A stretch of 64,000 nucleotides of DNA, from contig CM114271.1 of assembly GCA_050084515.1 (NCBI GenBank), forward strand, positions 33,232,001 to 33,296,000, read 5' to 3'. The notes beneath the pieces were generated by a model. It had not been told where the DNA came from and searched no databases. It saw only the letters and a list, made by a program, of their open reading frames with translations. Positions 1 through 64,000 of the stretch are shown piece by piece (positions within the stretch are counted from its first letter, which is position 1; each line of letters starts with the position of its first letter). The translations under genes were made by a program, and so were the position numbers. Source of the stretch: Blasia pusilla (taxonomy: Eukaryota).

Positions 1-211
1 TTATTTGATAGGTTAGTTCCTTGGAACTAGTCCAGGCTTATCGAAGATGAGAGGCTAATAATTCTAAGTGGGGCAAAGCGACAACTAGAGACTAAGAGGC
101 ATTGCGGGTTAGCCACGTAAGCGCAATTCAATGTCAAGGGTAGGCTGCCAGGAGACTTGACATATTAAAGGTTTGCGTTGATGAGGCATCAACCTCTAAA
201 AGAGGGGTGAG

Positions 212-1207
212 TGTCGCGACCCTCATGACCAAACAAGTGCCAAGCGGAACATCGGAACATTAGCGGGCTCACGCTAAGATGGTTTGCGCGTTGGAGTTGT
301 CTCAAAGAGGAGACAAGAGAGGCGAGACGCGAGCGAGAAGTCGCGTTTCAGATGTGATGGTGCGACTCAGAAACCTAGAGCAAGCGCGAATGAGACTTGA
401 AAGAAGTCGAGTCTAGGAAGTGGGTTGCCAAAGGAAAGATCCGGATTTGGAACGCCACTTGCGTTTGAGAGTTTCCGACTGTATTTATGGCCATAACTTT
501 TAGCGCCGAGATGCGTTTGGAGCAAATAAGAGTGCGTTGGAAAGCTTATGAAGAGCCAGTTCAAACACACCAAAGATCGCTGCAAACACATAAGCAGCGG
601 CCGAGATACGACCCGAAAACGATTGTAAGTGGAGTCGGGTTGAGGGCCACAATGAAGGGCCGAACCTCTTTTCCCAAAGGGGAGGGTTATTGGAGAACCC
701 CAGAAGTACTAGTAAGGGGAAGGTCTCCGAGAGTGCTTGGAACCCAAACCCCACTTTGGGCGCCCTTGGGGGCTCAAGGGCATGGAACGGAACGCGAGTT
801 TGGGCGTTGGGTTGGAAAACTGCACCAAGTCCATTGAGGCAATTTTAGACATCCCTCTTGGATTTCAGGCCGCGACTCAATTACTTGGGTCTCGGTTCGA
901 ACTCACACGAGGACCGTTGAGCAGTTGGGATCGCTAGGCGTGCAAGTGCCGTTTGAGATCCCCTGGACTAACCAGAAGTCTGTTCCAAGTCTTGAAGGAC
1001 TTGCCATGTGTTGGGAGCTAGGAACTAAGGAAGGTTGAGCTTGATGAGACGCCGAGTTTAGGACTCGGTGGGTTGGAACGCCGGTTGGCCAAACCCGACT
1101 AACGAGAGTGCGTGTTTGGGTGTAGATCGGCGATGAGTTCGTGACCTACTGAACGCACTCTTCCGCAACACTAAAGATTGACGTTCAAGGAGAGTAGGGG
1201 CGCGACA
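212..1207 (+). mobile_element. 3' LTR (~1 kb) of an LTR retrotransposon whose body lies upstream of the window
   Basis: Ends TGTCGCG...CGCGACA (7-bp terminal inverted repeat); immediately preceded by a purine-rich PPT-like tract AAAAGAGGGGTGAG (198-211). Confidence 0.7.
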
Positions 1208-2987
1208 TTCCTTGCCTAAATACTCTATCTTTTGTAAGGAATTTCTATATTCATACTCTCAAGGCAATTCTTTTGATATTATAGAAGCTACTTCTTTTTA
1301 TGATAAATGGTGATTGAATTGATTTCCAATCATACATTTTTTTTATCCAAGCAGAATTCTCTCCAACTACAAAAGTTTTTTATTGAACCGAGTATTTTCC
1401 TACTCAATCTTGTCATGGTTTTTCTTATTTGCATTATTATCTTAAATGATATGACTATGTATGATTCTATTGCAATGTCGTTGGACATTACTCTATCTCC
1501 TTGCTTATTTTGTTTTACACGCTCTTCTTTAGTCGTTTCTTTTTTTTGTTTGTGGTTCCCCTCTTCATCTTCAATCTCTCCACTATTGTCTTAATACTCA
1601 TATCTCCATCATATTTTCTACATTTCTCCCCATCTTCATCTTATATCCTCTCCAAAATCTCCTCCTAAATATAGCTTTGATCTACCACTCTCAAAATCCC
1701 ACTTGTTTGTCATCCTTACATACCTCATCCAAACCTTTGTTTCTTAATCCCATCTTTTCTACCCTTATCCCTTCTTCTCCTTCTTCATTACCTTACTTGC
1801 CACAATATCGTCATTTATCATCATCTCATTGATTTTCCATTGCTCACCCTTAAAATCCTTCTTCTTCTATTTATGTCCATGCATAAAGTTTGTTTCTTAC
1901 TTCATGATAAAGAGATTGCTTAAATAGGGATCAAATGACTTGATGTTATTGTTGATGGATGCATGGTCCTTCAATCCCTGCCCCATATCTCCTTATCACA
2001 TAATCCCTACTTTAGCCTCATGCATGAGGGCATGGTTAAGAAAATCAATCTCCTTTGATATTTACATCAGAGTCTTCCCTATCCTAAATTCTACATAAGC
2101 ATAATTATTGCTATTTGTCATATTACACAACAAGCAACGCTTTTCCACTACAAATATTTAAGGGTAGAAAATATGGGAGTTGAAAAAAAGGTTTAACCAA
2201 CTAAATTTATGAGTTGGCTATCCTACACTAATTTTGTAATCCTAATGATCAAATGTAGAGCATTATAACTTTTGTGGGCTAATACTAGGATGGAAACCTA
2301 TTGTTATCTCATGACCAAGACATGAGTTGCAAAAGTAAGATGTGAGCCTTGATGCCTATCTTAGATGATGATGGTTTAACGTGAAAGAGTATCATCAAAC
2401 AATAGATGAATCTTGAAAAGAATCAAGTTCCATAAGATTTAGACTCTAAGAAGATTGCAACCTAGCTTGGAACCTGATGAAGGATTTGGGGATTTTCCAC
2501 ATTTGAAGTCATAACAACTAGAATCGAGATAAAATTTGGAAACATGGTATTCCATGGAATGTTTGTGAGAAGCTGATTCTATTGCACTAAAGATCTAGAT
2601 AAAAATATGAGAAATTTTTCGAAAAGTGCCAAAAGAATTTGGAATAATAGGTTGGATTAAGGCCCACAAGAATTGGCCAAAGAGAAATTCCTTGGATAAA
2701 GGGAAGGGATGGGATTGATGGAGTTCTCTAGAATTTTATATAAGGGGGAGAATCTTGGGGGGGAGTTTGGAACCTTAATCCCACCTTAGAAGCCATAAAG
2801 ATTGAACCAAAAGCACAAAATAGATTGAGAAGTTGGAATTAGATTCTTGATACCAAGCCAAGTTCAATTAGTCTTATTTTTGGGACCCTAACCTTAGATC
2901 TTCACCAAGGACCTCAAATATTGAGTTTTGGATAGAGAAAAATTTTAGGTCTATAGATTAGGCAATTAAGATTGCTAGGAACATAAG

Positions 2988-3103
2988 TGTGGTGCGCATA
3001 CACATCGCTACACAACATACATCGCTGTCACTGAACACACACGATCCCATGCTTACTCATGGCATCCAAACAACGAGACAAGAAGTACCAAAATATTTCC
3101 AAT
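2988..3103 (-). repeat. Repeat A2 (3' terminal repeat of element 1)
   Basis: Direct repeat of 3652-3779 (catacacat.gctacacaacatacatcg...gtaccaaaatat.tccaat). Confidence 0.9.
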
Positions 3104-3298
3104 AAAATAAGATCCAATCTCTCTCACAACACCATAATTCTCACGTGTGTGCACTCTCACATATCTCTCTCAATGTCAAACCAAAACCACTCTCCTAATG
3201 AGAGGCTTGGGTTACACTCACAAGGCAAGGGACCATAGCTTCCGCCGCCTCGTGCCAAAAGGTTCAACAAAGAGAGAATGAGCTCTTAAACACACACA

Positions 3299-3333
<35 letters not shown>

Positions 3334-3649
3334 TGAAGTATACCCCCCTCTCCCAAGCTCTCTTCATGTTAACCTATGCTCCCAAGTCACCTCCTTGGCT
3401 CTTGATCTGATGTAGGAGGTCAAGGGCCACTTACCAAAAAAAAGAAAATCGACCATATACTCAAAAGGGTACTTACCTAAAATAGTAAGTTCCTCAATAT
3501 GGCTCTAAATGAGCCGAAACGAAGGGGAAACTTGGTCTCTCAGATTTCCCAGGGCCTTAGCAGGTCATCCTCGACCTCCTAAGCCTGTCCTCTATTATTT
3601 GTGAAGGCGCTCTACTAGATCTCACTGATCTATCCTAAAGGATGTGACA
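3104..3649 (-). repeat. Repeat B2 of element 1, with (CA)n(CT)n expansion at ~3290-3331
   Basis: Direct repeat of 11622-12137. Confidence 0.9.
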
Positions 3650-3651
3650 AT

Positions 3652-3779
3652 TGTCGTGCCCATACACATGGCTACACAACATACATCGTTGTTACCGAAC
3701 ACACACACAAACATGCACGATCCCATGCTTACTCATGGCATCCAAACAACGAGACAAGAAGTACCAAAATATCTCCAAT
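3652..3779 (-). repeat. Repeat A1 of element 1
   Basis: Direct repeat of 2988-3103; joined to B2 by GTGACA-AT-TGTCGT. Confidence 0.9.
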
Positions 3780-3959
3780 CGTCCCCTTAGCTGGTGGTTA
3801 GATCCCTCTAACTCTAGATAGCCATCTATCCCTACCTACCATGATATACATCTCTCAAACGCTAAGAGCAAGAAGATCGGATGCTCATATAGCCCTATCG
3901 TTAGTCGCCTTCTTGTCATCCATGTCCCAGATGCAAGTCAAAATGTAGAACTACCTACG

Positions 3960-4110
3960 CTATGTACATCCGGGACACATCCATCGTCCCTCAAGAACCC
4001 TAGTGAGAGGTGGCGTCAGACATGCATATGCCATCCTCTCGAACACCCATCACATACTAGCATAGTGGCTGCACCACGAGCGAAATCACACAACATACAT
4101 CTCAAGCCTG
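3960..4110 (-). other. PHD finger at the integrase C-terminus (element 1)
   Basis: CMLC...MLVCDGCSRGWHM(frameshift)CLTPPLTRVLEGRWMCPGC, i.e. C4HC3 with the conserved W, then stop. Confidence 0.85.
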
Positions 4111-5100
4111 CAAGAACTACTGCTAAGCTCAGATCAAGTGTACCGTCAATGTTTGGAAGATGAAATGACGCATAGTTACGCACATGATCCTTCCAAACCA
4201 TACCACCACGTCCCTCCAATAAGAGAACACCGGATGGCAAAACCTCACGCACTTTCAAGATGATGCGCCCTGCAATCACATCCAAGATCGTGGGTGCCGT
4301 CTGTTGCAAATTGACATATTCTTTTGGATGAAACCTCCAATAGTAGGTCGATAATCACCTCCCCGAATAATTGCATACCTCAATATATCCCGATGTTGTG
4401 CAATCGCCAAGTTCTCAAACGCCATGGGCATCACTCTTCGAAACAACTCAACCCTCTGAGAACATGCTCGCATCCATACATCAGGGTCATCAAGGTTCAA
4501 CACCTCACCAACATCTCGACGAATGGCCGCACGTAAATCTGGCTCTCATCCATACAAAAGCAAGTACGGTGAGAAAGACGCTAAGGATGCATGTCTGCTA
4601 AATCTGTATCCCATTTCCAATCATGACAATTGGAGGGCCCAATCTCCTAGGTGACCTCTATGCAAGCCATACTTGCGTAATCCTCTCTTTATCATCTGCA
4701 CAACCCTCTCCGCTACTCCATCCGCCTCAAGATGATCTCGCAAAGTGGTGCGGTGGTCAATCAGTGCCTAATTACACAAGGCTTGAAACTCCCAGCGAAA
4801 CTCTGTACCCTGGTCTGTCAATATCTCAGCTGGTGTGCCATAATGACTCAACACTCGACCTAGGAAGGCATACGCTACTCCCTCACTCGCTTTGTCAAGC
4901 AATGCAACCAACTCTATCCACTTCAAGAATTGCTCGACCATCACCAACACATAACGACTATGGCGTTCCGTCAAAGGCAAAGATCTTGCAAAATCCAAAC
5001 TCCATCTATAACCTAAATCCATGGTCAGAAGTGGATGCAACTATGGAGTCGGAGCATTGAACAATGCTCGGACTTGATCACACACCATGCATCTCGCAAC
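4110..5100 (-). pseudogene. DDE integrase (degenerate; most of the HHCC region deleted compared with element 2)
   Basis: RWSLDFA...LVMVEQFLKWIELVAL...PAEILTDQGTEF; C-terminal 'LAIAQHRD..RY', 'ILKVREVLPSGVLLLEG'. Confidence 0.9.
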
Positions 5101-6480
5101 AAACTGCTGAGCATCCCAGGTCTATGTACCACTTGGAAGTGATACTCCCGCAATAAAAGATCCCACCTCGCAAGCTTCCCTATAAGCTTGTCGGACTCCA
5201 TCAACCACTTAAGTGGCTGATGATCAGTAATGATGGTAAAGGGATTGCCGAATAGATAACATCTGAAATGGGCGATAGCCCACACTACCGCCAAGCACTC
5301 ACCCTCATACGAGCTATACTTTGCCTCAATAGTGTTGTTCGAGCGACTAGCGTAAGCCATCATAAACTCTCTACCATCATCGTCATGCTGGGTGAGCACG
5401 ACTCCAAGCCCCAACATGCTCCAATCGGTATGCAACTCGAAAGGACGCCCCCTGATGGGTCTCCTCAATATGGGCGCGGACGTCAATATATCCTTGAGCA
5501 TTTGAAATGCTCTCTCTTGCTCATCCCCCTAGTGCCACTCCTAATCCACCTTGGTCAGCAAGGTCAGCGGCTTTGCAATCGAGCTAAAATCCTTCACGTA
5601 CCGTTGATACAAGTTTGCCAATCCTATGAATGTACGAACTCGACTCACATCCGTAGGGCGTGGAATACGCGAAATAGCCTCTGCCTTCATCTGCTGCACA
5701 CCAAGGCCCCTTGGATATATCGTATGACCCAGGTACTCAATCTGGTCGTAGAAGAACTTGCACGTGCCTGGATGTAGTTTCAGCCCATGTAACTTCAATC
5801 GTCGAAACACCTCCTCTAGATGTCGCTCATGCTCCTCAACCGTAGCACTAAAGACTACGATGTCATCAACATAACACATAGCAAAATCCAAACCTGCCAA
5901 GATCCTATCCATGACCCTCTAAAACTTAGCCGGGGCATTCTTTAACCCAAATGGTAAGAACCGCCAGTGGTACAAACAATCCTGCCTATGAGGATGGATG
6001 CCCCAAAATGCCGTCTTCTATCTGTCCTCCAATTTGATAGGCAATTGAAGGTATCCGACTCGCAAATCCAATGAACTGAAGACCTTTGCATGTCCAATCA
6101 CATCAAGGATCTCTTCAAGAACCCTACATATCGAATTTGTATGCCTATTGATAGGTCAATAATCTCCACACATCCGCCTATCTGTCCAGTTGCCATGCAC
6201 ATCCTTCTTGGCGGGCATGACAATGGCAGAGGCATACTATCCATACGACATCTCCACTAGTCCTACTCCAACCAAGTCTTGGCTCCTACTGTGAATCAGA
6301 GCCCTCTCCATGTCACTGTACCTATAGAATCGTCAGAAGATCGGTGTGTCACTTGACAACTCAATGCGGATCCTTGGACCCTTCAGCGATAGCCAAATCA
6401 TGCATACTAAATGCAAAAAAACTCATGTAACTCCTAAGAAACTGGTGTATCCAGCGCCGCTCTCCTCTTGTCAACTTAGG
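5025..6480 (-). pseudogene. Reverse transcriptase and RNase H (degenerate)
   Basis: RMCGDY, LDLRVGY, LPFGLKNAP, CYVDDIVVFS; RNase H FELHTDWS...YEGECLAVVWA...ITDHQPL. Confidence 0.95.
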
Positions 6481-6759
6481 GCCCATATCTGGCTCCCAAG
6501 TCTCCATCGTGATTACAGTAGGACTCTTCGGAGTGGGTGTCGGTGGTTGCTATGGTGCAACCTCATCTCAGACAACAAAACTCTCATCTCCACGTGTAGT
6601 ACCGGAACCACACTCGATGCTATGACTATCATCTCCTGGCATACCTGCAAAACATCCCAAGAAGTCCAAGGGTGTCTCTCTTGATCATCCCTAGTGTGTC
6701 GATCTCTTCGGATCTCGTCCCCTGCGACTTCCTCAACCGTCTCGGTCTAAGCTAAAAAT

Positions 6760-7580
6760 CCATGTCAAGCAGTTCAGGTCCATCGCTTGACCCAAGACAT
6801 GACGTCATGATGCCTCCGATAGTGACGATACTGCCGTCACTCATGTGGGGAATGCAATTGCTCGCTTACGCTCATTGGCCTTGGGCTCCACCAACCTCTA
6901 TACATTATCATCCCAAACCAAGCCAGATCCGGCCTCCTTGACTGCATAGGAAGCGGGAAAACTCACCAATGTGGGAAAGGCTACCCGTGACATGCCGATC
7001 TTGTTGATCATCGTACCTCATGTGGGACCAAGTTGGTCCACCAAAGACACGGGCGGTGTGCTCTAGAACCTACACTCACCGCATCTAAAAGCATTGTTGA
7101 GCCGATCCATGCACGCACTTGATGTGCACTCGTCACTACTCGTGATCTCGAATCGCCAAAGATCGGTACATTCTCCAGAATATATGCTGGAGGATTGATG
7201 CCCCTGCAAGTGTCACAAAATCCACATCATCTCCCAAAATAACATGGATCAAGTGTCAGCTAACCCGCTACCTTGGCCAGCATGCGATTGGCCCTTACAC
7301 GACCAACCAGCAATGACCAAATTTATGGCCCCTACCCGCTCCAAGTCCCGCGCCCCCAACAATGAAATATCCCGCGGTAGGGAACTGTGGTATCCATGGA
7401 CAGCGGACGTAGACAAAAAGTTGGGAAAACGGAGGCGTAACTGCGCCACATGGTGAAGTGAAGCGCGCCTTGCAACATCATCGATCTCCACATACAAGTA
7501 CTACTGCACGCGTACTTTTGCTTGCAAAACAACAGCTAACCCAATGCTGATCCCTCCAAAGAGATCCAACACCCAAATAC
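6760..7580 (-). pseudogene. Retrotransposon-borne DNMT3-like C5 cytosine methyltransferase domain (degenerate)
   Basis: Read directly from the minus strand, in order: motif I VLDLFGGI, II YLYVEID, IV NLVIAGWSCKGQSHAG (PC to SC), VI YILENVP, VIII SRAHRPCLWWTNL, IX ANERKRAIAFP, X RHVLGQAMD. Confidence 0.88.
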
Positions 7581-7919
7581 CCTCCTCTAGGTGCACCACA
7601 TAATGGGTGTGGTATCCAGGGCGTCATCATAGCACTCTCTACTACCTCTGATCCGTCACACTCTAGTGCAAAGGTCTCGCTCCACGCAGTTTGCACATGC
7701 TCAATGGCTAAGAGTCGAAGCTCCTTAGTTGAGCCCCAAAGTGGCACCTCTCCTCCACGGAGTGATGCGGCTACCATGATACTCCTCTCCATAGAAATGT
7801 TAATAACGGGAGTATCCTTTGCATGGACATGTCCCCCAATCAAGTCACTAGGCCAAGTGATGGCGCTGCTAAATGCTGCTAAGGTCGCTATCTCTCCTGG
7901 CTGTCGCTCAATCAATGCA

Positions 7920-8340
7920 TATGTAAATCGAACGGGTAATGATCTAAGGCACCCATCACCTAACTGCCATCATGGTCTGTAGGACGCTGACTCCTCCCAA
8001 TAATTCAGGGAAAACCCCATCGGGTACAACACTGCTCCACCAACCAAGACGTCGTAGGACTCTACATCGGTCACTATCGCCTTGGCTCGCACCATGGACT
8101 CATCTTTAGGATGTCTCGAGAGAATCCTCACCACGACCTCCTATCGGGATATACTATGTGGTACTTGCTCCACCCAAGGATGTATGGATCCGGAATGGAC
8201 AACGCTCCACATCAGCTCTCGTCAAGCCCAATCCTCTGAATGACGCTTTCCCCAACGTCAGGGGTTGCGCTCCTCAATCCAACAATACGAGTTGCGGACT
8301 AAAAGCTCTACCTCCTGGACTCACCAATTGGAAGACCTCT
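7920..8340 (-). pseudogene. Retropepsin-like aspartic protease remnant
   Basis: QLVLLD*GAQP (D-S-G-A with Ser codon mutated to TGA) at ~8261-8295; downstream 'YDVLVGGAVL' flap/GxD-like region. Confidence 0.7.
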
Positions 8341-9199
8341 CCCGAGTATCTAGCAACCCAACACCAAGAGAAGCCATGGCACGCTCTATCGCGGATCTAG
8401 CCGACATCTCCGCCATCCTAGCAGCCGTAGCCTACCATGAATCTGACGTGGACGGCCCGAGCATCCGCTCCAAGGGCAGGTCCATCACCTCCTCTACAAT
8501 CACCTCTGAACGTGATGCAAGAACTCCAACTCCACGCTCACATAGTGTAGCGGGAGCCAAAACACCTCGGCGGGCGTACCACCCAATGTCATAACATCGG
8601 AAGCAGAAAATAGCGGAGCACGGTACACCATCGTGGCCGCCCCCAACATCGTACTCAACACATGCTCCTCCGAGCATCAACAATAAGAGTCGTCGCATTC
8701 GTTCTCCCATGGCCCTCCATGTTTACATATCAATAACATCACCAACTCTCCGGGAACTCTGATCAAGACCCATTGATGAGGTTCTCATTGCCTCAAACAC
8801 CGTGAAAGACTGAGGAAGCCGGTCTGTTTCCTGCCTTCCCCTCGTTGTGGATCCAACTCTGCAGCTGCTCCACGCGTCACAATTGCGGCGGCCTCCATTT
8901 GGGCAACCCTGCATATCCAACCAAGATCCTCCATATCTCTAGCTGCTCCATATGATGTCAATGCCAGGGATCCGCCATCGGGTAATCTCAATGCCATAGG
9001 AGCAATCTGCTCAAGTAGCTGCTGTATCTGAGCAACCATCCCAACCTCACGCCCGACGTCTCCCTCGACTCGTCTAGGTGGTGGGACTCTACCTCCTCTA
9101 TGGGCAACTCCACCAACCTGTTGGGCAACTCCAGCTCCTTGTCCCCCAATGGGACCACATGGTGCACGATCTCTAGCCCACCCGGAACGACTACTCGCT

Positions 9200-10370
9200 T
9201 TGGTGCCCTCTCTGGCACCCTGAGTCCGGACGTAACTCAGGTTGTAAATTGAAACACCTGGCATGTGTGTGACCATATCTTTGACAATATAACACTGATA
9301 ACCTCTTGGTGCAGCACCATCTCCTCCTCCATGCAGAGGCACACGTCCATGACCCTAACGAGTGCAATTGCACTAATGATGGGCTCCACCACATGACCAA
9401 CAAGTAATGGTAGGCGACTGCTGGTGAGCTGCATATGAAGGCGTAGGTCTCTATGGAATGGCCTCTCGGTATCCTCCCTGCGCTCACGATACCACAGTCA
9501 ACCTATCTTGGAGTCCAAGTTGCTGCACTGGTGGTGCAGGCAATCGTGACTGCTCGCCTAGAACCCATGGTGGCTACGCTCTCCTCCGCCATGTTGCGCT
9601 CAATATTCTTGGCGGTCCTAAAAACATCTCTCAACGTAAGGGAGGTGCTCATAAGAAGCATCCCCTCCTGCACTTGTGTCCCCACGGTCCGGTTCAGCAT
9701 CGCATACCATGACTGGATAGCCTGAGCCTCTATCACCCCTAAGTGACGTTGATCAACCGACGCAAGCAAGTGTAAGCCTCACCCAAACTCTCACCCGGGC
9801 GCCTCTCAAATCGTGGATGCTCCCCCACATTTCCGTCCGTACCCCCTGGTAGCTCCCCTCATTTCAACAAAGAACTCAACCACAAGGTTGAACCTGGGAC
9901 AAACCCCACTAGCATAGTGCAACTGCTCCAACGCGATTGACCCCTCCTAAAACATCACTAGTGGAAGAGGAAGTAGCCTCTCCTGACTCCTCCTCCTCAT
10001 ATGGGAATGGCTCTGTCCATGACACATAGTGTGGATTATAGTAGAGTCACCATGCTTCAATCTCCTGGGCTTATATGTGGGAGAAATCATGGTAATTATC
10101 CATGGGCACCCCCTCTAAATGATGGAACATACTGTTCCATGCTGTAAACGGGTTGAACTCTGTAGAGTTCCTAGCCCGTGGTGAGTCACACCAACTCCTA
10201 AACTCCGCAATGAAGTCGTGTAGCTCTATAGTGCCTACAACACCCGAAAACCTATGCGGTTCTCTACCCCGATCGTCCATCCCGTACGCCCAACTGGTAT
10301 GACCACTCAATGTGTACGGTGGATCACTAATACACTCCTCTATATGCTCCCCCTTGTCTAAAGACGACAT
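9200..10370 (-). pseudogene. gag remnant with CCHC zinc knuckle
   Basis: Gag-like 'FSGVVGTIELHDFIAEFRSWC'; frameshifted knuckle C..CQRYGHTHARC at ~9255-9300. Confidence 0.7.
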
Positions 10371-10955
10371 AGAAGGAGATCAAGGTCGTCCCTCACGTCA
10401 AGACCCTCAAAACCTCGCACCACTCTAGGTAAACCCTACAAACCTCCTTGATGTGCGGTGCAGGTCGAGCGGTCCATTGCGGCACTGGCAACACGGAACG
10501 GCTAAAAACGGCATAGCACTCGAGAATGGGGTGCGGCACTAGGCGGCATACCCTCCTAAATCAACAATTCACATGCTCTGCTCCTTAGTGAAGAATCGGC
10601 TTCACAATCAAGATGATGCGGTACAGCCACGAGCGGCATGGCGTGGAAATTGGCGGCTACGGGCGTCACGATACGGTACTCGATCGTCGTCGAGCGGCTA
10701 CCAATCACAACATAGCAGCATGAAATGAAAACTCAAAACCATAACTCGAGGTCATCTGCCATCACTAGTTGATGACGAAACTGCGATGATGGTGGCGGCC
10801 AAAACAAAGTACGTGGTGGCGGTGCAAGTCAGAGGATCAACGGTCGTCGTGGAAGACCCTCCACTCTGTTATGGCGGCAATGAAAACCAAGGGTGGACAA
10901 TGGCCGAATGCGGCTCTAAGCAGCGCAAGACAGTGGCGGCGGCCGACGGTGGGCG

Positions 10956-11055
10956 GTTGACGGTGACGGTTGACCATCGATGGTGATGGCAGACCATCGA
11001 TGGTGATGGTTGACCATTGACGGTGATGGTTGACCGTTGACGGTGATGGCCAACG
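10956..11055. repeat. 20-bp tandem repeat (~5 copies) in the element 1 leader
   Basis: Unit approx. GTTGACGGTGATGGTTGACC. Confidence 0.8.
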
Positions 11056-11621
11056 CCAATGCGGCGCTGGTTTAGGGTTTGAACAATTTAACCCTAGAAA
11101 TCGCCTAGCAATGGAAAATTTGCAAGATTGACCATAAATTTTTGTCACAACTCCAAATTACGCACCGTTTGTTGTACAGTGTGCACAACTTTAGGATCTA
11201 CAACAATATCAAAAACTATTTTGAATCAAATATTTCAGTAAAAACTGACAGGGACTGTCGTAAAGCCCAATATCTCTTTCTCCTACACAAAATTCGGCGG
11301 CTCTTCCGTGCTGATTTCTCTCAACGAAAATGTAAAACCTATGAGAACACAAATCAGCAAGCTACATGGTGCTCTTGAGAGCACGAGCATGGAGCAATCT
11401 GCGCCCATACTCAATTCCTATCGAAAATTGGGCAGCACTTCCGCATGCCACTCTCCTGTACAAAAAAATTAGCAAAGCAAAATAGCAAACTCGCACGGCT
11501 CTTGCTCCGGTGAGCACTACCATAAGCCATGAAGTGGGGAAAACAGTCCTCCAACTTGCACCAAACATCGAGCAACGACCAAGCTCCCCTATGAAGCTCT
11601 CTCACTCACTCATTCTATCTT

Positions 11622-12137
11622 TGTAAAATAAGATTGAATCTCTCTCACAACACCATAATTCTCACATGTGTGCACTCTTATATATCCCTCTCAATGTCAA
11701 ACCAAAACCACTCTCCTATTAAGAAGGTTGGGTTACACTCACAAGGCAAGGGACCATAGCTTCCGCCGCCTCGTGCCAAAAGGTTCAACAAAGAGAGAAT
11801 GAGCTCTCAAGCTCTCTCTCCTTGAAGTATTACCCCCCTCTCCCAAGCTCTCTCCATGGTAACCTATGCTCCCAAGTCACCTCCTTGGCTCTTGACCTGA
11901 TGTAGAGGTCAAAGGCCACTTACCAAAAAAAGAAAATCGAATATATACTCAAAATGGTAATTACCTAAAATATTAAGTTACTCAATATGGCTCTAAATGA
12001 GCCGAAACGAAGGGGAAACGTGGTCTCTCAGATTTCCTGAGGCCTCAACAGGTCATCCTTGACCTCCTAAGCCTATCCTCCACTACTCGCAAAGGCGCTC
12101 TACTAGATCTCATCGATTTATCCTAAAAGACGTGACA
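11622..12137 (-). repeat. Repeat B1 (5' terminal repeat of element 1)
   Basis: High by-eye identity to 3104-3649; in sense starts TGTCACG and ends CTTATTTTACA. Confidence 0.9.
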
Positions 12138-12599
12138 CAAGCGTCATTTCACGTCCGTAAACTATCAAGGAAGTCCATCCCAATAAAATGAGAAATATCA
12201 AAGGTAAAAACTTGTACATACGTAAAATTGTGTGCCTTGGAATAACATCTAACATAGTCGATGTATATTCCTATAAGTACACACAATCTCTACAACCTCC
12301 TCATCACTATGGATTTCAAAACATTGATTGACTCCTTGTAGACCACTAGATTTCAAAACTTACCATCTAAAAGTTATGTTGACGTTGATGCATTCTATTG
12401 ATCCAACATAGTAAGAAAAACACAAGAAAGCATCTGTGTATCAATATGGCACCATCTTCTCATTGCTCCCTCCATACCTTCGAGTTTATGTCTTATTTAT
12501 TTGATATGTACATAGGTTGTGGCTGAACTATCTATCTCCTCATTTAGCCTATAAACCACATAAAAATTATACTCTTATTATAATAGAGCCCACTTAATA

Positions 12600-13350
12600 A
12601 AATTCCCCACAAGATTTTTGGACTCCATTAATGGTGCTGGTTTATGACTAATGATGAGTGTGAAGGGGATGTTGAATAAATAACATGTGAAATCTACCAT
12701 GGTCCGCACTAAAGTCAAATATTCTCCCTTATATGAGCTCTACTTTGCCTCTACTAATGTTCTTTGATTTACTTACATGAGCTATGACAAGCTCTCTTCC
12801 CTTCTCTCACTTTTAGGCCCAATATACTCCAATCCGTACATAATTAGGATGGATGATTTGTAATAGGTCTTAGTAAAATTGATAAGAATATGAATCAATC
12901 CTTGAGAGTATGAAACAATCATGCTTAATCATCTCCCTAATACCACACCAAATCAAGTCTTTTCAACAAAGTCAAATATTTTATGATCGCATTAAACCCC
13001 TTAGCATACCATTGATAGATTTTTTCTAGTCGTAGAAATGTTTAGACTTGACTCACGTGTAAAGGTCATGGAATGCGCACACTAGTCTTTACCTTTATCT
13101 AATGGACACCTTCCCCACATGGATCTATGGTGTGATCCAATTGTTGAATCTAATCGTTGAAGAACTTGCACTTGGGTGAATATAGCTTCAATCCATATAA
13201 TTAAAATCTTCAAAATAATTCTTCCAAGTGTTGCTTATGCTCCTCAATCGTGGAACTAAGATGATAATATAATATATGTAATATTGTACAAACTCCAAAC
13301 AAGCAAGAATCCTATCCATAACTCTAGAGAACTTCACAATGAAGTTCTTC
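12600..13350 (-). mobile_element. Highly degenerate RT/RNase H remnant of the same Gypsy family
   Basis: By-eye similarity to element 1 RT (aatcctatccataactct..., gaagaacttgcac...) and RH (cttatatgagct..ctttgcctc). Confidence 0.6.
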
Positions 13351-13900
13351 AAACCAAATAGTAGGTTTTTACTCCACTTTTTACATTGTTTTTCTTATTT
13401 AGTTTTAATTGTTGTTAGTTCTCCAAACCATCGTTGGAAGTCTTTCATTTCAATTAGATTACTAGTTATTTCTTAAATAAGATTTTTAGTTGTGGTTAAG
13501 TTAATTATGCTCATGATGTGTTGGATTGCTTATAGTGTATTGGATGATTAATCAGCTTACTCCTTCCACTCTGCATTAACATGCAAGGGTCTCTTTTGCT
13601 ACCCCTTCCCTTACTAGGAGATCCTCTATTTATTTTATGCTTCTTTTATTCACTTCAACTCGTGCCCTCTAAGGCCATGTGGCTTGAGATTAACTCCTAC
13701 ATACTTAATTAACCTTTGATGATATCTTAATCAAATAAGAAGGAGATGCAAATCGGTGTGGAGGATGCTCCAAGAAAAAATGTACCACAAACAATGACAT
13801 GTTGGTTTCAACCACCTTTTTCACTTCATGTGTATTCTAATAAGGTGTTGCAGAATGAGCACCTAGTTTAATAGAAGTTGTAGACTAGCTTTGCATCACT

Positions 13901-13971
13901 GGTTCCATGGTGAAGTGGTTATCATGTCTACTTACACGTAGAAGGTCGTGAGTTTGAAACTCGTTGGATCA
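13901..13971 (+). pseudogene. tRNA-Val-like pseudogene (or tRNA-derived SINE head)
   Basis: GGTTCCATGGTGAAGTGGTTATCATG-TCTAC ttacac GTAGA-AGGTCGTGAGTTTGAAACTCG-TTGGATCA. Anticodon loop is only 6 nt and the T-loop has TTTG for TTCG; T-run downstream. Confidence 0.7.
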
Positions 13972-15423
13972 ATGATTCTTTGTACTGTGTTTTTTAGCCT
14001 TTTGACCCTTTGGGTCCCACAGGCTTGACCTATTTACGATTTACCATGCACACAATCCATCTCAAATATACTTTTCCCGGTTTGTATGTAATTACTCGAG
14101 CTGCTAGACATGCCTTTGCCAAGCACACATGTTTGCTCAAATGAACAACTTATGTATGACGGACTCGTTAGGCAGATAAAATCCAAAAGAGGGATGTATT
14201 CCCCACTGCACCAACACAAGCATGATTTCCCTAGTTTAGAGCCTATATGAATGATATTCTTTAACAACATCATGTTGGAGAGGAGATGGTTGATTACTCT
14301 TCGGTGGACTTGGACATTCTAGAGAGAGTTATCGACCCTCTTACTGATGCTCGGTCCTTCACACAATTATGAGGGGATGTTCGGAATTTCTGGATTAGGG
14401 CATTGAATGAGCGACATACACGAATATGTTGACATCTTCCATTGTATGACAATGGAATATGTTGCACTTTTGAGCAAGAGTCACAAATATCCAAACATAA
14501 CACAAACATTATCAGAAAGGACCTCCTATATTTTGGAGTGTTGGAAGAGGTATTGGACTTGGACTTCCACACCTTACAAGTGATTTCCTGGCACTATAGA
14601 TGATATCAGATACTTGTTTGGATCCCAACTTCTTCATGAATTACATCTATCGAACATAATTCTTGAATACATTCTTGTCTCTTAGACTACCTCATACTTT
14701 TACAAAACATGAAGGGTTCAAAAAGACAAACGAAATGACAATCTGTTGGTTATTTGTGGATTCATGTGACAAAATATAAATGTTTAAATTATTACAAGAT
14801 AAAACATTGGAGATCAATTTCTCATTCCTTGTAACCATTGATTGCTTTTCACTATGACTTGCCTCATGATTTATAGAGATTTCAATATCCATCAAACTTT
14901 TGCCATGATTAATAACAAGTCATAATACAAACAATATTGAAATGTTCGAACTTATTTGCCTTCATCAAGGTCAAGTATATGCAGCATTGTCTAAAGTAGG
15001 ACGAAAGGAACATATACCCATTGAAATGAAGAAAATTCTGTTTGAATAAAATTCCATAAAAAATTCTTAAACTTATTTCAAGAGAACATGTTTGAATGAG
15101 AGCGAAAAAGAACTTTCCGCCCACAAATCTTGTAAGATAAACCCTAGTATCCGTAACCCCGTACTTTGCGGGACCTCTTTTGAGTGACATTCTAAACCCT
15201 AAGCTCATGTAATGTGTACCCCTGAAGATCGTTACAGATATATGTTCCTCATGTGCGATCTACTCCCTATGGATCAGGGGTACAATCAGTTATGAAGGTA
15301 GGAATCTGAGAAACTATTTGGATTGTGGCTGATCTTTTACAGGTAGATTTTCTCCAGGCGCCGCGATTGGGAGGTGTACCGGGATCGACCGGTTTAGGAC
15401 AGAGGCGTTTGAATGAGTGGAAG

Positions 15424-18400
15424 ATGATACGGAGGAGCCCGAAGCTGAGAGCGAGCAATGTGTTAGGGCATGGTGTTGCTCGCCTTTTCGTTGGTTCTGC
15501 AATTGGGACAAATTTCCTCCAGCGCTCCTTTGTTCAAAGGTATTCCTCTGGAATTGTCAGAGATTTGTGATTTATTTTTATTTTCTTCTTTTTGGGGTTT
15601 GAGGATCTCCTGCTGGATTGTGGATATGGTGAGTTGTCAATTCCTGCAGTTTTGGAAAAAGCTGTACGGTGGATCCCCGTTCGAGCGATGGAGGAATTGA
15701 TGAATTATTTGGTTTGTATTGCGATGTCGGGAAGGTTTCAGGTTGTCTCATGCCTTTGGAGACGATGCTACAAATTATGAGGACGATGCATGGAGAGGAG
15801 TGGAAATTTCTCAGGGTAGTGGCCGATGTAATCTCCTTCCGAACAATACTACTAGAAAGATTTGTTGGAGTCAAAGCATGCCGCCAGGTTTATCTTGTGA
15901 GGACTCAATATCCTTGTTTCCGCGTTCGGTGCGCTGGCTGAATTCTCAAGCAGCACAGCAATCTGGACATGAAAAGGTGAAAATCCATGAATGACTCCCT
16001 GCAGCAAACGAGCTTTGCTGTGCTTTGCGAATTTGATGCAAGTCAATTTGGTATGGCCATGGCAGCACATAGGTTCTAGATTTAAAAATTCGAACTCTGG
16101 TGGTTTAGGGAGGTTCAAAACCCTTTCAACGCCAGAGTACCGTGTTGTTTATAATTAATTGCTTCCTTTTGCAGCTTAATTATTTCCAACTACAGCCTAA
16201 TTGTGCCTTTCACAGACCATGCATACCTGTCTGCCCATTTGAAAAGGAAAGAATGCCACTCTCACTGTGTTGGAACATCTAGCCAAACGCAGAGGCTTCT
16301 TCCCCAGAGGAACTTCATGAATCTTTTGAAGAGCAGACGGGTGAGATCAAACCCGACGGGCTCAAGTCAGCAATGACAACTCGGAATACCACTGATCGAG
16401 ATGTCGAGGATGCAATGCTACCCAGAATTATGATCATTGGAAGGCCGAATGTAGGGAAATCAGCTCTTTTCAATAGGTATACTTCAGATTGCCATCAAGT
16501 TTTAGGGGTTGGCAGTGATTTTTGGGTGCTAGTTTAGAAGATTTGGCATATGTGAAGGAATTGTAATCATTCAAGAATGGGGGTTTCCAAGGGAGAAAAG
16601 TTCTAGATTATTAGTTGATGTGTCAAATTGCAGCAGGTCTTTAAACCGGTCCTGGTGATGGTATATTGTGTGGCGGAAATTGGTTAACTACGCAATAGGC
16701 TTTTCAGATGAAGGAATGGATGTAGGCAGTGTCATGGAGATGGACATGTTTTCTTGTAGTAGGAGTTGTCTTTGTAAGGGAAAATACTAGAATCTGACCT
16801 TCGTCTCACTAAACTTACTCTGGTTTACGTTCCATGCAGGTTGACTCACAGGCGTGATGCATTGGTTTATAATACCCCTGAAGGTCATGTTACTCGGGAT
16901 GTCCGTGAGGGAATTGCGAAACTGGGTGGACTAAGATTCAAGGTGCTAGATACTGCTGGATTGGAGACTTTCACTGAGTCTCAGACTATACTCGCCAGAA
17001 CAGCAGGACTTTCTGCAACTGCCCTCCGAAAATGTCAAATTGCACTTTTTGTGGTGGATGGCAGGTCTTGATTTTTTTCTCTCTGCTACTCTCCTCCTGG
17101 CATCAATCTTGGGACAGTCTTCATAGCGCCTTTAGGAGTCCAGGCGTTTAGGTTGTTGGTTTGACTCTCAGTTATCTTCACTGCGTTTGAGGTGTCATTG
17201 TTTCCAAGTTTCTGTTTGCCAAAGGTTCGGAGGACAATGCAAATTTCTAAACTGCACTTTGTTTACCTTGTTCCTTGGACTATCATAACTCATGTCTGAA
17301 TCAAAAGTTTACCCATTGTTGGCGAGGCGTTATTGGTCATGGACCCACATCATTACAAAGAATGAATTCTTTGGAAGTGTAGAAAACTTTGTAGGTAATG
17401 CTCTAGATATCTTTCTGTTTGCCGAGGGTTCGGAGGACGTTAACTCTTTGAGTACTAAGAGCAGGAAATGACAGGTTTTTCGGCATAATTTGTTCTGATT
17501 GTTTTGGGAAAGTAGAGGAGAGAAACTGAGGAATTTTTTTTGGTGTATGCAGAGCTGGTGTGCAGCCAATGGATGCCGATGTGGGAAAGTGGGTGCGCAA
17601 AGTTGCACCAGGTGTGAAGGTAGTGGTTGTGTTGAACAAGGCTGAAGGGATATATCATGAGGCGACTGGGAAACTAATGTCAGCATTAGGGGAAACATAT
17701 CAACTAGGATTTGGTGATCCAGTTCCTATTTCTGCAGAATCTGGAGAAGGCATGAGTGATTTATTTCAAAGTTTGGAACCTTTTCTCAAGGAGGCCCAAG
17801 ATGCCATACGCAAGGCCTCACCAGGTTAGGAACACTTTGCATTGTGTGTGGTTGCTGAAGAAGAATTTATGATTTAAGATGCTAAATTTGGAAGAGCAAT
17901 ATGAATCTGATCTAATGAACTTGTGTAAAGACGATGCAAAATAATGCATATGGAGAGTTTGCTAAGTTTACTTCAGTATGCCTTGGTAACCAGGGCACTG
18001 CGTTTTGTGAGTTGAAAGTCCTTCATGATCAATTTGTGAATGCTTGACATGAGTGTAACCACAACTCTGGATTTGGACAGAGATAGTGGGTATGTAGATG
18101 GGATGAAAATAGTGATGGCTCATATGTTTTTTGCCTGCATCATGTTGTATTTGCAGAGGTTTTAGTAGAAATACATCAAGACAGTAGTGAGCCTGACTTG
18201 AAGAGAGTTCCGATGCAGCTAGCAATTGCTGGACGCCCAAATGTAGGGAAGTCAACTCTGGTGAATGCACTGTTACGAGAAGAACGAGTCTTGACTGGGC
18301 CTGAGCCTGGACTTACACGAGATTCCATTTCTGTTCAATTTGATTATCAAGGTCAACAAGTACGATTGGTGAGTGGAAGCTCCCCATTTGAAATGTACAC

Positions 18401-19930
18401 AGATGTTGTGTGAGCTTTAAGCACCGATGATTAACTTAAGTCGTCTGACACCTTGTCATCAGGTTGACACAGCAGGGTGGATGCAAAGAGTTCAATTGAA
18501 GGAAGGGCCTGCTGCTCTAAGCGCCATGCATGCTCGGAAAGGGGTCATGAGGGCCCACGTCGTGGCTCTTATTCTTGATGGGGAAGAGGTACTATGGCAC
18601 TCTGATAGTCATATTTGTATCCATGTTTTCTCTTGGACCAGAGATTGATAAAGAAAGCTGAGTATATTGAGGTCTGTATTGGTGAATCTTGATTATGTTC
18701 AATGCGTGGTTGAAATCTTGAGGTTCATGGACTTAAAAGCATAACCTCAAATCACTGCAGAAGTTGTAGAAATTCTAACAATGGTATACGCAGCTCAAAG
18801 GGAAATGCTCGTTATGTGGTGTTGTGTACAGATAGCTAAAACAAAAAGCAGTATGCGGCATGCAGAAGCATCTTTGGCGAGATGGGTTGTTCAGGAGGGA
18901 CGGGGGTTGGTTGTGGTGGTTAACAAGATGGATCTACTAGATGGCAAAGACAAAGCCAAGATTCGCAGTGACGTTATGAATGCTGTACCTATAGAGATTC
19001 AAACTATTTTGCCTCAGGTATTTTAGTACTTTACAAAGCCTTCACATATTTTTACAACAGCATGCAGTTTGTTTATGTAGAGTTCACATGGTACTGATCG
19101 CAAAAATCGGGGTGCTGGATGGTCGGAGTAATTGGTTAGTTCATGGGACATTTCTTCCAATTGTGGCAGGTGTCAGGAATTCCCGTAGTCTTTGTTTCTG
19201 CGTTGGAAAAAAGAGGAAGTGCTGCAATAATGCGGAATGTCTTTGAGACTTACAAGAAGTGGTGTGCTCGACTGCCAACTGCACAGTTGAATCGCTGGCT
19301 TGGAAAGGTAAGATCCTCTCCCATAAAATCAGTTTTTTTTAAAGTAGATGTGTGCATTGGAGAATAGCGTATAGCCCTATAGTCGAGCATTTCCAAAACG
19401 ATTTGATGACTTCAAACCCATTACTCATACTTTGCTATTCTATTTTATTCTATTATCCACTCCTAGTTTGGGTTGGAAATTAGTACGGAAGTTGCTGTTC
19501 TCCAGTCCAAGTTTTGTGAATGTTCTATCAGGGCCCAGAGTTGCGTCACCCCAAAGTTTAGAATGGGAATCAAAAGGTGGTATCCGTGATCGTCGTTGGA
19601 GACCCAGTACGTTTTATATAGGTTGGCCTAATGCATAGGAGGATTTGCAGAGTGGGGAGAAGTGGAGAGAGACTAAGTTATGCTACTTGATACACTCTCC
19701 AGGTGATGAGCCGGCACCCAAGGAATACTTCTGGGGTAGGTTATGGAGTCAAAGTGAGATACTTGACACAAGCAAAAGCTCGGCCACCCACGTTTGTAGC
19801 TTTTGTGAGTGGGTCTGGGGAGTTGGACGATACGGATCTACGGTTTCTAGCCTCTGCTCTACGAGAAGATTTTGGCCTCAGCGGTATTCCCCTCAGAATT
19901 CTTCAACGAAGCTCCAGGAAAGAGGATTAG
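15424..19930 (+). CDS. der: Organellar (probably mitochondrial) GTPase Der/EngA, multi-exon
   Basis: Two P-loops [12 protein letters not shown] and NKAE/NKMD motifs; C-terminal KH-like [15 protein letters not shown] exons: ~16293/16308-16476, 16840-17064, 17553-17824, 18157-18368, 18463-18588, 18832-19017, 19170-19307, 19703-19930(TAG). The 5' transit-peptide exon(s) from 15424 ([11 protein letters not shown]...) are uncertain because the phase does not join directly. Confidence 0.93.
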
Positions 19931-20224
19931 GATTGGCCGACTACGTCCAAGTGTACAGAAAGATAAATTGAAACTGTTTGGTCATAGTTTGCAATATTAG
20001 CCTTCCGGAGACACAATTGCAAACTCGTGAACAACGTCGTCGTGATAGCACCTTTCCCTGGAGAGATTCCTATCTTCCACCGAGAAACGGGACCCGCTGT
20101 GACAGTCACTAAATTGATTAAAGGTGCATCTATGATGATAGCCGTTTCCTTTATCAACGTAGTTTGAATCCAGTTACTGGATCGCGCCTGCCCCCTCCTT
20201 TCCTCATCCATGCGGGCTTTCGTG

Positions 20225-20500
20225 TGGCAGGTCGTCTGTGCGCATGTATGGTCCCTCCGCATGAATGGTCATATCTTCTAAACGGGTGTAAGGATCTTTT
20301 CGCCACTCCGACTGCAGCTTCTTGCAACTGCAGCTGCAAAAGAAGAAGCATTCACTCAATGGCAGGTCGTTTGTGCGCATGAATGGTCCCTCCGCATGAA
20401 TGGTCATATCTTCTAGACTGGTGTAAGGATCATTTCGCCACTCCGACTGCAGCTTTTTCCACGGTGTAGAAGAAGCTGCAAAAGAAGAAGCGTCCACTCA
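20225..20500. repeat. 135-bp tandem duplication (2 copies)
   Basis: tggcaggtcgt.tgtgcgcatg at 20225 and 20360. Confidence 0.9.
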
Positions 20501-21160
20501 TCCACAGTAATACGCTTGTCATCGATGGGCCTCGCCGAAAAGGCCGAGAGGTACACCTTAAAACCCTGGCGGGGCCGGACCGAGAGGTCGGATACACTCG
20601 GTGAAACGTGGGATTTTTACTACGTGAAGATAAAACAATGAATACTTTTGCACTGAAGTGGCAGATTCCGTTTGTAGGCACCCACCGGGCCGACATTTCA
20701 TCTTTGCAAATAGCTAAGAGAGTTCCTCCTGATCCCATCGGAGGTACTCCCGTAGCTATGTGGGCTTTCCTTTCCGTCGATGGCAAGTATCTCTCTTTGA
20801 CACGTTGAGGCAACGAAATCTTACTACTGGAGTCCCACCTTATCCTGCCAGATGCAAATTATCCGCAAGAGGTTAAGCCCGTTCAGAAGCGGATGAATTT
20901 CATGTACGGGATACATTAGAAACCCGGGTCATTCAATGGCTTGGGAGGCATCTCTTAACTTGAGCTGCGCAGACGCCATGAGGAAGATCAGAGCTCGGCT
21001 ACCAAACTGGAACACTCCTACCAGCCTCTCGACAGAGCTTGGTGCCTTCTCACCAGCGGAGTGAGACTAAATGCCAAGTGCAGCAAACAGTGACCGAGTC
21101 TGGGTCTAGTACGTACGCATGCCACTACCTGCCTCAGAGATACCGCTGAGCCTATAGTAC

Positions 21161-21301
21161 CCTATACAGACAGAGACCACAGTCCAAGCGCCGGGCTCCA
21201 ACAAGAGCCCATACAGACAGAGACCACAATCCGAGCGCCGGGCTCCAACAAGAGCCTATGCAGACAGAGACCACAATCCGAGCGCCGGACTCCAACAAGA
21301 G
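21161..21301. repeat. 47-bp minisatellite, 3 copies
   Basis: Unit CCTATACAGACAGAGACCACAATCCGAGCGCCGGGCTCCAACAAGAG. Confidence 0.92.
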
Positions 21302-23005
21302 TACGGAACGGAAGCCTGCCCAACCAGGGTCCGGGTAGTTAGTTTTGTGTGAGAAACCGGTACATTTTTATGGGATACAAATACAAAGGAGAACCCGTGT
21401 ACTCATTCGGTTTTTAGCCGGTGACTGGCTAAAAACTGTATCGGCAGTTTTAAAATTTAACCCCGTTCTCCCCGGACATTTTGCCCACCTCAGTACTACA
21501 CCATGTATATGACATAAGTTAGCCAATGATGCGAACTCTGAACGAGATAGCCCAAAGGACATTGTATACCATGGGATACGCAGATCTGATAGAGGGAGAG
21601 GTAAGGAGGGATACGAGAGCCTTCGTGTCGTTGTTGTCCCTTGAGGAAGAGATCCAACCCATTGTTGGGAGTGATGCCGAGGAAGGGGGATCGATGAATG
21701 AAATTTTCTTTCTCCAGTCACGATGCTCTTGCTACGCACGAAAGGTCATTTCTCTAAAAGTTCCCGATAATTTCTTCCCTTCCCAAAGTGTAACATGTCC
21801 ATTTTTCTTTCTTCAATTAGGAGTGATATCCAAGTCCTCCTTGAAATAACTCCCACCTCTCTGTGAAAGGCTTAAATAATATCCCACTCTCCTCATTCAT
21901 CCCCTCTCTTCATTATTATTAAAACCACTTCCCCTCTTCCAATATTCTAATTCATTCTCCCATCCCAAATGTGCATAGGGCACTAATGGGACAAAATAGT
22001 ACCTTTTATAATATTTTTTCTTATTATTCATGCAGTGTTAGAATCTTGGAAACACCAGTGTACATGGTTAGATTTGCGTAAAAAATTGAAGGGAGAACTT
22101 GTTAAATTTTCTTTTTTTATTTCAATGGGGTTCGAAGAAATTTGAAGTTATTCCTTTCGGTTAACGTGGACCTCCTAAACTTAGAGGGTGGTCCCATATA
22201 AATGGAGCGTGAGTCTGCGTGACTGTTGGAGGAGGATTACCACCCCGTGACTATTAAAGGAGGTGTCCCCATGGGTAGCCTATATCGGTTGACTAATCAA
22301 TCCATTTCGTATGGATCAGTCAACTTTGTTTGCAGGATTATACGCTGCTGCATGGGAGAATCGACGAAGTGCATGGCCACATTTACATCCAGTGCGAAGC
22401 GTTGCCGAACTGCACAGAGTCCCTGCAGTGGAACTTCCATGTGATCGATCGAGCTGGATTTCATCGACGACCTGCAACTAGAGTGATTGAGAGGTCCTGC
22501 AGGCTGGAGAGTTTTGACTAGCACACCACGCCCATCTATTCCAAGCTGACGGTGTTTGGAGTTTTTCAATAGGACCGACAATAAGCCACAAAGATCGGCC
22601 CTCAATTCTCGTATTCCCTCACTCGCTCCGTCGTCGGGAAGAAAGAAAAATACTTTGTGTCACTCTTATGCGGATAGATCGAAACTATTGCGATTTTCAT
22701 TGCCAGTCCGAACCTGAATTCGCACATTTGCAAATGCTTTTGGGGGGCCGACGGGTATCAAACTTCGGAGAAACCGCGTTTCCAGATCATGAAAATGTGC
22801 GCCAAGCTGGAAACCAGATTTAGTTCCCGAGTTTGACCTTGCGTCGTGAGTCAAGGTACATGGTCATGAGCCAGAGCATTTCTTCCACATCCTAGACTCG
22901 AGTATAAACCTCCCTTACTCTTGCAAGGAAGCGATCTGTTCTTGTAATCCGATTTTGTACACCTGAGGCTCGAGATCGCAAAAAGGGACCAGAATCGGTC
23001 GCATC

Positions 23006-26000
23006 ATGGGGAAGATTCAGATGGCGTCGAAGATGGGGGTTTGGACCATATGCGTGCTCGCTTTTGTGGGGATGACCTCAGCCCGTAAGGTGCACAGTCC
23101 ATGGCAGTACTGCTCTTCCGAAAGAGAGTTCGCAAAGTGCGAGAGCGTCGTGAGATCGGACTCCGACACGACACGGGATTCTTATCCGAAGTACAACTCC
23201 CCGTGTTGCAATTTCGTCAGGAACGAGCCTCTGGAGTGCTTCTGCAGCGCTGCGAACCATTTGACGTTCAAGTCCTTTACAGTGAACATCACCAAGGTCC
23301 GGGCATTGCCTCACAAGTGCAGTAAGGTCAACAGCAAGGGCATCGGGTTGGAGTGCGATGGTGAGACCGACACTTCTCCTCGATCAAATTGTTTAATAAC
23401 TTACTTCACTGTGGTTTCCTTCTTTGTGCATGTCTTGCCAAATGTTTTAAGTCGCCAAGCTGTGATTTGTGTATGGAATCGAATCAGTACCATTTCATTT
23501 ACTCGTCAACTCAGAATCCGAGTCTTCCGAGAATCTGAATCGTACATCATGTATTGTAACTTGTCTCTGCCGTTGGTGGATGTGCGTTTGCAGCCTGGCC
23601 ACTGCCTCAACCAGCGTCCATTTCCAACTCGCTATCTCAGTCTTCTCCCCTAAGTTCCCCACCTCCTCCACCTCCGCTACTCTTGCGCCCTCCACCTCCA
23701 CCTTCTCTACTCTTGCTCTCTCCACCTCCTCCATCTCATATCTTGAGCTCTCCACCTCATATCGTAAGCTCTCCACCTCCACCTCCTCTAATCTTGCATC
23801 CTCCACCTCATATCTTGAGAACTCCACCTCCACCCCATGTGACCTTGAGCCCCTCCACCTCCTCTGACCTTGCGCCCTCCACCTCCTATGATCTTGCGCT
23901 CTCCACCTCCACCTCCTCTCCTCCTGCACTCTCCACCTCCACCTCTAATCTCTAGCTCTCCACCACCTCCACCCCATGTGACCTTGCGACCTCCACCTCC
24001 TCGCATCCTGCGCTCTCCACCTCCTCACATCCTGCGCTCTCCACCTCCACCTCTAATCTCCAGCTCTCAAGCTCCTCCACCTCCTCTCATCTTGCGCTAT
24101 CCACCTCAACCTCAACCTCCTCCACCTCTAATCTCTAGCTCTCCACCACCTCCACCTCTAGTCTCCAGCTCTCCAGCTCCACCGCCTCCTATCACTAGCT
24201 CACCAACTCCTTCACCTCTAATCTCCAGCTCTCCACCTCCACCGCCTCTTATTGCCAGCTCCTTCACCTCTAATCTCCAGCTCTCCACCTCCACTTCTTC
24301 TAAACTCTAACTCTCCACCTCCTCCACCTTTGATCCTGAGCTCTTCACCTCCACCTCTTATAATCTCAAGCTCTCCTCCTCCTCCATCTTTAATGTTGAG
24401 CTCTCCACCTCCACCTCCTCCACCTCTAATCTCAAGCTTTCCACCTCCACCTCCTCTTATTGCTATCTCACCAGCTCCCTCACCTCTAATCTCGAGCTCT
24501 CCACCTCCTCCACCTCTAATCTCGAGCTTTCCACCTCCTTCCCCTCTAATCTCGAGCTCTCCGCCGCCTCCACCTCTAATTAAAAGCTCTCCACCTCCAC
24601 CTCCTCTTATTGCTAGCTCACCCGCTCCTTCACCTCTAATGTCAAGCTCCCCACCTCCTCCACCTCTGATCTCGAGCTTTCCACCTCCTTCCCTTCTAAT
24701 CTCAAGCTCTCCGCCGCCGCCGCCTCCACCTTTAATCTCAAGCTCTCCACCTCCTCTCATTGCTAGCTCACCCGCTCCTTCATCTCTAATCTCAAGCTCC
24801 CCACCTCTGATCTCGAGCTCTCCACCTCTAACCTCGAGCTCTCCACCTCCACCTCCACCTCCACCTTCTCTCATCTTGAGCTCTCCGCCACCTCTACCTC
24901 ATATCTCAAACCCTTCATCTCCACCTCCACCTCCACCTTCTCTAATCTCGAGCTCTCCACCTCCTCCATCTATGATCTTGAGCTCTCAACCTCCTCCACC
25001 TCCACCTCCGTCTCCTCTTATTGCTAGCTCACCTGCTCCTTCACCTCTAACCTCAAACTCCCCACCTCCTCCACCTCTGATCTTGAGCACTCCACCTCAA
25101 CCTCCACCTCCACCTCCATCACTAATCTCGAGCTCTCCACCACCACCTCCACTAATCTCAAGCTCTCCACCTCCCCCACCTCTAATCTTAAGCTTTCCAC
25201 CACCGCCTCTTCTAATCTCAAGCTCCCCACCTCCTCCACCTATGATCTCAAGCTCTCCACCTCCACCTCCTCTTCTCTTGAGCTCTCCACCTCCGCCTCC
25301 TCAAGTATCAAGTTCTCCACCACCTCCACCTCTAATCTTAAGCTCACCACCTCCTCCACCTCTTAACTTGAGCTCTCCACCTCCACCTCCTCTTATCGCT
25401 AGCTCACCAACTCTTGCACCTCTAATCTCAAGCTCCCCACCTCCACCTCCATTGCTAATCTCAAGCTCTCCACCACCACCTCCTCTAATCTTGAGCTCTC
25501 CACCTTCCCCACCTCTAATCTTAAGCTTTCCACCTCCACCTCCTCTTATCTCGAGCTCTCCACCTCCTCCACCTCTAATCTTGAGCTCTCCACCTCCACC
25601 TCCAGTGATTGCTAGCTCACCAGCTCCTTCACCTCTAATCTCAAGCTCCCCACGTCTTCCACCTATGATCTCGAGCATTTCACCTCCTCCGCCTCTAATC
25701 TCGAGCTCTCCGCCTCCGCCTCCTCCACCTCTAAACTCAAGCTCTCCACCTCCACCTCCTCTGATTGTTAGCTCACCCGCTCCTTCACCTCTAATCTCAA
25801 GCTCTCCACCTCTGATCTCGAGCTCTCCACCTCCACCTCCTCCAGTCTCAAGTTCTCCACCTCCTCCACCTCTAATTTTAAGCTCCCCACCTCCTCCACC
25901 TCTTATCTTCAGCTCTCCACCTCCTCCACCTCCATCTCCTCTTAACGCTGGCTCACCAGCTCCCGCACCTCTAATCTCAAGCTCCCCACCTCCACCTCCA

Positions 26001-28609
26001 TTGCTAATCTTGAGCTTTCCACCACCACCTCCTCTAATCTTGAGGTCTCCACCTCCCCCACCTCTAATCTTAAGCTCTCCACCTCCACCTCCTCTTATCT
26101 CGAGCTTTCCACCTCCTCCACCTCTAATCTGGAGCTCTCCTCCTCCACCTCTGATCTCGAGCTTAACACCTCTTGCGCTTTTAATCTTGAGCTCTCCTCC
26201 CCCCCCTCCTCAACCTCTAATCTCAAGCTCTCCAACTCCACCTCCATCTCCTCTTATTGTTAGCTCACCCGCTCCCTCACCTCTAATCTCAAGCTCTCCA
26301 CCTCCTCCACCTCTGATCTTGAGCTCCCCTCCTCTCACCTCGAGCTCTCCACCTCCACCTCCTCTTCTCTTGAGCTCTCCACCTCCACCTCTAATCTTAA
26401 GCTCCCCACCTCCTCCACATGTTATCTCGAGCTCTCCATCTCCTCCACCTCCAATCCCTAGCTCTCCACTTCCACCTCCTCTTACCGCTAGCTCACCAGC
26501 TCTGCACCTCTGATCTCGAGCTCCCCACCTCCTCCACCTCTAATCTTGAGCACTCCACCTCCACCTCCACCTCCATCGCTATTCTCGAGCTCTCCACCAC
26601 CACCTCCTCTAATCTCGAGCTTTCCACCTCCACCTCCTCTGATTACTAGCTCACCGGCTCCTTCACCTCTAATCTCAAGCTCCCCACCTCTTCCACCTAT
26701 GATCTTGAGCTCTCCGCCTCCGCCTCCTCCAGCTCTTATCTCAAGCTCTCCACCTCCACCTCCTCTTATTGTTAGCTCACCCGTTCCTTCACCTCTAATC
26801 TCAAGCTCTCCACCTTCACCTCCATCTCTGATCTCGAGCTCCCCTCCTCTGACCTCGAGCTCTCCAACTCCACCTTCTCTTGTCTCAAGTTCTCCACCTC
26901 CACCTTCTCTTGTCTTAAGCTCTCCACCTCCACCGCCTCTTATGGCTAACTCACCAGCTCCTTCACCTCTAATCTCAAGCTCCCCACCTCCCCCACCTCT
27001 AATCTTGAGCTCTCCACCTCCACCTCCATCTCCAATTTTGAGCTCTCCACCTCCCCCACCTCCAATTCTAAGCTTTGAACCTCCACCTCCTCTTATCTCA
27101 AGCTCTCCACCTCCACCTCCTCCACCTCTAATCTTGAGCTCTGCACCTCCACCTTCTTTGATTGCTAGCTCACCAACTCCTTCACCTCTAATCTCAAGCT
27201 CCCCACCTCCTCCACCTCTTATCTCGAGCTCTCCACCTCCACCTTCACCTCTAATCTCGAGCTCTCCACCACCACCTTCTCTAATCTCCAACTCTCCACC
27301 TCCCCTTATCTCAAGCTCTCCACCCCCTCCACCTCTAATCTTAAGCTCTCCACCTCCACCTCCTGTGATCGCTAGCTCACCAGCTCCTTCACCTCTAATC
27401 TCAAGCTCTCCACCTCCTCCACCCCTGATCTCAAGCTTTCCACCTCCTCCACCTCTAATCTTGAGCTCTCCATCTCCATCTCCTCTTATCACGAGCTCTC
27501 CACCTCCCCCACCTATAATCTCAAGCTCTCCACCACCTCCACCTATTGTCTCAAGCTCTCCACCTCCTCCACCTTTAATCTCGAGCTCTCCACCTCCTCC
27601 ACCTATAATCTCTAGCTCTCCACCCCCTCCTCCTCTAATCTCAAGCTCTCCGCCGCCTCCACTTGTTGTCTCAAGCTCTCCACCTCCTCCACCTATAATC
27701 TCTAGCTCTCCACCCCCTCCTCCTCTAATCTCAAGCTCTCCACCTCCTCCACCTGTTGTCTCAAGCTCTCCACCTCCTCCACCTATAATCTTGAGCTCTC
27801 CACCCCCTCCACCTATAATCTTGAGCTCTCCACCTCCTCCACCTATAATCTCTAGCTCTCCGCCACCTCCACTTGTTGTCTCAAGCTCTCCACCTCCTCC
27901 ACCTATAATCTCTAGCTCTCCACCCCCTCCTCCTCTAATCTCAAGCTCTCCGCCGCCTCCACTTGTTGTCTCAAGCTCTCCACCTCCTCCACCTATAATC
28001 TCTAGCTCTCCACCCCCTCCTCCTCTAATCTCAAGCTCTCCACCTCCTCCACCTGTTGTCTCAAGCTCTCCACCTCCTCCACCTATAATCTCTAGCTCTC
28101 CACCGCCTCCACCTGTTGTCTCAAGCTCTCCACCCCCTCCTCCTCTAATCTCTAGCTCTCCACCTCCTCCACCTTTAATCTTGAGCTCTCCACCCCCTCC
28201 ACCTATAATCTTGAGCTCTCCACCTCCTCCACCTATAATCTCTAGCTCTCCACCCCCTCCTCCTCTAATCTCAAGCTCTCCGCCGCCTCCACTTGTTGTC
28301 TCAAGCTCTCCACCTCCTCCACCTATAATCTCTAGCTCTCCACCCCCTCCTCCTCTAATCTCAAGCTCTCCACCTCCTCCACTTGTTGTCTCAAGCTCTC
28401 CACCTACTCCACCTATAATCTCTAGCTCTCCACCCCCTCCTCCTCTAATCTCGAGCTCCCCACCTCCTCCTCCTGTAATCTCAAGCTCTCCACCACCTCC
28501 ACCTGTTGTCTCAAGCTCTCCACCACCTCCACCTATTGTCTCAAGCTCTCCACCTCCTCCTCACTTGCAAGCTCCTCCTCACTCTCCACCTCCTCCTCGT
28601 ATAATTTGA
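23006..28609 (+). CDS. Secreted 8-Cys (nsLTP/prolamin-fold) plus giant Ser-Pro(4-6) extensin-like chimera; frameshifted, possibly a pseudogene
   Basis: Signal peptide (VWTICVLAFVGMTSA); C-C-CC-CxC-C-C in exon 1 (23006-23360); phase-1 intron 23361-23593 joins in frame to the SPn repeats; frame changes near ~23850, ~24255 and ~26505. Confidence 0.85.
27490..28560 (+). repeat. Homogeneous 30-bp coding tandem repeat ([ILV][ILV]SSSPPPPP)
   Basis: ~35 near-identical units with higher-order patterning. Confidence 0.92.
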
Positions 28610-30759
28610 GTTTCCTAGCTCCTCCACCTCTAATCTTGAGCTTGCGACCAATGGAGAGAGATATGGAGTGATTTCAGCTCTACACTAAATAGAGTTGTGG
28701 GTAGAGCCTCAAGATGAAAGCAATTCTACACTCATTTCTCTCTCTATCATGGAGGTCTACACTCAATAGATTTGGTCAAATTCCTCGCCTTTGCCAAGAT
28801 TGTTCCCAAACTCTGCAATCCCTCCCTCCATTTATTCATGTTTTTGAGCTCTCCACTCCTCTGCCTCTAACTTTGAGCTCTCCACCTCCGCCAGTTGGCT
28901 CTTCTCCTCCAACTTTCATCTTGAGCTTCTACATCCCCTCTCGTATCTACTTCTCCAACTCCTCCTTCCCAACCTCCTCTTCCTCTGCCGATTGTTGCTA
29001 AAGGGGATTCCCATGATTCCCCTCATGTTGTTAAAAGAGAAGACTATGCCATTTGCAATTTACTACAAGCCAGCATTGGGGAAAGCAACCCATAAGATTG
29101 GTCAATATGGAGAGGCAGGCTTTTAGAGTTTACCGCACGGCAACAGATTGAAGTGGTCCTATAGATGGATGAGCTGAAAATGGGCAACAATTCTCAACGG
29201 GGATTTGTAGCTGAAAACCATGATCAAGAATTCCCAATTGTTGTAAGCATGCGACTGCCATAACTTTCAATGGGATAAATTTTAGGTTCCCCATTTAGGG
29301 TTATGGCAAAAATCCTGGACCCCAATATAGAGAAAATCCTCCTCTTTATTCCTTGGGATTTTAAAATTGAAACTAATTTTTAATTGAAAACCATATACGT
29401 GGTTCTTGAGGAGATGGAGCCTCCATCCCCTTGAGAATCTATCTCCATGTGAGAGGAGAGGAGACGCCCTCACTCTCTGCCTCTCTTGATTCGTCTCTCA
29501 TCTCCACCACTTCCATCACTGCAATCAAGCTTCTCTCCCATGATTGATCTCATGGAGGAAATTGCACTTAAATGAACCTCTTTGGATGTGCATTCATCCA
29601 ACTACCAGAGGAAACCTGTTCTCTTCTGGCTCTCTTTAAGGTTTGATACTTCATTCCGATTCTTCGTCCCCTACATTACCAAACATCAATGCCAAAATTT
29701 CTTCACAGAGGCACGGACCAAGTATGGTTTAATTGGTATGCAGGAGGGCTCTAGACGACGGAGATCCACGAATCCATATGTTTGGTTCTATTGATCTTTC
29801 TCTCTTAAAAAAGAAAAGTTTGACATCCAAAAGGTGTCCATGGATTTGGCTCGACCAAGGAATATGGGAACAAAGATTTTTGCGGCATGTGAAACTGTTT
29901 GAAACATATAAGAATAATACCAAATATATGTAGTGTACATATTAAACATTCCTTACATGACTAGTAGTCTTGCCATGTAATTAGGAGCATGTAATAAGGG
30001 GTGGCGGCAGCTTTGTTGTACTAGATTAGCCCATTAGTAATAGGTATATGAATCTCTGGAATGAGTTGATAGGAAACATGGAGTTATAGCACTTATTCTT
30101 GAGCATAGTCCAAAAATTTTTGTGAAAGAAATTACTTGCAAAATTATTATTTTTGGTCTCTTTCTCTATTTCAAATTCATCATCTCCCCAAAATGAGTAA
30201 TCCACCATTGCAATGCAAGAATCAAGAAGTACTTTAAATTTCTTGTTGTGTTTGAGTCATAATTTTAAATGGCTATACTTCAATTGCATGGAATTCCTAT
30301 AGCGTGTTGGGTATTTTCTTCTAAGATTTCGAGATCAAATGGTTGGTGCTGGGGGGCGTTAAAGTGAAAAATATAGCCTCCGCTCCAAAAAAATTGCATT
30401 TTATGTTTCCAGAGTGTGTAGAGGGAAACTTGGGATTCAGAGTGTGTAGGTGGAAACTTGGGATTCAGATCCTCCTCAACTCCCTGCTTGTTTTCTTGAT
30501 GGATACAAGATCATGCAATTTCATTGTAACACTGCTACTTGTTACATTTCTCAAAAGTTTAGCTTACTTGCATGAGGTCAAAGTTTGTGATTATTTACAT
30601 CATATAGAATTTTGACACATCCATCCCTTCCTACCAAATGCATTGGCCCGATGGGTAGTAGAGTCCGAAGAAATTCCATGATGGAAGGACTATTGAAGTA
30701 TAACTTTGCAAGGAGAATTCAAGAATATGTTTGTGTGTGTGTGTGTGTGTATATATATA

Positions 30760-30793
30760 TAGCGCATTTCCCACCAGAGTGGGAAATGCGCTA
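30760..30793. repeat. Perfect 15-bp-stem hairpin ending in CTAG, after a (TG)n(TA)n run
   Basis: TAGCGCATTTCCCAC-caga-GTGGGAAATGCGCTA-GT. Confidence 0.85.
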
Positions 30794-33700
30794 GTCTCTC
30801 TTGCTAATCTATTATCTCAAAAAATAGTAATAATTTTTTGAGATAATAGATAATTTTGTGAAACAATTTTATTAATAGGTGCTAGTTTCATGGTTGAACA
30901 GAAACAGACATATCCATCCAAGGGATGCATGTTCCTAAGAGGTCCGCCTCGGGTTTTCCAGTACCCGATGACCCCCACGAGCTCGGGACACAAGAATGAA
31001 TGCATGCTTAGATTACGAGCAAGGTTGCACGAAAATAGACAAGTCCGTCCATGGGACGAACATGTCCACACATGACCATGGACATGGAAATTGGTCACGA
31101 GCCCGAGTTTTCTTGGCGCCCAGGTCAACCGTGCGGGCTCCACCCACACGAATAGGTGAGGGCTCGGATGAAGGGTGCGGGCTGAAGGCGGACCATAGAC
31201 GTGACTCGGGATGAGGACGAGCCTGACGCGGGCAGCCTCGTGGGCAAAGGCCAAGCTCCCTCACGGGCCTAGCGGGCTGGGAGTAGGCCTAGGGGTGAGC
31301 AAGGCCCAGGCTCGCAGGTTGAGTGCAAGCTGGGGGTAGGCACCCGCGCGAGCTTTTGGGCGGGCCAAAGGCAGGTTAGGGGTGAGCTTGGTACAGGCTG
31401 AGGGCGGGCCAGGTGTGGGTTAAGTTTGGATGCCTATCACGGGCCTGGCGGGCTTCCTGCGGATCAGACGGGCCGAGGGCAGGCAAGGGGTGGGCCGAGC
31501 AAGCAAGGGGGCTTGCGGGCCTATCGATGGCGTGGCTGGCTGCGGGTAGGCTAGAGGCGGGCTTGTCAAGCTAGGGCGAGCCAAGTGGATAGGGGGCGGG
31601 CCTGGCGGGCTAAGGGGCCGGCTAGGCGTGGGCTTGCAGGCTATGGGCGGGATGGGAATAGGCCACGTGAGCAGGGGGCGAGCCTAGTGTGGGCCATGGC
31701 TCGAGGATGGGGCAAGGGCCGACCTAATGCCAGCTAGGCGGGCCAAGGGCGGGTCTGGCGGGCTGGGGAGAAGGCCAAGCGCGGGCCCTAGAGCCTGTGG
31801 GTAGGCTAGGGGCTCGTAGGCCAGGCGAGCCAAGGGCGGGCCTAGGCGGGTTGGGGGGAAGGCCAGTGGGCCCTAGAGCTTGTGGGCGAGCTGGGTCTGG
31901 GCTAATGGTGGGCTGAGCGCGTGTAGGTTGGGCATGGGCGTAGACCTAGAGCACGCGAGTCCGCTGGGCACAAGCGCGGGTGAATGGTAGGCTGAGGGCG
32001 GGCTTGACAGGTTATTGGAGGGTTGATAGCGGATAGCAGTGATGAAGCGCGGTTCTAGTGGGGACTTAAATGCAATTTGTGCAAGGGAAGGATGTTTGAC
32101 GGCTTGAGGTGTTGGAGTAGGGTTGTTGTAGTAGAGAATAGGTTAGTTAGAAATGAGCGGAATTGAAGAAATAGGGATAGTATTGGTGGAGAGAGGAAGG
32201 AGAATGTTAAAATAGAATAGGATGGTTGTATTGGAAAATAGGTTAATTGGAAATAAAAATTGGTAAAGAAGTTAGGATAGGTGAAAAAGGAATCGGATAA
32301 GAGAACAAAATCATATTTGCTGAATGGTGATTAGTGGAGATGGTTTAGTAATAAATTGTAAGTGGGGGTAGATGATTTGGGGAGTTAGAAGGGTTCATTC
32401 TCTTCCTTCCATCCTCTCCTACATAAAATTGCTAATTTTTTTATACCCTCACAATCTCATTCCTCCCTTCATGTCTCTCTCTTTATTATTTTGTGGAAGT
32501 TTTTTTCTCCATAGATAGCTGAACTTGATAAATAAGAATATGTTTTGCTATTAGATAACCCTAAGAATTTAAGGTATCTCATTCATCTAGGTTAGCATAT
32601 TAATCTTTCTTGTTCATAATGATTATTCCAAGTTTGTTATTGGAGCATTCACGCACAATATTTGGTATAATTTGTATACATTTTATCGGTCGATATACCC
32701 TACTATTGATATTGTAAAATTTTTGCCACTTATCCAAATATTTTTGGATGGGGTTAGTATTTGCGTGTAGTCATGACCAAAGCTAGAGAAGTCCAACAGA
32801 TTGTGAAGGAATATTGGGAAGAAGTATAGATTGAAGGTGGAACATCAAGCATATGGCAGTGTAAGTATTGTTCCTATTCCATGAAAACCTATCATAACAC
32901 GCAAATGGTGGAGCATTTTACACGAGAGAGACGAAAAAAAAATGATGGGAATCAGGATATCCATCATGCCAAATTACGTATGAAGGTCCCTCCTAATTTG
33001 CAATGGGATATCCGGAACATGATACTTATGGGAAATTGACAAAGAAGGGAAGAAAAACCCTCAAGTGAAGTGGAGGAGATGACGTCATTACCAATAGGTT
33101 TGCAAAAGATAGGAAATAGTGTTTATGTTGTGTCAAATGTAGATGGGGTTGTGGACATGCCACCATGTGACAATCTGGAGGAATGTAGAGGAGTTTCAAG
33201 AGACTAGTAGTTTTGGGAAGAAGCAAGCCGATATGAGGGATTCTTTCTACATCCAAGGAATAGAAGTTGCAAGTAACATGTGAGGGAAGTATTTCTATGA
33301 ATGTGGAATACCCTTCAACATAGTACAACAAGATGATTTCAAACAAGCAGTGTTGGCAACAGAAAAGGTGAATGGTTATTTAAGTCCTAGTTATAAAAAA
33401 GGTGAAGGTTACTTAAGTACTAGTTACAATTCGTTGCGCATCATCCTACTTGAGAAACATATGGGGGAAGGTGAAAGAAAAGATGAACTGCATATTCGAT
33501 AATTTGCATTTGGGGGCCACAAAGATCACGGATTCTTGTACCAATATGAGGAGTGAGTCTTTAGTGAACATCATGGTCTCGTGTCCACAAGGTGGGATTA
33601 TGATTGAGTCGATAGACACCAAGGGTGAATCCCAAACGGTGGAATGGTTGGCAGGTCACATAGAGAGGACTATCATGCACATCGATCTAGAGAATGTGTT

Positions 33701-36700
33701 GCAACTTGTGATAGAAAATGCTAGCAATGAGCGAGCAGCAAGGAAACTTATCGAAGCAAAGTTTCCTCATATTCTTTGGGGTGGATGCGTATCACATTCT
33801 CTTGATCTAGTATGCAAAGAATAGGGTAAATGGCCTTGGGTGGACAAGATTTTTGCACAAGCTCATGAGATAGTAGTATTTGTGAAGACTAGAACTTGGG
33901 TGATGGCCAAATTCATGGAAACCAATCTAGTGAAGAGACGATTCTTGCTTCCCATAAACACATGCTTTGCCACAAACTTTATCATGTTGGGACATGTCTT
34001 AGAATTTAGGCAGGCTTTCCATGCCATGGTTGCCACAAGTACTTTTAGGGAGTATTTCAATGGGAGGGATGCGAGGCAAAGGGCTGGAGAAGGCACAAGA
34101 GATTGACACTATTATGGCCAATCATGATTTTTGGATAGAAGGTGAGAAGTTGTTTTCTGCAGCTTTGCCAACTATTATTATGTTGAGAGAGTATGATGGT
34201 CATAAAGCAATAACAAGGTGTATTTATCGTCGTATATTTGAGATAATGGAAGACACTAGAAGGAAAATGTGTTTTTATTACTACATTATATGACTGATAG
34301 GAGTCATATTATACATGACATCACTCACGGTGATTGATGACTGCATCAGTCATAAAAGACAAGTCATTTTTGTCTCATGACTAAGCTCCACTTGAGTCAT
34401 TGTGTACATGACTTCATTTATTTCAATGACTAAAGTCATGGGGCGAAGGCTATAATTAGTCCACGTGGACATGTCTTGTAATCCACGTCATATTAGTGAC
34501 GTGGATAATATGCTTTTTATTTGTTGTGAGTCATATTTGGTACATAAGGGATGACTTGGATGAGTCATTCCCCTAGTTATGGCATGAGTCATTTTTTTTT
34601 TTTGTTTTGTAGTCATGGCGGAATCATAATTGATAGTCCATGATGAGTCATGGTTAGTCATCATAGGTCATGACTGGTCATGCCAAGTCGTTATGTGAAT
34701 AATGAAGTCATATTTGATACATAAAGACCAACTAGCTTTAGTCTTGATCCTAGTCATAACATGAGTCATTATGTTTTGTTTTGCAATCATAGTGGAGTCA
34801 TAATTGATAGTCCATAATGGTCATGACTAGTCATGCCAAGTCGTAATTTGAATAATGAAGTCATATTTGATATATAAAGAACGACTAGCTTTAGTCATGA
34901 GCTTGGTCATAGCATGAGTCATAATTAAATTTTTCGTAGTCATGTTGGAGTCATAAGTGGTAGTCCATGAGTAGAAAAATAATCAATATTTTTAGACGGC
35001 TAGTCATTAAAATTAAATCATGATCAGTCATCATAGATAATGACTAGTCAAGCCAAGTCATTATTTGAATAATGAAGTCATATTTGATAAATAAAGAACC
35101 ACTTGCTTGAGTCATGACCGTAGTCATAGCATGAGTCATAATTAAAATTTTCGTAGTCATGTTGGAGTCATAAGTGGTAGTTCATGAGTCATAGAATAAT
35201 CAATATTTTTAGATGGCAAGTCATTAAAAATGAGTCATGGTCAGTCATTGTAGGTCATTTGAAAAATAGAGTCATGACATTATATGTAGTCCATAATAGC
35301 CAAGATATTGAAGTGAGTCATGATAAGTCATAACTCGTCATTCCAAGTCATGGTTTGCAAAATGAAGTCATTCATTTGAGTCATTTTACTCTAAATAGAG
35401 TGCCTATTATTAAATCCAATGATTTTGGGTCATACAATGCGAGTCATTGCTGCTCAATGACTGCATGTTCTTTTGTCTCATGCTTAGAATAGTCATTCAA
35501 TGAGTCTTACTAGAAGACTTCATATCTGTAAAACTAAAAGAGTTCAGATCTGTAAGTGCACAAAATGCACTTTCATTTGTACTTACATTTAAAGTTCTCT
35601 GATGTGTGAAGTTTCAAGACTCAGTTTTGTAATATGTGAACAAATGAGTTTAGTATCTATAAGTTTATAGGTAAAGTTCTTTGATATGTGGAAGTTTAAG
35701 ACTCTGAACTCTTTTAGTATCTTTATATACTACTTTTCATCTTGAAGTGTGAAGTATAAAAGAAGCAATACTCTTGACACCCATCAAACTTGGAATCAAA
35801 TTTCAAGGAACCACATTTTACAAACACCTAATCACAAAATCTGACCACAAAGCATGTGAGTTTATCTCATTTTTGGCAAAATAGGTGAGATTTAAAATAC
35901 TTAGTGGATCACAAAATCTCCTTTGCTACCACTAGTTCCAAGAACATGAAGGAAACAACAAAGAAGCCTTAATCTACCTGTTTCTTCAACTTCAATTGAG
36001 GCCAGAGTATATTTGTTCCTATTGCATCACCTAATACTCATTGAGGGGGACGATCCCCCTCATTGGTTTTCCATAATGCATACTCCGGCTCCAAGATACT
36101 CTAGATTGTGACTTGCATAATCCCATGTGGAATGTCTTTTCCATGACACTTATCACAACCGGATATCCTTGTTAACATTCCATGAGCAAGTATATGGCGA
36201 GGATTTCGGTGTTCTGTGAAGGAGACATCATCGCCTATCTGCAACTGCATGATCAAAGTATGATTAAATGGTTCCCAACCAGATTCTAACTTGAATGGGG
36301 AATATCACACATGTCTTCAAATGTCATATAGAAAACAAGCAGCAAGCTCACAAAAAACACTAATACTTGAAATTGACATGAGCATTGGATGTTACGTTCT
36401 TTTTTTTGCCTCCCCCCACTTAACTTAGGCTCGCTGTCACGTCCTTCACTTCCAAAATCAGAGTGCACTTTGGATTTAGACTTCTTCTTCATTGGAGATG
36501 GTTTCACTAGCAAACCATCTTCAAAATTCTTTTGTAGCACAATCTCTTGAGTCCTCCTCTTCTTTTGTGCCCTTACATCCATAATTTTTTTCATGATTTA
36601 ATCATACAAGACAATGATCATATTTGAAAGATCTGAACTCTTTTTACAGCAATCAAGATCTTAATTTTTTTTACAGCGATCAAGAAAATGCCTATGATAC

Positions 36701-36874
36701 CCACAATTTTGTAATCTTGAAGAATATATCATTTTATTCAACGAAGACTCTTGTATATTATGATTTTGATTATGATTATCTATTATTATGAAGAAGAATA
36801 AATGAATCACCAAGCTCCGAAGACAAGGCAGAGAGATGAAGATCAAGGATTTGCCTTAGAGGAGAGTCAAAAGC

Positions 36875-37742
36875 TGTAAAGAAGTATAAAGGATCAACGC
36901 GAAGCTTAACCAAGTCTAACGAAGCTCAACGAAGCTCTATATACGAAGTACCTCGTTCTTGAACGAAGCACGAAGCACGAAGCACGAAGAAGAAAGAAGA
37001 ACTTCGTTCTCCGGAAATTTAGCACAGCGAATGGAGATTCGAAACGACACATAGTTTACAGAATGAGACTAGGAAAGGGCGCGACCCTTTGTATCAAATT
37101 GGTAGTTAGGACAGTTTCAAAAGCATCATGGATTCATAGGGATCGTAGGAAAAGCTAAGAGAACCATAGATCTAGGTAGTTACAGATATTGAAAAGACAC
37201 ACCCTTCATCAAGAATGCTTCGGATCATAGAAACAATCCTACTCTCAAGAATATTTAAGCAACAGGACAGAAGCTATTATCATCATTCGCTCATGAAGTC
37301 CTTATGCTGTAGGAATGGTCCGAGCAAGAGAGATGTACCCTCTCGAGCTTGTAGATACTTTGAAGTCTTCCAATTCTTGATGGAGTAGTAAAGCATTCAT
37401 TCATTCATTCGATGTGCGATGCTTATGTCTGAAAATTCTTTTTGGGTCTCATTGAGTGAAGAGTGAATCAGTAACCTTTCTCATCAATGGAATAATCAAT
37501 ATAAAGTTGTATGAAATCTGTTTGAGAGTAACTCGCCTGACGGATTAAATTCCGAAAGTAGGAGAAGCCAGCTTTATTCTTGAGGTCTCTGTGAGGTTCC
37601 GAGATGATGAGAGAACAAATTGCCTGAGCATCCTTTAAAATCCACTCGAGAGAATTGAAGAAGAAAACATAGGTACTAAGAAGGATCGGAAGCTGATACT
37701 GGAATACTATAATTGAATTACATAATCAATTACACTTTTACA
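36875..37742 (+). mobile_element. Possible LTR fragment nested in the CACTA
   Basis: TGTAAAG...CTTTTACA termini, purine-rich sequence upstream, internal cgaagca repeats; no TSD. Confidence 0.4.
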
Positions 37743-39681
37743 ACATAATCATCACCTTATACTCTCTTTTCATCCAACAATGATCCTCTTGGGGATCGAA
37801 CTCTACAATTGACTGTAAATAAGAAACACTTAGACATTACAATGCCTCAAGACCTGAAAACATGTTGTTTTCCACATTGACAAGATCAGATTGCTAAAAC
37901 CTGAAACAAGCATCCATCAAGGAGAATCTAAAACTCTAACCAATTTTTGTAAGAAAGCATGTAGAAGAAAACTTATCCTTAAGGTTGGATTTCACCTCTC
38001 CATCCCGCTTCATCGTGGGGCTCCTAATCTTCTCCTTTCCTACTGGAAAGTATTGAAGAGCATTAGAAGAAAATGAAAAAACATCCATGGATAACTTCAA
38101 ATTGCAGCAAGATCAATATTCTCATTCATGAGTAGGCTTTCCACTCCCACTTTGGCTTTAAAGATACTGTAAGAAAACAAACACTAAGGTAAGAGTTTAG
38201 GATACCTTTTCGACCCAATGTGGCCTCTTCATCACTTGACCAGTCACTCAAAGGATCTTTGAATGTAGGCGTAGTGTCTGTCTTTCCTGCATGTCCAATG
38301 AGTTGAATGTGAAGTCACATAAGATGAAAAAGTTTAGGGTTATTAGGTATGAAAAAAGGAAAGTTAGAAAATAAATTCAAACACGAGTATCCACACTACA
38401 TACCTTTAGGAGACACATGAATCGAAGGAGTTGTCATAATGCGCACTCCCACACAAGTATGAATCCAGAGATATTAGTTTCTCTCAATGAACTAGAGCAC
38501 ATTCTTGCTGTAAATATGAAGGTGCCCTTAATTTTGAGCTACATTCCAAAAGCCCTATGACTAGGAAAGTTTAGGAAATACCTTGTCGAATAGAGCTTGC
38601 CTCTCCACCTAACTTGATGGAGGGAGCACATATCTTCTGATTCCCTGTAACAACAGATGAAGTCCACCTTAAGTAACTAACCTAATTCAGTAATCTGAAA
38701 TCTCAATAACTAACGTGAAATCTGAGAATTGGAGATATCTAATTACTTGAATTTCCTAACATTATACCTGGGCTCTTATGTGTAGCCTCTCCATCACTTG
38801 AGATGCCACTTAGTGGATCTATATTTTATAACGGCACTTGTCTCCTTCTTGTCATACCCACACCCAGGAATTCATACACAGTTTATAAATCAACTACATT
38901 GCTGAATTGAAGGCAAGCACAAGAGCATGGAAATAACATCAAAAAATTACCTTATGGTTGGAAGGATTGCACATATAGTTGTGTATTGGAGTACATAACA
39001 CAACACCAAATACTCAAATGAGGATTTGCATAAGAGAACAATGATTCCTTACAAATGGACATACCTTTCTTGCACTTTAGACTCCGTCATGGGTGGTGTT
39101 AAGTGGGCATTGGAAGCCTTTGCCCCTACTGTCCTCTGTGCAAGATCTGCTACTATTTGGACCAGATTTGCAATCTTTCCACTTGATTCTGTTGTGGTGG
39201 AACTTAACTCGTGCCTTAAAAACTTCACATCCTCTACCTATCGCTTCTCTTGCACCTCTAGTTGATTGGTAACTTGTGAGTCCACAATATTCTGCAAAAC
39301 ACAAAGACATAGTGAAGAGAGTATAATGATTTAGCCTATCAATGTACAAGCAGATTTAAGGAAATACTTCCAAGTAACATGAATGCTTCATGTCTCATGC
39401 TATACCACTCAAAACGTGTACTACTTTGCAACTCCCTCTCATTCCTAGTTTCTGTTGTTCCCCCCTCCTACAAGCCAACTCAACATTGTAAGAATCTAAG
39501 AAATGTACTTAATGTAAAAAAATAAAATTACATGTTTTATCTTTCTTTACTCCATTTGGTTGGAAGGAATGCACCCATAGTTGTGTATTAAAGTACATAA
39601 CAATACAATTATAGTGGAAGTAAGGAACATCATCTCAAAGTAGGAGTTGCAAAGAACACTTACAACTCCAATCTTCATAGC

Positions 39682-40221
39682 CTAAACACCTGACCGTCCA
39701 TTAGGATTCGGATTCTCCACCTTGCCCCTTGCCGATTTCATTACTTCAGCTTTCATCTTGGATGTGTCGGACAACCAGTAGTCTACTAGGCGTTCCCACT
39801 CTACAAGCTTATGATCGAGGTGACATTTCACTGCATCATGCCCCTCCTCGCTCTTGAAGTAAGTCTTCAGCATGTATCTCTTAGTCTTCAGTAAAGAAAT
39901 CATCTTCTTCCTTAAGCAATCCGGGTTTAACCTGGATGCACCAACATACTCCCAAGCCATGTCCATATGATTGCAGACGATGGCCATGCAAATACTATCT
40001 TGTTTATCTATGTCCACACATGAGATATCTAAGAAATGCATCGTCCATACCCTTACATGACTCAACCATGCCTCATAACCAGGGGCCGCATTATCGGCCC
40101 ATCCTGTCTCCAATAACTCACATCTAGGTCGAAGATGTGCCTTGTTCCGCTCAGAGGCCTCTTTGTTCCAAAGATCACGCTTTGTATGGCGATTGCTAGA
40201 TCCTCGCTTCTCTTCTTTCAC
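39682..40221 (-). pseudogene. CACTA TnpA/ORF2-like exon remnant
   Basis: 'EWERLVDYW......KAEVMKSAR' resembles plant CACTA ORF2; lies downstream of the transposase among exon-like GT/AG segments. Confidence 0.55.
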
Positions 40222-41775
40222 ATCAGAACAATCATCATATAATTAGAAAGGTGTTAGGACTTTATGCTACTAGTAGCCATGGAGAAGTTCAATTATAAAA
40301 AATCACTGTGGGAAGGAGAGGTTCAAGGGGAGATGGGAACCAACATCTACTTGACATCTTTAATGAAATTCAGAAATCTAGAACAAGATATCTAAATCCC
40401 CACCTCTAGAAGTGTGAATCCCGCCACTTGTAGATGAAGTGTTTTCTGGTGCAATGGGAGTCATACATGATTTACTTCTACTCGGTGGACCCCTAAACAT
40501 CTACACAAGAAGTAGCCATTGGAGATATCTGAAATCTACAATTCAATGGAAGATGTCTAAGATCATAACCATGAACATGTTATGGCAAAGATACTGAATT
40601 TAATACCTTACCGAAGGTCCTTCCAATTGTCTTGGAGGTGGAACCTGTTCATGCAGAGAAATATTAGAGGATAATAAATCAAAAATACATTGAGACATGG
40701 TGAAGTCACGTAAAATGATTAAAAATGAATAGAATTAAGTACTCACTGACTCAATTAGGGGGGTGTACGTGCATCCCGTCTTTAACCACATTTTATTGGC
40801 CTTGGGATCTTTGTCTCTATGCACTATCAGGATGGACTCCTTTCATACATTATGATCCCTATACATACTAAAGAGCTCATTTAATCAACAAACAAGGTAG
40901 GATCATAGAAAGAATACTCATGTCAAGTATCTCCTACTACAAATCAATATCTTTCAATTGAATAAAATGCATAATCCCACAGTCTAGTACTTACAGGATC
41001 AAGTGAATCCTCACAGGCCCCATTTTCTTCATCTGATGTATATCCCATTGGTTCCTTCTCAGATTTCATAAGTTAGAAAGTAGGAATATTTGGGGTCTTC
41101 TTGAGGCGTGCAGTTTGTCGGCGAAGGCTTACCACGCCTGGAGTAACATGAATCTTTGTTGCTAGTTGCCTCTTTTTTTGAATTGCTCCATTACTATCCA
41201 TGTTTCACAATAAGTTCAATAAACAAGAGCAGATTCATTCCATGCCATGAGTAATCATGTCTACATGTCATTTCACCAGCAATCAAAATGAAATTTACTT
41301 GCACTAACTTAAAGCCACTAAAGGATCCCCCAACCATATAAACTAGGCCAAGAAAACATACGTCAATTGGCAATGCTGAAAAAGAACTCTCTCCATCTCT
41401 TTCCTTCTCTGAATGTTACATTCAAAATTCTTCTCGTAGGCCGTGCTAGTATCCTCCACCTCACTATCAATAGAAGCATCTACATCATGGACCTCATGGT
41501 TGAAGTCTCTTGAGGCCTCAACTCCCTTTGTCTTCTCATGACTATACACACTAGATTTCTGGTTCTTGTCACATTGGACTCCTACTTCACCTTGTCTATT
41601 GGAATAATCACTGTTTGCAACAGCTGGCTCCATATCCCTACACAAATATAGCTCTCAAGTTGTGTGAAGGAAAAACATGTTTATCAAATGGTTCAACCCC
41701 ACAAGAACTAAAAAAAAATACACACAAGAAACGAAACTATGGACTTCTATTTTATCTAATCAATGAGAGGTTGAT

Positions 41776-43560
41776 CTAATCGCTGAGATCTTGATTTGAT
41801 TCATCCCCATCGCTATCCGTGCTCTCTCGCATGCTCTGCAAAACTTCCACTACATGTACTTGGCTAAAATTTGATTGAGCTATGGCAACTTTAGTGTAAT
41901 TTAGTTCAATGGCACCGAGAGTATTGACATGGGGCGAATGTCTCTCCAAGAAAGGAGTCACCTCTAGGCCATGGTATTCACCACTCTCCTCCTTGTCCCA
42001 ATTCACATCTGTTGAATCTGCAAAGCTACAGCGAGACCTTGCTTCTTTCCTAAGTACTACTCTCCACCCACCTCCGTCACCCCCATCTCCATAAAAAAAT
42101 TGTTCTACTTGTGAAGGAAACACTTGTGGTGGTGAAGTGGCTCATTATCATTTAGGTTAGCAAGAAGAAAACCTTCCCGGTCTCATTTCATGGATGGGCG
42201 CCTGGAGTCCCAATCTGCTCTAACCCATCTACCTCTCATTAGAATGAGAGGCTGCCCGACCTATAATCTGGTAGTCAAAGGTAAGATATCAACTAAAACA
42301 CCCATATATGAATAAGCACTATGTGAGTTGGATCTCCCCCCCTCGTCATCCAAAAAAACGGCTCCTATACCACAATCATAAGTTGAGAAACTTAATCCTC
42401 CACTCCCTTCTTTCAAAAATCTATGAGTCTATGGGCTTGAGTTCTCTCTGTGAGGGTTCGTGTGTGGAAATCGTAAAGTCATTTCCGACCTCTCGGTCCG
42501 AAGGGCCATCCTATAATGGTTTACCGTAAGCTTTCATACTCTTGCAGGATAGCACTTTAGAAGTAGGAGGTATGGAGAGAGCAAATGCCTCTTCATCAAG
42601 CTTCTCAAGGTTCCCTTCTGCGGTTCCAAAATGGTTGGAAAAACCCAATCTTGGAAGGACATATTGTTAATTTCACTCTCTTCATAAATGCTGTAAAATT
42701 CAGCAGACAATGAATATTAGTTTAGAGTAACAAACTACCAACTTTGGCAATTGAACCTTCTCGATATGCCATATCTCATACTCCAATCAGCAAAAAAACA
42801 CAAGGACGGAGACAAGATATAGATACCCTACCTACATCACTTCTCCATGCATTGAGTGTGTTGTAGTTTATAGTTGTGTGCCAAGATTAAAAGGTCTCGC
42901 AAAAGTTTGATGGTTGTTGCTGCATCTTCCAGTTCCTCTTCAGCCACCCCAGCTTCCTCTCCATCGTCCCATACTCGAGTTTGGACATGTTCAAACCTCC
43001 TCATATATTCCGTGACAAAACCCAATGCTTTGTTGAGGAAATATCCCTCGGCCATACATCCTTCAGGGCGTGCCTTTGACCTCACATACTTTTTCATCAC
43101 TCCCATGTACCTCTCAAAAGGATACATCCATCGACATGCTATTGGGCCACAAATATCTAACTCCTCTACAACATGTAGGAGAAGATGAGTCATGACATCA
43201 AAGAATGCAGGTGGGAAGTGCATTTCCAACAAGCAAAGAGTGACCACAATGTCTTCATGCAGCTTCTCATAGCCAGAAGGATCCCACACCTTCATTGAAA
43301 TGTTCCTAAGGAGCCTGCTTAGTCTCATGATAGTGACCCTCACCTCTTCACTCATGAGCCCACGCAGGAAATATGGCAAAATCTCATGAATGAAGACATG
43401 GTAATCATGAGACTTCATGTTGCCCAACTTTTTCCTAACAACATGTTTCTTCAACTCACCGCACTAGCTAGAAGGTACTTTCAATGCCTCAACCCTTCCA
43501 AGAAATATTGTCAACTCCAAGGGAGATAGGACATACTTAGCCATAGGTTTAACAAGACCC
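41776..43560 (-). pseudogene. CACTA TnpD/Tnp2-like transposase fragment (DUF4218/DUF4216-like)
   Basis: MKSHDYHVF...FPPAFFDVMTHLLLH...GP...RWMYPFERYM..KKYVRSKARPEGCMAEGY; FPSQVEQFFY...WRVVL. Confidence 0.9.
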
Positions 43561-45788
43561 CTGATGTTTGCATAGTGAGGCCTGATTCCGTGCATTTCCA
43601 TCTCTCGTCTAACTTTAACTCGTCAAAATTTTTCTATTAGTAAAAACGAAGAAAAATAGGTAAAAACCCTAGTTTTCCCGAGTAGTCAAATAGTCGGGAG
43701 CCGTAGCGGTAGCGCATTCTCGTATGTCGAGTTATCTCCCAGTTTAGGTTCCATCGAAGCTCTTCTGTGAGCGCACGGACGGACTAGGCCACTTTGTATC
43801 TCTAAGTTTTGTAAAGATTTCAGTGATTTCGTCACTTTCTGTTTTCTCACAGAGGAAGATGGGATCAAAACTAATTAACCTCTATGGCCTTGTGTGACGA
43901 TGCGGATGAAACCTCTAGTCACTGCATAGTCTCCTGCACAAAACAAACAACACACAGAGTAAGGGCATATGATTCCCATTCTAAGGTGCTAACGACTAAT
44001 TAGTTCAGCACGGACTATCAATTTCTAAAATTTATTGCCCAAAGATTCTACAGTGGTGAGTAATATGAGCCAACCCTACATTTTTGGAAATGCAAGAGCA
44101 GATGATAAAGAATTTTTGGATAGCATAATCAAACCACTCAGCAAAATGTCACAGCAAAACAACATCGAGAAAGCCATTAAAATCATTGACCTCACTGCTT
44201 TTACGCTATATCCCAATCAGGTAGAACAAAATAACTTGTTTACAAAGTTGACAACACACAAACCGAGAGCTTATGATGATATTGCTAAGCTAGTAATACT
44301 TGAATTTTTCAACATATTCACTAGCCTAGATTCATTGTCCAAAGATGTTGCACTATTAAGTAATGTTTCTAGGGAATCCCAATCAATTGAAGTACATGGT
44401 CCTTATTACTTGAAGAGTACTCTCTCTCATATCCAACCAAGGTGCGAGGTCTATGGTTGCAACGCTACGACAGACACTCATTAATGAGTATAGTCTTTGG
44501 TAAGCTGGTAACACCAAAAATTTTCAACACATTCAGTAGCCTAGATTCATTGCCCAAAGTTGCTGCACTCGTAAGTAATGTTTATTGGGGATCCCAACCA
44601 AGACAAGTAGATGGGGTGGTGAAGAGCTTCTTGGTTGATACCTGATTGATACTTGATATATGGTTAGCTTAGCACTCACACTATATGAAAGTGTATCCCT
44701 CCTCTTATATGGTACTTTCTTCACTTCTACCTATCTCTACACCCATCCTAGTCTCAAGCACTGTCCAACCAAGGTGCGGGGTCTATGATTGCAAGGTTAT
44801 GACATGCATTACTAAATGAGTACAGTCTCGCTATTTAGACAAAAAAAGATTCAAGTGATTGTGCAAGCAACCAAGCTCCCTATATGGCTTGAACTGAGGA
44901 AGCAAAGTAGGGAAGAATTTTTGCATAATATAACCAAAGCAATAGCTAAACAAACAATAGCATGGAGGAAGCCATAATAGATAGAAGTGAATTTGTTTGT
45001 ACAAAATCTCTATGTCACAGAGCAAGGGTATATGTTCATATTGCAAAGCTACTAACACCATAAATTTTCTACACATATAGTAGCCTACATGAGTTTACAA
45101 AGTTGCTGCACTGGTATCCAAAAATCCAATTGCTCTCCAGTTGTTGCATTGCTATCAGTGCTACATCACTTTACAAAGTTGCTGCACTGGTATGCACTAT
45201 GTCAATATTTTTGCTTCTTTCTAGGATTTTTGTCTCTTGGTTTTAATATTCTGCACTGCACTAGCTCTACAGTAGTTGCATTGCCCTATAGTGCATCAAC
45301 TTTGTAAACTCATCATGCTTTGATAACAGTGCAACAATTGCAGCTCTGGAGTTCAGCTAATGGCACTAGAGTCAAGATTTTTGGGTGTACTCTCAAATCC
45401 AATGCAATGAGCTCTAATCAACTCCTGAGAGGTATCACATTGCACATCTATTTGGCAGCAAATATGCTCACACTCCATCGATCTAACTCCTAGACACAGA
45501 TTATCAGAGGGATGAAGAAAAAATGATTCAAAATCTTGGAGGTTGAGCTTCAGTGATACGAAAATTAAACATACATGCATTCGTTATGAGAATGTGCAAG
45601 AAGAAGTAGAAACTTCCTTTCCGTTTGCTTCAAACCTACAATCCATCCATACTCATTGTCCATAAGTTGGTTCAATGTGGGCTCACTAGCTTCTCCAAAA
45701 GGAAAAAAAAAAGAATATCACTCGATTCAGGCCATTGCAAGAATTCTGGCAAGATACGAGAATCAATCCATGGCACAAACACACTTAC

Positions 45789-45948
<160 letters not shown>

Positions 45949-47815
45949 ATGCAAGCAATGAAGCTCTCTACAAGGCCTAAACTATGGGAGCAAGAGCCGT
46001 TTTGACAATATTCAACCGCTTTGCTCTAATGTCCTCACTTGCACCTCAACCTAGTCACCTCTGCTTGAATTGAAAATTTCTCTTGTTGTTATCTTCTCCT
46101 TCCTTGTCATAAATTCTCTCTCTTTTCCCTCTCTTCTCGGCTCTCTCTTCTCTTTCTCAAATCATGGCAGCCTGTTGTAACCCGTAACTTAGCTTTGTCC
46201 GCATCTCTGCCCTAAGCTTTTGGCTCCTACTTTCCCTCGGCTTTCCGCCCTTGGATTTTGGCTGTCAGATTTTGCCCCGCTCAATCTTTGGCTCCCACTT
46301 TGGCTAGCTCCTTGCGCTCTCTCGCGCTTATCTTTCCTACCCTTTATCGCCAAGCTGGTTGGTTCCCCTTTGCGGGAAAAAGTTTGATTTCCTTCTAAGA
46401 TGATGTGGATGCCACATTTTTTATGACTCTGAGTTAGAAGTCATTTTTTAATCTTACTCTAGTGAGTCATCTGGATTTTGATTGTAAGTGAATATGACTT
46501 CAAACATGATTAAGTGTGCATATCATGACAAACTAACTCACAAGATAGTCATATTAAGGCATCTAGTCATTGGATGTTGAGTCATAAAAGTGGCCCTTTT
46601 CTTCTAGTGAGAGACCTGTTCTTTTCCTATAACTCCATGGCCGGTTGTAGATGGAAGGCGTCACGATTTTTTTGTGATAATGTTCAAAGCTACGAAAATG
46701 GTTGATGTTATTTTTAGGAGGTGGCCACTTACCCATAATAAGTTACATGAAATAGGCTTCTTTCTCACCCCTTACAATCTTCTTAAAAGTCTTCAAGTTG
46801 TCACTTCAAATGTTGATTGCAAGAGAGATTTCAAACAATATCTGAAACTTTATGCAAAGGGGATGCATGGCCTTAATGTTATCGAGGATAATTCTTATGT
46901 AGGAACTTGTTTGCGAGAGTTTAGCAATATAGCAATACGGGTCAGAGTATGAGTCGTACCACATCTGCCGCAACTAGAAGGTTTGTCCTTATTCAAAGGA
47001 AAACTCTCGACATGACACCGTGATGGTAATCATGAAGATAACTTCAACTTGCAAGATGAGGGCCTAGATGATGTGGATGTGCTATATGGAATTTATGGCA
47101 CCAAAGGAAGGTAGGATACTCATATCGGAAACACTCAAAACTTTGACTCCGAGAGGTCAGAAGAGACGAAGATGACGATGTAATGGAACATTGGATTAGA
47201 GAACAACTACGGAGGACTTCAAGAGAAACGAATCTACCCAACACTTTTGCTAACACAACCTACGACCCTCAGATTTTTGCACTAGTAAGAATTCAAAATA
47301 CTTCCATCGAGTCTAATAAACATATGCGGGATTCTCCTCCATAATCTTTAAACGTTGAAAGAGTGGACTTAGTTGATGAGCCTAATGATAACGATGTTTT
47401 CATACCTGTTTTTCCAAAATCTCGACTATCAATCATGGCATGGATAGCTCAAATATTTCCTCTGATGATGAAATAATTATAATAGGAAATCGTCGCCGAT
47501 CAACTCGACTTCGAACTCTTGAGCAGTCAAATTACCGCCTACATCTTAAAACAACAGACCCAACCATAGCCCTAGACTAGTACAGGAATTAGTGACTTTA
47601 GTGAAAAGGATTAGTACATAGTTGTAGCAAAATTATTTTGTAAAGACTATTCTAAGAATGTTATTTTAAAGAAATTCTTTCCTATTTGGAATACTTTCGC
47701 TAATAAAGCAATGCTTTTCATATTGACGGTCAAATTGGAAAGTGTGATTTTGTGGAAAGAATATATTATTGCACATTTAGTTTAAAAATATATTCCATGC
47801 AAAAAGATAAAAAAT

Positions 47816-48080
47816 GGACAAGATGAAAAATGAAAAGACCTCATTTTCATTGAAGGTTTAATGGGATGGGTTCACAAAAAAGAGTTAACACTTTTTGAGT
47901 TTTTGGTCACAACTTCATTTTTCTTGACACTTTGCAAGAGAGCTAAATGTACCTTGGGGATCATGTGTACCAAAGTTCAGCTCTAGATGAAATACTTGGA
48001 CAAGATGAAAATTTTAGCTCAAGATGAGATACTTGGACAAGATGAAAAATGAACAGACCCTATTTTTATTGAAAGTTTAA
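47816..48080. repeat. ~180-bp tandem repeat, left part (continues at 58179)
   Basis: caagatgaaaaatgaaaagacc...ttgaaggtttaa...cttggggatcatgtgtaccaaa units. Confidence 0.85.
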
Positions 48081-49536
48081 TGTGTGAGTTAGGATAGGGT
48101 ACTAGCGTCTAGATTCCTTAATAGCACAGGGTGGACGAGGCCCAATATGGCGTTGTAGATTGATTAGTTTTAGGCCGGGTGTGCCATTTTTACTCTTATT
48201 TTTACATGAGAAAGAAGCAAGGGGGCAGAGGGGAATTCTTTGTTTACAAGTAGACAAGCAAGTTGCCTTGACAGGGAGGCCTGGAGACGCTGGTTAGCGT
48301 GTATGTGGGTTTTCAGTTTTGTTCAAAGACCATGTGCGGAAGCGATGTCCGTTTTTCCATAGGTTTCGCTGACATAGATTACTGAGGGAGAAGAGCCAAG
48401 TGTGACCACATAAAATTATGAATGATTGACAAGAAAATTGCTTATTCATATCGTCTAGAGTTCCATGGTATAGAGAGGGAGCCGGCGCTAGGCGCATACA
48501 TATGTGTACCCAAAACGTGCAAGAGGGTTGAAGGAATGAGTTCAAAATAGAGCAAGGTCGATGCATTTGGAGGAGCGTGAAGACGAACTTGTACGGAGCC
48601 GTTCACATGCATATAAGGGCGGGGAGACCCTACATAGGGCCACATACCTTAAGCAGGGAAGAAAAAGAGCTGCACGCGTATAAGGTGTGCGTAGAGCGTG
48701 GTTTGAAGGAGAGGCCTGACCAAGTTCGAAGGCGGGAGCGCCTTGGAGGCAAAACGCGGGATATTGTGAGAGCGGGAACAACCAAGGAGGCTCCATAGGG
48801 AGCTGTGGTGTTTGCACATGTGGAAATGAGTACTAGAGCCATAGAGGGAGACTTGAATGTATAGGGCACGTGTAGTAAATCATTACTACGTGTCCGTAAG
48901 GTTACAAAGGTACATGGGTACACGTGCATCCATATGGGATGGCCAGTTCCCGTGTTGTAAGGGTCCTGCATTGGAAGGAGAAAACAAGAGTTGCATAGTG
49001 TAGTACGCCGCGTTCGAGAACATGGTTCGGGAGTTGTTTTGGAATTGTCGGAATATTACTGGTATCATTGATATTTTCTTGGACATTATTTTTACGTGTC
49101 GGTCGTAGCCGGGAGATTTGTAGCTTTCCAATTAATTTTCTTGTTGGTTAAAATCCGAAAATTCTTTTTCTATTTTTCTTATTTCCAGGGCTGAATTTTT
49201 TTCTCTGCTAATTTCCGACCGAACTTTGTGAAGCTGGCCAAAAACCGGTTTTTCCTAACTCGGTCGGAATTTTTTTGTTCACACACACCTTATATTCTCC
49301 ACATCCCTGCAATGCTCAAAAACTTGATTCCTGATATCAAATTCTTCCCCTGAAGTAGACATGCAAATCTTCTAATACAATAAAAAAATTTATCCTTGGC
49401 AGGAGTTGAACCTGACAGAACTCCCACCAGTTGGGAGCCAAGGATCCTACCCCTCTTGAATACTTGGAGCCATGAGGCTCCAAGTATTCAAGAAGGGTCC
49501 TACTTCCTAAAACCTAAATGATCAAAGTCTTCTAAT

Positions 49537-51738
49537 CTAGAGGGTTTCAATAACTTCAACTTCCTCATTCGGGGAGATGTATCTATCAGGATTTGCAAAC
49601 AAGTACCTAAAATGAGCAGAATTCTTCCACAATATCACAGACTCAGACAACATCTCTTCATAATCAGAGGAAGGTCCTTCTAAGGCAATCCTCAAGATCG
49701 CATTTAAATACTTTGTGGTCAACCTATTACGAGATTTAATCTTAATCATGTTTTGAATGGAAAAGGCTCTCTTACATATGGCAGTACTAACACATTGGAC
49801 TCTAGCTATATTTGCCAAAATCAAAAATTAGAAAACTTACATTGCAATGAGGGACTCCAACTTACCATCGCCCACAAGTCTCTGAAGTTGCGATCCTTCC
49901 ACTCAGTGGTAGCCATCAATTTGAAAGATTGAAACTCTTGCTTAACAATCGAAGAATTAATGATAGCCGGTAGCAACACACCCCGTAATGGCAATTGATT
50001 TCCAAAAAACCACACAAATCATCTAAATCTTTACACCCCCAACTATTCAATCCCACTTGCCGAGAAGGCATGTGCAAAGGATTGAGTATTCTCATAGATC
50101 CAATCAAGTTATTATCTCAAAATCACTCTTGTAAAGATGTACACACACTTTCAGCAAACCTTTTCTGAAAGAATAATGCAGCCACTAAGTCCCTTCCGGT
50201 CCGATCTCGAGACATAGCAATGCTAAGAAACTTGTTTCCCCTCATCTCGGATTGTAAACGACGAAGATAACCACCAGGTGGCCCAAAATCAGGAAGTATA
50301 TGGTAACATGTATCTTCAGAGAAGGTGGAGGCATTCAAGTCATGAGTTTCCATGACAAAATTCATGGTAATCCTAGCTATCTCTGAATTCACAATGCTCC
50401 CTATAGTACTAACATCCACAAACTTGTACTGAAATATCTTACTTAGATTTGCAAGCATGGAAAGTATGTAAGCCAAAAAGTATAGTTGATAGATCATTTG
50501 GAATGATCTCAACCTGTTAATTTCAGCATTCCCATTGTCCTTTGAAGGGGAAATATCTCTAAAGTATGTCAATACTGATTCTAGAGAATCAGACAAGATG
50601 GTCACAACTTGCCTATGGGATAACCATCTAATCTTGTGGTATCTCTTCATAACTCGTTGGGGGTCATTGAATTTTTCCTGCAACAATGCTAGAATTGTTT
50701 TCCTCTTTGACGACCTTCTAAAGTAACCAGCTACTGCATTGAGAATCGAATCAACTTCAGAGGATATTGACTTGCAATCAGGAGCTTTTGCAGCAAACAA
50801 AGCCGCCAAATTTGTTCTATGGGCTATACAATGAACTAAAAGAATATAGGGATTTACCTTCTCCTTCATTTGGGAGGCCACCCTTGTCTGGCTACCAACC
50901 ATTGTAGAAGCTCCATCTGAACCAAATGCTACCATTTTGGAGAATTCTAACCCTCCATCTTTGATTAGTTGCAACGAACCTTCAGTAATAGCATTGGAAC
51001 ATTTTAATTCGCAACGAAGTAGTCCTAGAAAACAACATTTTGCCTGGCCCTCTTCAATGAAGGTGGCAAACACAACCAAATGCCCTGTTACAGATATGTC
51101 AGTTGACTCATCGATCATAATTCCAAAGAAAGGAGAGGCTTGAACTCTCACAAGAGTTCTTCTAAACAGAACTTGGCTAATGAAGTAACACATCTCACAA
51201 CAACTCTTTTCATCTTGATATAAGTATCTGGTAATAGGGGCATTCATTGATAACATTAACTTACAAAGGCTGGGAAATTTCAAAAATGGCATAGCCTCCT
51301 TTACAAGGAAGTATGCGCACTTAAACAATGTCAACAGAGCGATTTCATAAGTGCGGTTGGTGGTGGCAATGGCCTTGGCCATTACCTTCTTACCCCCATG
51401 TGCAGCCCATGCAAGCTTCATGTGCTCATTAGACTTCGCATGATCAGTGAAGGCTGAAACCTTACAGTTTATTGATCCATCTCTAGCAAACACACTCTTC
51501 CCTTTCCCCTTCTTACAAACTTTACAAAATATTCTACCAAGGGTTGAATCCCACTCAATCCAATCATACCATACATCCTTCCATGCTACACAAACTTTCC
51601 AGGTACATCCGCACTGCTTCCTCACGGAGGCGGCTCATCTCTATCATCAGATGAGCCAAACAATGCGATAATGTCAAGCTCGTCATTGATTAGTTCCTTA
51701 CCTAGCAAGGAAATCATTGTCTTTTGTCTCTTGGCCAT
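49537..51738 (-). pseudogene. hAT transposase, ZNF862/DUF4371-like (few lesions)
   Basis: FCKVC...H zinc motif; FFGIMIDESTDIS; FGSDGASTMVG; VHCIAHRTNLA; IRWLS; dimerization domain STAICKRAFSIQNMIK..RNRL. Candidate terminus CAGGGCTGAATTTTTT at 49186; other end near 52880 unclear. Confidence 0.9.
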
Positions 51739-52975
51739 GTGTACTACTGGGCACTAGGCAACTATATGGACTACAATCTGAGAATGGAAGAAGGGCTACC
51801 CCACGGGAATAAGCTAGAACACAGGACCTGCAACGAGCTTGAGAACTTCTCGAGGAGAAGTTGCGGCGGCTGCACGGCTTGGAAAGGCCCTTGTTAATGT
51901 AGGCAATCTACGAAGCACCAGAGCAAACCGATGTAGACTTGCTAAGGAAAAAAAATAAGAAATACATCCCGGCTGCCTGAAAGAACACAGTCCGAGAACA
52001 TTGGAGGGCAGCAGCCTTTCCAAGAATCACGGACTTGCCACACATTGAGCGGCCCCCACCTCAATCCCTAGCAGCAAAGCTACCAAGCCCACCGAAAATG
52101 ACCAAGCCAAGGTTGCCAAGCAGCAATGCGAGTAGCAAGCTTGCAGGATTGGGTAGCACAATAGCAGCAAGATGGAGCGCTAGGAGCGGAGCTACAAAAG
52201 ATTTTGCAAAAGGAGAACTAGAGGTGAGAGACAAGCACTGGAGCAACAACGCGAATGATGTCTGTGAAGGGCAGAAACGTGAGCACCGAGCGGCGAGCTT
52301 GCATTATCCAGCAGTAGTAGCAACAATACGAAGCACTGGAATAGCAATGCAAAACTTGGGGAGAGACGGCCACTCGGGCAAGGAGAATGGCAGAAATACG
52401 AGCGGCGAGAGCAGCGAGGCAGAGCAGCGAGGCGGAGCAACGAGGCACAACAGTGAGACAAAGGATTGGGAGCGGAGACTCCACAAGTGGAGAACATGCA
52501 AATGAGGCCCCTAAGGAGTATGCCACTTCTACTTCCAACCATCCGATTCAGATCGGACGGCTGTGCTTAGTGTGCCCTAAATGAGAGGACGGTCTAGATC
52601 CAACCGTCTCCCCCTTAGCGAATCCTGAGCGTCACTCCATCACTCATACTTTTCCGACAGCCAGCACTCTAGGCGGCCAAAAATTGTCTGCCGATAGTAG
52701 CACTCCAGCCAATAACCAGTTTCCCTACCCAGATAGTGCCACTTTCCGACGTCTTCGTGGCAAGAAACAGTCAAATTCTGGCGCCTGGTCGGCTCGCCTG
52801 ACAGTTACCGGTATCTACCCAATTTCACCAAGAACTGCTGCTGGGAAGTTCTTTTGCTGGTCAAAATTTTCAAAAAATTGCCGGCCGGGGCTACTCATTA
52901 CCCCAGATCCCTCCGAACATTGTTCAAGAAGTGGGGAAGGGCTCCATAGGGAGCCGTACAAGGTGGGGGCCGTCA

Positions 52976-53165
52976 ACGGTTGATGATCAGTGATAAGTGT
53001 GAAAGGGTTGCCGAATAAATAACACCTGAAATGTGCCATGACCCACACTGCAGCCAAGCACTCTTCCTCATAAGAAATGTACTTCACCTCTGGAATGTTG
53101 TTTGATCAGCTCGCGTAAGCCACAACGAACTCCCTCTCCTCGTCATCCTTCTAAGTAAGCACTGA
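52976..53165 (-). pseudogene. Inverted RNase H fragment of the Gypsy family
   Basis: SYEEECLAAVWVMAHFRCYLFGNPFTLITDHQPL; antisense homolog of ~55419-55610. Confidence 0.88.
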
Positions 53166-53689
53166 ACGTCAAGGAAGAGGAGCGCAAGTGCCTGAGTTGG
53201 GGTACGGTTGGAGAGAGGATAGGTCATTAGCGCGCAATTGGGGAAGCGGGGGTAGCCGAGACACGAAAGTAGGGGCATGTATTTTGGTAAGGCAGGAAGA
53301 AGAGAGAGAGTCAGGCTGATGGCATAGGGAGTTGTGTCGCTCCCACGTGGAAGGTGAAGGGCGTCCATAGGGACGCGTGAAAGGAGTGTGAAGGAATAGC
53401 AAGATGTTCGTGGAATGGAATCCAGGCTCCATAGGGAGCCCTGTAGAGCCATTATGGCTACGAGATATGTGTCCTAGTACGGTGGTACCTCATAGGTACG
53501 TGAAAAGGAGGTGCGCACGTTAAGGCGCATAAGGATGAGAGAGGGCGCCTGTAAAGCCCATGAGCAGGGTTAAGAGTTTGGGGCTAAGCGGGGTTGGACG
53601 GTGGGAAGACAAGCATGCTCCAAGGTTGGTATAAGGGCGTGGTACGAGAAGAGCAGCCAGGTGGAGTGACTCAATAAATATGGAAATGA

Positions 53690-53987
53690 ACGTAGGACAT
53701 ATATATATTTTTATATCCCAATAACATTAAAAAACACGTTATCATTGGAGCATGAGATCACAAAAACACACTAGTTGTTATTTATGACTTTGTATTACTA
53801 GGCAAGTGAAAGAAGTACGACTAGTCTTTACGAAAGGGTATTGGTAACTACTTTAGAAATAAGTACATGACTAGGTGAGTTGTGCAACCTTAAATTTTAG
53901 GACTAAACCATTTTAGTCATACTTTGAGTCATTCTTTCGGCAAGTCATTTAAAGCCTAGTCATAAAATCCACACAATTCTTCTAGTG
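53690..53987. mobile_element. CACTA terminal fragment
   Basis: Ends CACACAATTCTTCTAGTG; agtcat subterminal motifs as in the large CACTA. Confidence 0.75.
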
Positions 53988-54305
53988 ATGGATAGTTAAC
54001 CTTGGTATGGTTGAGCAGAGACGGATGCGAGTGTCATCCATGTGTCACGTCCACGAGTCGGAGCATTGCCTATAGGGTTTTTATAGGCATTGGCTGGGGG
54101 AGGGACGAGGAGAGATAGGCACCCATGGACTTCTTGGGACGTGGTTTGAGCAGAGAGTGCGAAGGCAGCAAGAGCAACACACGTTCATTTTTTGGATGTG
54201 GAGCATGGTGTAGGAGGTCAGAGTGGAGTGGTTGTTGTGGAGGTGGCTAGGACTGCTACATAGCAACCAAAGCCGGAGGTTACGTCCTCTCTAAGTGAGG
54301 TCACG

Positions 54306-57300
54306 ATGGAGACTTGGGAGCCCGTGATAGGTCTCAAGTTGACAAGAGGAGAGCGACGGCAGGCTCATAGATTTTTGAGAGGGCATGTCAGTTGTTTTGC
54401 CTTTAGTATGAGAGACTTGGGTATACTGAAGGGTCCTCGGATACGGAATGAGTTGGCTAGTGATACGCCGATATGTCGTCGACCCTACAGGTACTTTGAT
54501 ATGGAGCGAGCCTTGATTCAGAACAAGATTCAAGACTTGTTGGAGGCACGACTTGTGGAGTTATCGCATGGGGAATATCCAACTGCCACAGTCATGCCAA
54601 AAAAGAAGGATATATATGGCAATTGGACGGATAGGCGGATGTGTGGAGATTACCGTCCTATCAATCGACAGACGAGTTCAGATCAGTACGCCATGCCTAC
54701 TCCTGAGGAGATCTTTGATGCAGTAGGGCATGCAAAGATCTTATGTACTTTGGATCTCCGTTCTGGCTATCATTAGCTTCCTATAAGGTTGGATGACAAG
54801 GAGAAGAAAACATTATAGGGGATAGATCGGTTTGGGAGAGATTGTTTGTATCAATGGCAGTTCTTACCATTTGGGTTGAAGAATGCACGTGCGGAGTTTC
54901 AGAGAGTGATTGATAGCATTCTGGCTAGCTTGGATTTTGTATGATGTTACATAAATGATATTCTTATCTTTAGTTCCACGGTTGAGGAGCATGAGCGACA
55001 CCTGGAGGAGGTGTTTTAGCAATTGCAGTAGCATGGACTGAAGTTACATCCTGGCAAGTGCAGATTCTTTTAGGAGCACATTGAGCACTTAGGGCACACC
55101 ATGTACTCAAGCTGGTTAGGTGTTCAAAAGACAAAGATAAAGGCTATTGCGCAAATTCCACGCCCTACAGATATGAGTCAAGTTTGAACATTTCTGGGAT
55201 TGGAAAACTTCTATCAACGGTATGTCAAGGATTTTAGTGCGATCGTGAAGTCTTTGACCTTGCTAATGAGACTTTATTAGGTTTGGCTATGGGGAGATGA
55301 TCAGGAGCGAGCATTTCAGGAGCTCAAGGATAACTTGCCTTCCTCACCCATTTTACAGAGACCGATTAGGGGTCGCCCATTCTAGCTCATACAGATTGGA
55401 GCATGTTGGGTCTAGGAGCAGTGCTTACTCAGAGGGATGATGAGGAGAGGGAGTTGGTTGTGGCTTACGCAAGCCGATCGAAGAACATTGCAGAGGCGAA
55501 GTAAAACTCCTACAAGGGAGAGTGCTTAGCTGAGTGTGGGTTGTGGCACACTTCAAGTGCTATCTATTTGGCAACCCTTTCACACTTATCACTAATCATC
55601 AGCCGTTGAAGTGCTTGATGGAGTCCGACAAGCTTACGGGAAAGCTTGCCAGGTGGGCTCTATTACTACAAGAGTATGAGTTTGAGGTGGTTCAAAGGCC
55701 AGGTCGGCTGAACTAGGATGCGGATGGGTTGAGTCATAACCCATGTCTGAGTCACAAAGACAATACAGGAGCTCGATGGCACAGAGAGAGTGATGAGGAG
55801 ATGGTGCCCAGTTGGCATGCATCTGCCTATCTTTTTTGGTTGACTATGGCAGGTCAGCCCCAGGTGGTGACTCTAGTGGTGGGGCCAGATGATGAGTTTT
55901 TGGATCCGGAGGTTAGTGAGGAGGCGACAGGTAGTCATGATATCCATGACGACGAGGAGGTTGTGAAGTTCTTGCATATTGGTGTCATAGTAAGCACAGT
56001 GAGTGTTAGGGAGCAGGATCGGATTCTAGGAGAGCAACTTCATCCTTCCCATCGAGCACGTGTAGTGCGACATGAGGAGTTGGGGAATTTTGGAGTAAAG
56101 CGTACTTACAACTTACTTCAGGTTTAGTATTGGTGGGGCGGCATGCATACTGGGGTACAAAAGTTTGTAGCCAGATGTATGGTATGTGATCGAGTGCGAG
56201 CATCCTTCAATGTTGCCACTTCGGAATTACATCCTTTTCCGATTATGGATTTAGATTATCGGTGGAGTTTAGACTTTGCGAGACCTTTGACATTGACAGG
56301 GCGTCATCACAGATACATGTTGATCATGGTGGAGCATATCTCCAAGTGGATAGAGTTGGTAGCACTACAGGACGAGGCGAGCAAGGGAAAATCTTATGCA
56401 TTTCTAGATCATGTGCTTAGTCACTTTGGTGCACCAATGGAGATGTTGATCGACGAGTGCGTCACGATATTGATCGAGTGCGTGCACCGAATTCAAAATA
56501 CGTCTGAGTTTTAGGCCTTGTGTGATTATGCGTTGATAGATCACTGCATTACGTCTAGAGATCATCTTGAGGCGGATGGGTTGGCAGAGAGAGTAGTACA
56601 GACGGTGAAGAGAGGATTGCGCAAGTATGGCTTGCAGCAAGGATAGTTGAGGAGTGGGACCTACAGTTGCCATGGTTGGCTATGGGTTATCGCTTCAGTC
56701 GACAGGCATCCTTGGGGTCATTTTCATTGTACTTTTTGCTCTTTGGGAGAGAGCCAAATTTACCTGCAGCTATTTGACGTGACATAGCGGAGGTGGTAGA
56801 TCTTGATGATCCAGATGTGTGGGTACAAGCATGTTCTTAGAGGGTGGAGATTTTTTGTAGAGTTATGCCCATGGCCTTTGAGAAATTAGCTATTGCTCAG
56901 CATAGGGATACATTGAGGTACGCAACCATTCGTGGAGGAGGTTATCGTCCAGGGATTAGGAGGTTTTATCTTAGAGATTACGTCTATTTATAGCATGTGG
57001 CATCCATGATGCTAGGTGTTACTGTAGGGGGCACGATTCTACGTGTGCACGAGGTGTTATCGATCGGGGTCCTCATGTTGGAGGGACGGGATGGTATGGT
57101 TTGGAAGGATCATGTGCGCAACTGTGCACATGTCACCTTCCAGACGTGGACGGTGAGTGGATCTGAACTTCGTAGTGGTACCTACGGGCTTGAGGTGTAT
57201 GTTGTGTGGATCTACGAGGGATGTAGCCACCATGTTGGTATGTGATGGTCGTTCTCGAGGGTGGCATATATCATGTCTGACCGACCCCCCCTCTTGATTT

Positions 57301-57340
57301 CGTTCCCATGGGACGATGGATATGTTTGAGATGTATATAG
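54306..57340 (+). pseudogene. RT-RNaseH-integrase-PHD of element 2 (degenerate)
   Basis: RRMCGDYRPIN, TLDLRSGYH, LPFGLKNA, YINDIL, TDWS, ITNHQPL, HEELG..CMVC, RWSLDFA; PHD LRCMLC...MLVCDGRSRGWHISCL at ~57190-57340. Confidence 0.93.
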
Positions 57341-58178
57341 GGTAGTAGATCATGTTAGAGAGATGTGATATCTGCTATCTGGAGTTGGGGGGATACAACT
57401 ACTAGTTAGGGGGGCGGTTTTGTGATCTCGATATATATGTGTGAGTTGATTTTTTGTACTTGTGTGGATCTATCCTTATGTTGGGGAAGATCAATGTTAT
57501 GTGGTGTGGATATGACTAGCAATATGTATTGTGTAGCGATGTGTATGCGCATGACAGTTGTCACATGTGAGTAGCCGTTATATGTTTGCTGGCCCTCTAT
57601 CGAGGCGACGGCATAGAGGGCCAGCAAACTATCGTGAGTATAACTTCATCGTGAGCTGTCAGATGGGATTGAGTATAGTTCCATTGTGTTAGAAACGTTG
57701 TTTCAGACAAGCTTCCTTTCAAGGTCTTTCATAGCCAAGTGACTTGTTCAGCAGGTTCCTTGCTCTTGGTAACTTGTGCACGCTGGTTACTAGGAGGGTT
57801 GTTAACTTTAGGGGAGGAGCCTTTTGGCTCTTCCCACACCTATATATAGGAGAGAGACGTCTTTCCCAAGCCATCTTTCTCATGTTGGGCCATTGGAGTA
57901 CCATTCTTGCTCGTGTGTGTGAGTTAGGACTGGGTGCTAGCGTCTGGATTCCTTGATAGCACAGGCTGGACGAGGCTCAATATGTTGATGTAGATTGAGG
58001 AGTTTTAGGCCAAGTGTATCGTTTTAATACTTATTTTTGTTTTTTGATCTCGATATATATGTGTGAGTTTATTTTTTGTACTTGTGTGGATCTACCCGTA
58101 TGTTGGGGAAGATCCGTGTTGTGTGGTGTGGATGTGACCAGCGATATGTATTGTGTAGCGATGTGTATGCGCATGACA

Positions 58179-58690
58179 TGTGTAAAAAAGTTCAGCTGTA
58201 GATGAATAATTTTTGAGCTTTAGGTCACAAATCCATTTTTCTTGAAACTTTGGAAAAGAGCTACACGTACCTTGGGGATCATGTGTACCAAAGTTTAGCT
58301 CAAGTTTACGTACTTGAACTTGATGGAAAATGAAAAGACCTTCTTTTCATTGAAGGTTTAATGGTGTAGGTCAAAAACTGAGTTAACAATTGTTGAGCTT
58401 TTGGTTACAACTCCATTTTTCTTGAAACTTTTCAAGAGATTTACATATACCTTGGGGATCATGTGTGCCAAATTTCAGCTCAAGATGAGATACTTGGACA
58501 AGATGGGAAATGAAAAGATCTTCTTTTCATTGAAGGTTTAAGGGTGTTGGTTCAAAAAATAAGTTAATAATTTTTGAGCTTTTGGTCACAACTCCATTTT
58601 TTTTGAAACTTTGCAAGAGAGCTGTATCCAAGAATTTCTTGTATGAGATAGTTGGAAAAGATGAAAAATGAAAAGATCCAATTTTCATAG
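58179..58690. repeat. ~180-bp tandem repeat, right part (~2.5 copies)
   Basis: ttgagctttt(a)ggtcacaa recurs at 58213, 58393 and 58574. Confidence 0.88.
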
Positions 58691-59391
58691 GGGTCTAGTA
58701 TTCTGGTAGGAGAGAGTAAGAGAGGATAGTCTCTCTTGAAGAAAAAAGCCAAAATCCTTAACCTCTCTTCAAAACTTTCCACGATTTTTAAATTTTCTTC
58801 TCTACTTCAAATGCAAGAATTTTTTTGAAGAGAGTAAGAAGTGGACAATGTTGGGCCAGGTTGGGACACAAACTAACATCATTTTTAACACCAAGATGTG
58901 AAGATGGAATAGTGGAGACCACTTCAAATATGCTAAAATCACTCTCTATGTAGGCTAGTATTGTTGGGTAGGATGGTATCTCATTAATGCAGATCCATCA
59001 GATGGGATTTTTTCACTACATAACTAATCAAAGCCGTTCAAAATAAACTTTGACTATGGGATCTAGCCCAAGACTCTCACTAATGCACATCCATCAGACG
59101 GGTTTTTCTCTCTCAATGATGATAGTCTTGGAGATAAAGGAATTGAAAAAGATGACATGTGATTTGGTGAGTTTGGTAGAATGTGTAGGATTGCAATATT
59201 GCCAACAAGACTTAGAAATACCCCAAGGCCACAAATGAGTTAGAAGACTTGGCTCAAGAATGGGTACATGGATTCGTTAGGAGGCTGATGGGGATTTTGC
59301 AACTGTGTTTAAACACACACGTCAGAAGTAAAGCAAGCCATCAAGAATGCCTAAAAGGAAGGATTGAGAGGAAATGAGAAGCAATCAGCCA

Positions 59392-60160
59392 ACCAACCTG
59401 TCAAAATTAGACAAGTTGCTAGACGTCAGAAGTCAAGAAAAGCTAGTGACGTAACTAGTGAAGAAAGAGAATGAAATGAATAGAAGGCAATCATCTTGAC
59501 ATGCAACATGTCGGAATCTGATAGGTTGCATGACAAGATGTAAGAAAAAGGTGGTGAGAAAAAATAAAGAATGAAAGGTTACTATAGACACTACGAGCAA
59601 CCTGTCGGAATTAGACATGTTGTTAGACACGACCATTGTAAGATTCTACTAAAACCTTGAAAGAAATAAGAACATAACATACATGTGAAATGCAGGAAAC
59701 TCCGAGGTTCCATTCAAACATGCAATCTATCTGAATCCGACAAATTGCAAGACTTATGAAAGAAAAATGGAACATCCATATGCAAGGAAGCAGCGAGGTT
59801 CCATCCATTCAGACATGCAACCCGTTGGAATCCGACAGGTTGCAAGACAAGAGACGAAGAAAAACCAAAAATAAACATAACTCATCATGAGTCATCACGG
59901 GTAAGAAAAACAAAGGAAGTAGGACAACAAATAGACTACTTGCAAGCTATTGATATCCGAGGGGTAGCAAGATAGGAAAACTGCAAAATTTCAAGAACTT
60001 CACATCCATATGAAGAAATGATAGGAAATCTACATTCAGACATGCAACCCATTGGAATCCAACACATTGCAAGAATAGATTATCAGAGATAAAATCCAAA
60101 CACCATACATAGAAGAGCATAATTTGAATTTTTGACTTGTCAAAATCAGACGAGTTGCAA
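59392..60160. repeat. Array of 8 degenerate 29-bp palindromes spaced ~90-125 bp apart
   Basis: Consensus TGCAACCTGTCGGA-A-TCCGACAGGTTGCA at ~59392, 59502, 59596, 59721, 59816, 59941, 60043 and 60131. Confidence 0.8.
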
Positions 60161-62559
60161 AACGCTAGCAGTGTGAGAAAAAATCTTGGATTCAAAGAAC
60201 CCAAGTTTCAATCTATGGGAAACTAACTGATAGCGCAAAAAAAATGCAATAGTACAGCCACAAAAGTTTGAGAAACACATTTAAAGTCGTTTCTTGAAAT
60301 CCATTTGTAATTCCGATATTTACATTGGATTTTCTGAACTACAAACTCAAGTCTATGATCTCTTCTGTCTCGTCATCTACAAAAATGTTCCTAACTCTCA
60401 TCGGTTCCTCTAAAAATGACTTCATGGGGCTAACTAGTGGCTCCTCTTGACGATTGTAGAAGGGGATTGAGAAAGAATGGGAACTTAAGAGTCTTGTCCC
60501 CCTAGGTGCTCCATATCGGTCTCATGTCACTCGAGATATATCCCAACGCCTACCCCGACAGGTTATCTTATATACTCTGCAGAGTTATACCCATCTAGAA
60601 TCAATATGTGTTGCTCCGCCTAAAACTACTACTACCCCACTCCAAAACACGTGAAAACTAACAAACCACTGCACTCACTCGTCATCATGAGAGAGCTCCT
60701 CCAAAATCATCATAGACTTTGCTCGTTCGATTTTTGGAATCACAGGTAGTGGCAATGGTGTAAGACCATTTGGCTAGAAGGTTGGAGAGGATTTTAAAAA
60801 TTAAGAGGATATCAAGGAAATATTAACAAAAAATCTTAATTTTCTAGATTTTTGGTTTGATTGTAAGAGGCATGTAATAAAAACATACTAACAACACATC
60901 TGTCTTCCATACAAAGATTTTGTTGCACAGATCTAAAAGGAAGGTATGACACACTTGATATTCTAACGAGGGAGCTTTTACTTTGAGCGGTGGTGCAAGG
61001 TGTAGTCCACCAATGGGAAAGAAAGATTTCTTTGAATGGGCAGTGTGAATAGTTTTTATTTAAGCTTGGGCACTTAGTTGTACAAGCATCCACCTTATAT
61101 CCAATAACCACATAAACTACTAACCTACATTTATATGAGTGCAAGTTTGAATTGGATCATAAGTGAATTATAAAACAATCACTACTTAGAACAAACCATG
61201 AACTTTGTAGATGCAAAACACACAATGAGAATGTATTGCCCAAAAGACCCCATCGAGCATGTCGGTTTACGAGCATATCAGCTTAAACCACCTACTATTG
61301 GCCTAGTTACTTGCGTGATTGGCCACATTTCTATATGCATGTTAGTTGTTTTCAATACTTTCTTACTTCTAAAAATATTTTCACTAGCAAACCATATGAT
61401 TTCTATCTCCTCACAAGATTCAGTTCTACACCTGATCAATAAAACCACAATCCCTTTTTTAGACAAGTGGTTAACTTGCAAACAGGAGCTTGTAGAGGTA
61501 GCCTTCATTGTGAATATATGTTTTTATCTAAGGAAAACAATGATTGAAGTGACACTTGCCTATGGTCCACACTTGGTAAAATAGCCTTGTTGTCACTATG
61601 TTGGAATTTCACATTAGTATAACCTAGAAAATAACCCATTTCCAACTCTACTTCCATGACATTGATATAGCGTAGTGTACCCGATGTATTTTCCATCACT
61701 AGTTCTAGACTTCCATGACCACCTTTTGAGTTTTTCAACGACAGAATACAGTGAAATCACAATCACAACAATAGTTGAGGAAATGTTTAAGAGTACAAAC
61801 TCCCAACGGCCTATGATAGTGAAAGCATAAAATGAAATTAAAAGAAATTTTCTTTAAGAGGAGGCATATCCTACAATAAATCTTGACACAAATTCTGCCT
61901 CACATGAGGTTTATCCCAATTTCAAGGCTTCATATATATTTCATATTCGGTTGCCATAAAATTGGATGGGAACACAACTAAACTCTTGCGCCTTGTGTAA
62001 TGACAGGGATGAAACGTTATCGTGTCGAGAGCCTTTCTTCGAGTAAGGGCAGGCCTTCTAGCTGCGGGAGACGCGGTCGATGCAAGATGAATTCTCTGAG
62101 AAGATCTCCTTTTTCAATATAAAATTATTAAGTATACTCTCCATTTTCTCACGACAGGTATCACAAATGGAAGTGCCGAGGCGATCACTTCTTCGTAACA
62201 TCGGATCCCGAAATTCCTAACTATAAAATCCCTATAAACTATTTAACGCTTGTATACGAGGAAGATAGCACAACTAGTATTAAACCCTACTTGAGCAGGC
62301 CTATTGACGTCCATAGATCACCATATAAGGACATAAAAGTACAATCCCATGTCCTTCCATATGCGACGATAGGAAGGATCACCGGAGTTGAAGATTGAAT
62401 GACCTGGTTCATGAACGCCTCCCCAAAGTGATAAACCAAATAGCGAGTGAACCAGTGCCTATCTACAAAGAGTATCTTGACATGGTATGGATTAAGGAAA
62501 GGAAATTTGGGCACAACTCGTGCTCCACCCCTATCCATGCTTGACAGATATTCTCTACT

Positions 62560-63266
62560 CTCCTCAAGAATGGGTTTTGGCGGAGTTATTCTCCCAAGAG
62601 GGGTAATCCACTCTCATTTGGGAAGTAACAAGCCAAAAAATTCACTATTTTAGTATGACTAAACTCCTCTAAGGTGACAAACCTCTCATCTCCACACACA
62701 CACCACACTCTAGAAACCTCTCGAAGAATAGACCATGGTCAAGTTACTCTCCCAAGAGGGATGATCCACTCTCATTGGAAGAGCAAGCAATCCCAAAGTC
62801 ATATACTCAAGAGTGACACGAAAGACTCAAGATGTAGAATAGAAGGTGATCAACCCTTGAAGGTCCCTCCTCTTTCTTTATATACTCACAAGGGATCCAC
62901 AAGAGTACGAAATAGAGCTAATCTTATCTTGTGCCATATGGCTTCCTCTCAAGGCTTAGCCAATCACATTTTGACATAAGTAGATTTCCTCTTATCTCTT
63001 CCAAAATATCCTCTTTTATCCACTTGATATTTTCCAAATTACCCCAACTACCTTAGCCACCTACCAAGACTATTTTTGCTTTTCATTAAAGCAACTACTT
63101 TACTTTTATACAATCATCTTTTATTTATTACCTCTTTTTCCTAAAGTTGGGCCCGTAGAAAAGAGGCACCTTAAAGAGGCTTAAACATAAGAATTACCTT
63201 TTTCTAAGCCAATTTACTTAATACTAATAAAACTCTATCTAACACTTAATAAAGAAGGGGTTTACA
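62560..63266. mobile_element. Possible LTR remnant
   Basis: Ends GGGGTTTACA, a typical LTR terminus; internal duplication ctcccaagaggg.t.atccactctcatt; 5' end undefined. Confidence 0.35.
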
Positions 63267-63269
63267 CAC

Positions 63270-64000
63270 TGGTTGATTTTACTATACAACAATGTGTAGT
63301 CACTACTTGGTCTCGTGCACAAAATTCACACCACACAATGATAGAGCATATAATGATATTGCTAAGTTGGTAACACCATAATTTCCCAACACATTCAGTA
63401 GCCTAGATTCATTTCCCAAAGTTATTGTAGTGGTAAGTACTCAAGGCTCAAGTTTGATGAACATCATTACTTGCACCATAGCATCTTTATTTCTCACATT
63501 AGACTTGACCACGCATATCTCTTTGCTCACAAGTTATTGAAGCTCTCCAAATTCATGGCTAGATTGAATCTGATTGAGATTCCCAAATTAGGACATAGTT
63601 GTGTTAAGTCTCATTGAATATCACTAGGCACAAAGGATCTCTTAAGTGCAAAGGACCTCTTAGGTGATTTGTTGGTTCTTTCTTCAATTCATTGATAAAT
63701 CTACATAGCTAAGTCCCGTGGCCCTATGGGATCCCCATGGACAATATATATATTAATTCATTCATTCTCTCTTAAGCTCAAAAGGTTCCAAAGGATGTAA
63801 CAGCTGGTCACACCAGTATTGTTTGGTCAGCACTCACACTATGACAAACACTACTACTTGAGTACAGTCTCTCTCTTGCACAAAGGCGATTAGGGTTCTC
63901 TAGTTTGTCCTCACACATAACCTCAAGGTGCAAGATGGAGAAGAGTGATCAGGTTTTTGATAGCATGGATCTCCATATGTCCCTCCTCAAAGAGGTCATG
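63270..64000. repeat. Repeat related to CACTA-internal 44230-44850
   Basis: Shared tgatattgctaag.t.gtaa.ac...aacacattcagtagcctagattcatt. Confidence 0.65.

Follow-up and report, generated by a model that had tools for sequence, protein, structure and literature searches.

PAT-like and Ngaro elements, of the DIRS order and its relatives, are described as tyrosine-recombinase retrotransposons with split direct repeats in the order A1-int-B1-A2-B2 (PMC4157794), and TOC1 of Chlamydomonas has been cited as a non-autonomous DIRS element (PMC9940879). For KnitGypsy-Dnmt3 of the alga Klebsormidium nitens, the legend of Fig. 4 in de Mendoza et al. (2018; PMC5890265) records DIRS-type repeats with Gypsy domains, and the expression "streptophytes (Gypsy-DNMT3)" occurs in a 2026 preprint (10.64898/2026.05.21.726589). 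Self-priming Ty3/Gypsy elements, among them plant Tcn1, are known from the Tf1/Sushi group (Neumann et al. 2019; PMC6317226).

The element analyzed here, E1, lies in a 64,000-nucleotide stretch of Blasia pusilla DNA (the window) and is a decayed Ty3/Gypsy element with the order gag-PR-C5 DNMT-RT-RNase H-DDE integrase-PHD. It shares with KnitGypsy-Dnmt3 a Gypsy LTR-type polyprotein, an inserted C5 DNMT and repeats described for the algal element as "the same as that of a DIRS retrotransposon" (PMC5890265). The hosts differ, that of E1 probably being a liverwort: the proteins closest to E1 are from liverworts (72-85%), while its RNase H is 58-59% identical to K. nitens proteins. E1 belongs to the DNMT-bearing clade of KnitGypsy-Dnmt3. 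The preliminary description had raised the possibility of an undescribed replication mode for a DDE integrase; a family-wide layout generated by replication is upheld below, but "undescribed" has to be dropped, since the layout was briefly mentioned in the alga in 2018 and is thus already known, if barely explored. Our literature search found no published account of how a DDE integrase yields the B-int-A-B-A layout. On KnitGypsy-Dnmt3, the available text of the 2018 report (PMC5890265) is silent about termini, duplications, primer sites and mechanism, and it does not mention a B-int-A form, an internal palindrome or self-priming.

Anatomy of E1 and of a second copy, E2

E1 occupies 12137-2988 of the minus strand, where a repeat search and BLAST gave the sense order B1, coding region, A1, AT, B2 and A2. 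The B...A-B-A repeats of the preliminary description are real, the repeat search, BLAST and the sequence agreeing down to the AT at 3651-3650. By BLAST, B1 (11622-12137) and B2 (3103-3649) are 86% identical over 548 columns (E = 0), and A1 (3652-3779) and A2 (2988-3103) are 85% identical over 128 columns (E of ~7e-40). Reading of the sequence refined the limit of B homology to 11625, with the primer-binding site at 11624-11609, and placed the end of A1 at 3652 and the start of B2 at 3649. The features of E1 are as follows.

12138-12141, minus strand: 5' flank tetranucleotide, CTTG in sense; probable 4-bp target-site duplication, 3/4 bases matching the 3' flank
11625-12137, minus strand: B1, 5' repeat; starts TGTCACG (integrase-type left terminus) and contains U3', a TATA-like box (~11832-11827), the predicted RNA start and R/U5
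11788-11803, minus strand: predicted self-primer within B1 (CTCATTCTCTCTTTGT); pairs with the primer-binding site over 16 nt with one mismatch (8 nt exact)
11609-11624, minus strand: self-priming primer-binding site (ACAAAGATAGAATGAG), directly 3' of B1
7676-11608, minus strand: leader, gag and protease region, decayed (ORF translations; CCHC-like knuckle at ~8432-8722)
6748-7584, minus strand: C5 cytosine DNA methyltransferase domain, interrupted by stop codons and frameshifts (tblastn)
5106-6560, minus strand: reverse transcriptase (YVDD) and RNase H (Pfam RVT_1 2e-13, RT_RNaseH 2.6e-34; tblastn)
4339-5105, minus strand: DDE integrase core (rve) and C-terminal part (Pfam rve 3.2e-9; tblastn)
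4022-4336, minus strand: C-terminal PHD finger region (weak Pfam PHD match, E of 0.018; tblastn to P0078 residues 1391-1495)
3780-3788, minus strand: polypurine tract (AAGGGGACG), putative plus-strand primer site, directly 5' of A1
3652-3779, minus strand: A1, first part of the functional LTR (A+B), ending ...GCACGACA
3641-3660, minus strand: internal palindromic junction of A end (..CACGACA), AT and B start (TGTCACA..), both integrase-type termini head to tail
3104-3649, minus strand: B2, 3' copy of B; TATA-like box 3342-3338, (GA)n(GT)n expansion ~3290-3330, self-primer segment 3267-3282
2988-3103, minus strand: A2, terminal A copy, joined to the B2 end at 3104/3103 and ending ...CACCACA, the right integrase-type terminus
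2984-2987, minus strand: 3' flank tetranucleotide, reading CTTA in sense; counterpart of CTTG at the 5' flank

No other copies of A or B were found in the 64 kb, barring a microsatellite match and 40-60 nt resembling A at the 3' end of E2, and no A-like sequence adjoins B1 of E1 on either side. E1 is old and full of indels, its longest stop-to-stop frame being 189 aa. A short tandem-repeat stretch lies at ~10840-11157 in the leader, gag and protease region.

Pfam confirmed the RT (RVT_1), RNase H and rve integrase, and the domain order is that of Gypsy elements, in support of the earlier Gypsy-type DDE-integrase reading; the DNMT, the PHD finger, E2 and the repeat-free B-int-A form had gone unremarked. 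By tblastn, residues 63-355 of P0011 fall on 8551-7676 of E1, and the DNMT region matches its residues 381-694 at 56-71% identity, with P0045 and P0078 matching as well. The matching part of all three proteins passes Pfam PF00145, as does the PHD of P0078 its own Pfam test; the DNMT fragments of E1 themselves received no Pfam call, and its gag/protease-region pieces had no significant Pfam match. The best solved-structure matches were Ty3 Gag-Pol and PFV integrase. Relative to the family, E1 is missing the H2C2 zinc-finger region at ~5108-5110, where loose read ends fall at 5108/5110 and E2 is ~450 nt longer.

E2 has the same layout, diverged. Its 5' half is scrambled and holds foreign insertions, its 5' end differs from the canonical terminus, and a 180-bp satellite flanking it is collinear across the empty site.

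48081-58178, plus strand: E2, family member with truncated 5' end
48081-48203, plus strand: B1', 5' repeat remnant
48204-48215, plus strand: primer-binding site
54253-57354, plus strand: RT-RH-IN-PHD
57406-57416, plus strand: polypurine tract
57417-57556, plus strand: A1', followed by GT
57559-58038, plus strand: B2', with TATA at 57841-57848 and self-primer segment at 57874-57885
58039-58178, plus strand: A2'

Recurrence of the layout and target duplications

Taken singly, E1 could be the one-off product of an ordinary LTR element (B+A or A+B) in which one A disappeared and another arose through tandem insertion, unequal recombination or deletion; its age and many indels would suit such a history, as would the nested insertions in the window, for example in the 5' half of E2. 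Relatives were scored for end structure and target-site duplications at 80 loci from metagenome contigs. The order pol-A-B-A was present in 18 rows (14 distinct), and three further variants (L011, L039, and L043) bring the distinct relatives to 17; they represent at least two subfamilies, and their boundaries hold to single-base precision. Among the 80 loci, none carried A-B or B-A at each end. In nine of the ten complete relatives (L003, L036, L075, L011, L009, L010, L044, L047, and L067), a perfect 4-bp duplication links the start of B1 to the end of the last A, the tenth (L064) matching at 3/4 bases like E1, and all complete copies have the termini TGTCAYG...ACA. Ordinary B+A LTRs in most full-length copies, which the preliminary description had named as the finding that would overturn it, are thus not what the family has, because the layout recurs in E2 and 17 relatives and the duplications pair B1 start with A2 end. 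The one-off rearrangement is refuted by this recurrence, and we give it almost no credence. The layout is a family-wide architecture generated by replication and not a rearranged copy.

The repeat topology is identical to the PAT/Ngaro order (PMC4157794), as had been noted at the outset, and a methyltransferase accompanies RT in DIRS elements as it does here; SymbioDIRS-Dnmt3 is reported to combine a DNMT with a tyrosine recombinase in one element (PMC5890265). These likenesses would fit a DIRS-like mechanism in which a tyrosine recombinase integrates the element by way of a closed circle, the enzyme coming from a decayed or unrecognized ORF or acting in trans, with the rve integrase vestigial. 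However, a scan of 88 sense-strand ORF pieces (at least 60 to 70 aa) of E1, L036, L047, and L064 found no Phage_integrase domain and did detect rve, Integrase_H2C2, and PHD. The perfect 4-bp duplications and TG...CA inverted termini are marks of a DDE integrase, and tyrosine-recombinase elements are not known to make a target duplication. In addition, the relatives' polyproteins have many invariant integrase columns in 16 sequences, which suggests that the integrase has been kept under constraint. A tyrosine recombinase may act in trans, but the reading as a whole is very improbable.

Twelve distinct relatives are plain, repeat-free B-int-A copies, some with their own perfect duplications. Together with the presence of both integrase-type termini on B-A, they could point to a composite, in which B-int-A is the basic element and B2-A2 an independent, small non-autonomous element that shares its termini and lands preferentially at its right end. 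We consider this scarcely tenable: the duplication of B-int-A-B-A copies pairs B1 start with A2 end and none surrounds B2-A2, the spacing between A1 and B2 is just 2 nt, and, under the standard reverse-transcription scheme, B-int-A alone would be unable to regenerate U3' of B from its transcript. The repeats are also equal in age within elements, with B1/B2 and A1/A2 identities of 92/94% in L036, 91/92% in L064, 92/94% in L075, and 86/85% in E1.

Priming sites, transcripts, and a proposed cycle

The self-primer segment of E1 lies ~29 nt downstream of the TATA-like box, at the predicted RNA 5' end. At 9 of 17 visible 5' ends of relatives, B1 is followed by 10-17 nt that form an exact complement to a stretch of B situated 31-34 nt downstream of a TATA box, a match reached in 0-3 of 500 shuffles; the complement of E2 is 12 nt (1 of 1,000 shuffles). 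The other 8 of 17 have no exact complement of 10 nt or more, probably through decay. Every copy examined is decayed. A run of at least five G residues lies 0-4 nt 5' of A1 at 25 of 27 relative loci and in E1 and E2. The polypurine tract adjoins A1, and the self-priming site adjoins B1 and is complementary to the predicted start of the RNA; the functional LTR would accordingly be A+B. In all B-int-A-B-A copies, the U5 end meets, at the B2/A2 junction, the nucleotide that immediately follows the polypurine tract, and this junction probably represents two joined cDNA termini. The integrase-type ends lie at the internal palindrome ACA-NN-TGTCAYG, and the layout suggests integration at this palindrome inside the LTR.

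DNA and RNA reads showed that the family is very abundant and is transcribed strand-specifically, in the element's sense. The A end is followed into the B start by 269 loose-end RNA reads (agreement 0.75-0.89). RNA coverage starts at 3098-3121, at the B2 end and A2 start, a 3' end that rests on few molecules (13/26, 5/13, and 8/39), with A1 and A2 reads of other copies indistinguishable. The palindromic junction was present in 86 DNA reads of other copies, with GT, AC, or GC as the middle two bases.

We think it probable that E1 is a defunct member of a very abundant Ty3/Gypsy family, within the streptophyte "Gypsy-DNMT3" clade, whose normal replication-competent form is B-int-A-B-A and whose cycle proceeds by end joining and palindrome opening. 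Transcription would start ~30 nt downstream of the TATA box in B1 and stop near the end of B2, so that the RNA would read R/U5-PBS-coding-PPT-A-U3'-R and A2 would be dispensable in it. The minus strand would be primed, as in Tf1, by the RNA itself, whose initial 10-17 nt would pair with the site directly 3' of B1, and the plus strand would begin at the G-rich polypurine tract that immediately precedes A1, giving an ordinary linear cDNA, (A-B)-int-(A-B), with A+B as its LTR. The integrase-type termini (7-bp inverted repeat TGTCAYG...CRYGACA, TG...CA) would stand back to back at the A/B boundary within this LTR, as the palindrome ACA-NN-TGT, and not at its ends. The integrated copy would be this cDNA with its outer ends joined (B end to A start, the B2/A2 junction) and opened at the left-LTR palindrome, and its insertion by the DDE integrase would create the 4-bp duplication. 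Joining might occur in a 2-LTR-type circle or head-to-tail dimer, or by host repair after an integrase complex on one palindrome cuts it and inserts both resulting ends; repeat-free B-int-A copies may have arisen by A1 x A2 recombination or by insertion through the palindromes of the two LTRs. The anatomy, duplications, recurrence, sense transcription and lack of a detectable tyrosine recombinase in the ORF pieces scanned were observed directly; how the steps follow one another and which enzyme cuts the palindrome are inferred.

The same anatomy would result if B/A were copied in each cycle, from a read-through RNA with A2 or by a programmed end-to-end RT template switch, and the integrase used the ordinary terminal ends of a linear B-int-A-B-A cDNA. 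The B/A junction is nearly invariant within a family, which fits precise cDNA ends and a templated junction equally well. None of the 17 visible 5' ends had the mirror form B-A-B-int-A, which random opening of a 2-LTR-type circle at either palindrome predicts to be as common as B-int-A-B-A. A simple circle model therefore falls short and calls for some added asymmetry; an asymmetric RT step would explain why the mirror form is missing. RNA coverage also extends a few nucleotides into A2, to 3098. Nevertheless, we regard templating as unlikely. The standard first jump of self-primed strong-stop DNA lands in R of B2, leaving A2 uncopied, and no primer site was found 3' of A2, where the flanks are unrelated host DNA. 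The B/A joint (3779->3103) was found in 64 DNA reads versus 0 RNA reads, a weak point against templating. In L011, only the last 29 nt of A2 are left, with a perfect duplication (CCAC) still present, and in L039 only the first 78 nt of B2; both of these one-sided, large deletions have one boundary exactly at the B2/A2 junction, as expected for joined DNA ends, and a 19-nt filler at that junction in L003 likewise resembles end joining.

Comparison with known systems

PAT/Ngaro elements and E1 both place internal repeats downstream of the coding region. PAT/Ngaro elements have a tyrosine recombinase and no DDE integrase, whereas the E1 family has an rve integrase, no detectable tyrosine recombinase in the ORF pieces scanned, 4-bp duplications, and TG...CA inverted termini. 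Its methyltransferase is a C5 DNMT and not of the Dam type.

Tf1/Sushi elements have ordinary paired LTRs, the ends of which are the integrase substrates. They lack a tRNA-type primer site, as does the E1 family, and the sequence just 3' of their 5' repeat is complementary to the transcript start (PMC6317226). The available text of Neumann et al. 2019 (PMC6317226) makes no mention of Marchantia, Klebsormidium, or PHD.

Abutted inverted repeats are found at circle junctions of the IS3/IS911 type. Retroviral integrases can cleave the palindromic LTR-LTR junction of 2-LTR circles internally (PFV, PMC1180852; HIV-1, PMC1905944), which resembles the step proposed for E1 in that a DDE integrase acts on back-to-back inverted ends, CA-NN..TG, inside DNA and not on free ends. 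In retroviruses, however, the junction is a by-product of joined LTR ends and proviruses are not permuted, whereas in the E1 family the LTR itself encodes the palindrome, and permutation of the integrated copy is the rule.

Repeat layout and coding content of E1

The direct repeats of E1, a decayed Ty3/Gypsy element on the minus strand, were compared by repeat search, BLAST, and inspection of the sequence, and both the repeat positions and the B...A-B-A layout reported in the preliminary description were borne out. The two B units were 86% identical over 548 aligned columns, with the true end of the B homology at 11625, and the two A units were 85% identical over 128 columns (E about 7e-40). 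In the sense direction, B1 is followed by the coding region, A1, the dinucleotide AT, B2, and A2. Elsewhere in the 64-kb window, the sole matches to A or B of E1 were a short A-like one near 58.1 kb and one to a microsatellite. The repeats of E1, together with other repeats and a Gypsy fragment in the window, are as follows:

2988-3103, minus strand: A2 of E1
3103-3649, minus strand: B2 of E1
3290-3330, in B2 of E1 only: (GA)n(GT)n microsatellite, expanded between a TATA-like box and the self-primer segment and absent from B1
3652-3779, minus strand: A1 of E1
11622-12137, minus strand: B1 of E1
12407-13379, minus strand: more distant Gypsy RT/RNase H fragment, directly beside the 5' end of E1
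24111-28560: array of 4.4 kb in which a 30-bp unit recurs about 147 times (72% matches), its plus strand being very rich in C (GC skew about -0.74), with higher-order periods of 72-142 bp at its left edge
34666-35248: 153/217-bp tandem repeat rich in AGTCATGA motifs
45791-45943: perfect (CT)76 microsatellite

The coding region of E1 is badly decayed, its longest stop-to-stop frame being 189 amino acids. Pfam called RVT_1, RT_RNaseH, and rve on its pieces, in this order, and no DNMT, gag, or protease match was obtained on E1's own stop-free pieces. Because the fragments are too broken for Pfam, domains beyond RT, RNase H, and rve were assigned by way of intact relatives. Using the E1 RNase H piece as the query, 180 proteins longer than it were found at E <= 1e-20; the closest named ones came from the liverworts Riccia, Calypogeia, and Marchantia (72-85% identity), and those of Klebsormidium nitens and Closterium were 58-59% and 51% identical, respectively. 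From these identities, a liverwort is the probable host. Several of these matches contained PF00145 (C5 DNA methylase), which was also present in 2 ORF pieces of relatives, and many had a C-terminal PHD finger. By tblastn, E1 7584-6748 aligned at 56-71% to the DNA_methylase stretch of the Marchantia protein P0011, a stretch that itself passes PF00145 (35.1 bits, cut-off 22), and E1 4336-4022 matched the PHD region of the relatives' proteins. E1 thus has the organization gag-PR-DNMT-RT-RNase H-integrase-PHD. The Gypsy pol order PR-RT-RNase H-integrase, with Gypsy-type RT and RNase H, is supported by the order of RVT_1, RT_RNaseH, and rve on E1 and by tblastn maps of intact relatives, and the best PDB matches of another relative, P0078, included Ty3 Gag-Pol 7q5b (2e-94), Ty3 RT 4ol8, and PFV integrase. 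As regards placement of the DNMT in the Dnmt3 clade, the Pfam match covers motifs IV-VI only, and a stop-free DNMT piece of the related locus L047 gave 0 matches to PDB sequences at E <= 0.01.

Recurrence of the layout and target site duplications

The arrangement B-int-A-B-A, where int is the internal coding region, is the rule in this family and not a peculiarity of E1. A second copy in the window, E2, is 71-74% identical to E1 over the region from RT to integrase and carries the following parts:

48081-48203, plus strand: B1', truncated
57417-57556, plus strand: A1', followed by the dinucleotide GT
57559-58038, plus strand: B2'
58039-58178, plus strand: A2'

E2 lies in a 180-bp satellite (47815-48082 and 58179-58688), and its flanks, when joined in silico, align collinearly with intact satellite units; its boundary bears a (TG)n stretch that masks any target duplication. 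The 5' half of E2 is scrambled by foreign insertions. Within this half, 50123-51634 (minus strand) holds an intact 503-amino-acid ORF with a zf-C17orf113 match (5.9e-13) and a weak DUF4371 match, which looks like a hAT/TTF-type transposase-like gene. A more distant Gypsy RT/RNase H fragment is inverted inside E2 at 52920-53258 (minus strand).

Relatives were collected by scanning metagenome contigs with an alignment of 16 polyproteins, which found 435, from which 80 loci were kept, and A, B, and pol were mapped on all 80 with five A/B probes. The order pol-A-B-A (Form I) was present in 18 rows representing 14 distinct loci (L003=L020, L050=L051, and L063=L064=L065 being merged), and 3 more loci, L011, L039, and L043, were variants of it. 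In 13 further rows, or 12 distinct loci (L071=L072), pol-A gave way to unrelated DNA for at least 800 nt, so that the copy is a repeat-free B-int-A (Form II). The other loci either lacked sufficient length or were too distant for the probes. All 17 visible 5' ends, which were not de-duplicated, had a single B. The same repeat unit at both ends, as in the paired identical LTRs of Ty3/Gypsy elements, was seen in none of the 80 loci and in neither E1 nor E2; the preliminary description had taken ordinary LTRs at both ends of most full-length copies as the outcome that would speak against it, and 0 such copies were present among the 80 loci. Two loci showed other arrangements: L030 has a 230-nt tandem duplication (8535-9002) just 3' of pol, replacing A-B-A, and in L066 an A-B-A block (2147-2716) separates two pol segments, as though two elements stood in tandem.

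Complete copies start with TGTCAYG and end with ...CRYGACA; these termini, the start of B and the end of A, form a TG...CA-type inverted repeat of 7 bp. The 4 bp outside both ends were identical in 9 of 10 complete relatives, and the flanks of E1 (CTTG/CTTA) were alike at three of four bases.

Target site duplications of complete relatives
Form I, L003: TCTC
Form I, L036: AAGG
Form I, L075: GGTC
Form I, L011: CCAC
Form I, L064: ATTA/ACTA (3/4)
Form II, L009: TGTG (mutated B start, read as TCTCATG)
Form II, L010: ATTA
Form II, L044: CCAA
Form II, L047: TGTT
Form II, L067: CCTC

Since the duplication pairs the start of B1 with the end of the last A, B1...A2 was inserted as one piece, and we therefore rejected the possibility that B-A is a separate mini-element. 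Insertion of B1...A2 as one piece with a 4-bp duplication is the signature of a DDE integrase. Among 88 sense-strand ORF pieces (at least 60-70 amino acids) of E1, L036, L047, and L064, Pfam detected RVT_1, RNase H, rve (in 3 of the 88), Integrase_H2C2, PHD, DNA_methylase, and a CCHC knuckle. Phage_integrase (PF00589) was found in 0 of these 88 pieces at E <= 0.01; this, together with the 4-bp duplications, led us to reject a hidden tyrosine recombinase. The claim that a DDE-integrase element with split repeats exists at the level of a family is thus supported by E2, by the 14 distinct loci with their 3 variants, and by the 4-bp duplications.

Primer sites, junctions, and a model of integration

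In 25 of 27 loci, a run of at least 5 G residues preceded A1 at a distance of 0-4 nt, the two exceptions showing a deletion or GGAGGAGA; E1 (AAGGGGACG) and E2 also have this run. It is a polypurine tract, and synthesis of plus-strand DNA should therefore begin at the first base of A. At the other end, the 10-17 nt directly after B1 were exactly complementary to a segment of B in 9 of the 17 visible 5' ends, a length equaled by 0-3 of 500 shuffles; the complement measures 12 nt in E2 (reached by 1 of 1000 shuffles) and 16 nt with one mismatch in E1, and the other 8 of 17 ends appear to be decayed versions of it. The complementary B segment lies 31-34 nt downstream of a TATA box, where the transcript is predicted to begin. 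This arrangement suggests self-priming of the Tf1 type, which in plants has been reported for Tcn1 and TAR (PMC6317226). With a polypurine tract before A and a primer site after B, the functional LTR would be A+B, in which A is the first part of U3 and B is U3'-R-U5, the minus-strand primer site lying just after it. If an RNA extending from B1 to B2 were reverse transcribed in the ordinary way, the product would be (A-B)-int-(A-B).

The A1|B2 junction of every Form I copy is a palindrome, ...CAYGACA-NN-TGTCAYG..., in which two integrase-type termini stand back to back. Its middle two bases were GC, GT, AC, or AT in reads, a variety that can be read as decay of CAGCTG by transitions. It is pure speculation that the element's own DNMT acts on this CAGCTG core (CHG context). 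In L018/L019, a distant relative that is DNMT-less and PHD-bearing and whose B unit measures ~1.4 kb in L018, the palindrome is GTGACAGCTGTCATG; because the start of B in L018 is preceded by GTGACAGC|TGTCATG, the internal palindrome does not seem to be confined to lineages with the DNMT. The L019 contig (12650 nt) also has a terminal redundancy, 3518 nt long, 100% identical, and with a period of 8847 nt; an assembly-graph cycle, a tandem copy, or a circle could each account for it.

At the B2|A2 junction, the last base of B (beside the primer site) is joined to the first base after the polypurine tract, as would be expected if the two ends of a canonical cDNA had been joined. Within a family this junction hardly varies (TTCAAT|ATACATG or CATTTTC|A(G/A)TTGTGG), the exceptions being L003 with a 19-nt filler, L049 with 5 extra nt, and L054 with 1 extra nt. 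Only the last 29 nt of A2 are left in L011 and only the first 78 nt of B2 in L039; one edge of each of these large deletions falls exactly at the B2|A2 junction, as expected if incomplete DNA ends were joined. The main rival explanation, that the B|A junction is templated, for example by an end-to-end switch of the reverse transcriptase, appears unlikely to us.

Raw reads under the same species label (one WGS run and three RNA-seq runs, the latter the sole RNA evidence) were mapped at 85% likeness. With about 1% of the WGS run, DNA depth over E1 was about 500-2,700, dropping to about 230-370 in the first and last bins, where flanking sequence predominates; such depth shows that the family is very abundant. 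RNA was strongly strand specific in the element sense and biased to the 3' end. The end of A ran into GC and the start of B (TGTCATGACC...) in 269 RNA reads, with an agreement of 0.75-0.89; DNA agreement at the end of A was 0.41 because flanks are mixed in. RNA coverage started at 3098 (13/26 and 5/13 molecules) or 3121 (8/39), at the boundary between the end of B2 and the start of A2. The joint 3779->3103 (B end|A start) was found in 64 DNA reads and 0 RNA reads, and the joint 12137->2988 (A end|NN|B start) in 86 DNA reads and 6 RNA reads. These results fit an RNA that ends at B2, without A2, the numbers being small and the A1 and A2 reads of other copies inseparable. A separate joint, 5321-6393, was present in RNA alone: 1071 nt of RT/RNase H were skipped in 35 RNA reads from three runs and in 0 DNA reads. 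Its ends are non-canonical, 16 of the reads contain 8 extra letters, and it may reflect either transcription of a deletion derivative or an unusual splice.

Judged from the two junctions, genomic B-int-A-B-A corresponds exactly to (A-B)-int-(A-B) with its ends joined (2-LTR type) and its left LTR opened at the palindrome. We consider it probable that the internal palindrome is used for integration, with joining of the two outer ends of the cDNA. Opening of a 2-LTR circle at a randomly chosen palindrome is an incomplete account, as it predicts the mirror form B-A-B-int-A equally often and this form was seen in 0 of 17 5' ends. An asymmetric version that we infer would account for its absence. 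After the second strand transfer, the left LTR would become double stranded long before the right one; an integrase complex on the left palindrome would cut it, keep hold of both new ends, and insert them into the target, and host repair would then join the two outer ends. If synthesis at those outer ends were incomplete, or if they were resected, the L011 and L039 types would result. Like solo LTRs, the B-int-A copies may have arisen by recombination, here between A1 and A2; alternatively, they may be insertions in which both palindromes were used. Their perfect duplications fit either origin.

Retroviral integrases have been reported to cut palindromic LTR-LTR junctions (PMC1905944, PMC1180852). 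We give an even chance to the broader proposition that the DDE integrase of this lineage acts on an internal palindromic attachment site in the LTR, not on free linear cDNA ends, every replication-competent provirus being a circularly permuted, joined-end ("2-LTR") form. If true, this would parallel, among retroelements, the circle-junction transposition of the IS3 type, and it would link LTR elements mechanistically to DIRS/PAT/Ngaro elements with their split repeats.

Comparison with known systems

In textbook LTR retrotransposons and retroviruses, linear DNA is integrated with its LTR ends as integrase substrates, which gives proviruses with two identical LTRs, and split direct repeats have been regarded as a hallmark of tyrosine-recombinase elements. 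In the E1 family the split layout is the rule, alongside a normal DDE integrase and 4-bp duplications. The preliminary description knew of no account of such an architecture; one had been published in 2018 for KnitGypsy-Dnmt3 of K. nitens, which the legend of Fig. 4c describes as having a DIRS-like repeat arrangement with a Gypsy domain composition (de Mendoza et al. 2018, PMC5890265), and a passage of a 2026 preprint mentions "streptophytes (Gypsy-DNMT3)" (10.64898/2026.05.21.726589). Beyond the 2018 legend, whose paper may hold details of termini or repeats in its figures and supplements, we found no literature on the termini, target duplications, primer sites, or mechanism of a DIRS-like layout in Gypsy elements. 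LTR finders that expect paired LTRs will miss or misclassify such elements, B-int-A copies included. This may be the reason why plant reference sets such as REXdb lack them, a lack inferred from PMC6317226, which does not mention these hosts.

The E1 family belongs to the Gypsy-DNMT3 kind, with which it shares a C5 DNMT inside the pol polyprotein and DIRS-like repeats with Gypsy domains, and it appears to span charophyte algae to liverworts. Its anatomy gives a testable model of non-canonical integration and makes the in vivo use of an internal or circle-junction site by a retroviral-type integrase testable in a plant system. With Ty3/Gypsy (Metaviridae) elements the family shares rve and a short target duplication, but it differs in lacking paired identical LTRs; with Tf1/Sushi-type elements it shares a primer site complementary to the predicted first bases of the transcript. 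The split direct repeats A1-int-B1-A2-B2 outlined for PAT-like/Ngaro elements (PMC4157794) are also found in the E1 family, whereas the tyrosine recombinase of Ngaro and the DIRS order was not found in the 88 sense-strand ORF pieces scanned, rve being present instead.

Follow-up and report, generated by a model that had tools for sequence, protein, structure and literature searches.

The closest described system to the element studied here is KnitGypsy-Dnmt3 of Klebsormidium nitens, a Gypsy element with DIRS-like repeats whose Pol open reading frame contains a Dnmt3 domain with non-rearranged motifs (de Mendoza et al. 2018, PMC5890265). The available text of that paper places the acquisition of the domain 'in the K. 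nitens lineage', and reports that the K. nitens methylase domain gave no methylation in yeast, a result which its authors regard as inconclusive since human DNMT3B failed in the same assay. SymbioDIRS-Dnmt3 of Symbiodinium, which the same text treats as an independent acquisition, carried out de novo CG methylation in yeast (PMC5890265). A third group, the EpiLTRs of Cymbomonas and Euglena, are LTR elements with a cytosine methyltransferase, and the part of the 2026 preprint available on them lists streptophyte Gypsy-DNMT3 among the known cases (bioRxiv 10.64898/2026.05.21.726589).

In this work we have analysed a stretch of 64,000 nucleotides of Blasia pusilla DNA, referred to below as the window. 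We conclude, with a probability of about 85%, that a Ty3/Gypsy LTR retrotransposon copy, old and dead, lies on its minus strand at about 2985-12137, and that the family to which this copy belongs encodes a DNMT3-type C5 DNA methyltransferase domain in frame within Gag-Pol, between the protease and the reverse transcriptase (RT). The copy, which we call element 1, is about 9 kb long, and its parts are given here from the 5' to the 3' end; designations beginning with P are those of related proteins.

11624-12137, minus strand: 5' LTR (repeat A1), 86.1% identical to 3103-3649 over 548 columns
8560-10283, minus strand: decayed gag region with 18 stops in the aligned frames, found by tblastn of Marchantia P0202 residues 3-546
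7975-8363, minus strand: aspartic protease, found by tblastn of P0258, P0214 and P0018, with Pfam protease matches in the relatives P0010 and P0071
7601-7969, minus strand: protease-methylase linker, conserved among relatives, matching no known family, with low-confidence helices in the P0163 model
6748-7593, minus strand: DNMT3-type C5 cytosine methyltransferase domain, pseudogenised, with motifs I-X linear, from tblastn, alignment and profile
6400-6746, minus strand: methylase-RT linker, found by tblastn of P0202, P0241 and P0246
5541-6389, minus strand: reverse transcriptase, Pfam RVT_1 at E 2e-13 and tblastn
5116-5528, minus strand: RNase H, Pfam RT_RNaseH at E 2.6e-34, inside a 167-aa frame (5025-5528) open from stop to stop
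4278-5115, minus strand: integrase, Pfam rve at E 3.2e-9 and tblastn
4016-4100, minus strand: C-terminal PHD finger cut by a stop, Pfam PHD at E 0.018 over the first 25 of 47 positions, with PF00628 in relatives
3649-3779, minus strand: repeat B, directly upstream of the 3' LTR, 84.7% identical over 131 nt to 2985-3103
3103-3649, minus strand: 3' LTR (repeat A2), 86.1% identical to 11624-12137
2985-3103, minus strand: repeat B', directly downstream of the 3' LTR, the second copy of B

Element 1 has its Pol domains in the order protease, RT, RNase H, integrase, as shown both by Pfam searches of the window's open reading frames, which found RVT_1 and rve, and by collinear tblastn matches. Its LTR direct repeats measure 514-547 nt, and the layout A-coding-B-A-B is common to element 1, to a second element in the window (element 2) and to the metagenome locus L014. 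This layout matches the available legend of Fig. 4c in PMC5890265, and in KnitGypsy-Dnmt3, as in our family, a Dnmt3-type, non-rearranged methylase lies inside the Pol reading frame of an LTR Gypsy element. The K. nitens protein KFL_008720020 (P0359) also carries its methylase upstream of an RT tail and RNase H, the K. nitens domain order being that of this one protein, a collapsed 407-aa model; its first 125 residues are 34-44% identical to their best matches, among which are relatives that have the methylase where element 1 has it (type A, defined below). By the shared repeat layout and by P0359 the family is tied to KnitGypsy-Dnmt3, of which it is probably the land-plant counterpart. The two differ in their hosts, a charophyte alga there and a land plant here, and in copy number, which is very high in our case, whereas the available text of PMC5890265 gives K. 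nitens fewer copies than Symbiodinium. SymbioDIRS-Dnmt3 resembles the family in having a Dnmt3-type domain in a retrotransposon Pol and A-coding-B-A-B repeats, but it is built on a DIRS backbone with a tyrosine recombinase instead of a DDE integrase, and its host is a dinoflagellate (PMC5890265, available text). In the EpiLTRs, as far as the available part of the preprint describes them, the DNMT is sister to DNMT4 and is joined by a Dam domain and a chromodomain (bioRxiv 10.64898/2026.05.21.726589), whereas our family is DNMT3-type, lacks Dam and has a PHD finger in place of the chromodomain.

Element 1 is broken throughout. In the frames aligned to relatives, we counted 18 stops in gag, six in the protease and the following linker, six in the methylase, seven in RT-RNase H and four in the integrase. 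The active site of the protease reads D*GA at 8279, where the relatives have DSGA, and the protease-methylase linker lies within an open 163-aa frame (7969-7478) which differs from the frame of the methylase. No matching short target-site duplication was present in the flanks at either candidate right end of this old copy. Elsewhere the window also carries a gene with an LTP_2 domain, as well as transposon reading frames with DUF4218 and DUF659; LTP genes are land-plant genes.

The initial annotation had described methyltransferase motifs I, II, IV, VI, VIII, IX and X in linear order, at a site between protease and RT. Both points were borne out, the first by an alignment with 12 relatives and by the motif coordinates, the second by the position of the methylase at 7593-6748 on the minus strand. 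The domain has to be read as three pieces, 7593-7195, 7193-7023 and 7011-6748, and its motifs are placed in element 1 as follows.

7572-7537, minus strand: motif I, VLDLFGGISIGL
7500-7480, minus strand: motif II-like, YLYVEID
7320-7285, minus strand: motif IV, LVIAGWSCKGQS, with SC at 7302-7297
7181-7164, minus strand: motif VI, ILENVP
7070-7029, minus strand: motif VIII, GSRAHRPCLWWTNL
6888-6844, minus strand: motif IX, EPKANERKRAIAFPT
6795-6760, minus strand: motif X, LGQAMDLNCLTW

In the wording AHRxRxxWxNL, which had been given for motif VIII, the second arginine is a cysteine in element 1. The proposed change of the catalytic PC to SC is real, since motif IV of element 1 reads SCK and that of its close relatives PCQ. 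Compared with the relatives, motif VIII has R-P-C for R-x-R and motif IX has ERKRA for ERERA; with SCK and R-P-C, the catalytic residues (the cysteine of PC, the glutamate of ENV and R-x-R) are not intact as a set. There are in addition six in-frame stops (at 7503, 7251, 7215, 6900, 6843 and 6807). The frame changes at 7194 and again in the region of 7600-7585, and some 33-41 codons have been deleted at 7023-7011, between motif VIII and a conserved 'VNKIG' block. Hundreds of genomic reads leave the window sequence exactly at 7007 and 7015, as would be expected if other copies retain the stretch which element 1 has lost. The copy in element 1 makes no enzyme. The SC dipeptide alone does not account for its being dead, because the family varies at the proline of PC.

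Taken by itself, the copy in element 1 is marginal as a methylase, since its first piece scores 19 bits with Pfam PF00145 against a cut-off of 22 (E 0.001) and matches PDB sequences only at E values of 0.029 or more. Of the 30 PDB sequences matched by this piece at E<=10, 29 are DNMT3A/B/C or DRM2. The second and third pieces alone gave no Pfam match, and the second piece alone gave no match in PDB. Among 1.84 billion representative proteins, the first piece (130 aa) matches 594 at E<=1e-3, of which 194 reach E<=1e-10. Relatives are collinear with all three pieces, from which a full domain of about 285-340 residues follows. Tblastn of Marchantia P0202 gave linked segments from protease to RT at E 7e-130, with 60-68% identity over the methylase pieces. 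The initial annotation had named PF00145 among the checks to be made, and this profile scores above the cut-off, with 29-54 bits, in 18 of the 22 natural relatives scanned, each taken as its natural sequence.

What kind of methyltransferase is it? A profile built from 22 relatives (A1) and run against PDB matched DNMT3A at 2e-24, DNMT3B/C at about 1e-21, DRM at 6e-12 to 1.5e-9, M.HhaI at 2e-5 and DNMT2 at 0.009; no DNMT1 was among its PDB matches at <=0.01. The AlphaFold model of the Sphagnum jensenii protein P0163 has pLDDT >90 over about residues 100-420, and in Foldseek all chains among the matches listed in its best 48 are DNMT3A/B/C, with target TM 0.41-0.84 (0.77-0.84 for chains that contain only the DNMT3 catalytic domain). 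Animal DNMT3A/3B/3C are thus the best profile and fold matches, and they share with the family the motif order and a short target-recognition region. They differ from it in that identity is only about 20-22%, that the family is without PWWP or ADD and is embedded in a retrotransposon polyprotein, and that its motif IV reads AGWPCQG or AGWECQG. The next best solved relatives are plant DRM proteins (DRM2 and tobacco DRM), which form a DNMT3-related plant family. In DRM, however, the motifs are rearranged according to the available text of PMC5890265, whereas here they run linearly from I to X, and the part of DRM that profile A1 matches is limited to residues of about 227-353, aligned with the profile's N-terminal half. 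We therefore rejected a DRM identity, in which motifs VI-X would precede I-V. The designation 'DNMT3-like' of the initial annotation stands, as profile and fold both rank DNMT3 first and the motif order is linear. Judged by motif order, profile and the predicted fold of an intact relative, the domain of the family is probably a complete DNMT3-class catalytic domain.

Could this domain be no more than a piece of a host DNMT3 gene, brought into a single copy by nesting or misassembly? That the copy in element 1 is out of frame and broken is what one would expect of such a fragment, but the relatives speak against it. In P0200, P0101 and Marchantia P0258 the methylase is in frame between protease and RT in a single open reading frame, which in P0200 is 2138 aa long with the order CCHC-PR-MT-RT-RH-IN. 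P0101, P0198, P0258, P0325 and P0341 carry parts of the order gag-PR-MT-RT-RH-IN, and Marchantia gene models and Sphagnum fallax (in which the RT homology is degraded) keep the methylase at the same Pol position. The 17 metagenome loci that we found, which are 64-73% identical to the window at the DNA level and all broken, also run from gag through protease, methylase, RT and RNase H to integrase. Besides these 17 loci, dozens of proteins of other origin have the methylase at this position and in collinear order; genomic reads span both methylase junctions at a depth of hundreds-fold, the methylase and RT trees agree (see below), and none of the 22 relatives that were scanned with Pfam has a PWWP or ADD reader domain. 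The domain is therefore neither unique to this copy nor outside the polyprotein frame. We consider passive capture or misassembly extremely improbable and have rejected it on the loci, the proteins, the read depth and the agreeing trees.

We also surveyed the first 200 relatives collected with domain probes, at least one of which matched in 195. Proteins in which the methylase adjoins the protease or RT, as in element 1, were called type A (26 proteins), and those in which it lies between RNase H and integrase type B (30 proteins); in 131, mostly short proteins, the methylase was found alone. One match, P0045, carries Dam together with PF00145.

The initial annotation had proposed that element 2 resumes right after motif X with the methylase lost, and the matching residues were indeed found.

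53989-54146, plus strand: element 2, residues just after motif X and the methylase-RT linker, found by tblastn of P0202, P0206, P0163 and P0246

At 53989-54030 element 2 reads WIVNLGMVEQRRMR, where Marchantia P0202 has WIVSLGLAEQRRLR directly behind its motif X, with 10 of 14 residues shared; the residues also match Sphagnum relatives, and the methylase-RT linker and then RT come next. No methylase homology was found upstream of 53989, a region taken up by AT-rich DNA that is unrelated, a fragment of RNase H in inverted orientation and a hAT-like reading frame, nor was there any other methylase trace in the window. Element 2 thus descends from an element that once had the methylase and lost it.

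For the source species we mapped raw reads, about 1.4% of one genomic run, on positions 5400-8400 at a likeness of at least 85%. The 42,387 genomic reads that mapped, 59 of them at least 99% alike to the window, give a summed depth of about 1170-2570x over RT, 1660-2380x over the protease and its linker and 270-1340x over the methylase, from which it follows that there are very many copies of the family and that many of them have the methylase. The depth over the methylase is about 45% of that over its flanks, which may mean that many copies are without the domain or that it diverges faster. Three RNA runs cover the whole of 5400-8400, and their first mates are at least ten-fold commoner on the plus than on the minus strand. 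In most stranded libraries first mates on the plus strand represent minus-strand RNA, and by this convention the family is transcribed in sense in the source organism. Most RNA reads are less than 90% alike to the window and hence derive from other copies. Compared with the read majority, the window has A/T for G/C at 190 places and the reverse at 89, a bias that would fit the C-to-T decay of a silenced copy. There are 693 variant places, and among the 40 listed none lies in motif IV.

The methylase has been inherited together with the backbone of the element, as the trees of the two agree. In a methylase tree of 110 full-length domains and the window, made up of relatives only, one branch (SH-aLRT 99) parts 40 type A rows and the window from 47 type B rows, and the window falls within a clade of 16 rows (support 100) together with Marchantia and Sphagnum proteins. 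In an RT-RNase H tree of 88 rows a single change suffices to account for the type A and type B labels, and the window has Marchantia P0258 and Calypogeia P0253 as its neighbours. When the window was compared with the metagenome loci, pN was 0.30-0.43 and pS 0.72-0.74 in the methylase (Nei-Gojobori, four correctable pairs), against a pN of 0.16-0.21 and a pS of 0.63-0.73 in RT-RH; among the loci themselves the median omega was 0.55 for the methylase (108 pairs) and 0.40 for RT-RH (104 pairs). These values are no clean test of selection, since dS between the window and the loci is saturated, many pairs are uncorrectable and all the loci are broken. They do show that the methylase is constrained, with replacement sites changing more slowly than silent ones, and that it is less constrained than RT; an omega of 0.55 is only modest.

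What would such a domain do for the element? Live copies would translate the methylase as part of Pol, and the protease would then either release it or leave it at the N-terminus of RT. The methylase would move together with RT and integrase, and would mark the element's new cDNA or its insertion site de novo. Self-methylation of new element DNA is an idea of de Mendoza et al., as set out in the available text of PMC5890265. For our family we regard this course of events as a whole, from synthesis within Pol to methylation of the element's own DNA, as tentative, with chances that may come close to even.

More questions are raised by the catalytic loop. The catalytic cysteine is invariant in all 22 aligned relatives, ENV is the commonest reading of its motif in either clade, none of the listed variants departs from R-x-R, and motif I stays F-x-G-x-G-like, often as FGG or FAG. 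The proline of the PC dipeptide, in contrast, is replaced by glutamate in roughly one third of the distinct rows counted and by serine in a few more, in both clades, and even the intact 2138-aa reading frame of P0200 has a non-PC variant at motif IV. Glutamate or serine at this place could mean altered or lost catalysis. The main rival to self-methylation is that the methylase has been kept as a non-catalytic module, either a DNMT3L-like partner or a DNA-binding module that recruits or misdirects the host methylation machinery. EC, SC and other variants of motif IV in many rows of both clades, P0200 included, are in its favour, as is the inactivity of the K. nitens domain in yeast (PMC5890265, available text). 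On the other hand, PC is present in about two thirds of the counted type A rows, among them the closest relatives of element 1, the remaining catalytic motifs are conserved as described above, and the failure of human DNMT3B in the same paper makes the yeast result inconclusive. On balance, we think it unlikely that the module is non-catalytic.

Perhaps, instead, the methylase is active on host chromatin or other targets, for example by damping host defence or altering neighbouring genes. With its C-terminal PHD finger, on the side of the integrase, the element seems equipped to read chromatin, which would suit such a role, though nothing direct points to it. Retrotransposon Pol is packaged with the element's RNA, and a methylase translated in Pol would, by this established biology, be expected to stay with the element. 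Effects on host epigenomes are discussed as possible in the available text of PMC5890265. Action on host targets seems to us a little less likely still than a non-catalytic module, and self-methylation of the element's own new DNA is the reading that we prefer.

The initial annotation placed the element in a land-plant Gypsy lineage, which agrees with the named relatives, found in Marchantia polymorpha, Sphagnum jensenii, S. troendelagicum and S. fallax. The methylase relatives of Marchantia polymorpha are Mp_4g09160, Mp_8g17980, Mp_6g11220 and MARPO_0084s0073, and the alignment of Marchantia proteins with the window extends from gag to RT, with 56-68% identity over the methylase pieces. For the RNase H of element 1 the nearest named sequences are those of the liverworts Riccia sorocarpa and Calypogeia fissa (75-78%), followed by Marchantia (64-74%); identity to Klebsormidium nitens is 55-59%. 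From sequence relations of this kind the host comes out as a land plant, probably a bryophyte and possibly a liverwort. The taxonomy of the protein clusters to which the relatives belong is Eukaryota, most commonly Streptophyta, with phage clusters at equal score, and carries little weight. No report of a bryophyte Gypsy-DNMT3 was found in the literature searched, supplements and subscription journals lying outside the search; the only streptophyte case found in print is that of K. nitens, and the occurrence in liverworts and mosses is shown here. The origin of the lineage either predates the split of liverworts and mosses, or else there has been transfer between them.

Gypsy-DNMT3 might then be an old streptophyte lineage with split direct repeats, which persists in liverworts and mosses, including Marchantia polymorpha, and is transcribed from hundreds of copies in the source organism. 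Its methylase would work, partly with an unusual Glu-Cys loop, would mark the element's own new DNA and would contribute to bryophyte methylomes, while a sister clade would have moved the domain between RNase H and integrase. We offer this picture as a possible one, and as a whole the odds are somewhat against it. If it is true, the two Pol positions together would show the methylase to be a long-lived, selectable module of retrotransposons. Retrotransposons are normally targets of cytosine methylation, and an element equipped with a de novo methylase of its own would reverse this relation. K. nitens is hard to manipulate, but since the lineage is represented by annotated gene models of Marchantia polymorpha and of several Sphagnum species, and by abundant sense transcripts in the source organism, the question becomes testable in a tractable model plant. 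The two fixed Pol positions and the frequent change from proline to glutamate in the catalytic loop are new leads on how this module works.

We found that the DNMT3-type methylase domain also occupies a second position in Gypsy elements. In proteins P0012, P0047, P0060, P0092 and 26 others, all of them database relatives of the element 1 methylase domain, it lies between RNase H and integrase, and a C-terminal PHD finger is often present as well. This clade is set apart from the protease-side clade, in which the methylase precedes the RT, in the methylase tree and the RT tree alike, and its sole named member is P0244 from Cymbomonas tetramitiformis. The Pro-Cys of motif IV varies among the methylase relatives compared: the Pro is replaced by Glu in many of them, in both clades and in intact long ORFs too, and by Ser in a few, while the catalytic Cys is unchanged throughout. 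Two further combinations were observed among the relatives. P0045 joins PF00145, the C5 methyltransferase family, to a Dam adenine methyltransferase domain in one protein, and in P0067 the rve and RVT_2 domains follow the Copia-type order, and PF00145 matches weakly at the end of the protein. Copia-embedded DNMT3 in streptophytes is mentioned in a 2025 paper.

The window also holds the following transposon remnants and open frames:

12549-13363, minus strand: remnant of an RT, AT-rich and sharing 64.5% identity with element 1, beside the element 1 5' LTR
22967-23653, plus strand: ORF whose product begins like a signal peptide and contains an LTP_2 lipid-transfer domain
24222-28609, plus strand: open frame of about 4.4 kb of SSPPPPPLI-type repeats, after the LTP_2 ORF
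33417-33824, plus strand: DUF659 ORF (E 1e-21)
42837-43463, minus strand: DUF4218 ORF (E 1e-36)
50123-51634, minus strand: open ORF of 503 aa within element 2 that encodes a C17orf113-type zinc finger and matches DUF4371 weakly
52974-53165, minus strand: fragment of an RNase H in inverted orientation within element 2, sharing 74% identity with element 1

The 503-aa ORF is probably a hAT-like transposase insertion, and the DUF4218 and DUF659 ORFs are remnants of plant-type DNA transposons. The SSPPPPPLI-type frame is extremely C-rich (GC skew -0.74); together with the LTP_2 ORF (22967-28609) it may be a gene for a hybrid proline-rich or extensin-like protein, or else satellite DNA.

Split direct repeats in the layout A-coding-B-A-B, where A is the long terminal repeat and a short repeat B brackets the 3' LTR with one copy on each side, were found at three loci:

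window 2985-3779 and 11624-12137: element 1
window 57417-58178: element 2
L014 12547-13115: locus L014, a related metagenome locus

A DDE integrase co-occurs with these repeats in the same element. Such a layout is usual in PAT-like elements with a tyrosine recombinase. It is likewise usual in DIRS elements, which carry a tyrosine recombinase, whereas element 1 combines it with a DDE integrase.

What the first reader, a model, noticed from the sequence alone, without database searches (positions are those of the whole stretch)
57417..58178. Independent repeat of the A-B-A terminus in a divergent second copy
Seen: A1 (57417-57556, 140 bp), GT, B2 (57559-58038), A2 (58039-58178, 140 bp). A 5' B remnant (48081-48206) ends CTTATTTTTACA and is not followed by A, just as B1 of element 1 ends CTTATTTTACA. 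B and most of A are unalignable by eye between the two elements; only the termini are shared (TGTCAC... and ...TGTGTAGCGATGTGTATGCGCA.GACA). The same architecture with different sequence suggests a family trait rather than a one-off rearrangement.
Basis: partly seen in the sequence, partly recalled or inferred. Interest (0 to 1): 0.85.

Follow-up and report, generated by a model that had tools for sequence, protein, structure and literature searches.

The report
Gypsy retrotransposon with permuted terminal repeats
The A-B-A block is the normal 3' end of an old, broken Ty3/gypsy retrotransposon from a bryophyte and green-alga lineage whose inserted copies always carry their terminal repeats in a split order (B ... 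A-B-A), a layout already noted once in an alga but never explained.

Summary
A1 (57417-57556), GT, B2 (57559-58038) and A2 (58039-58178) are real, and a 5' B remnant (48085-48203) lies 9.8 kb upstream. The whole block is one insertion flanked by TGTG in a 180-bp tandem repeat.

It is a degenerate Ty3/gypsy element (RT-RH-integrase-PHD) of the "Gypsy-DNMT3" lineage. Its closest named proteins are from liverworts.

The layout B...A-NN-B-A is a family trait. It occurs in element 1 of the window, in 10 independent insertions of a related metagenomic family, and in parts in six further metagenomic loci. The 2018 description of the Klebsormidium relative says it has "the structure of repeats of a DIRS retrotransposon".

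Three anatomical points emerged here:
- A polypurine tract sits directly before A1.
- The sequence directly after the 5' B is complementary to a site about 170 nt before the end of B, as in Tf1-type self-priming. For reverse transcription the LTR is therefore A-NN-B.
- The inserted ends lie at a conserved palindrome (...ACA NN TGTCA...) inside that LTR and carry 4-bp target duplications.

An inserted copy is thus a circular permutation of a two-LTR cDNA. How that arises is inferred, not shown. This is a new member of a known but unexplained kind.

The parts
48081..48084 (+). Left target-site duplication TGTG of element 2. It can also be read as the TGTG inside B (57916-57919).
   Evidence: Sequence. 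The same four bases stand at 58179-58182. The flanking repeat is in phase across the insertion.
48085..48203 (+). 5' B remnant of element 2. It is the last ~120 nt of B (part of R-U5). The first ~360 nt, including the promoter and the start of R, are missing.
   Evidence: 83.7% identity to 57916-58038. The break lies in a TGTG microhomology.
48204..48217 (+). Putative self-primer binding site ACATGAGAAAGAAG, directly after the 5' B.
   Evidence: Complementary, with 1 mismatch in 14, to 57872-57885 inside B. 0 of 300 shuffles reach this length.
48218..54110 (+). Mosaic 5' interior of element 2. No gag, protease or DNMT remains. It holds foreign pieces: a hAT-like frame at 50123-51634 (-) and an inverted RNase H fragment at 52974-53165.
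   Evidence: Pfam, tblastx and tblastn.
54300..57290 (+). Broken pol of element 2: RT, RNase H, integrase (H2C2 + rve) and a C-terminal PHD finger, with stops and frameshifts.
   Evidence: Pfam RVT_1 8.7e-23, RT_RNaseH 1.3e-11, Integrase_H2C2 1.6e-9, rve 2.2e-4, PHD 5.5e-4 (the last two below the curated cut-offs). tblastn against relatives.
57404..57416 (+). Polypurine tract AGTTAGGGGGGCG, directly upstream of A1.
   Evidence: Sequence. Homologous tracts stand directly before A1 in element 1 and in 17 of 17 long-form metagenomic loci.
57417..57556 (+). A1. It is the first part of the LTR as reverse transcription makes it (5' part of U3). It ends ...GCGCATGACA.
57557..57558 (+). Two-base spacer GT in the middle of the palindrome TGACA-GT-TGTCA.
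   Evidence: Sequence. A 2-nt spacer is present in every relative examined (AT, GC, AC, TC, GT).
57559..58038 (+). B2. It starts TGTCAC. It carries a TATA-like box at 57841-57848 and the putative start of R at 57872-57885. R-U5 runs to 58038.
58039..58178 (+). A2, the terminal copy of A. Its start abuts the end of B exactly as A1 abuts the polypurine tract. Its end is the right end of the insertion.
58179..58182 (+). Right target-site duplication TGTG.
   Evidence: Sequence.
2988..12137 (-). Element 1, with the same layout. B1 12137-11625, primer binding site 11624-11609, protease/DNMT/RT/RNase H/integrase/PHD remnants 8551-3963, polypurine tract 3790-3780, A1 3779-3652, AT, B2 3649-3104, A2 3103-2988. 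Flanks are CTTG (12141-12138) and CTTA (2987-2984).

Best explanation
57417-58178 is the ordinary 3' terminus of a dead Ty3/gypsy retrotransposon of the streptophyte 'Gypsy-DNMT3' lineage (pol order protease-DNMT-RT-RNase H-integrase-PHD). Inserted copies of this lineage have the order B - primer binding site - interior - polypurine tract - A - NN - B - A.

Shown:
- Both repeat pairs are renewed at every transposition.
- The polypurine tract abuts A1.
- The sequence that abuts the 5' B is complementary to a site about 170 nt before the end of B, just downstream of a TATA-like box. This is the Tf1-type self-priming arrangement.
- For reverse transcription the LTR is therefore A-NN-B (U3 = A-NN plus the first part of B; R-U5 = the last ~170 nt of B).
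- The ends of the inserted DNA lie at the conserved palindrome ...ACA NN TGTCA... inside that LTR and are flanked by 4-bp target duplications. The B|A2 joint is an exact U5-end to U3-start joint.
- An inserted copy therefore equals a two-LTR cDNA whose ends were joined and which was reopened at the palindrome of its 5' LTR.

Inferred:
- After normal reverse transcription the two cDNA ends are joined, either as a two-LTR circle or by an end-to-end template switch.
- The integrase cuts 3' of CA on both strands of one palindrome. This leaves CA-OH ends with 2-nt overhangs, like processed retroviral ends.
- The integrase then inserts the opened molecule.

The 5' B of element 2 was later shortened by a deletion between TGTG microhomologies.
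For: Family identity. RT-RNase H-integrase order and Pfam hits. Best named homologues are from Calypogeia fissa (71%) and Marchantia polymorpha (69%), then Klebsormidium, Chara and Closterium; many carry PF00145 and PF00628. Element 1 keeps DNMT remnants 56-65% identical to a Marchantia protein that carries PF00145.

Recurrence of the layout. It is present in element 1. 17 metagenomic loci, representing 10 distinct insertions, end A-NN-B-A, and the 5' B is never next to an A in 18 loci. L054 has A (202 bp, 100% identical copies)-GC-TGTCAC...B-A. In L048 the 5' B starts TGTCATG straight after flank, while its 3' B is preceded by GCACGACA-GC. The junction motif lies 3' of the integrase in L001, L002, L043 and L078. 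The published note on KnitGypsy-Dnmt3 is in PMC5890265 (Fig. 4c legend).

Integrase-type insertion. 4-bp duplications flank B-start to last A-end in 4 of 4 long forms with both ends (TCTC, AAGG, AATG, CATA). Element 2 has TGTG/TGTG and element 1 CTTG/CTTA. No tyrosine recombinase was found in the sense frames.

Renewal at each cycle. A1 and A2 show no position-specific difference across 10 insertions and share copy-specific variants. Identity of A1/A2 is close to that of B/B within most copies.

Self-priming. The complementary pair has a different sequence in element 1, element 2 and the metagenomic family but sits at the same place, 163-179 nt from the end of B. 0 of 300 shuffles reach it in e1, e2, L017, L016 and L074.

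Joint made anew each cycle. B2|A2 is exact in e1 and e2. In the metagenomic family it carries the last base of the polypurine tract, and in L009/L012 a 21-nt filler built from end-derived snippets that include the tract's CGAG. PPT|A1 does not vary in length in 17 of 17 loci.
Against: No circle, linear cDNA, transcript start or poly(A) site was observed. All copies seen are dead, with many stops.

A two-LTR circle holds two identical palindromes. The other permutation (B-A-NN-B-interior-A) should then also occur, but it is seen at 0 of 18 5' ends.

About 13 distinct insertions of the metagenomic family end with a single A ('short form', B-interior-A). These could be deletions between A1 and A2, or primary products, which would point to a different pathway.

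The complementarity is degraded or found at another place in 5 of 10 metagenomic copies tested (L039, L010, L065, L009, L034).

Target duplications of short forms are perfect in only 3 of 6. Element 1's duplication matches in 3 of 4 bases.

In element 2, A1/A2 (92.9%) are clearly more alike than B'/B2 (83.7%), which simple co-renewal does not predict.
Confidence: 0.6

Rival explanations
1. The same family trait arises entirely during reverse transcription, with no joined-end or circular intermediate. Extra template switches or alternative primers at the A|B palindrome give a linear cDNA that already runs from B-start to A-end, and the integrase processes it in the usual way.
For: Only one permutation is seen (0 of 18 5' ends carry the other), which a directional copying scheme explains more easily than random opening of a circle. 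Short forms (B-interior-A, about 13 insertions) are what a primer placed at the start of B2 would give without a switch from A1 to A2. DIRS-order elements with the same repeat order are reported to amplify through linear single-stranded cDNA (title and abstract of PMC7192593, seen in the listing).
Against: The end of A is not purine-rich and the start of B is not tRNA-like, so no primer site is evident at the palindrome. A good polypurine tract and a self-primer site sit at the outer borders of A-NN-B instead. The L009/L012 filler holding polypurine-tract bases at B|A2 fits joined cDNA ends better than copying of an inherited joint.
Confidence: 0.25
2. The true LTR is B-A (TGTCA...TGACA). Every 5' LTR has lost its A, and A1 is a stray duplicated U5.
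For: B-A has TG...CA ends with 5-bp inverted repeats and is bounded by the target duplication at the 3' side.
Against: The 5' A is absent in both window elements and in 0 of 18 metagenomic 5' ends. The primer-binding complement follows B directly, and the polypurine tract precedes A1, not B2. Independent identical deletions in every copy are not credible.
Confidence: 0.03
3. A one-off local rearrangement (tandem LTR, unequal crossover or nested solo LTR) in this genome.
For: Element 2 is old and its 5' half is a mosaic of foreign pieces.
Against: The same order and the same junction motifs recur in a second, diverged element (pol 71-74% identical), in 10 independent insertions elsewhere, and in parts in six further loci. 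A1 and A2 also evolve in concert.
Confidence: 0.02
4. A DIRS/Ngaro/PAT-type element that inserts by a tyrosine recombinase.
For: The repeat order is the split-direct-repeat order A1...B1-A2-B2 that defines PAT and Ngaro elements (PMC4157794, passages).
Against: No tyrosine recombinase domain in the sense frames of either element, whereas a DDE integrase with an H2C2 finger is present. 4-bp target duplications and TG...CA ends are present. That DIRS-order elements make no target duplication is my recollection, not a call.
Confidence: 0.02

Closest known systems
KnitGypsy-Dnmt3 of Klebsormidium nitens ('Gypsy-DNMT3' of streptophytes), de Mendoza et al. 2018, PMC5890265
   Same: A Ty3/gypsy pol with a Dnmt3-type cytosine methyltransferase. 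The Fig. [quoted passage not shown] Klebsormidium proteins are among the homologues of element 1.
   Different: The window elements are dead copies whose nearest named proteins are from liverworts, not an alga. Element 2 has lost the DNMT region. In the main text I read (section 9 and passages; supplements closed) the paper gives no target duplications, primer sites, junction palindrome or mechanism.
Split direct repeats of PAT and Ngaro elements (DIRS order)
   Same: The repeat order is A1 - coding - B1 - A2 - B2. With the letters swapped, this is B - coding - A1 - B2 - A2 here.
   Different: Those elements encode a tyrosine recombinase. These encode a DDE integrase, have TG...CA ends and make 4-bp target duplications.
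Tf1/sushi and plant Tcn1 Ty3/gypsy elements (self-priming)
   Same: The sequence next to the LTR is complementary to the start of the transcript instead of to a tRNA. Self-priming is predicted for Tcn1 elements of mosses and club mosses (PMC6317226, passages).
   Different: As far as I recall, those elements have ordinary identical LTRs at both ends. Kinship of this lineage with Tf1/Tcn1 was not tested here.
Retroviral two-LTR circle junction
   Same: B2|A2 is an exact U5-end to U3-start joint. The A|NN|B site is a ...CA NN TG... palindrome of the kind formed at retroviral circle junctions (recalled knowledge).
   Different: In retroviruses the palindrome is formed by joining the ends and circles are dead-end products. 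Here the palindrome is inside the LTR and marks the inserted ends, while the joined ends are carried inside the provirus.

Membership tests
Ty3/gypsy (Metaviridae) LTR retrotransposon | pol domain order RT - RNase H - integrase, with a DDE (rve) core and an H2C2 finger | tested here: met
   Pfam hits in that order in both elements. tblastn against full-length relatives.
Ty3/gypsy (Metaviridae) LTR retrotransposon | Short target-site duplication and TG...CA ends | tested here: met
   TGTG/TGTG for e2 and CTTG/CTTA for e1. 4 of 4 long-form relatives have perfect 4-bp duplications. Ends are TGTCA...(G/A)ACA.
Ty3/gypsy (Metaviridae) LTR retrotransposon | The same complete LTR at both ends of the inserted copy | tested here: not met
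   The 5' end is B only and the 3' end is A-NN-B-A, in both window elements and in all relatives with ends.
Gypsy-DNMT3 lineage (KnitGypsy-Dnmt3 and relatives) | C5 cytosine methyltransferase domain inside pol | tested here: inconclusive
   Element 1: PF00145 at E 8.5e-4, 19.3 bits, below the cut-off of 22, but 56-65% identical to the DNMT part of a Marchantia protein that carries PF00145. Element 2: that region is missing.
Gypsy-DNMT3 lineage (KnitGypsy-Dnmt3 and relatives) | DIRS-like (split) order of the terminal repeats | tested here: met
.
DIRS order (PAT/Ngaro type) | Tyrosine recombinase instead of a DDE integrase | tested here: not met
   No Phage_integrase hit in the three sense frames of either element at E up to 0.01, whereas rve and H2C2 are present.
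DIRS order (PAT/Ngaro type) | Split direct repeats A1...B1-A2-B2 | tested here: met
   Definition.
Self-priming (Tf1-type) retrotransposons | The sequence next to the LTR is complementary to the first bases of the transcript | tested here: met
   A 14-21 nt complement sits at a conserved distance from the end of B and 24-31 nt after a TATA-like box in e2. 0 of 300 shuffles reach it in e1, e2 and 3 relatives. The sequences differ between lineages. The transcript start itself was not observed.
Self-priming (Tf1-type) retrotransposons | RNase H cut of the folded 5' end, which yields the primer | not testable with these tools
   Needs biochemistry or cDNA end mapping in an active relative.

The most novel reading that the evidence does not exclude
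This gypsy lineage inserts not the linear product of reverse transcription but an end-joined (circular or concatemeric) cDNA. A DDE integrase opens it at a palindromic att site built into the LTR. The provirus is therefore a circular permutation of the cDNA. This would be a working example of the long-abandoned 'circle junction' route of retroviral integration, and a mechanistic bridge between LTR and DIRS-type elements.
Probability: 0.35. Interest if true: 0.8.

Novelty: new member of a known kind. Interest (0 to 1): 0.55.

Why it matters
LTR finders and TE classifiers assume two identical terminal LTRs. Elements of this lineage will be truncated, split or called rearranged, so the layout needs to be recognised as regular.

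The anatomy worked out here turns a one-line remark in the literature into a testable question: how can a DDE integrase produce a DIRS-like provirus? The relevant features are the polypurine tract before A, the self-primer site after B, the palindromic ends inside the LTR, the 4-bp duplications and the exact U5|U3 joint carried inside the element.

If the joined-end route holds, it would show that integration from an LTR-LTR-joined intermediate exists in nature. It would also suggest how split repeats of tyrosine-recombinase elements and ordinary LTRs are related.

I found no paper that explains the layout. Of the 8 papers one search listed I opened only PMC4157794 (passages); one search found only the 2018 paper. 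Supplements of that paper were closed and may hold more.

Tried and rejected
- The whole genome of the window is not held, so no survey of the host genome was possible.
- Earlier notes of this scan: nothing by place, sequence or words.
- Viral contig collection: one distant relative only (29% identity, L081), not used.
- Public runs X1-X4, all coded 'organism A', held only 8-13% of the sampled words. Laid as short contigs, they show that the family is highly repeated. Many contigs continue after ...TGTCAC with element-1-type B (loose ends at 57564: 23 contigs in X2, 17 in X4). Contigs of about 100-300 nt cannot show whole layouts. The A1-to-A2 'skips' of 623-624 nt are ambiguous between single-A copies and double placement. 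The near-absence of cover over 57610-57771 is not a finding.
- tRNA-type primer sites (TGG...) next to B or A: none seen by eye.
- The spacer NN as copy-specific or flank-derived: rejected. It is shared within subfamilies (GC or AC in most) and unrelated to each copy's own target duplication.
- Intact relatives: the two metagenomic copies whose frames I listed (L017, L010) are full of stops.
- Non-family metagenomic loci mostly lack enough flank. 22 were self-compared. Only L054 shows a full A-B-A, and L048 shows both B copies.

Full report
**1. The observation**

A1 (57417-57556) and A2 (58039-58178) are 92.9% identical over 140 bp (E 1e-55). They are separated by GT (57557-57558) and B2 (57559-58038). 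A stretch at 48081-48203 matches the last 123 bp of B2 at 83.7% (E 6e-33). It ends CTTATTTTT and is followed by ACATGAG..., not by A.

Element 1 lies on the minus strand and has the same order:
- B1 12137-11625, full length, starting TGTCAC
- polypurine tract 3790-3780
- A1 3779-3652, then the spacer AT
- B2 3649-3104
- A2 3103-2988

B1/B2 are 86% identical and A1/A2 85%. The 22-mer at the end of A occurs four times in the window against none expected by chance.

With a proper alignment, A is homologous between the two elements over its whole length (z about 9-10). B is barely alignable (z 2.4-3.5).

**2. One insertion, later damaged**

Element 2 sits in a short array of a 180-bp tandem repeat. 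The repeat continues in phase across the insertion, and TGTG stands at 48081-48084 and 58179-58182. The 5' remnant therefore belongs to the same insertion.

B2 reads ...GTGTGTG|TGAGTTAGG at 57913-57928. The left junction reads TGTG|TGAGTTAGG. I infer that a deletion between the TGTG of the target duplication and the TGTG run inside B removed the first ~360 nt of the 5' B.

The 6 kb after the remnant is a mosaic. It holds no gag, protease or DNMT. It does hold an uninterrupted 503-codon hAT-like frame on the other strand and an inverted RNase H fragment.

**3. What kind of element**

Both elements carry RT, RNase H and a DDE integrase with an H2C2 finger, in that order, ending in a PHD finger. 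The two pols are 71-74% identical at the DNA level, from e1 6683 / e2 54111 to the 3' end.

The RT-RNase H of element 1 was read with X at six stops. Its best named relatives are from Calypogeia fissa (71%) and Marchantia polymorpha (69%), then Klebsormidium, Chara and Closterium. Many relatives carry PF00145 (C5 DNA methylase) and PF00628 (PHD).

Element 1 retains protease and DNMT remnants that are 56-65% identical to the Marchantia protein. Pfam DNMT is weak (E 8.5e-4, below the cut-off).

This is the lineage described as KnitGypsy-Dnmt3 in Klebsormidium nitens. [quoted passage not shown] They draw the DIRS order as A-coding-B-A-B (PMC5890265, section 9 and passages). A 2026 preprint refers to 'streptophytes (Gypsy-DNMT3)' without discussing the repeats (passages).

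**4. The layout is a family trait**

An alignment of the integrase-PHD part of four relatives retrieved 80 metagenomic loci. 48 of them share A and B sequences with locus L017. In this family:
- 17 loci, representing 10 distinct insertions by their flanks, end polypurine tract - A (113 bp) - NN - B (340 bp) - A.
- 4 more loci show A-NN-B followed by a contig end or an inverted piece of B.
- 18 loci include a 5' B about 8.4 kb upstream of the PHD end. In none of them is an A adjacent to it.
- About 13 distinct insertions end with a single A followed by unrelated DNA. Six of these have both ends and read B-interior-A.

Other lineages show parts of the layout:
- L054 (39% integrase identity) has A (202 bp, copies 100% identical) - GC - TGTCAC...B (585 bp) - A.
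- In L048, which looks GC-rich in the stretches printed (composition not computed), the 5' B starts TGTCATG directly after flank, and its 3' B is preceded by ...GCACGACA GC.
- The junction motif lies 3' of the integrase in L001, L002, L043 and L078.

The remaining non-family loci lack enough flank to judge.

In the coded runs the family is highly repeated. Many contigs continue after ...ACA NN TGTCAC with element-1-type B.

**5. Anatomy that bears on mechanism**

(a) Inserted ends. In the four long-form insertions with both ends, perfect 4-bp duplications (TCTC, AAGG, AATG, CATA) flank B-start to last A-end. Short forms have 3 of 6 perfect, 2 of 6 with 3 of 4 bases matching, and 1 of 6 with 2 of 4. 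Element 2 has TGTG/TGTG and element 1 CTTG/CTTA. The ends are TGTCA... and ...(G/A)ACA. No tyrosine recombinase is present. Insertion is therefore of the integrase type.

(b) Both repeat pairs are renewed at each cycle. Across 10 insertions there is no position inside A at which the A1 copies differ consistently from the A2 copies. Copy-specific variants are shared by the A1 and A2 of one element. Within-copy identities of A and of B are similar in most copies.

(c) A G-rich polypurine tract abuts A1. It is recognisably homologous between the metagenomic family and the window elements.

(d) The bases directly after the 5' B are complementary to a site inside B at a constant distance from its end:
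- e1: ACAAAGATAGAATGAG (11624-11609) against CTCATTCTCTCTTTGT (11803-11788).
- e2: ACATGAGAAAGAAG (48204-48217) against CATCTTTCTCATGT (57872-57885). This site lies 24-31 nt after TATATATA (57841-57848).
- Metagenomic family: CTCAAAGAACTATGTT against AACATAGTTCTTTGAG.

No shuffle out of 300 reaches the observed length in e1, e2, L017, L016 or L074. The place is the same in 7 of 10 metagenomic copies. In 5 of the 10 the match is degraded and not significant. The sequences differ between lineages while the pairing is kept.

This is the arrangement of Tf1-type self-priming, which has been predicted for Tcn1 elements of mosses (PMC6317226, passages).

It follows that for reverse transcription the LTR is A-NN-B. 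U3 begins at A, R begins about 170 nt before the end of B, and U5 ends at the end of B.

(e) B2|A2 joins the last base before the primer site to the first base after the polypurine tract. The joint is exact in e1 and e2. In most metagenomic copies it carries the tract's last G. In L009/L012 it carries a 21-nt filler of end-derived snippets, including the tract's CGAG. PPT|A1 does not vary in length in 17 of 17 loci.

(f) The A|NN|B site is a palindrome (TGACA NN TGTCA). Its spacer is always 2 nt and is shared within subfamilies.

**6. Reading**

Formally, an inserted copy is a two-LTR cDNA, [A-NN-B]-interior-[A-NN-B], whose ends were joined (B|A2) and which was reopened at the palindrome of its 5' LTR. 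This gives B-interior-A-NN-B-A.

A cut 3' of each CA in the palindrome would leave recessed CA-OH ends with 2-nt overhangs, which is the form of processed retroviral ends. I therefore propose that the integrase opens an end-joined cDNA at this built-in att site and inserts it.

The anatomy in (a)-(f) is shown. The joining and the cut are inferred.

Against the simplest circle version: the second palindrome should give the other permutation, which is not seen (0 of 18). The many short forms may be either A1/A2 deletions or primary products. A purely reverse-transcriptional route to a linear B...A cDNA remains a serious rival. I put the descriptive core at about 0.9 and the joined-end step at about 0.4.

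**7. Verdict**

The thing itself is an old, dead transposon, and the layout has been noted in print for an algal relative. For novelty it is therefore a new member of a known kind. No mechanism is given in the main text of the 2018 paper that I read, and my searches turned up no other paper on it; of the 8 papers one search listed I opened only one. The supplements of the 2018 paper were closed and may hold more. The anatomy found here makes the question testable.

Noticed in passing
window 50123-51634 (-): An uninterrupted 503-codon frame with zf-C17orf113 (E 5.9e-13) and a weak DUF4371 hit, i.e. a hAT-transposase-like protein. It lies inside the mosaic 5' part of element 2 on the opposite strand. 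It is the only long open frame in the element.
   Followed up: partly
window 52974-53165 (-): An inverted fragment of a related RNase H domain (66-72% identical to relatives). It is evidence for a nested or rearranged second copy inside element 2.
   Followed up: no
window 12407-13379 (-): An RT-RNase H fragment of another, more distant Ty3/gypsy element (41-44% identical to the Marchantia protein). It lies about 270 bp outside the 5' end of element 1.
   Followed up: no
window about 23629-28000: A very long array with a 30-bp period (CCTCCACCTCC... units, about 100 copies), possibly a repetitive coding region.
   Followed up: no
window 47805-48080 and 58183-58690: A short array (about 4 units) of a 180-bp tandem repeat that element 2 has split.
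   Followed up: partly
L008, L010, L016, L059, L065, L069 and others: 'Short form' copies B-interior-A with a single A, mostly with 4-bp target duplications. They are about as frequent as the long form in the metagenomic family. It is not settled whether they are deletions between A1 and A2 or primary products.
   Followed up: partly
L030, L031, L045: A-NN-B followed directly by an inverted copy of the first 180 nt of B. The same structure is seen in three loci.
   Followed up: no
window 57417-58178 against 48081-48203: In element 2, A1/A2 are 92.9% identical but B'/B2 only 83.7%. In element 1 and most relatives the two values are close. Possible causes are gene conversion between the nearby A copies or faster decay of B.
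   Followed up: no
window 57584-57629: A 46-nt inverted repeat (hairpin) inside the first part of B2 of element 2. This part of B (57610-57771) drew almost no contigs from the coded runs.
   Followed up: no
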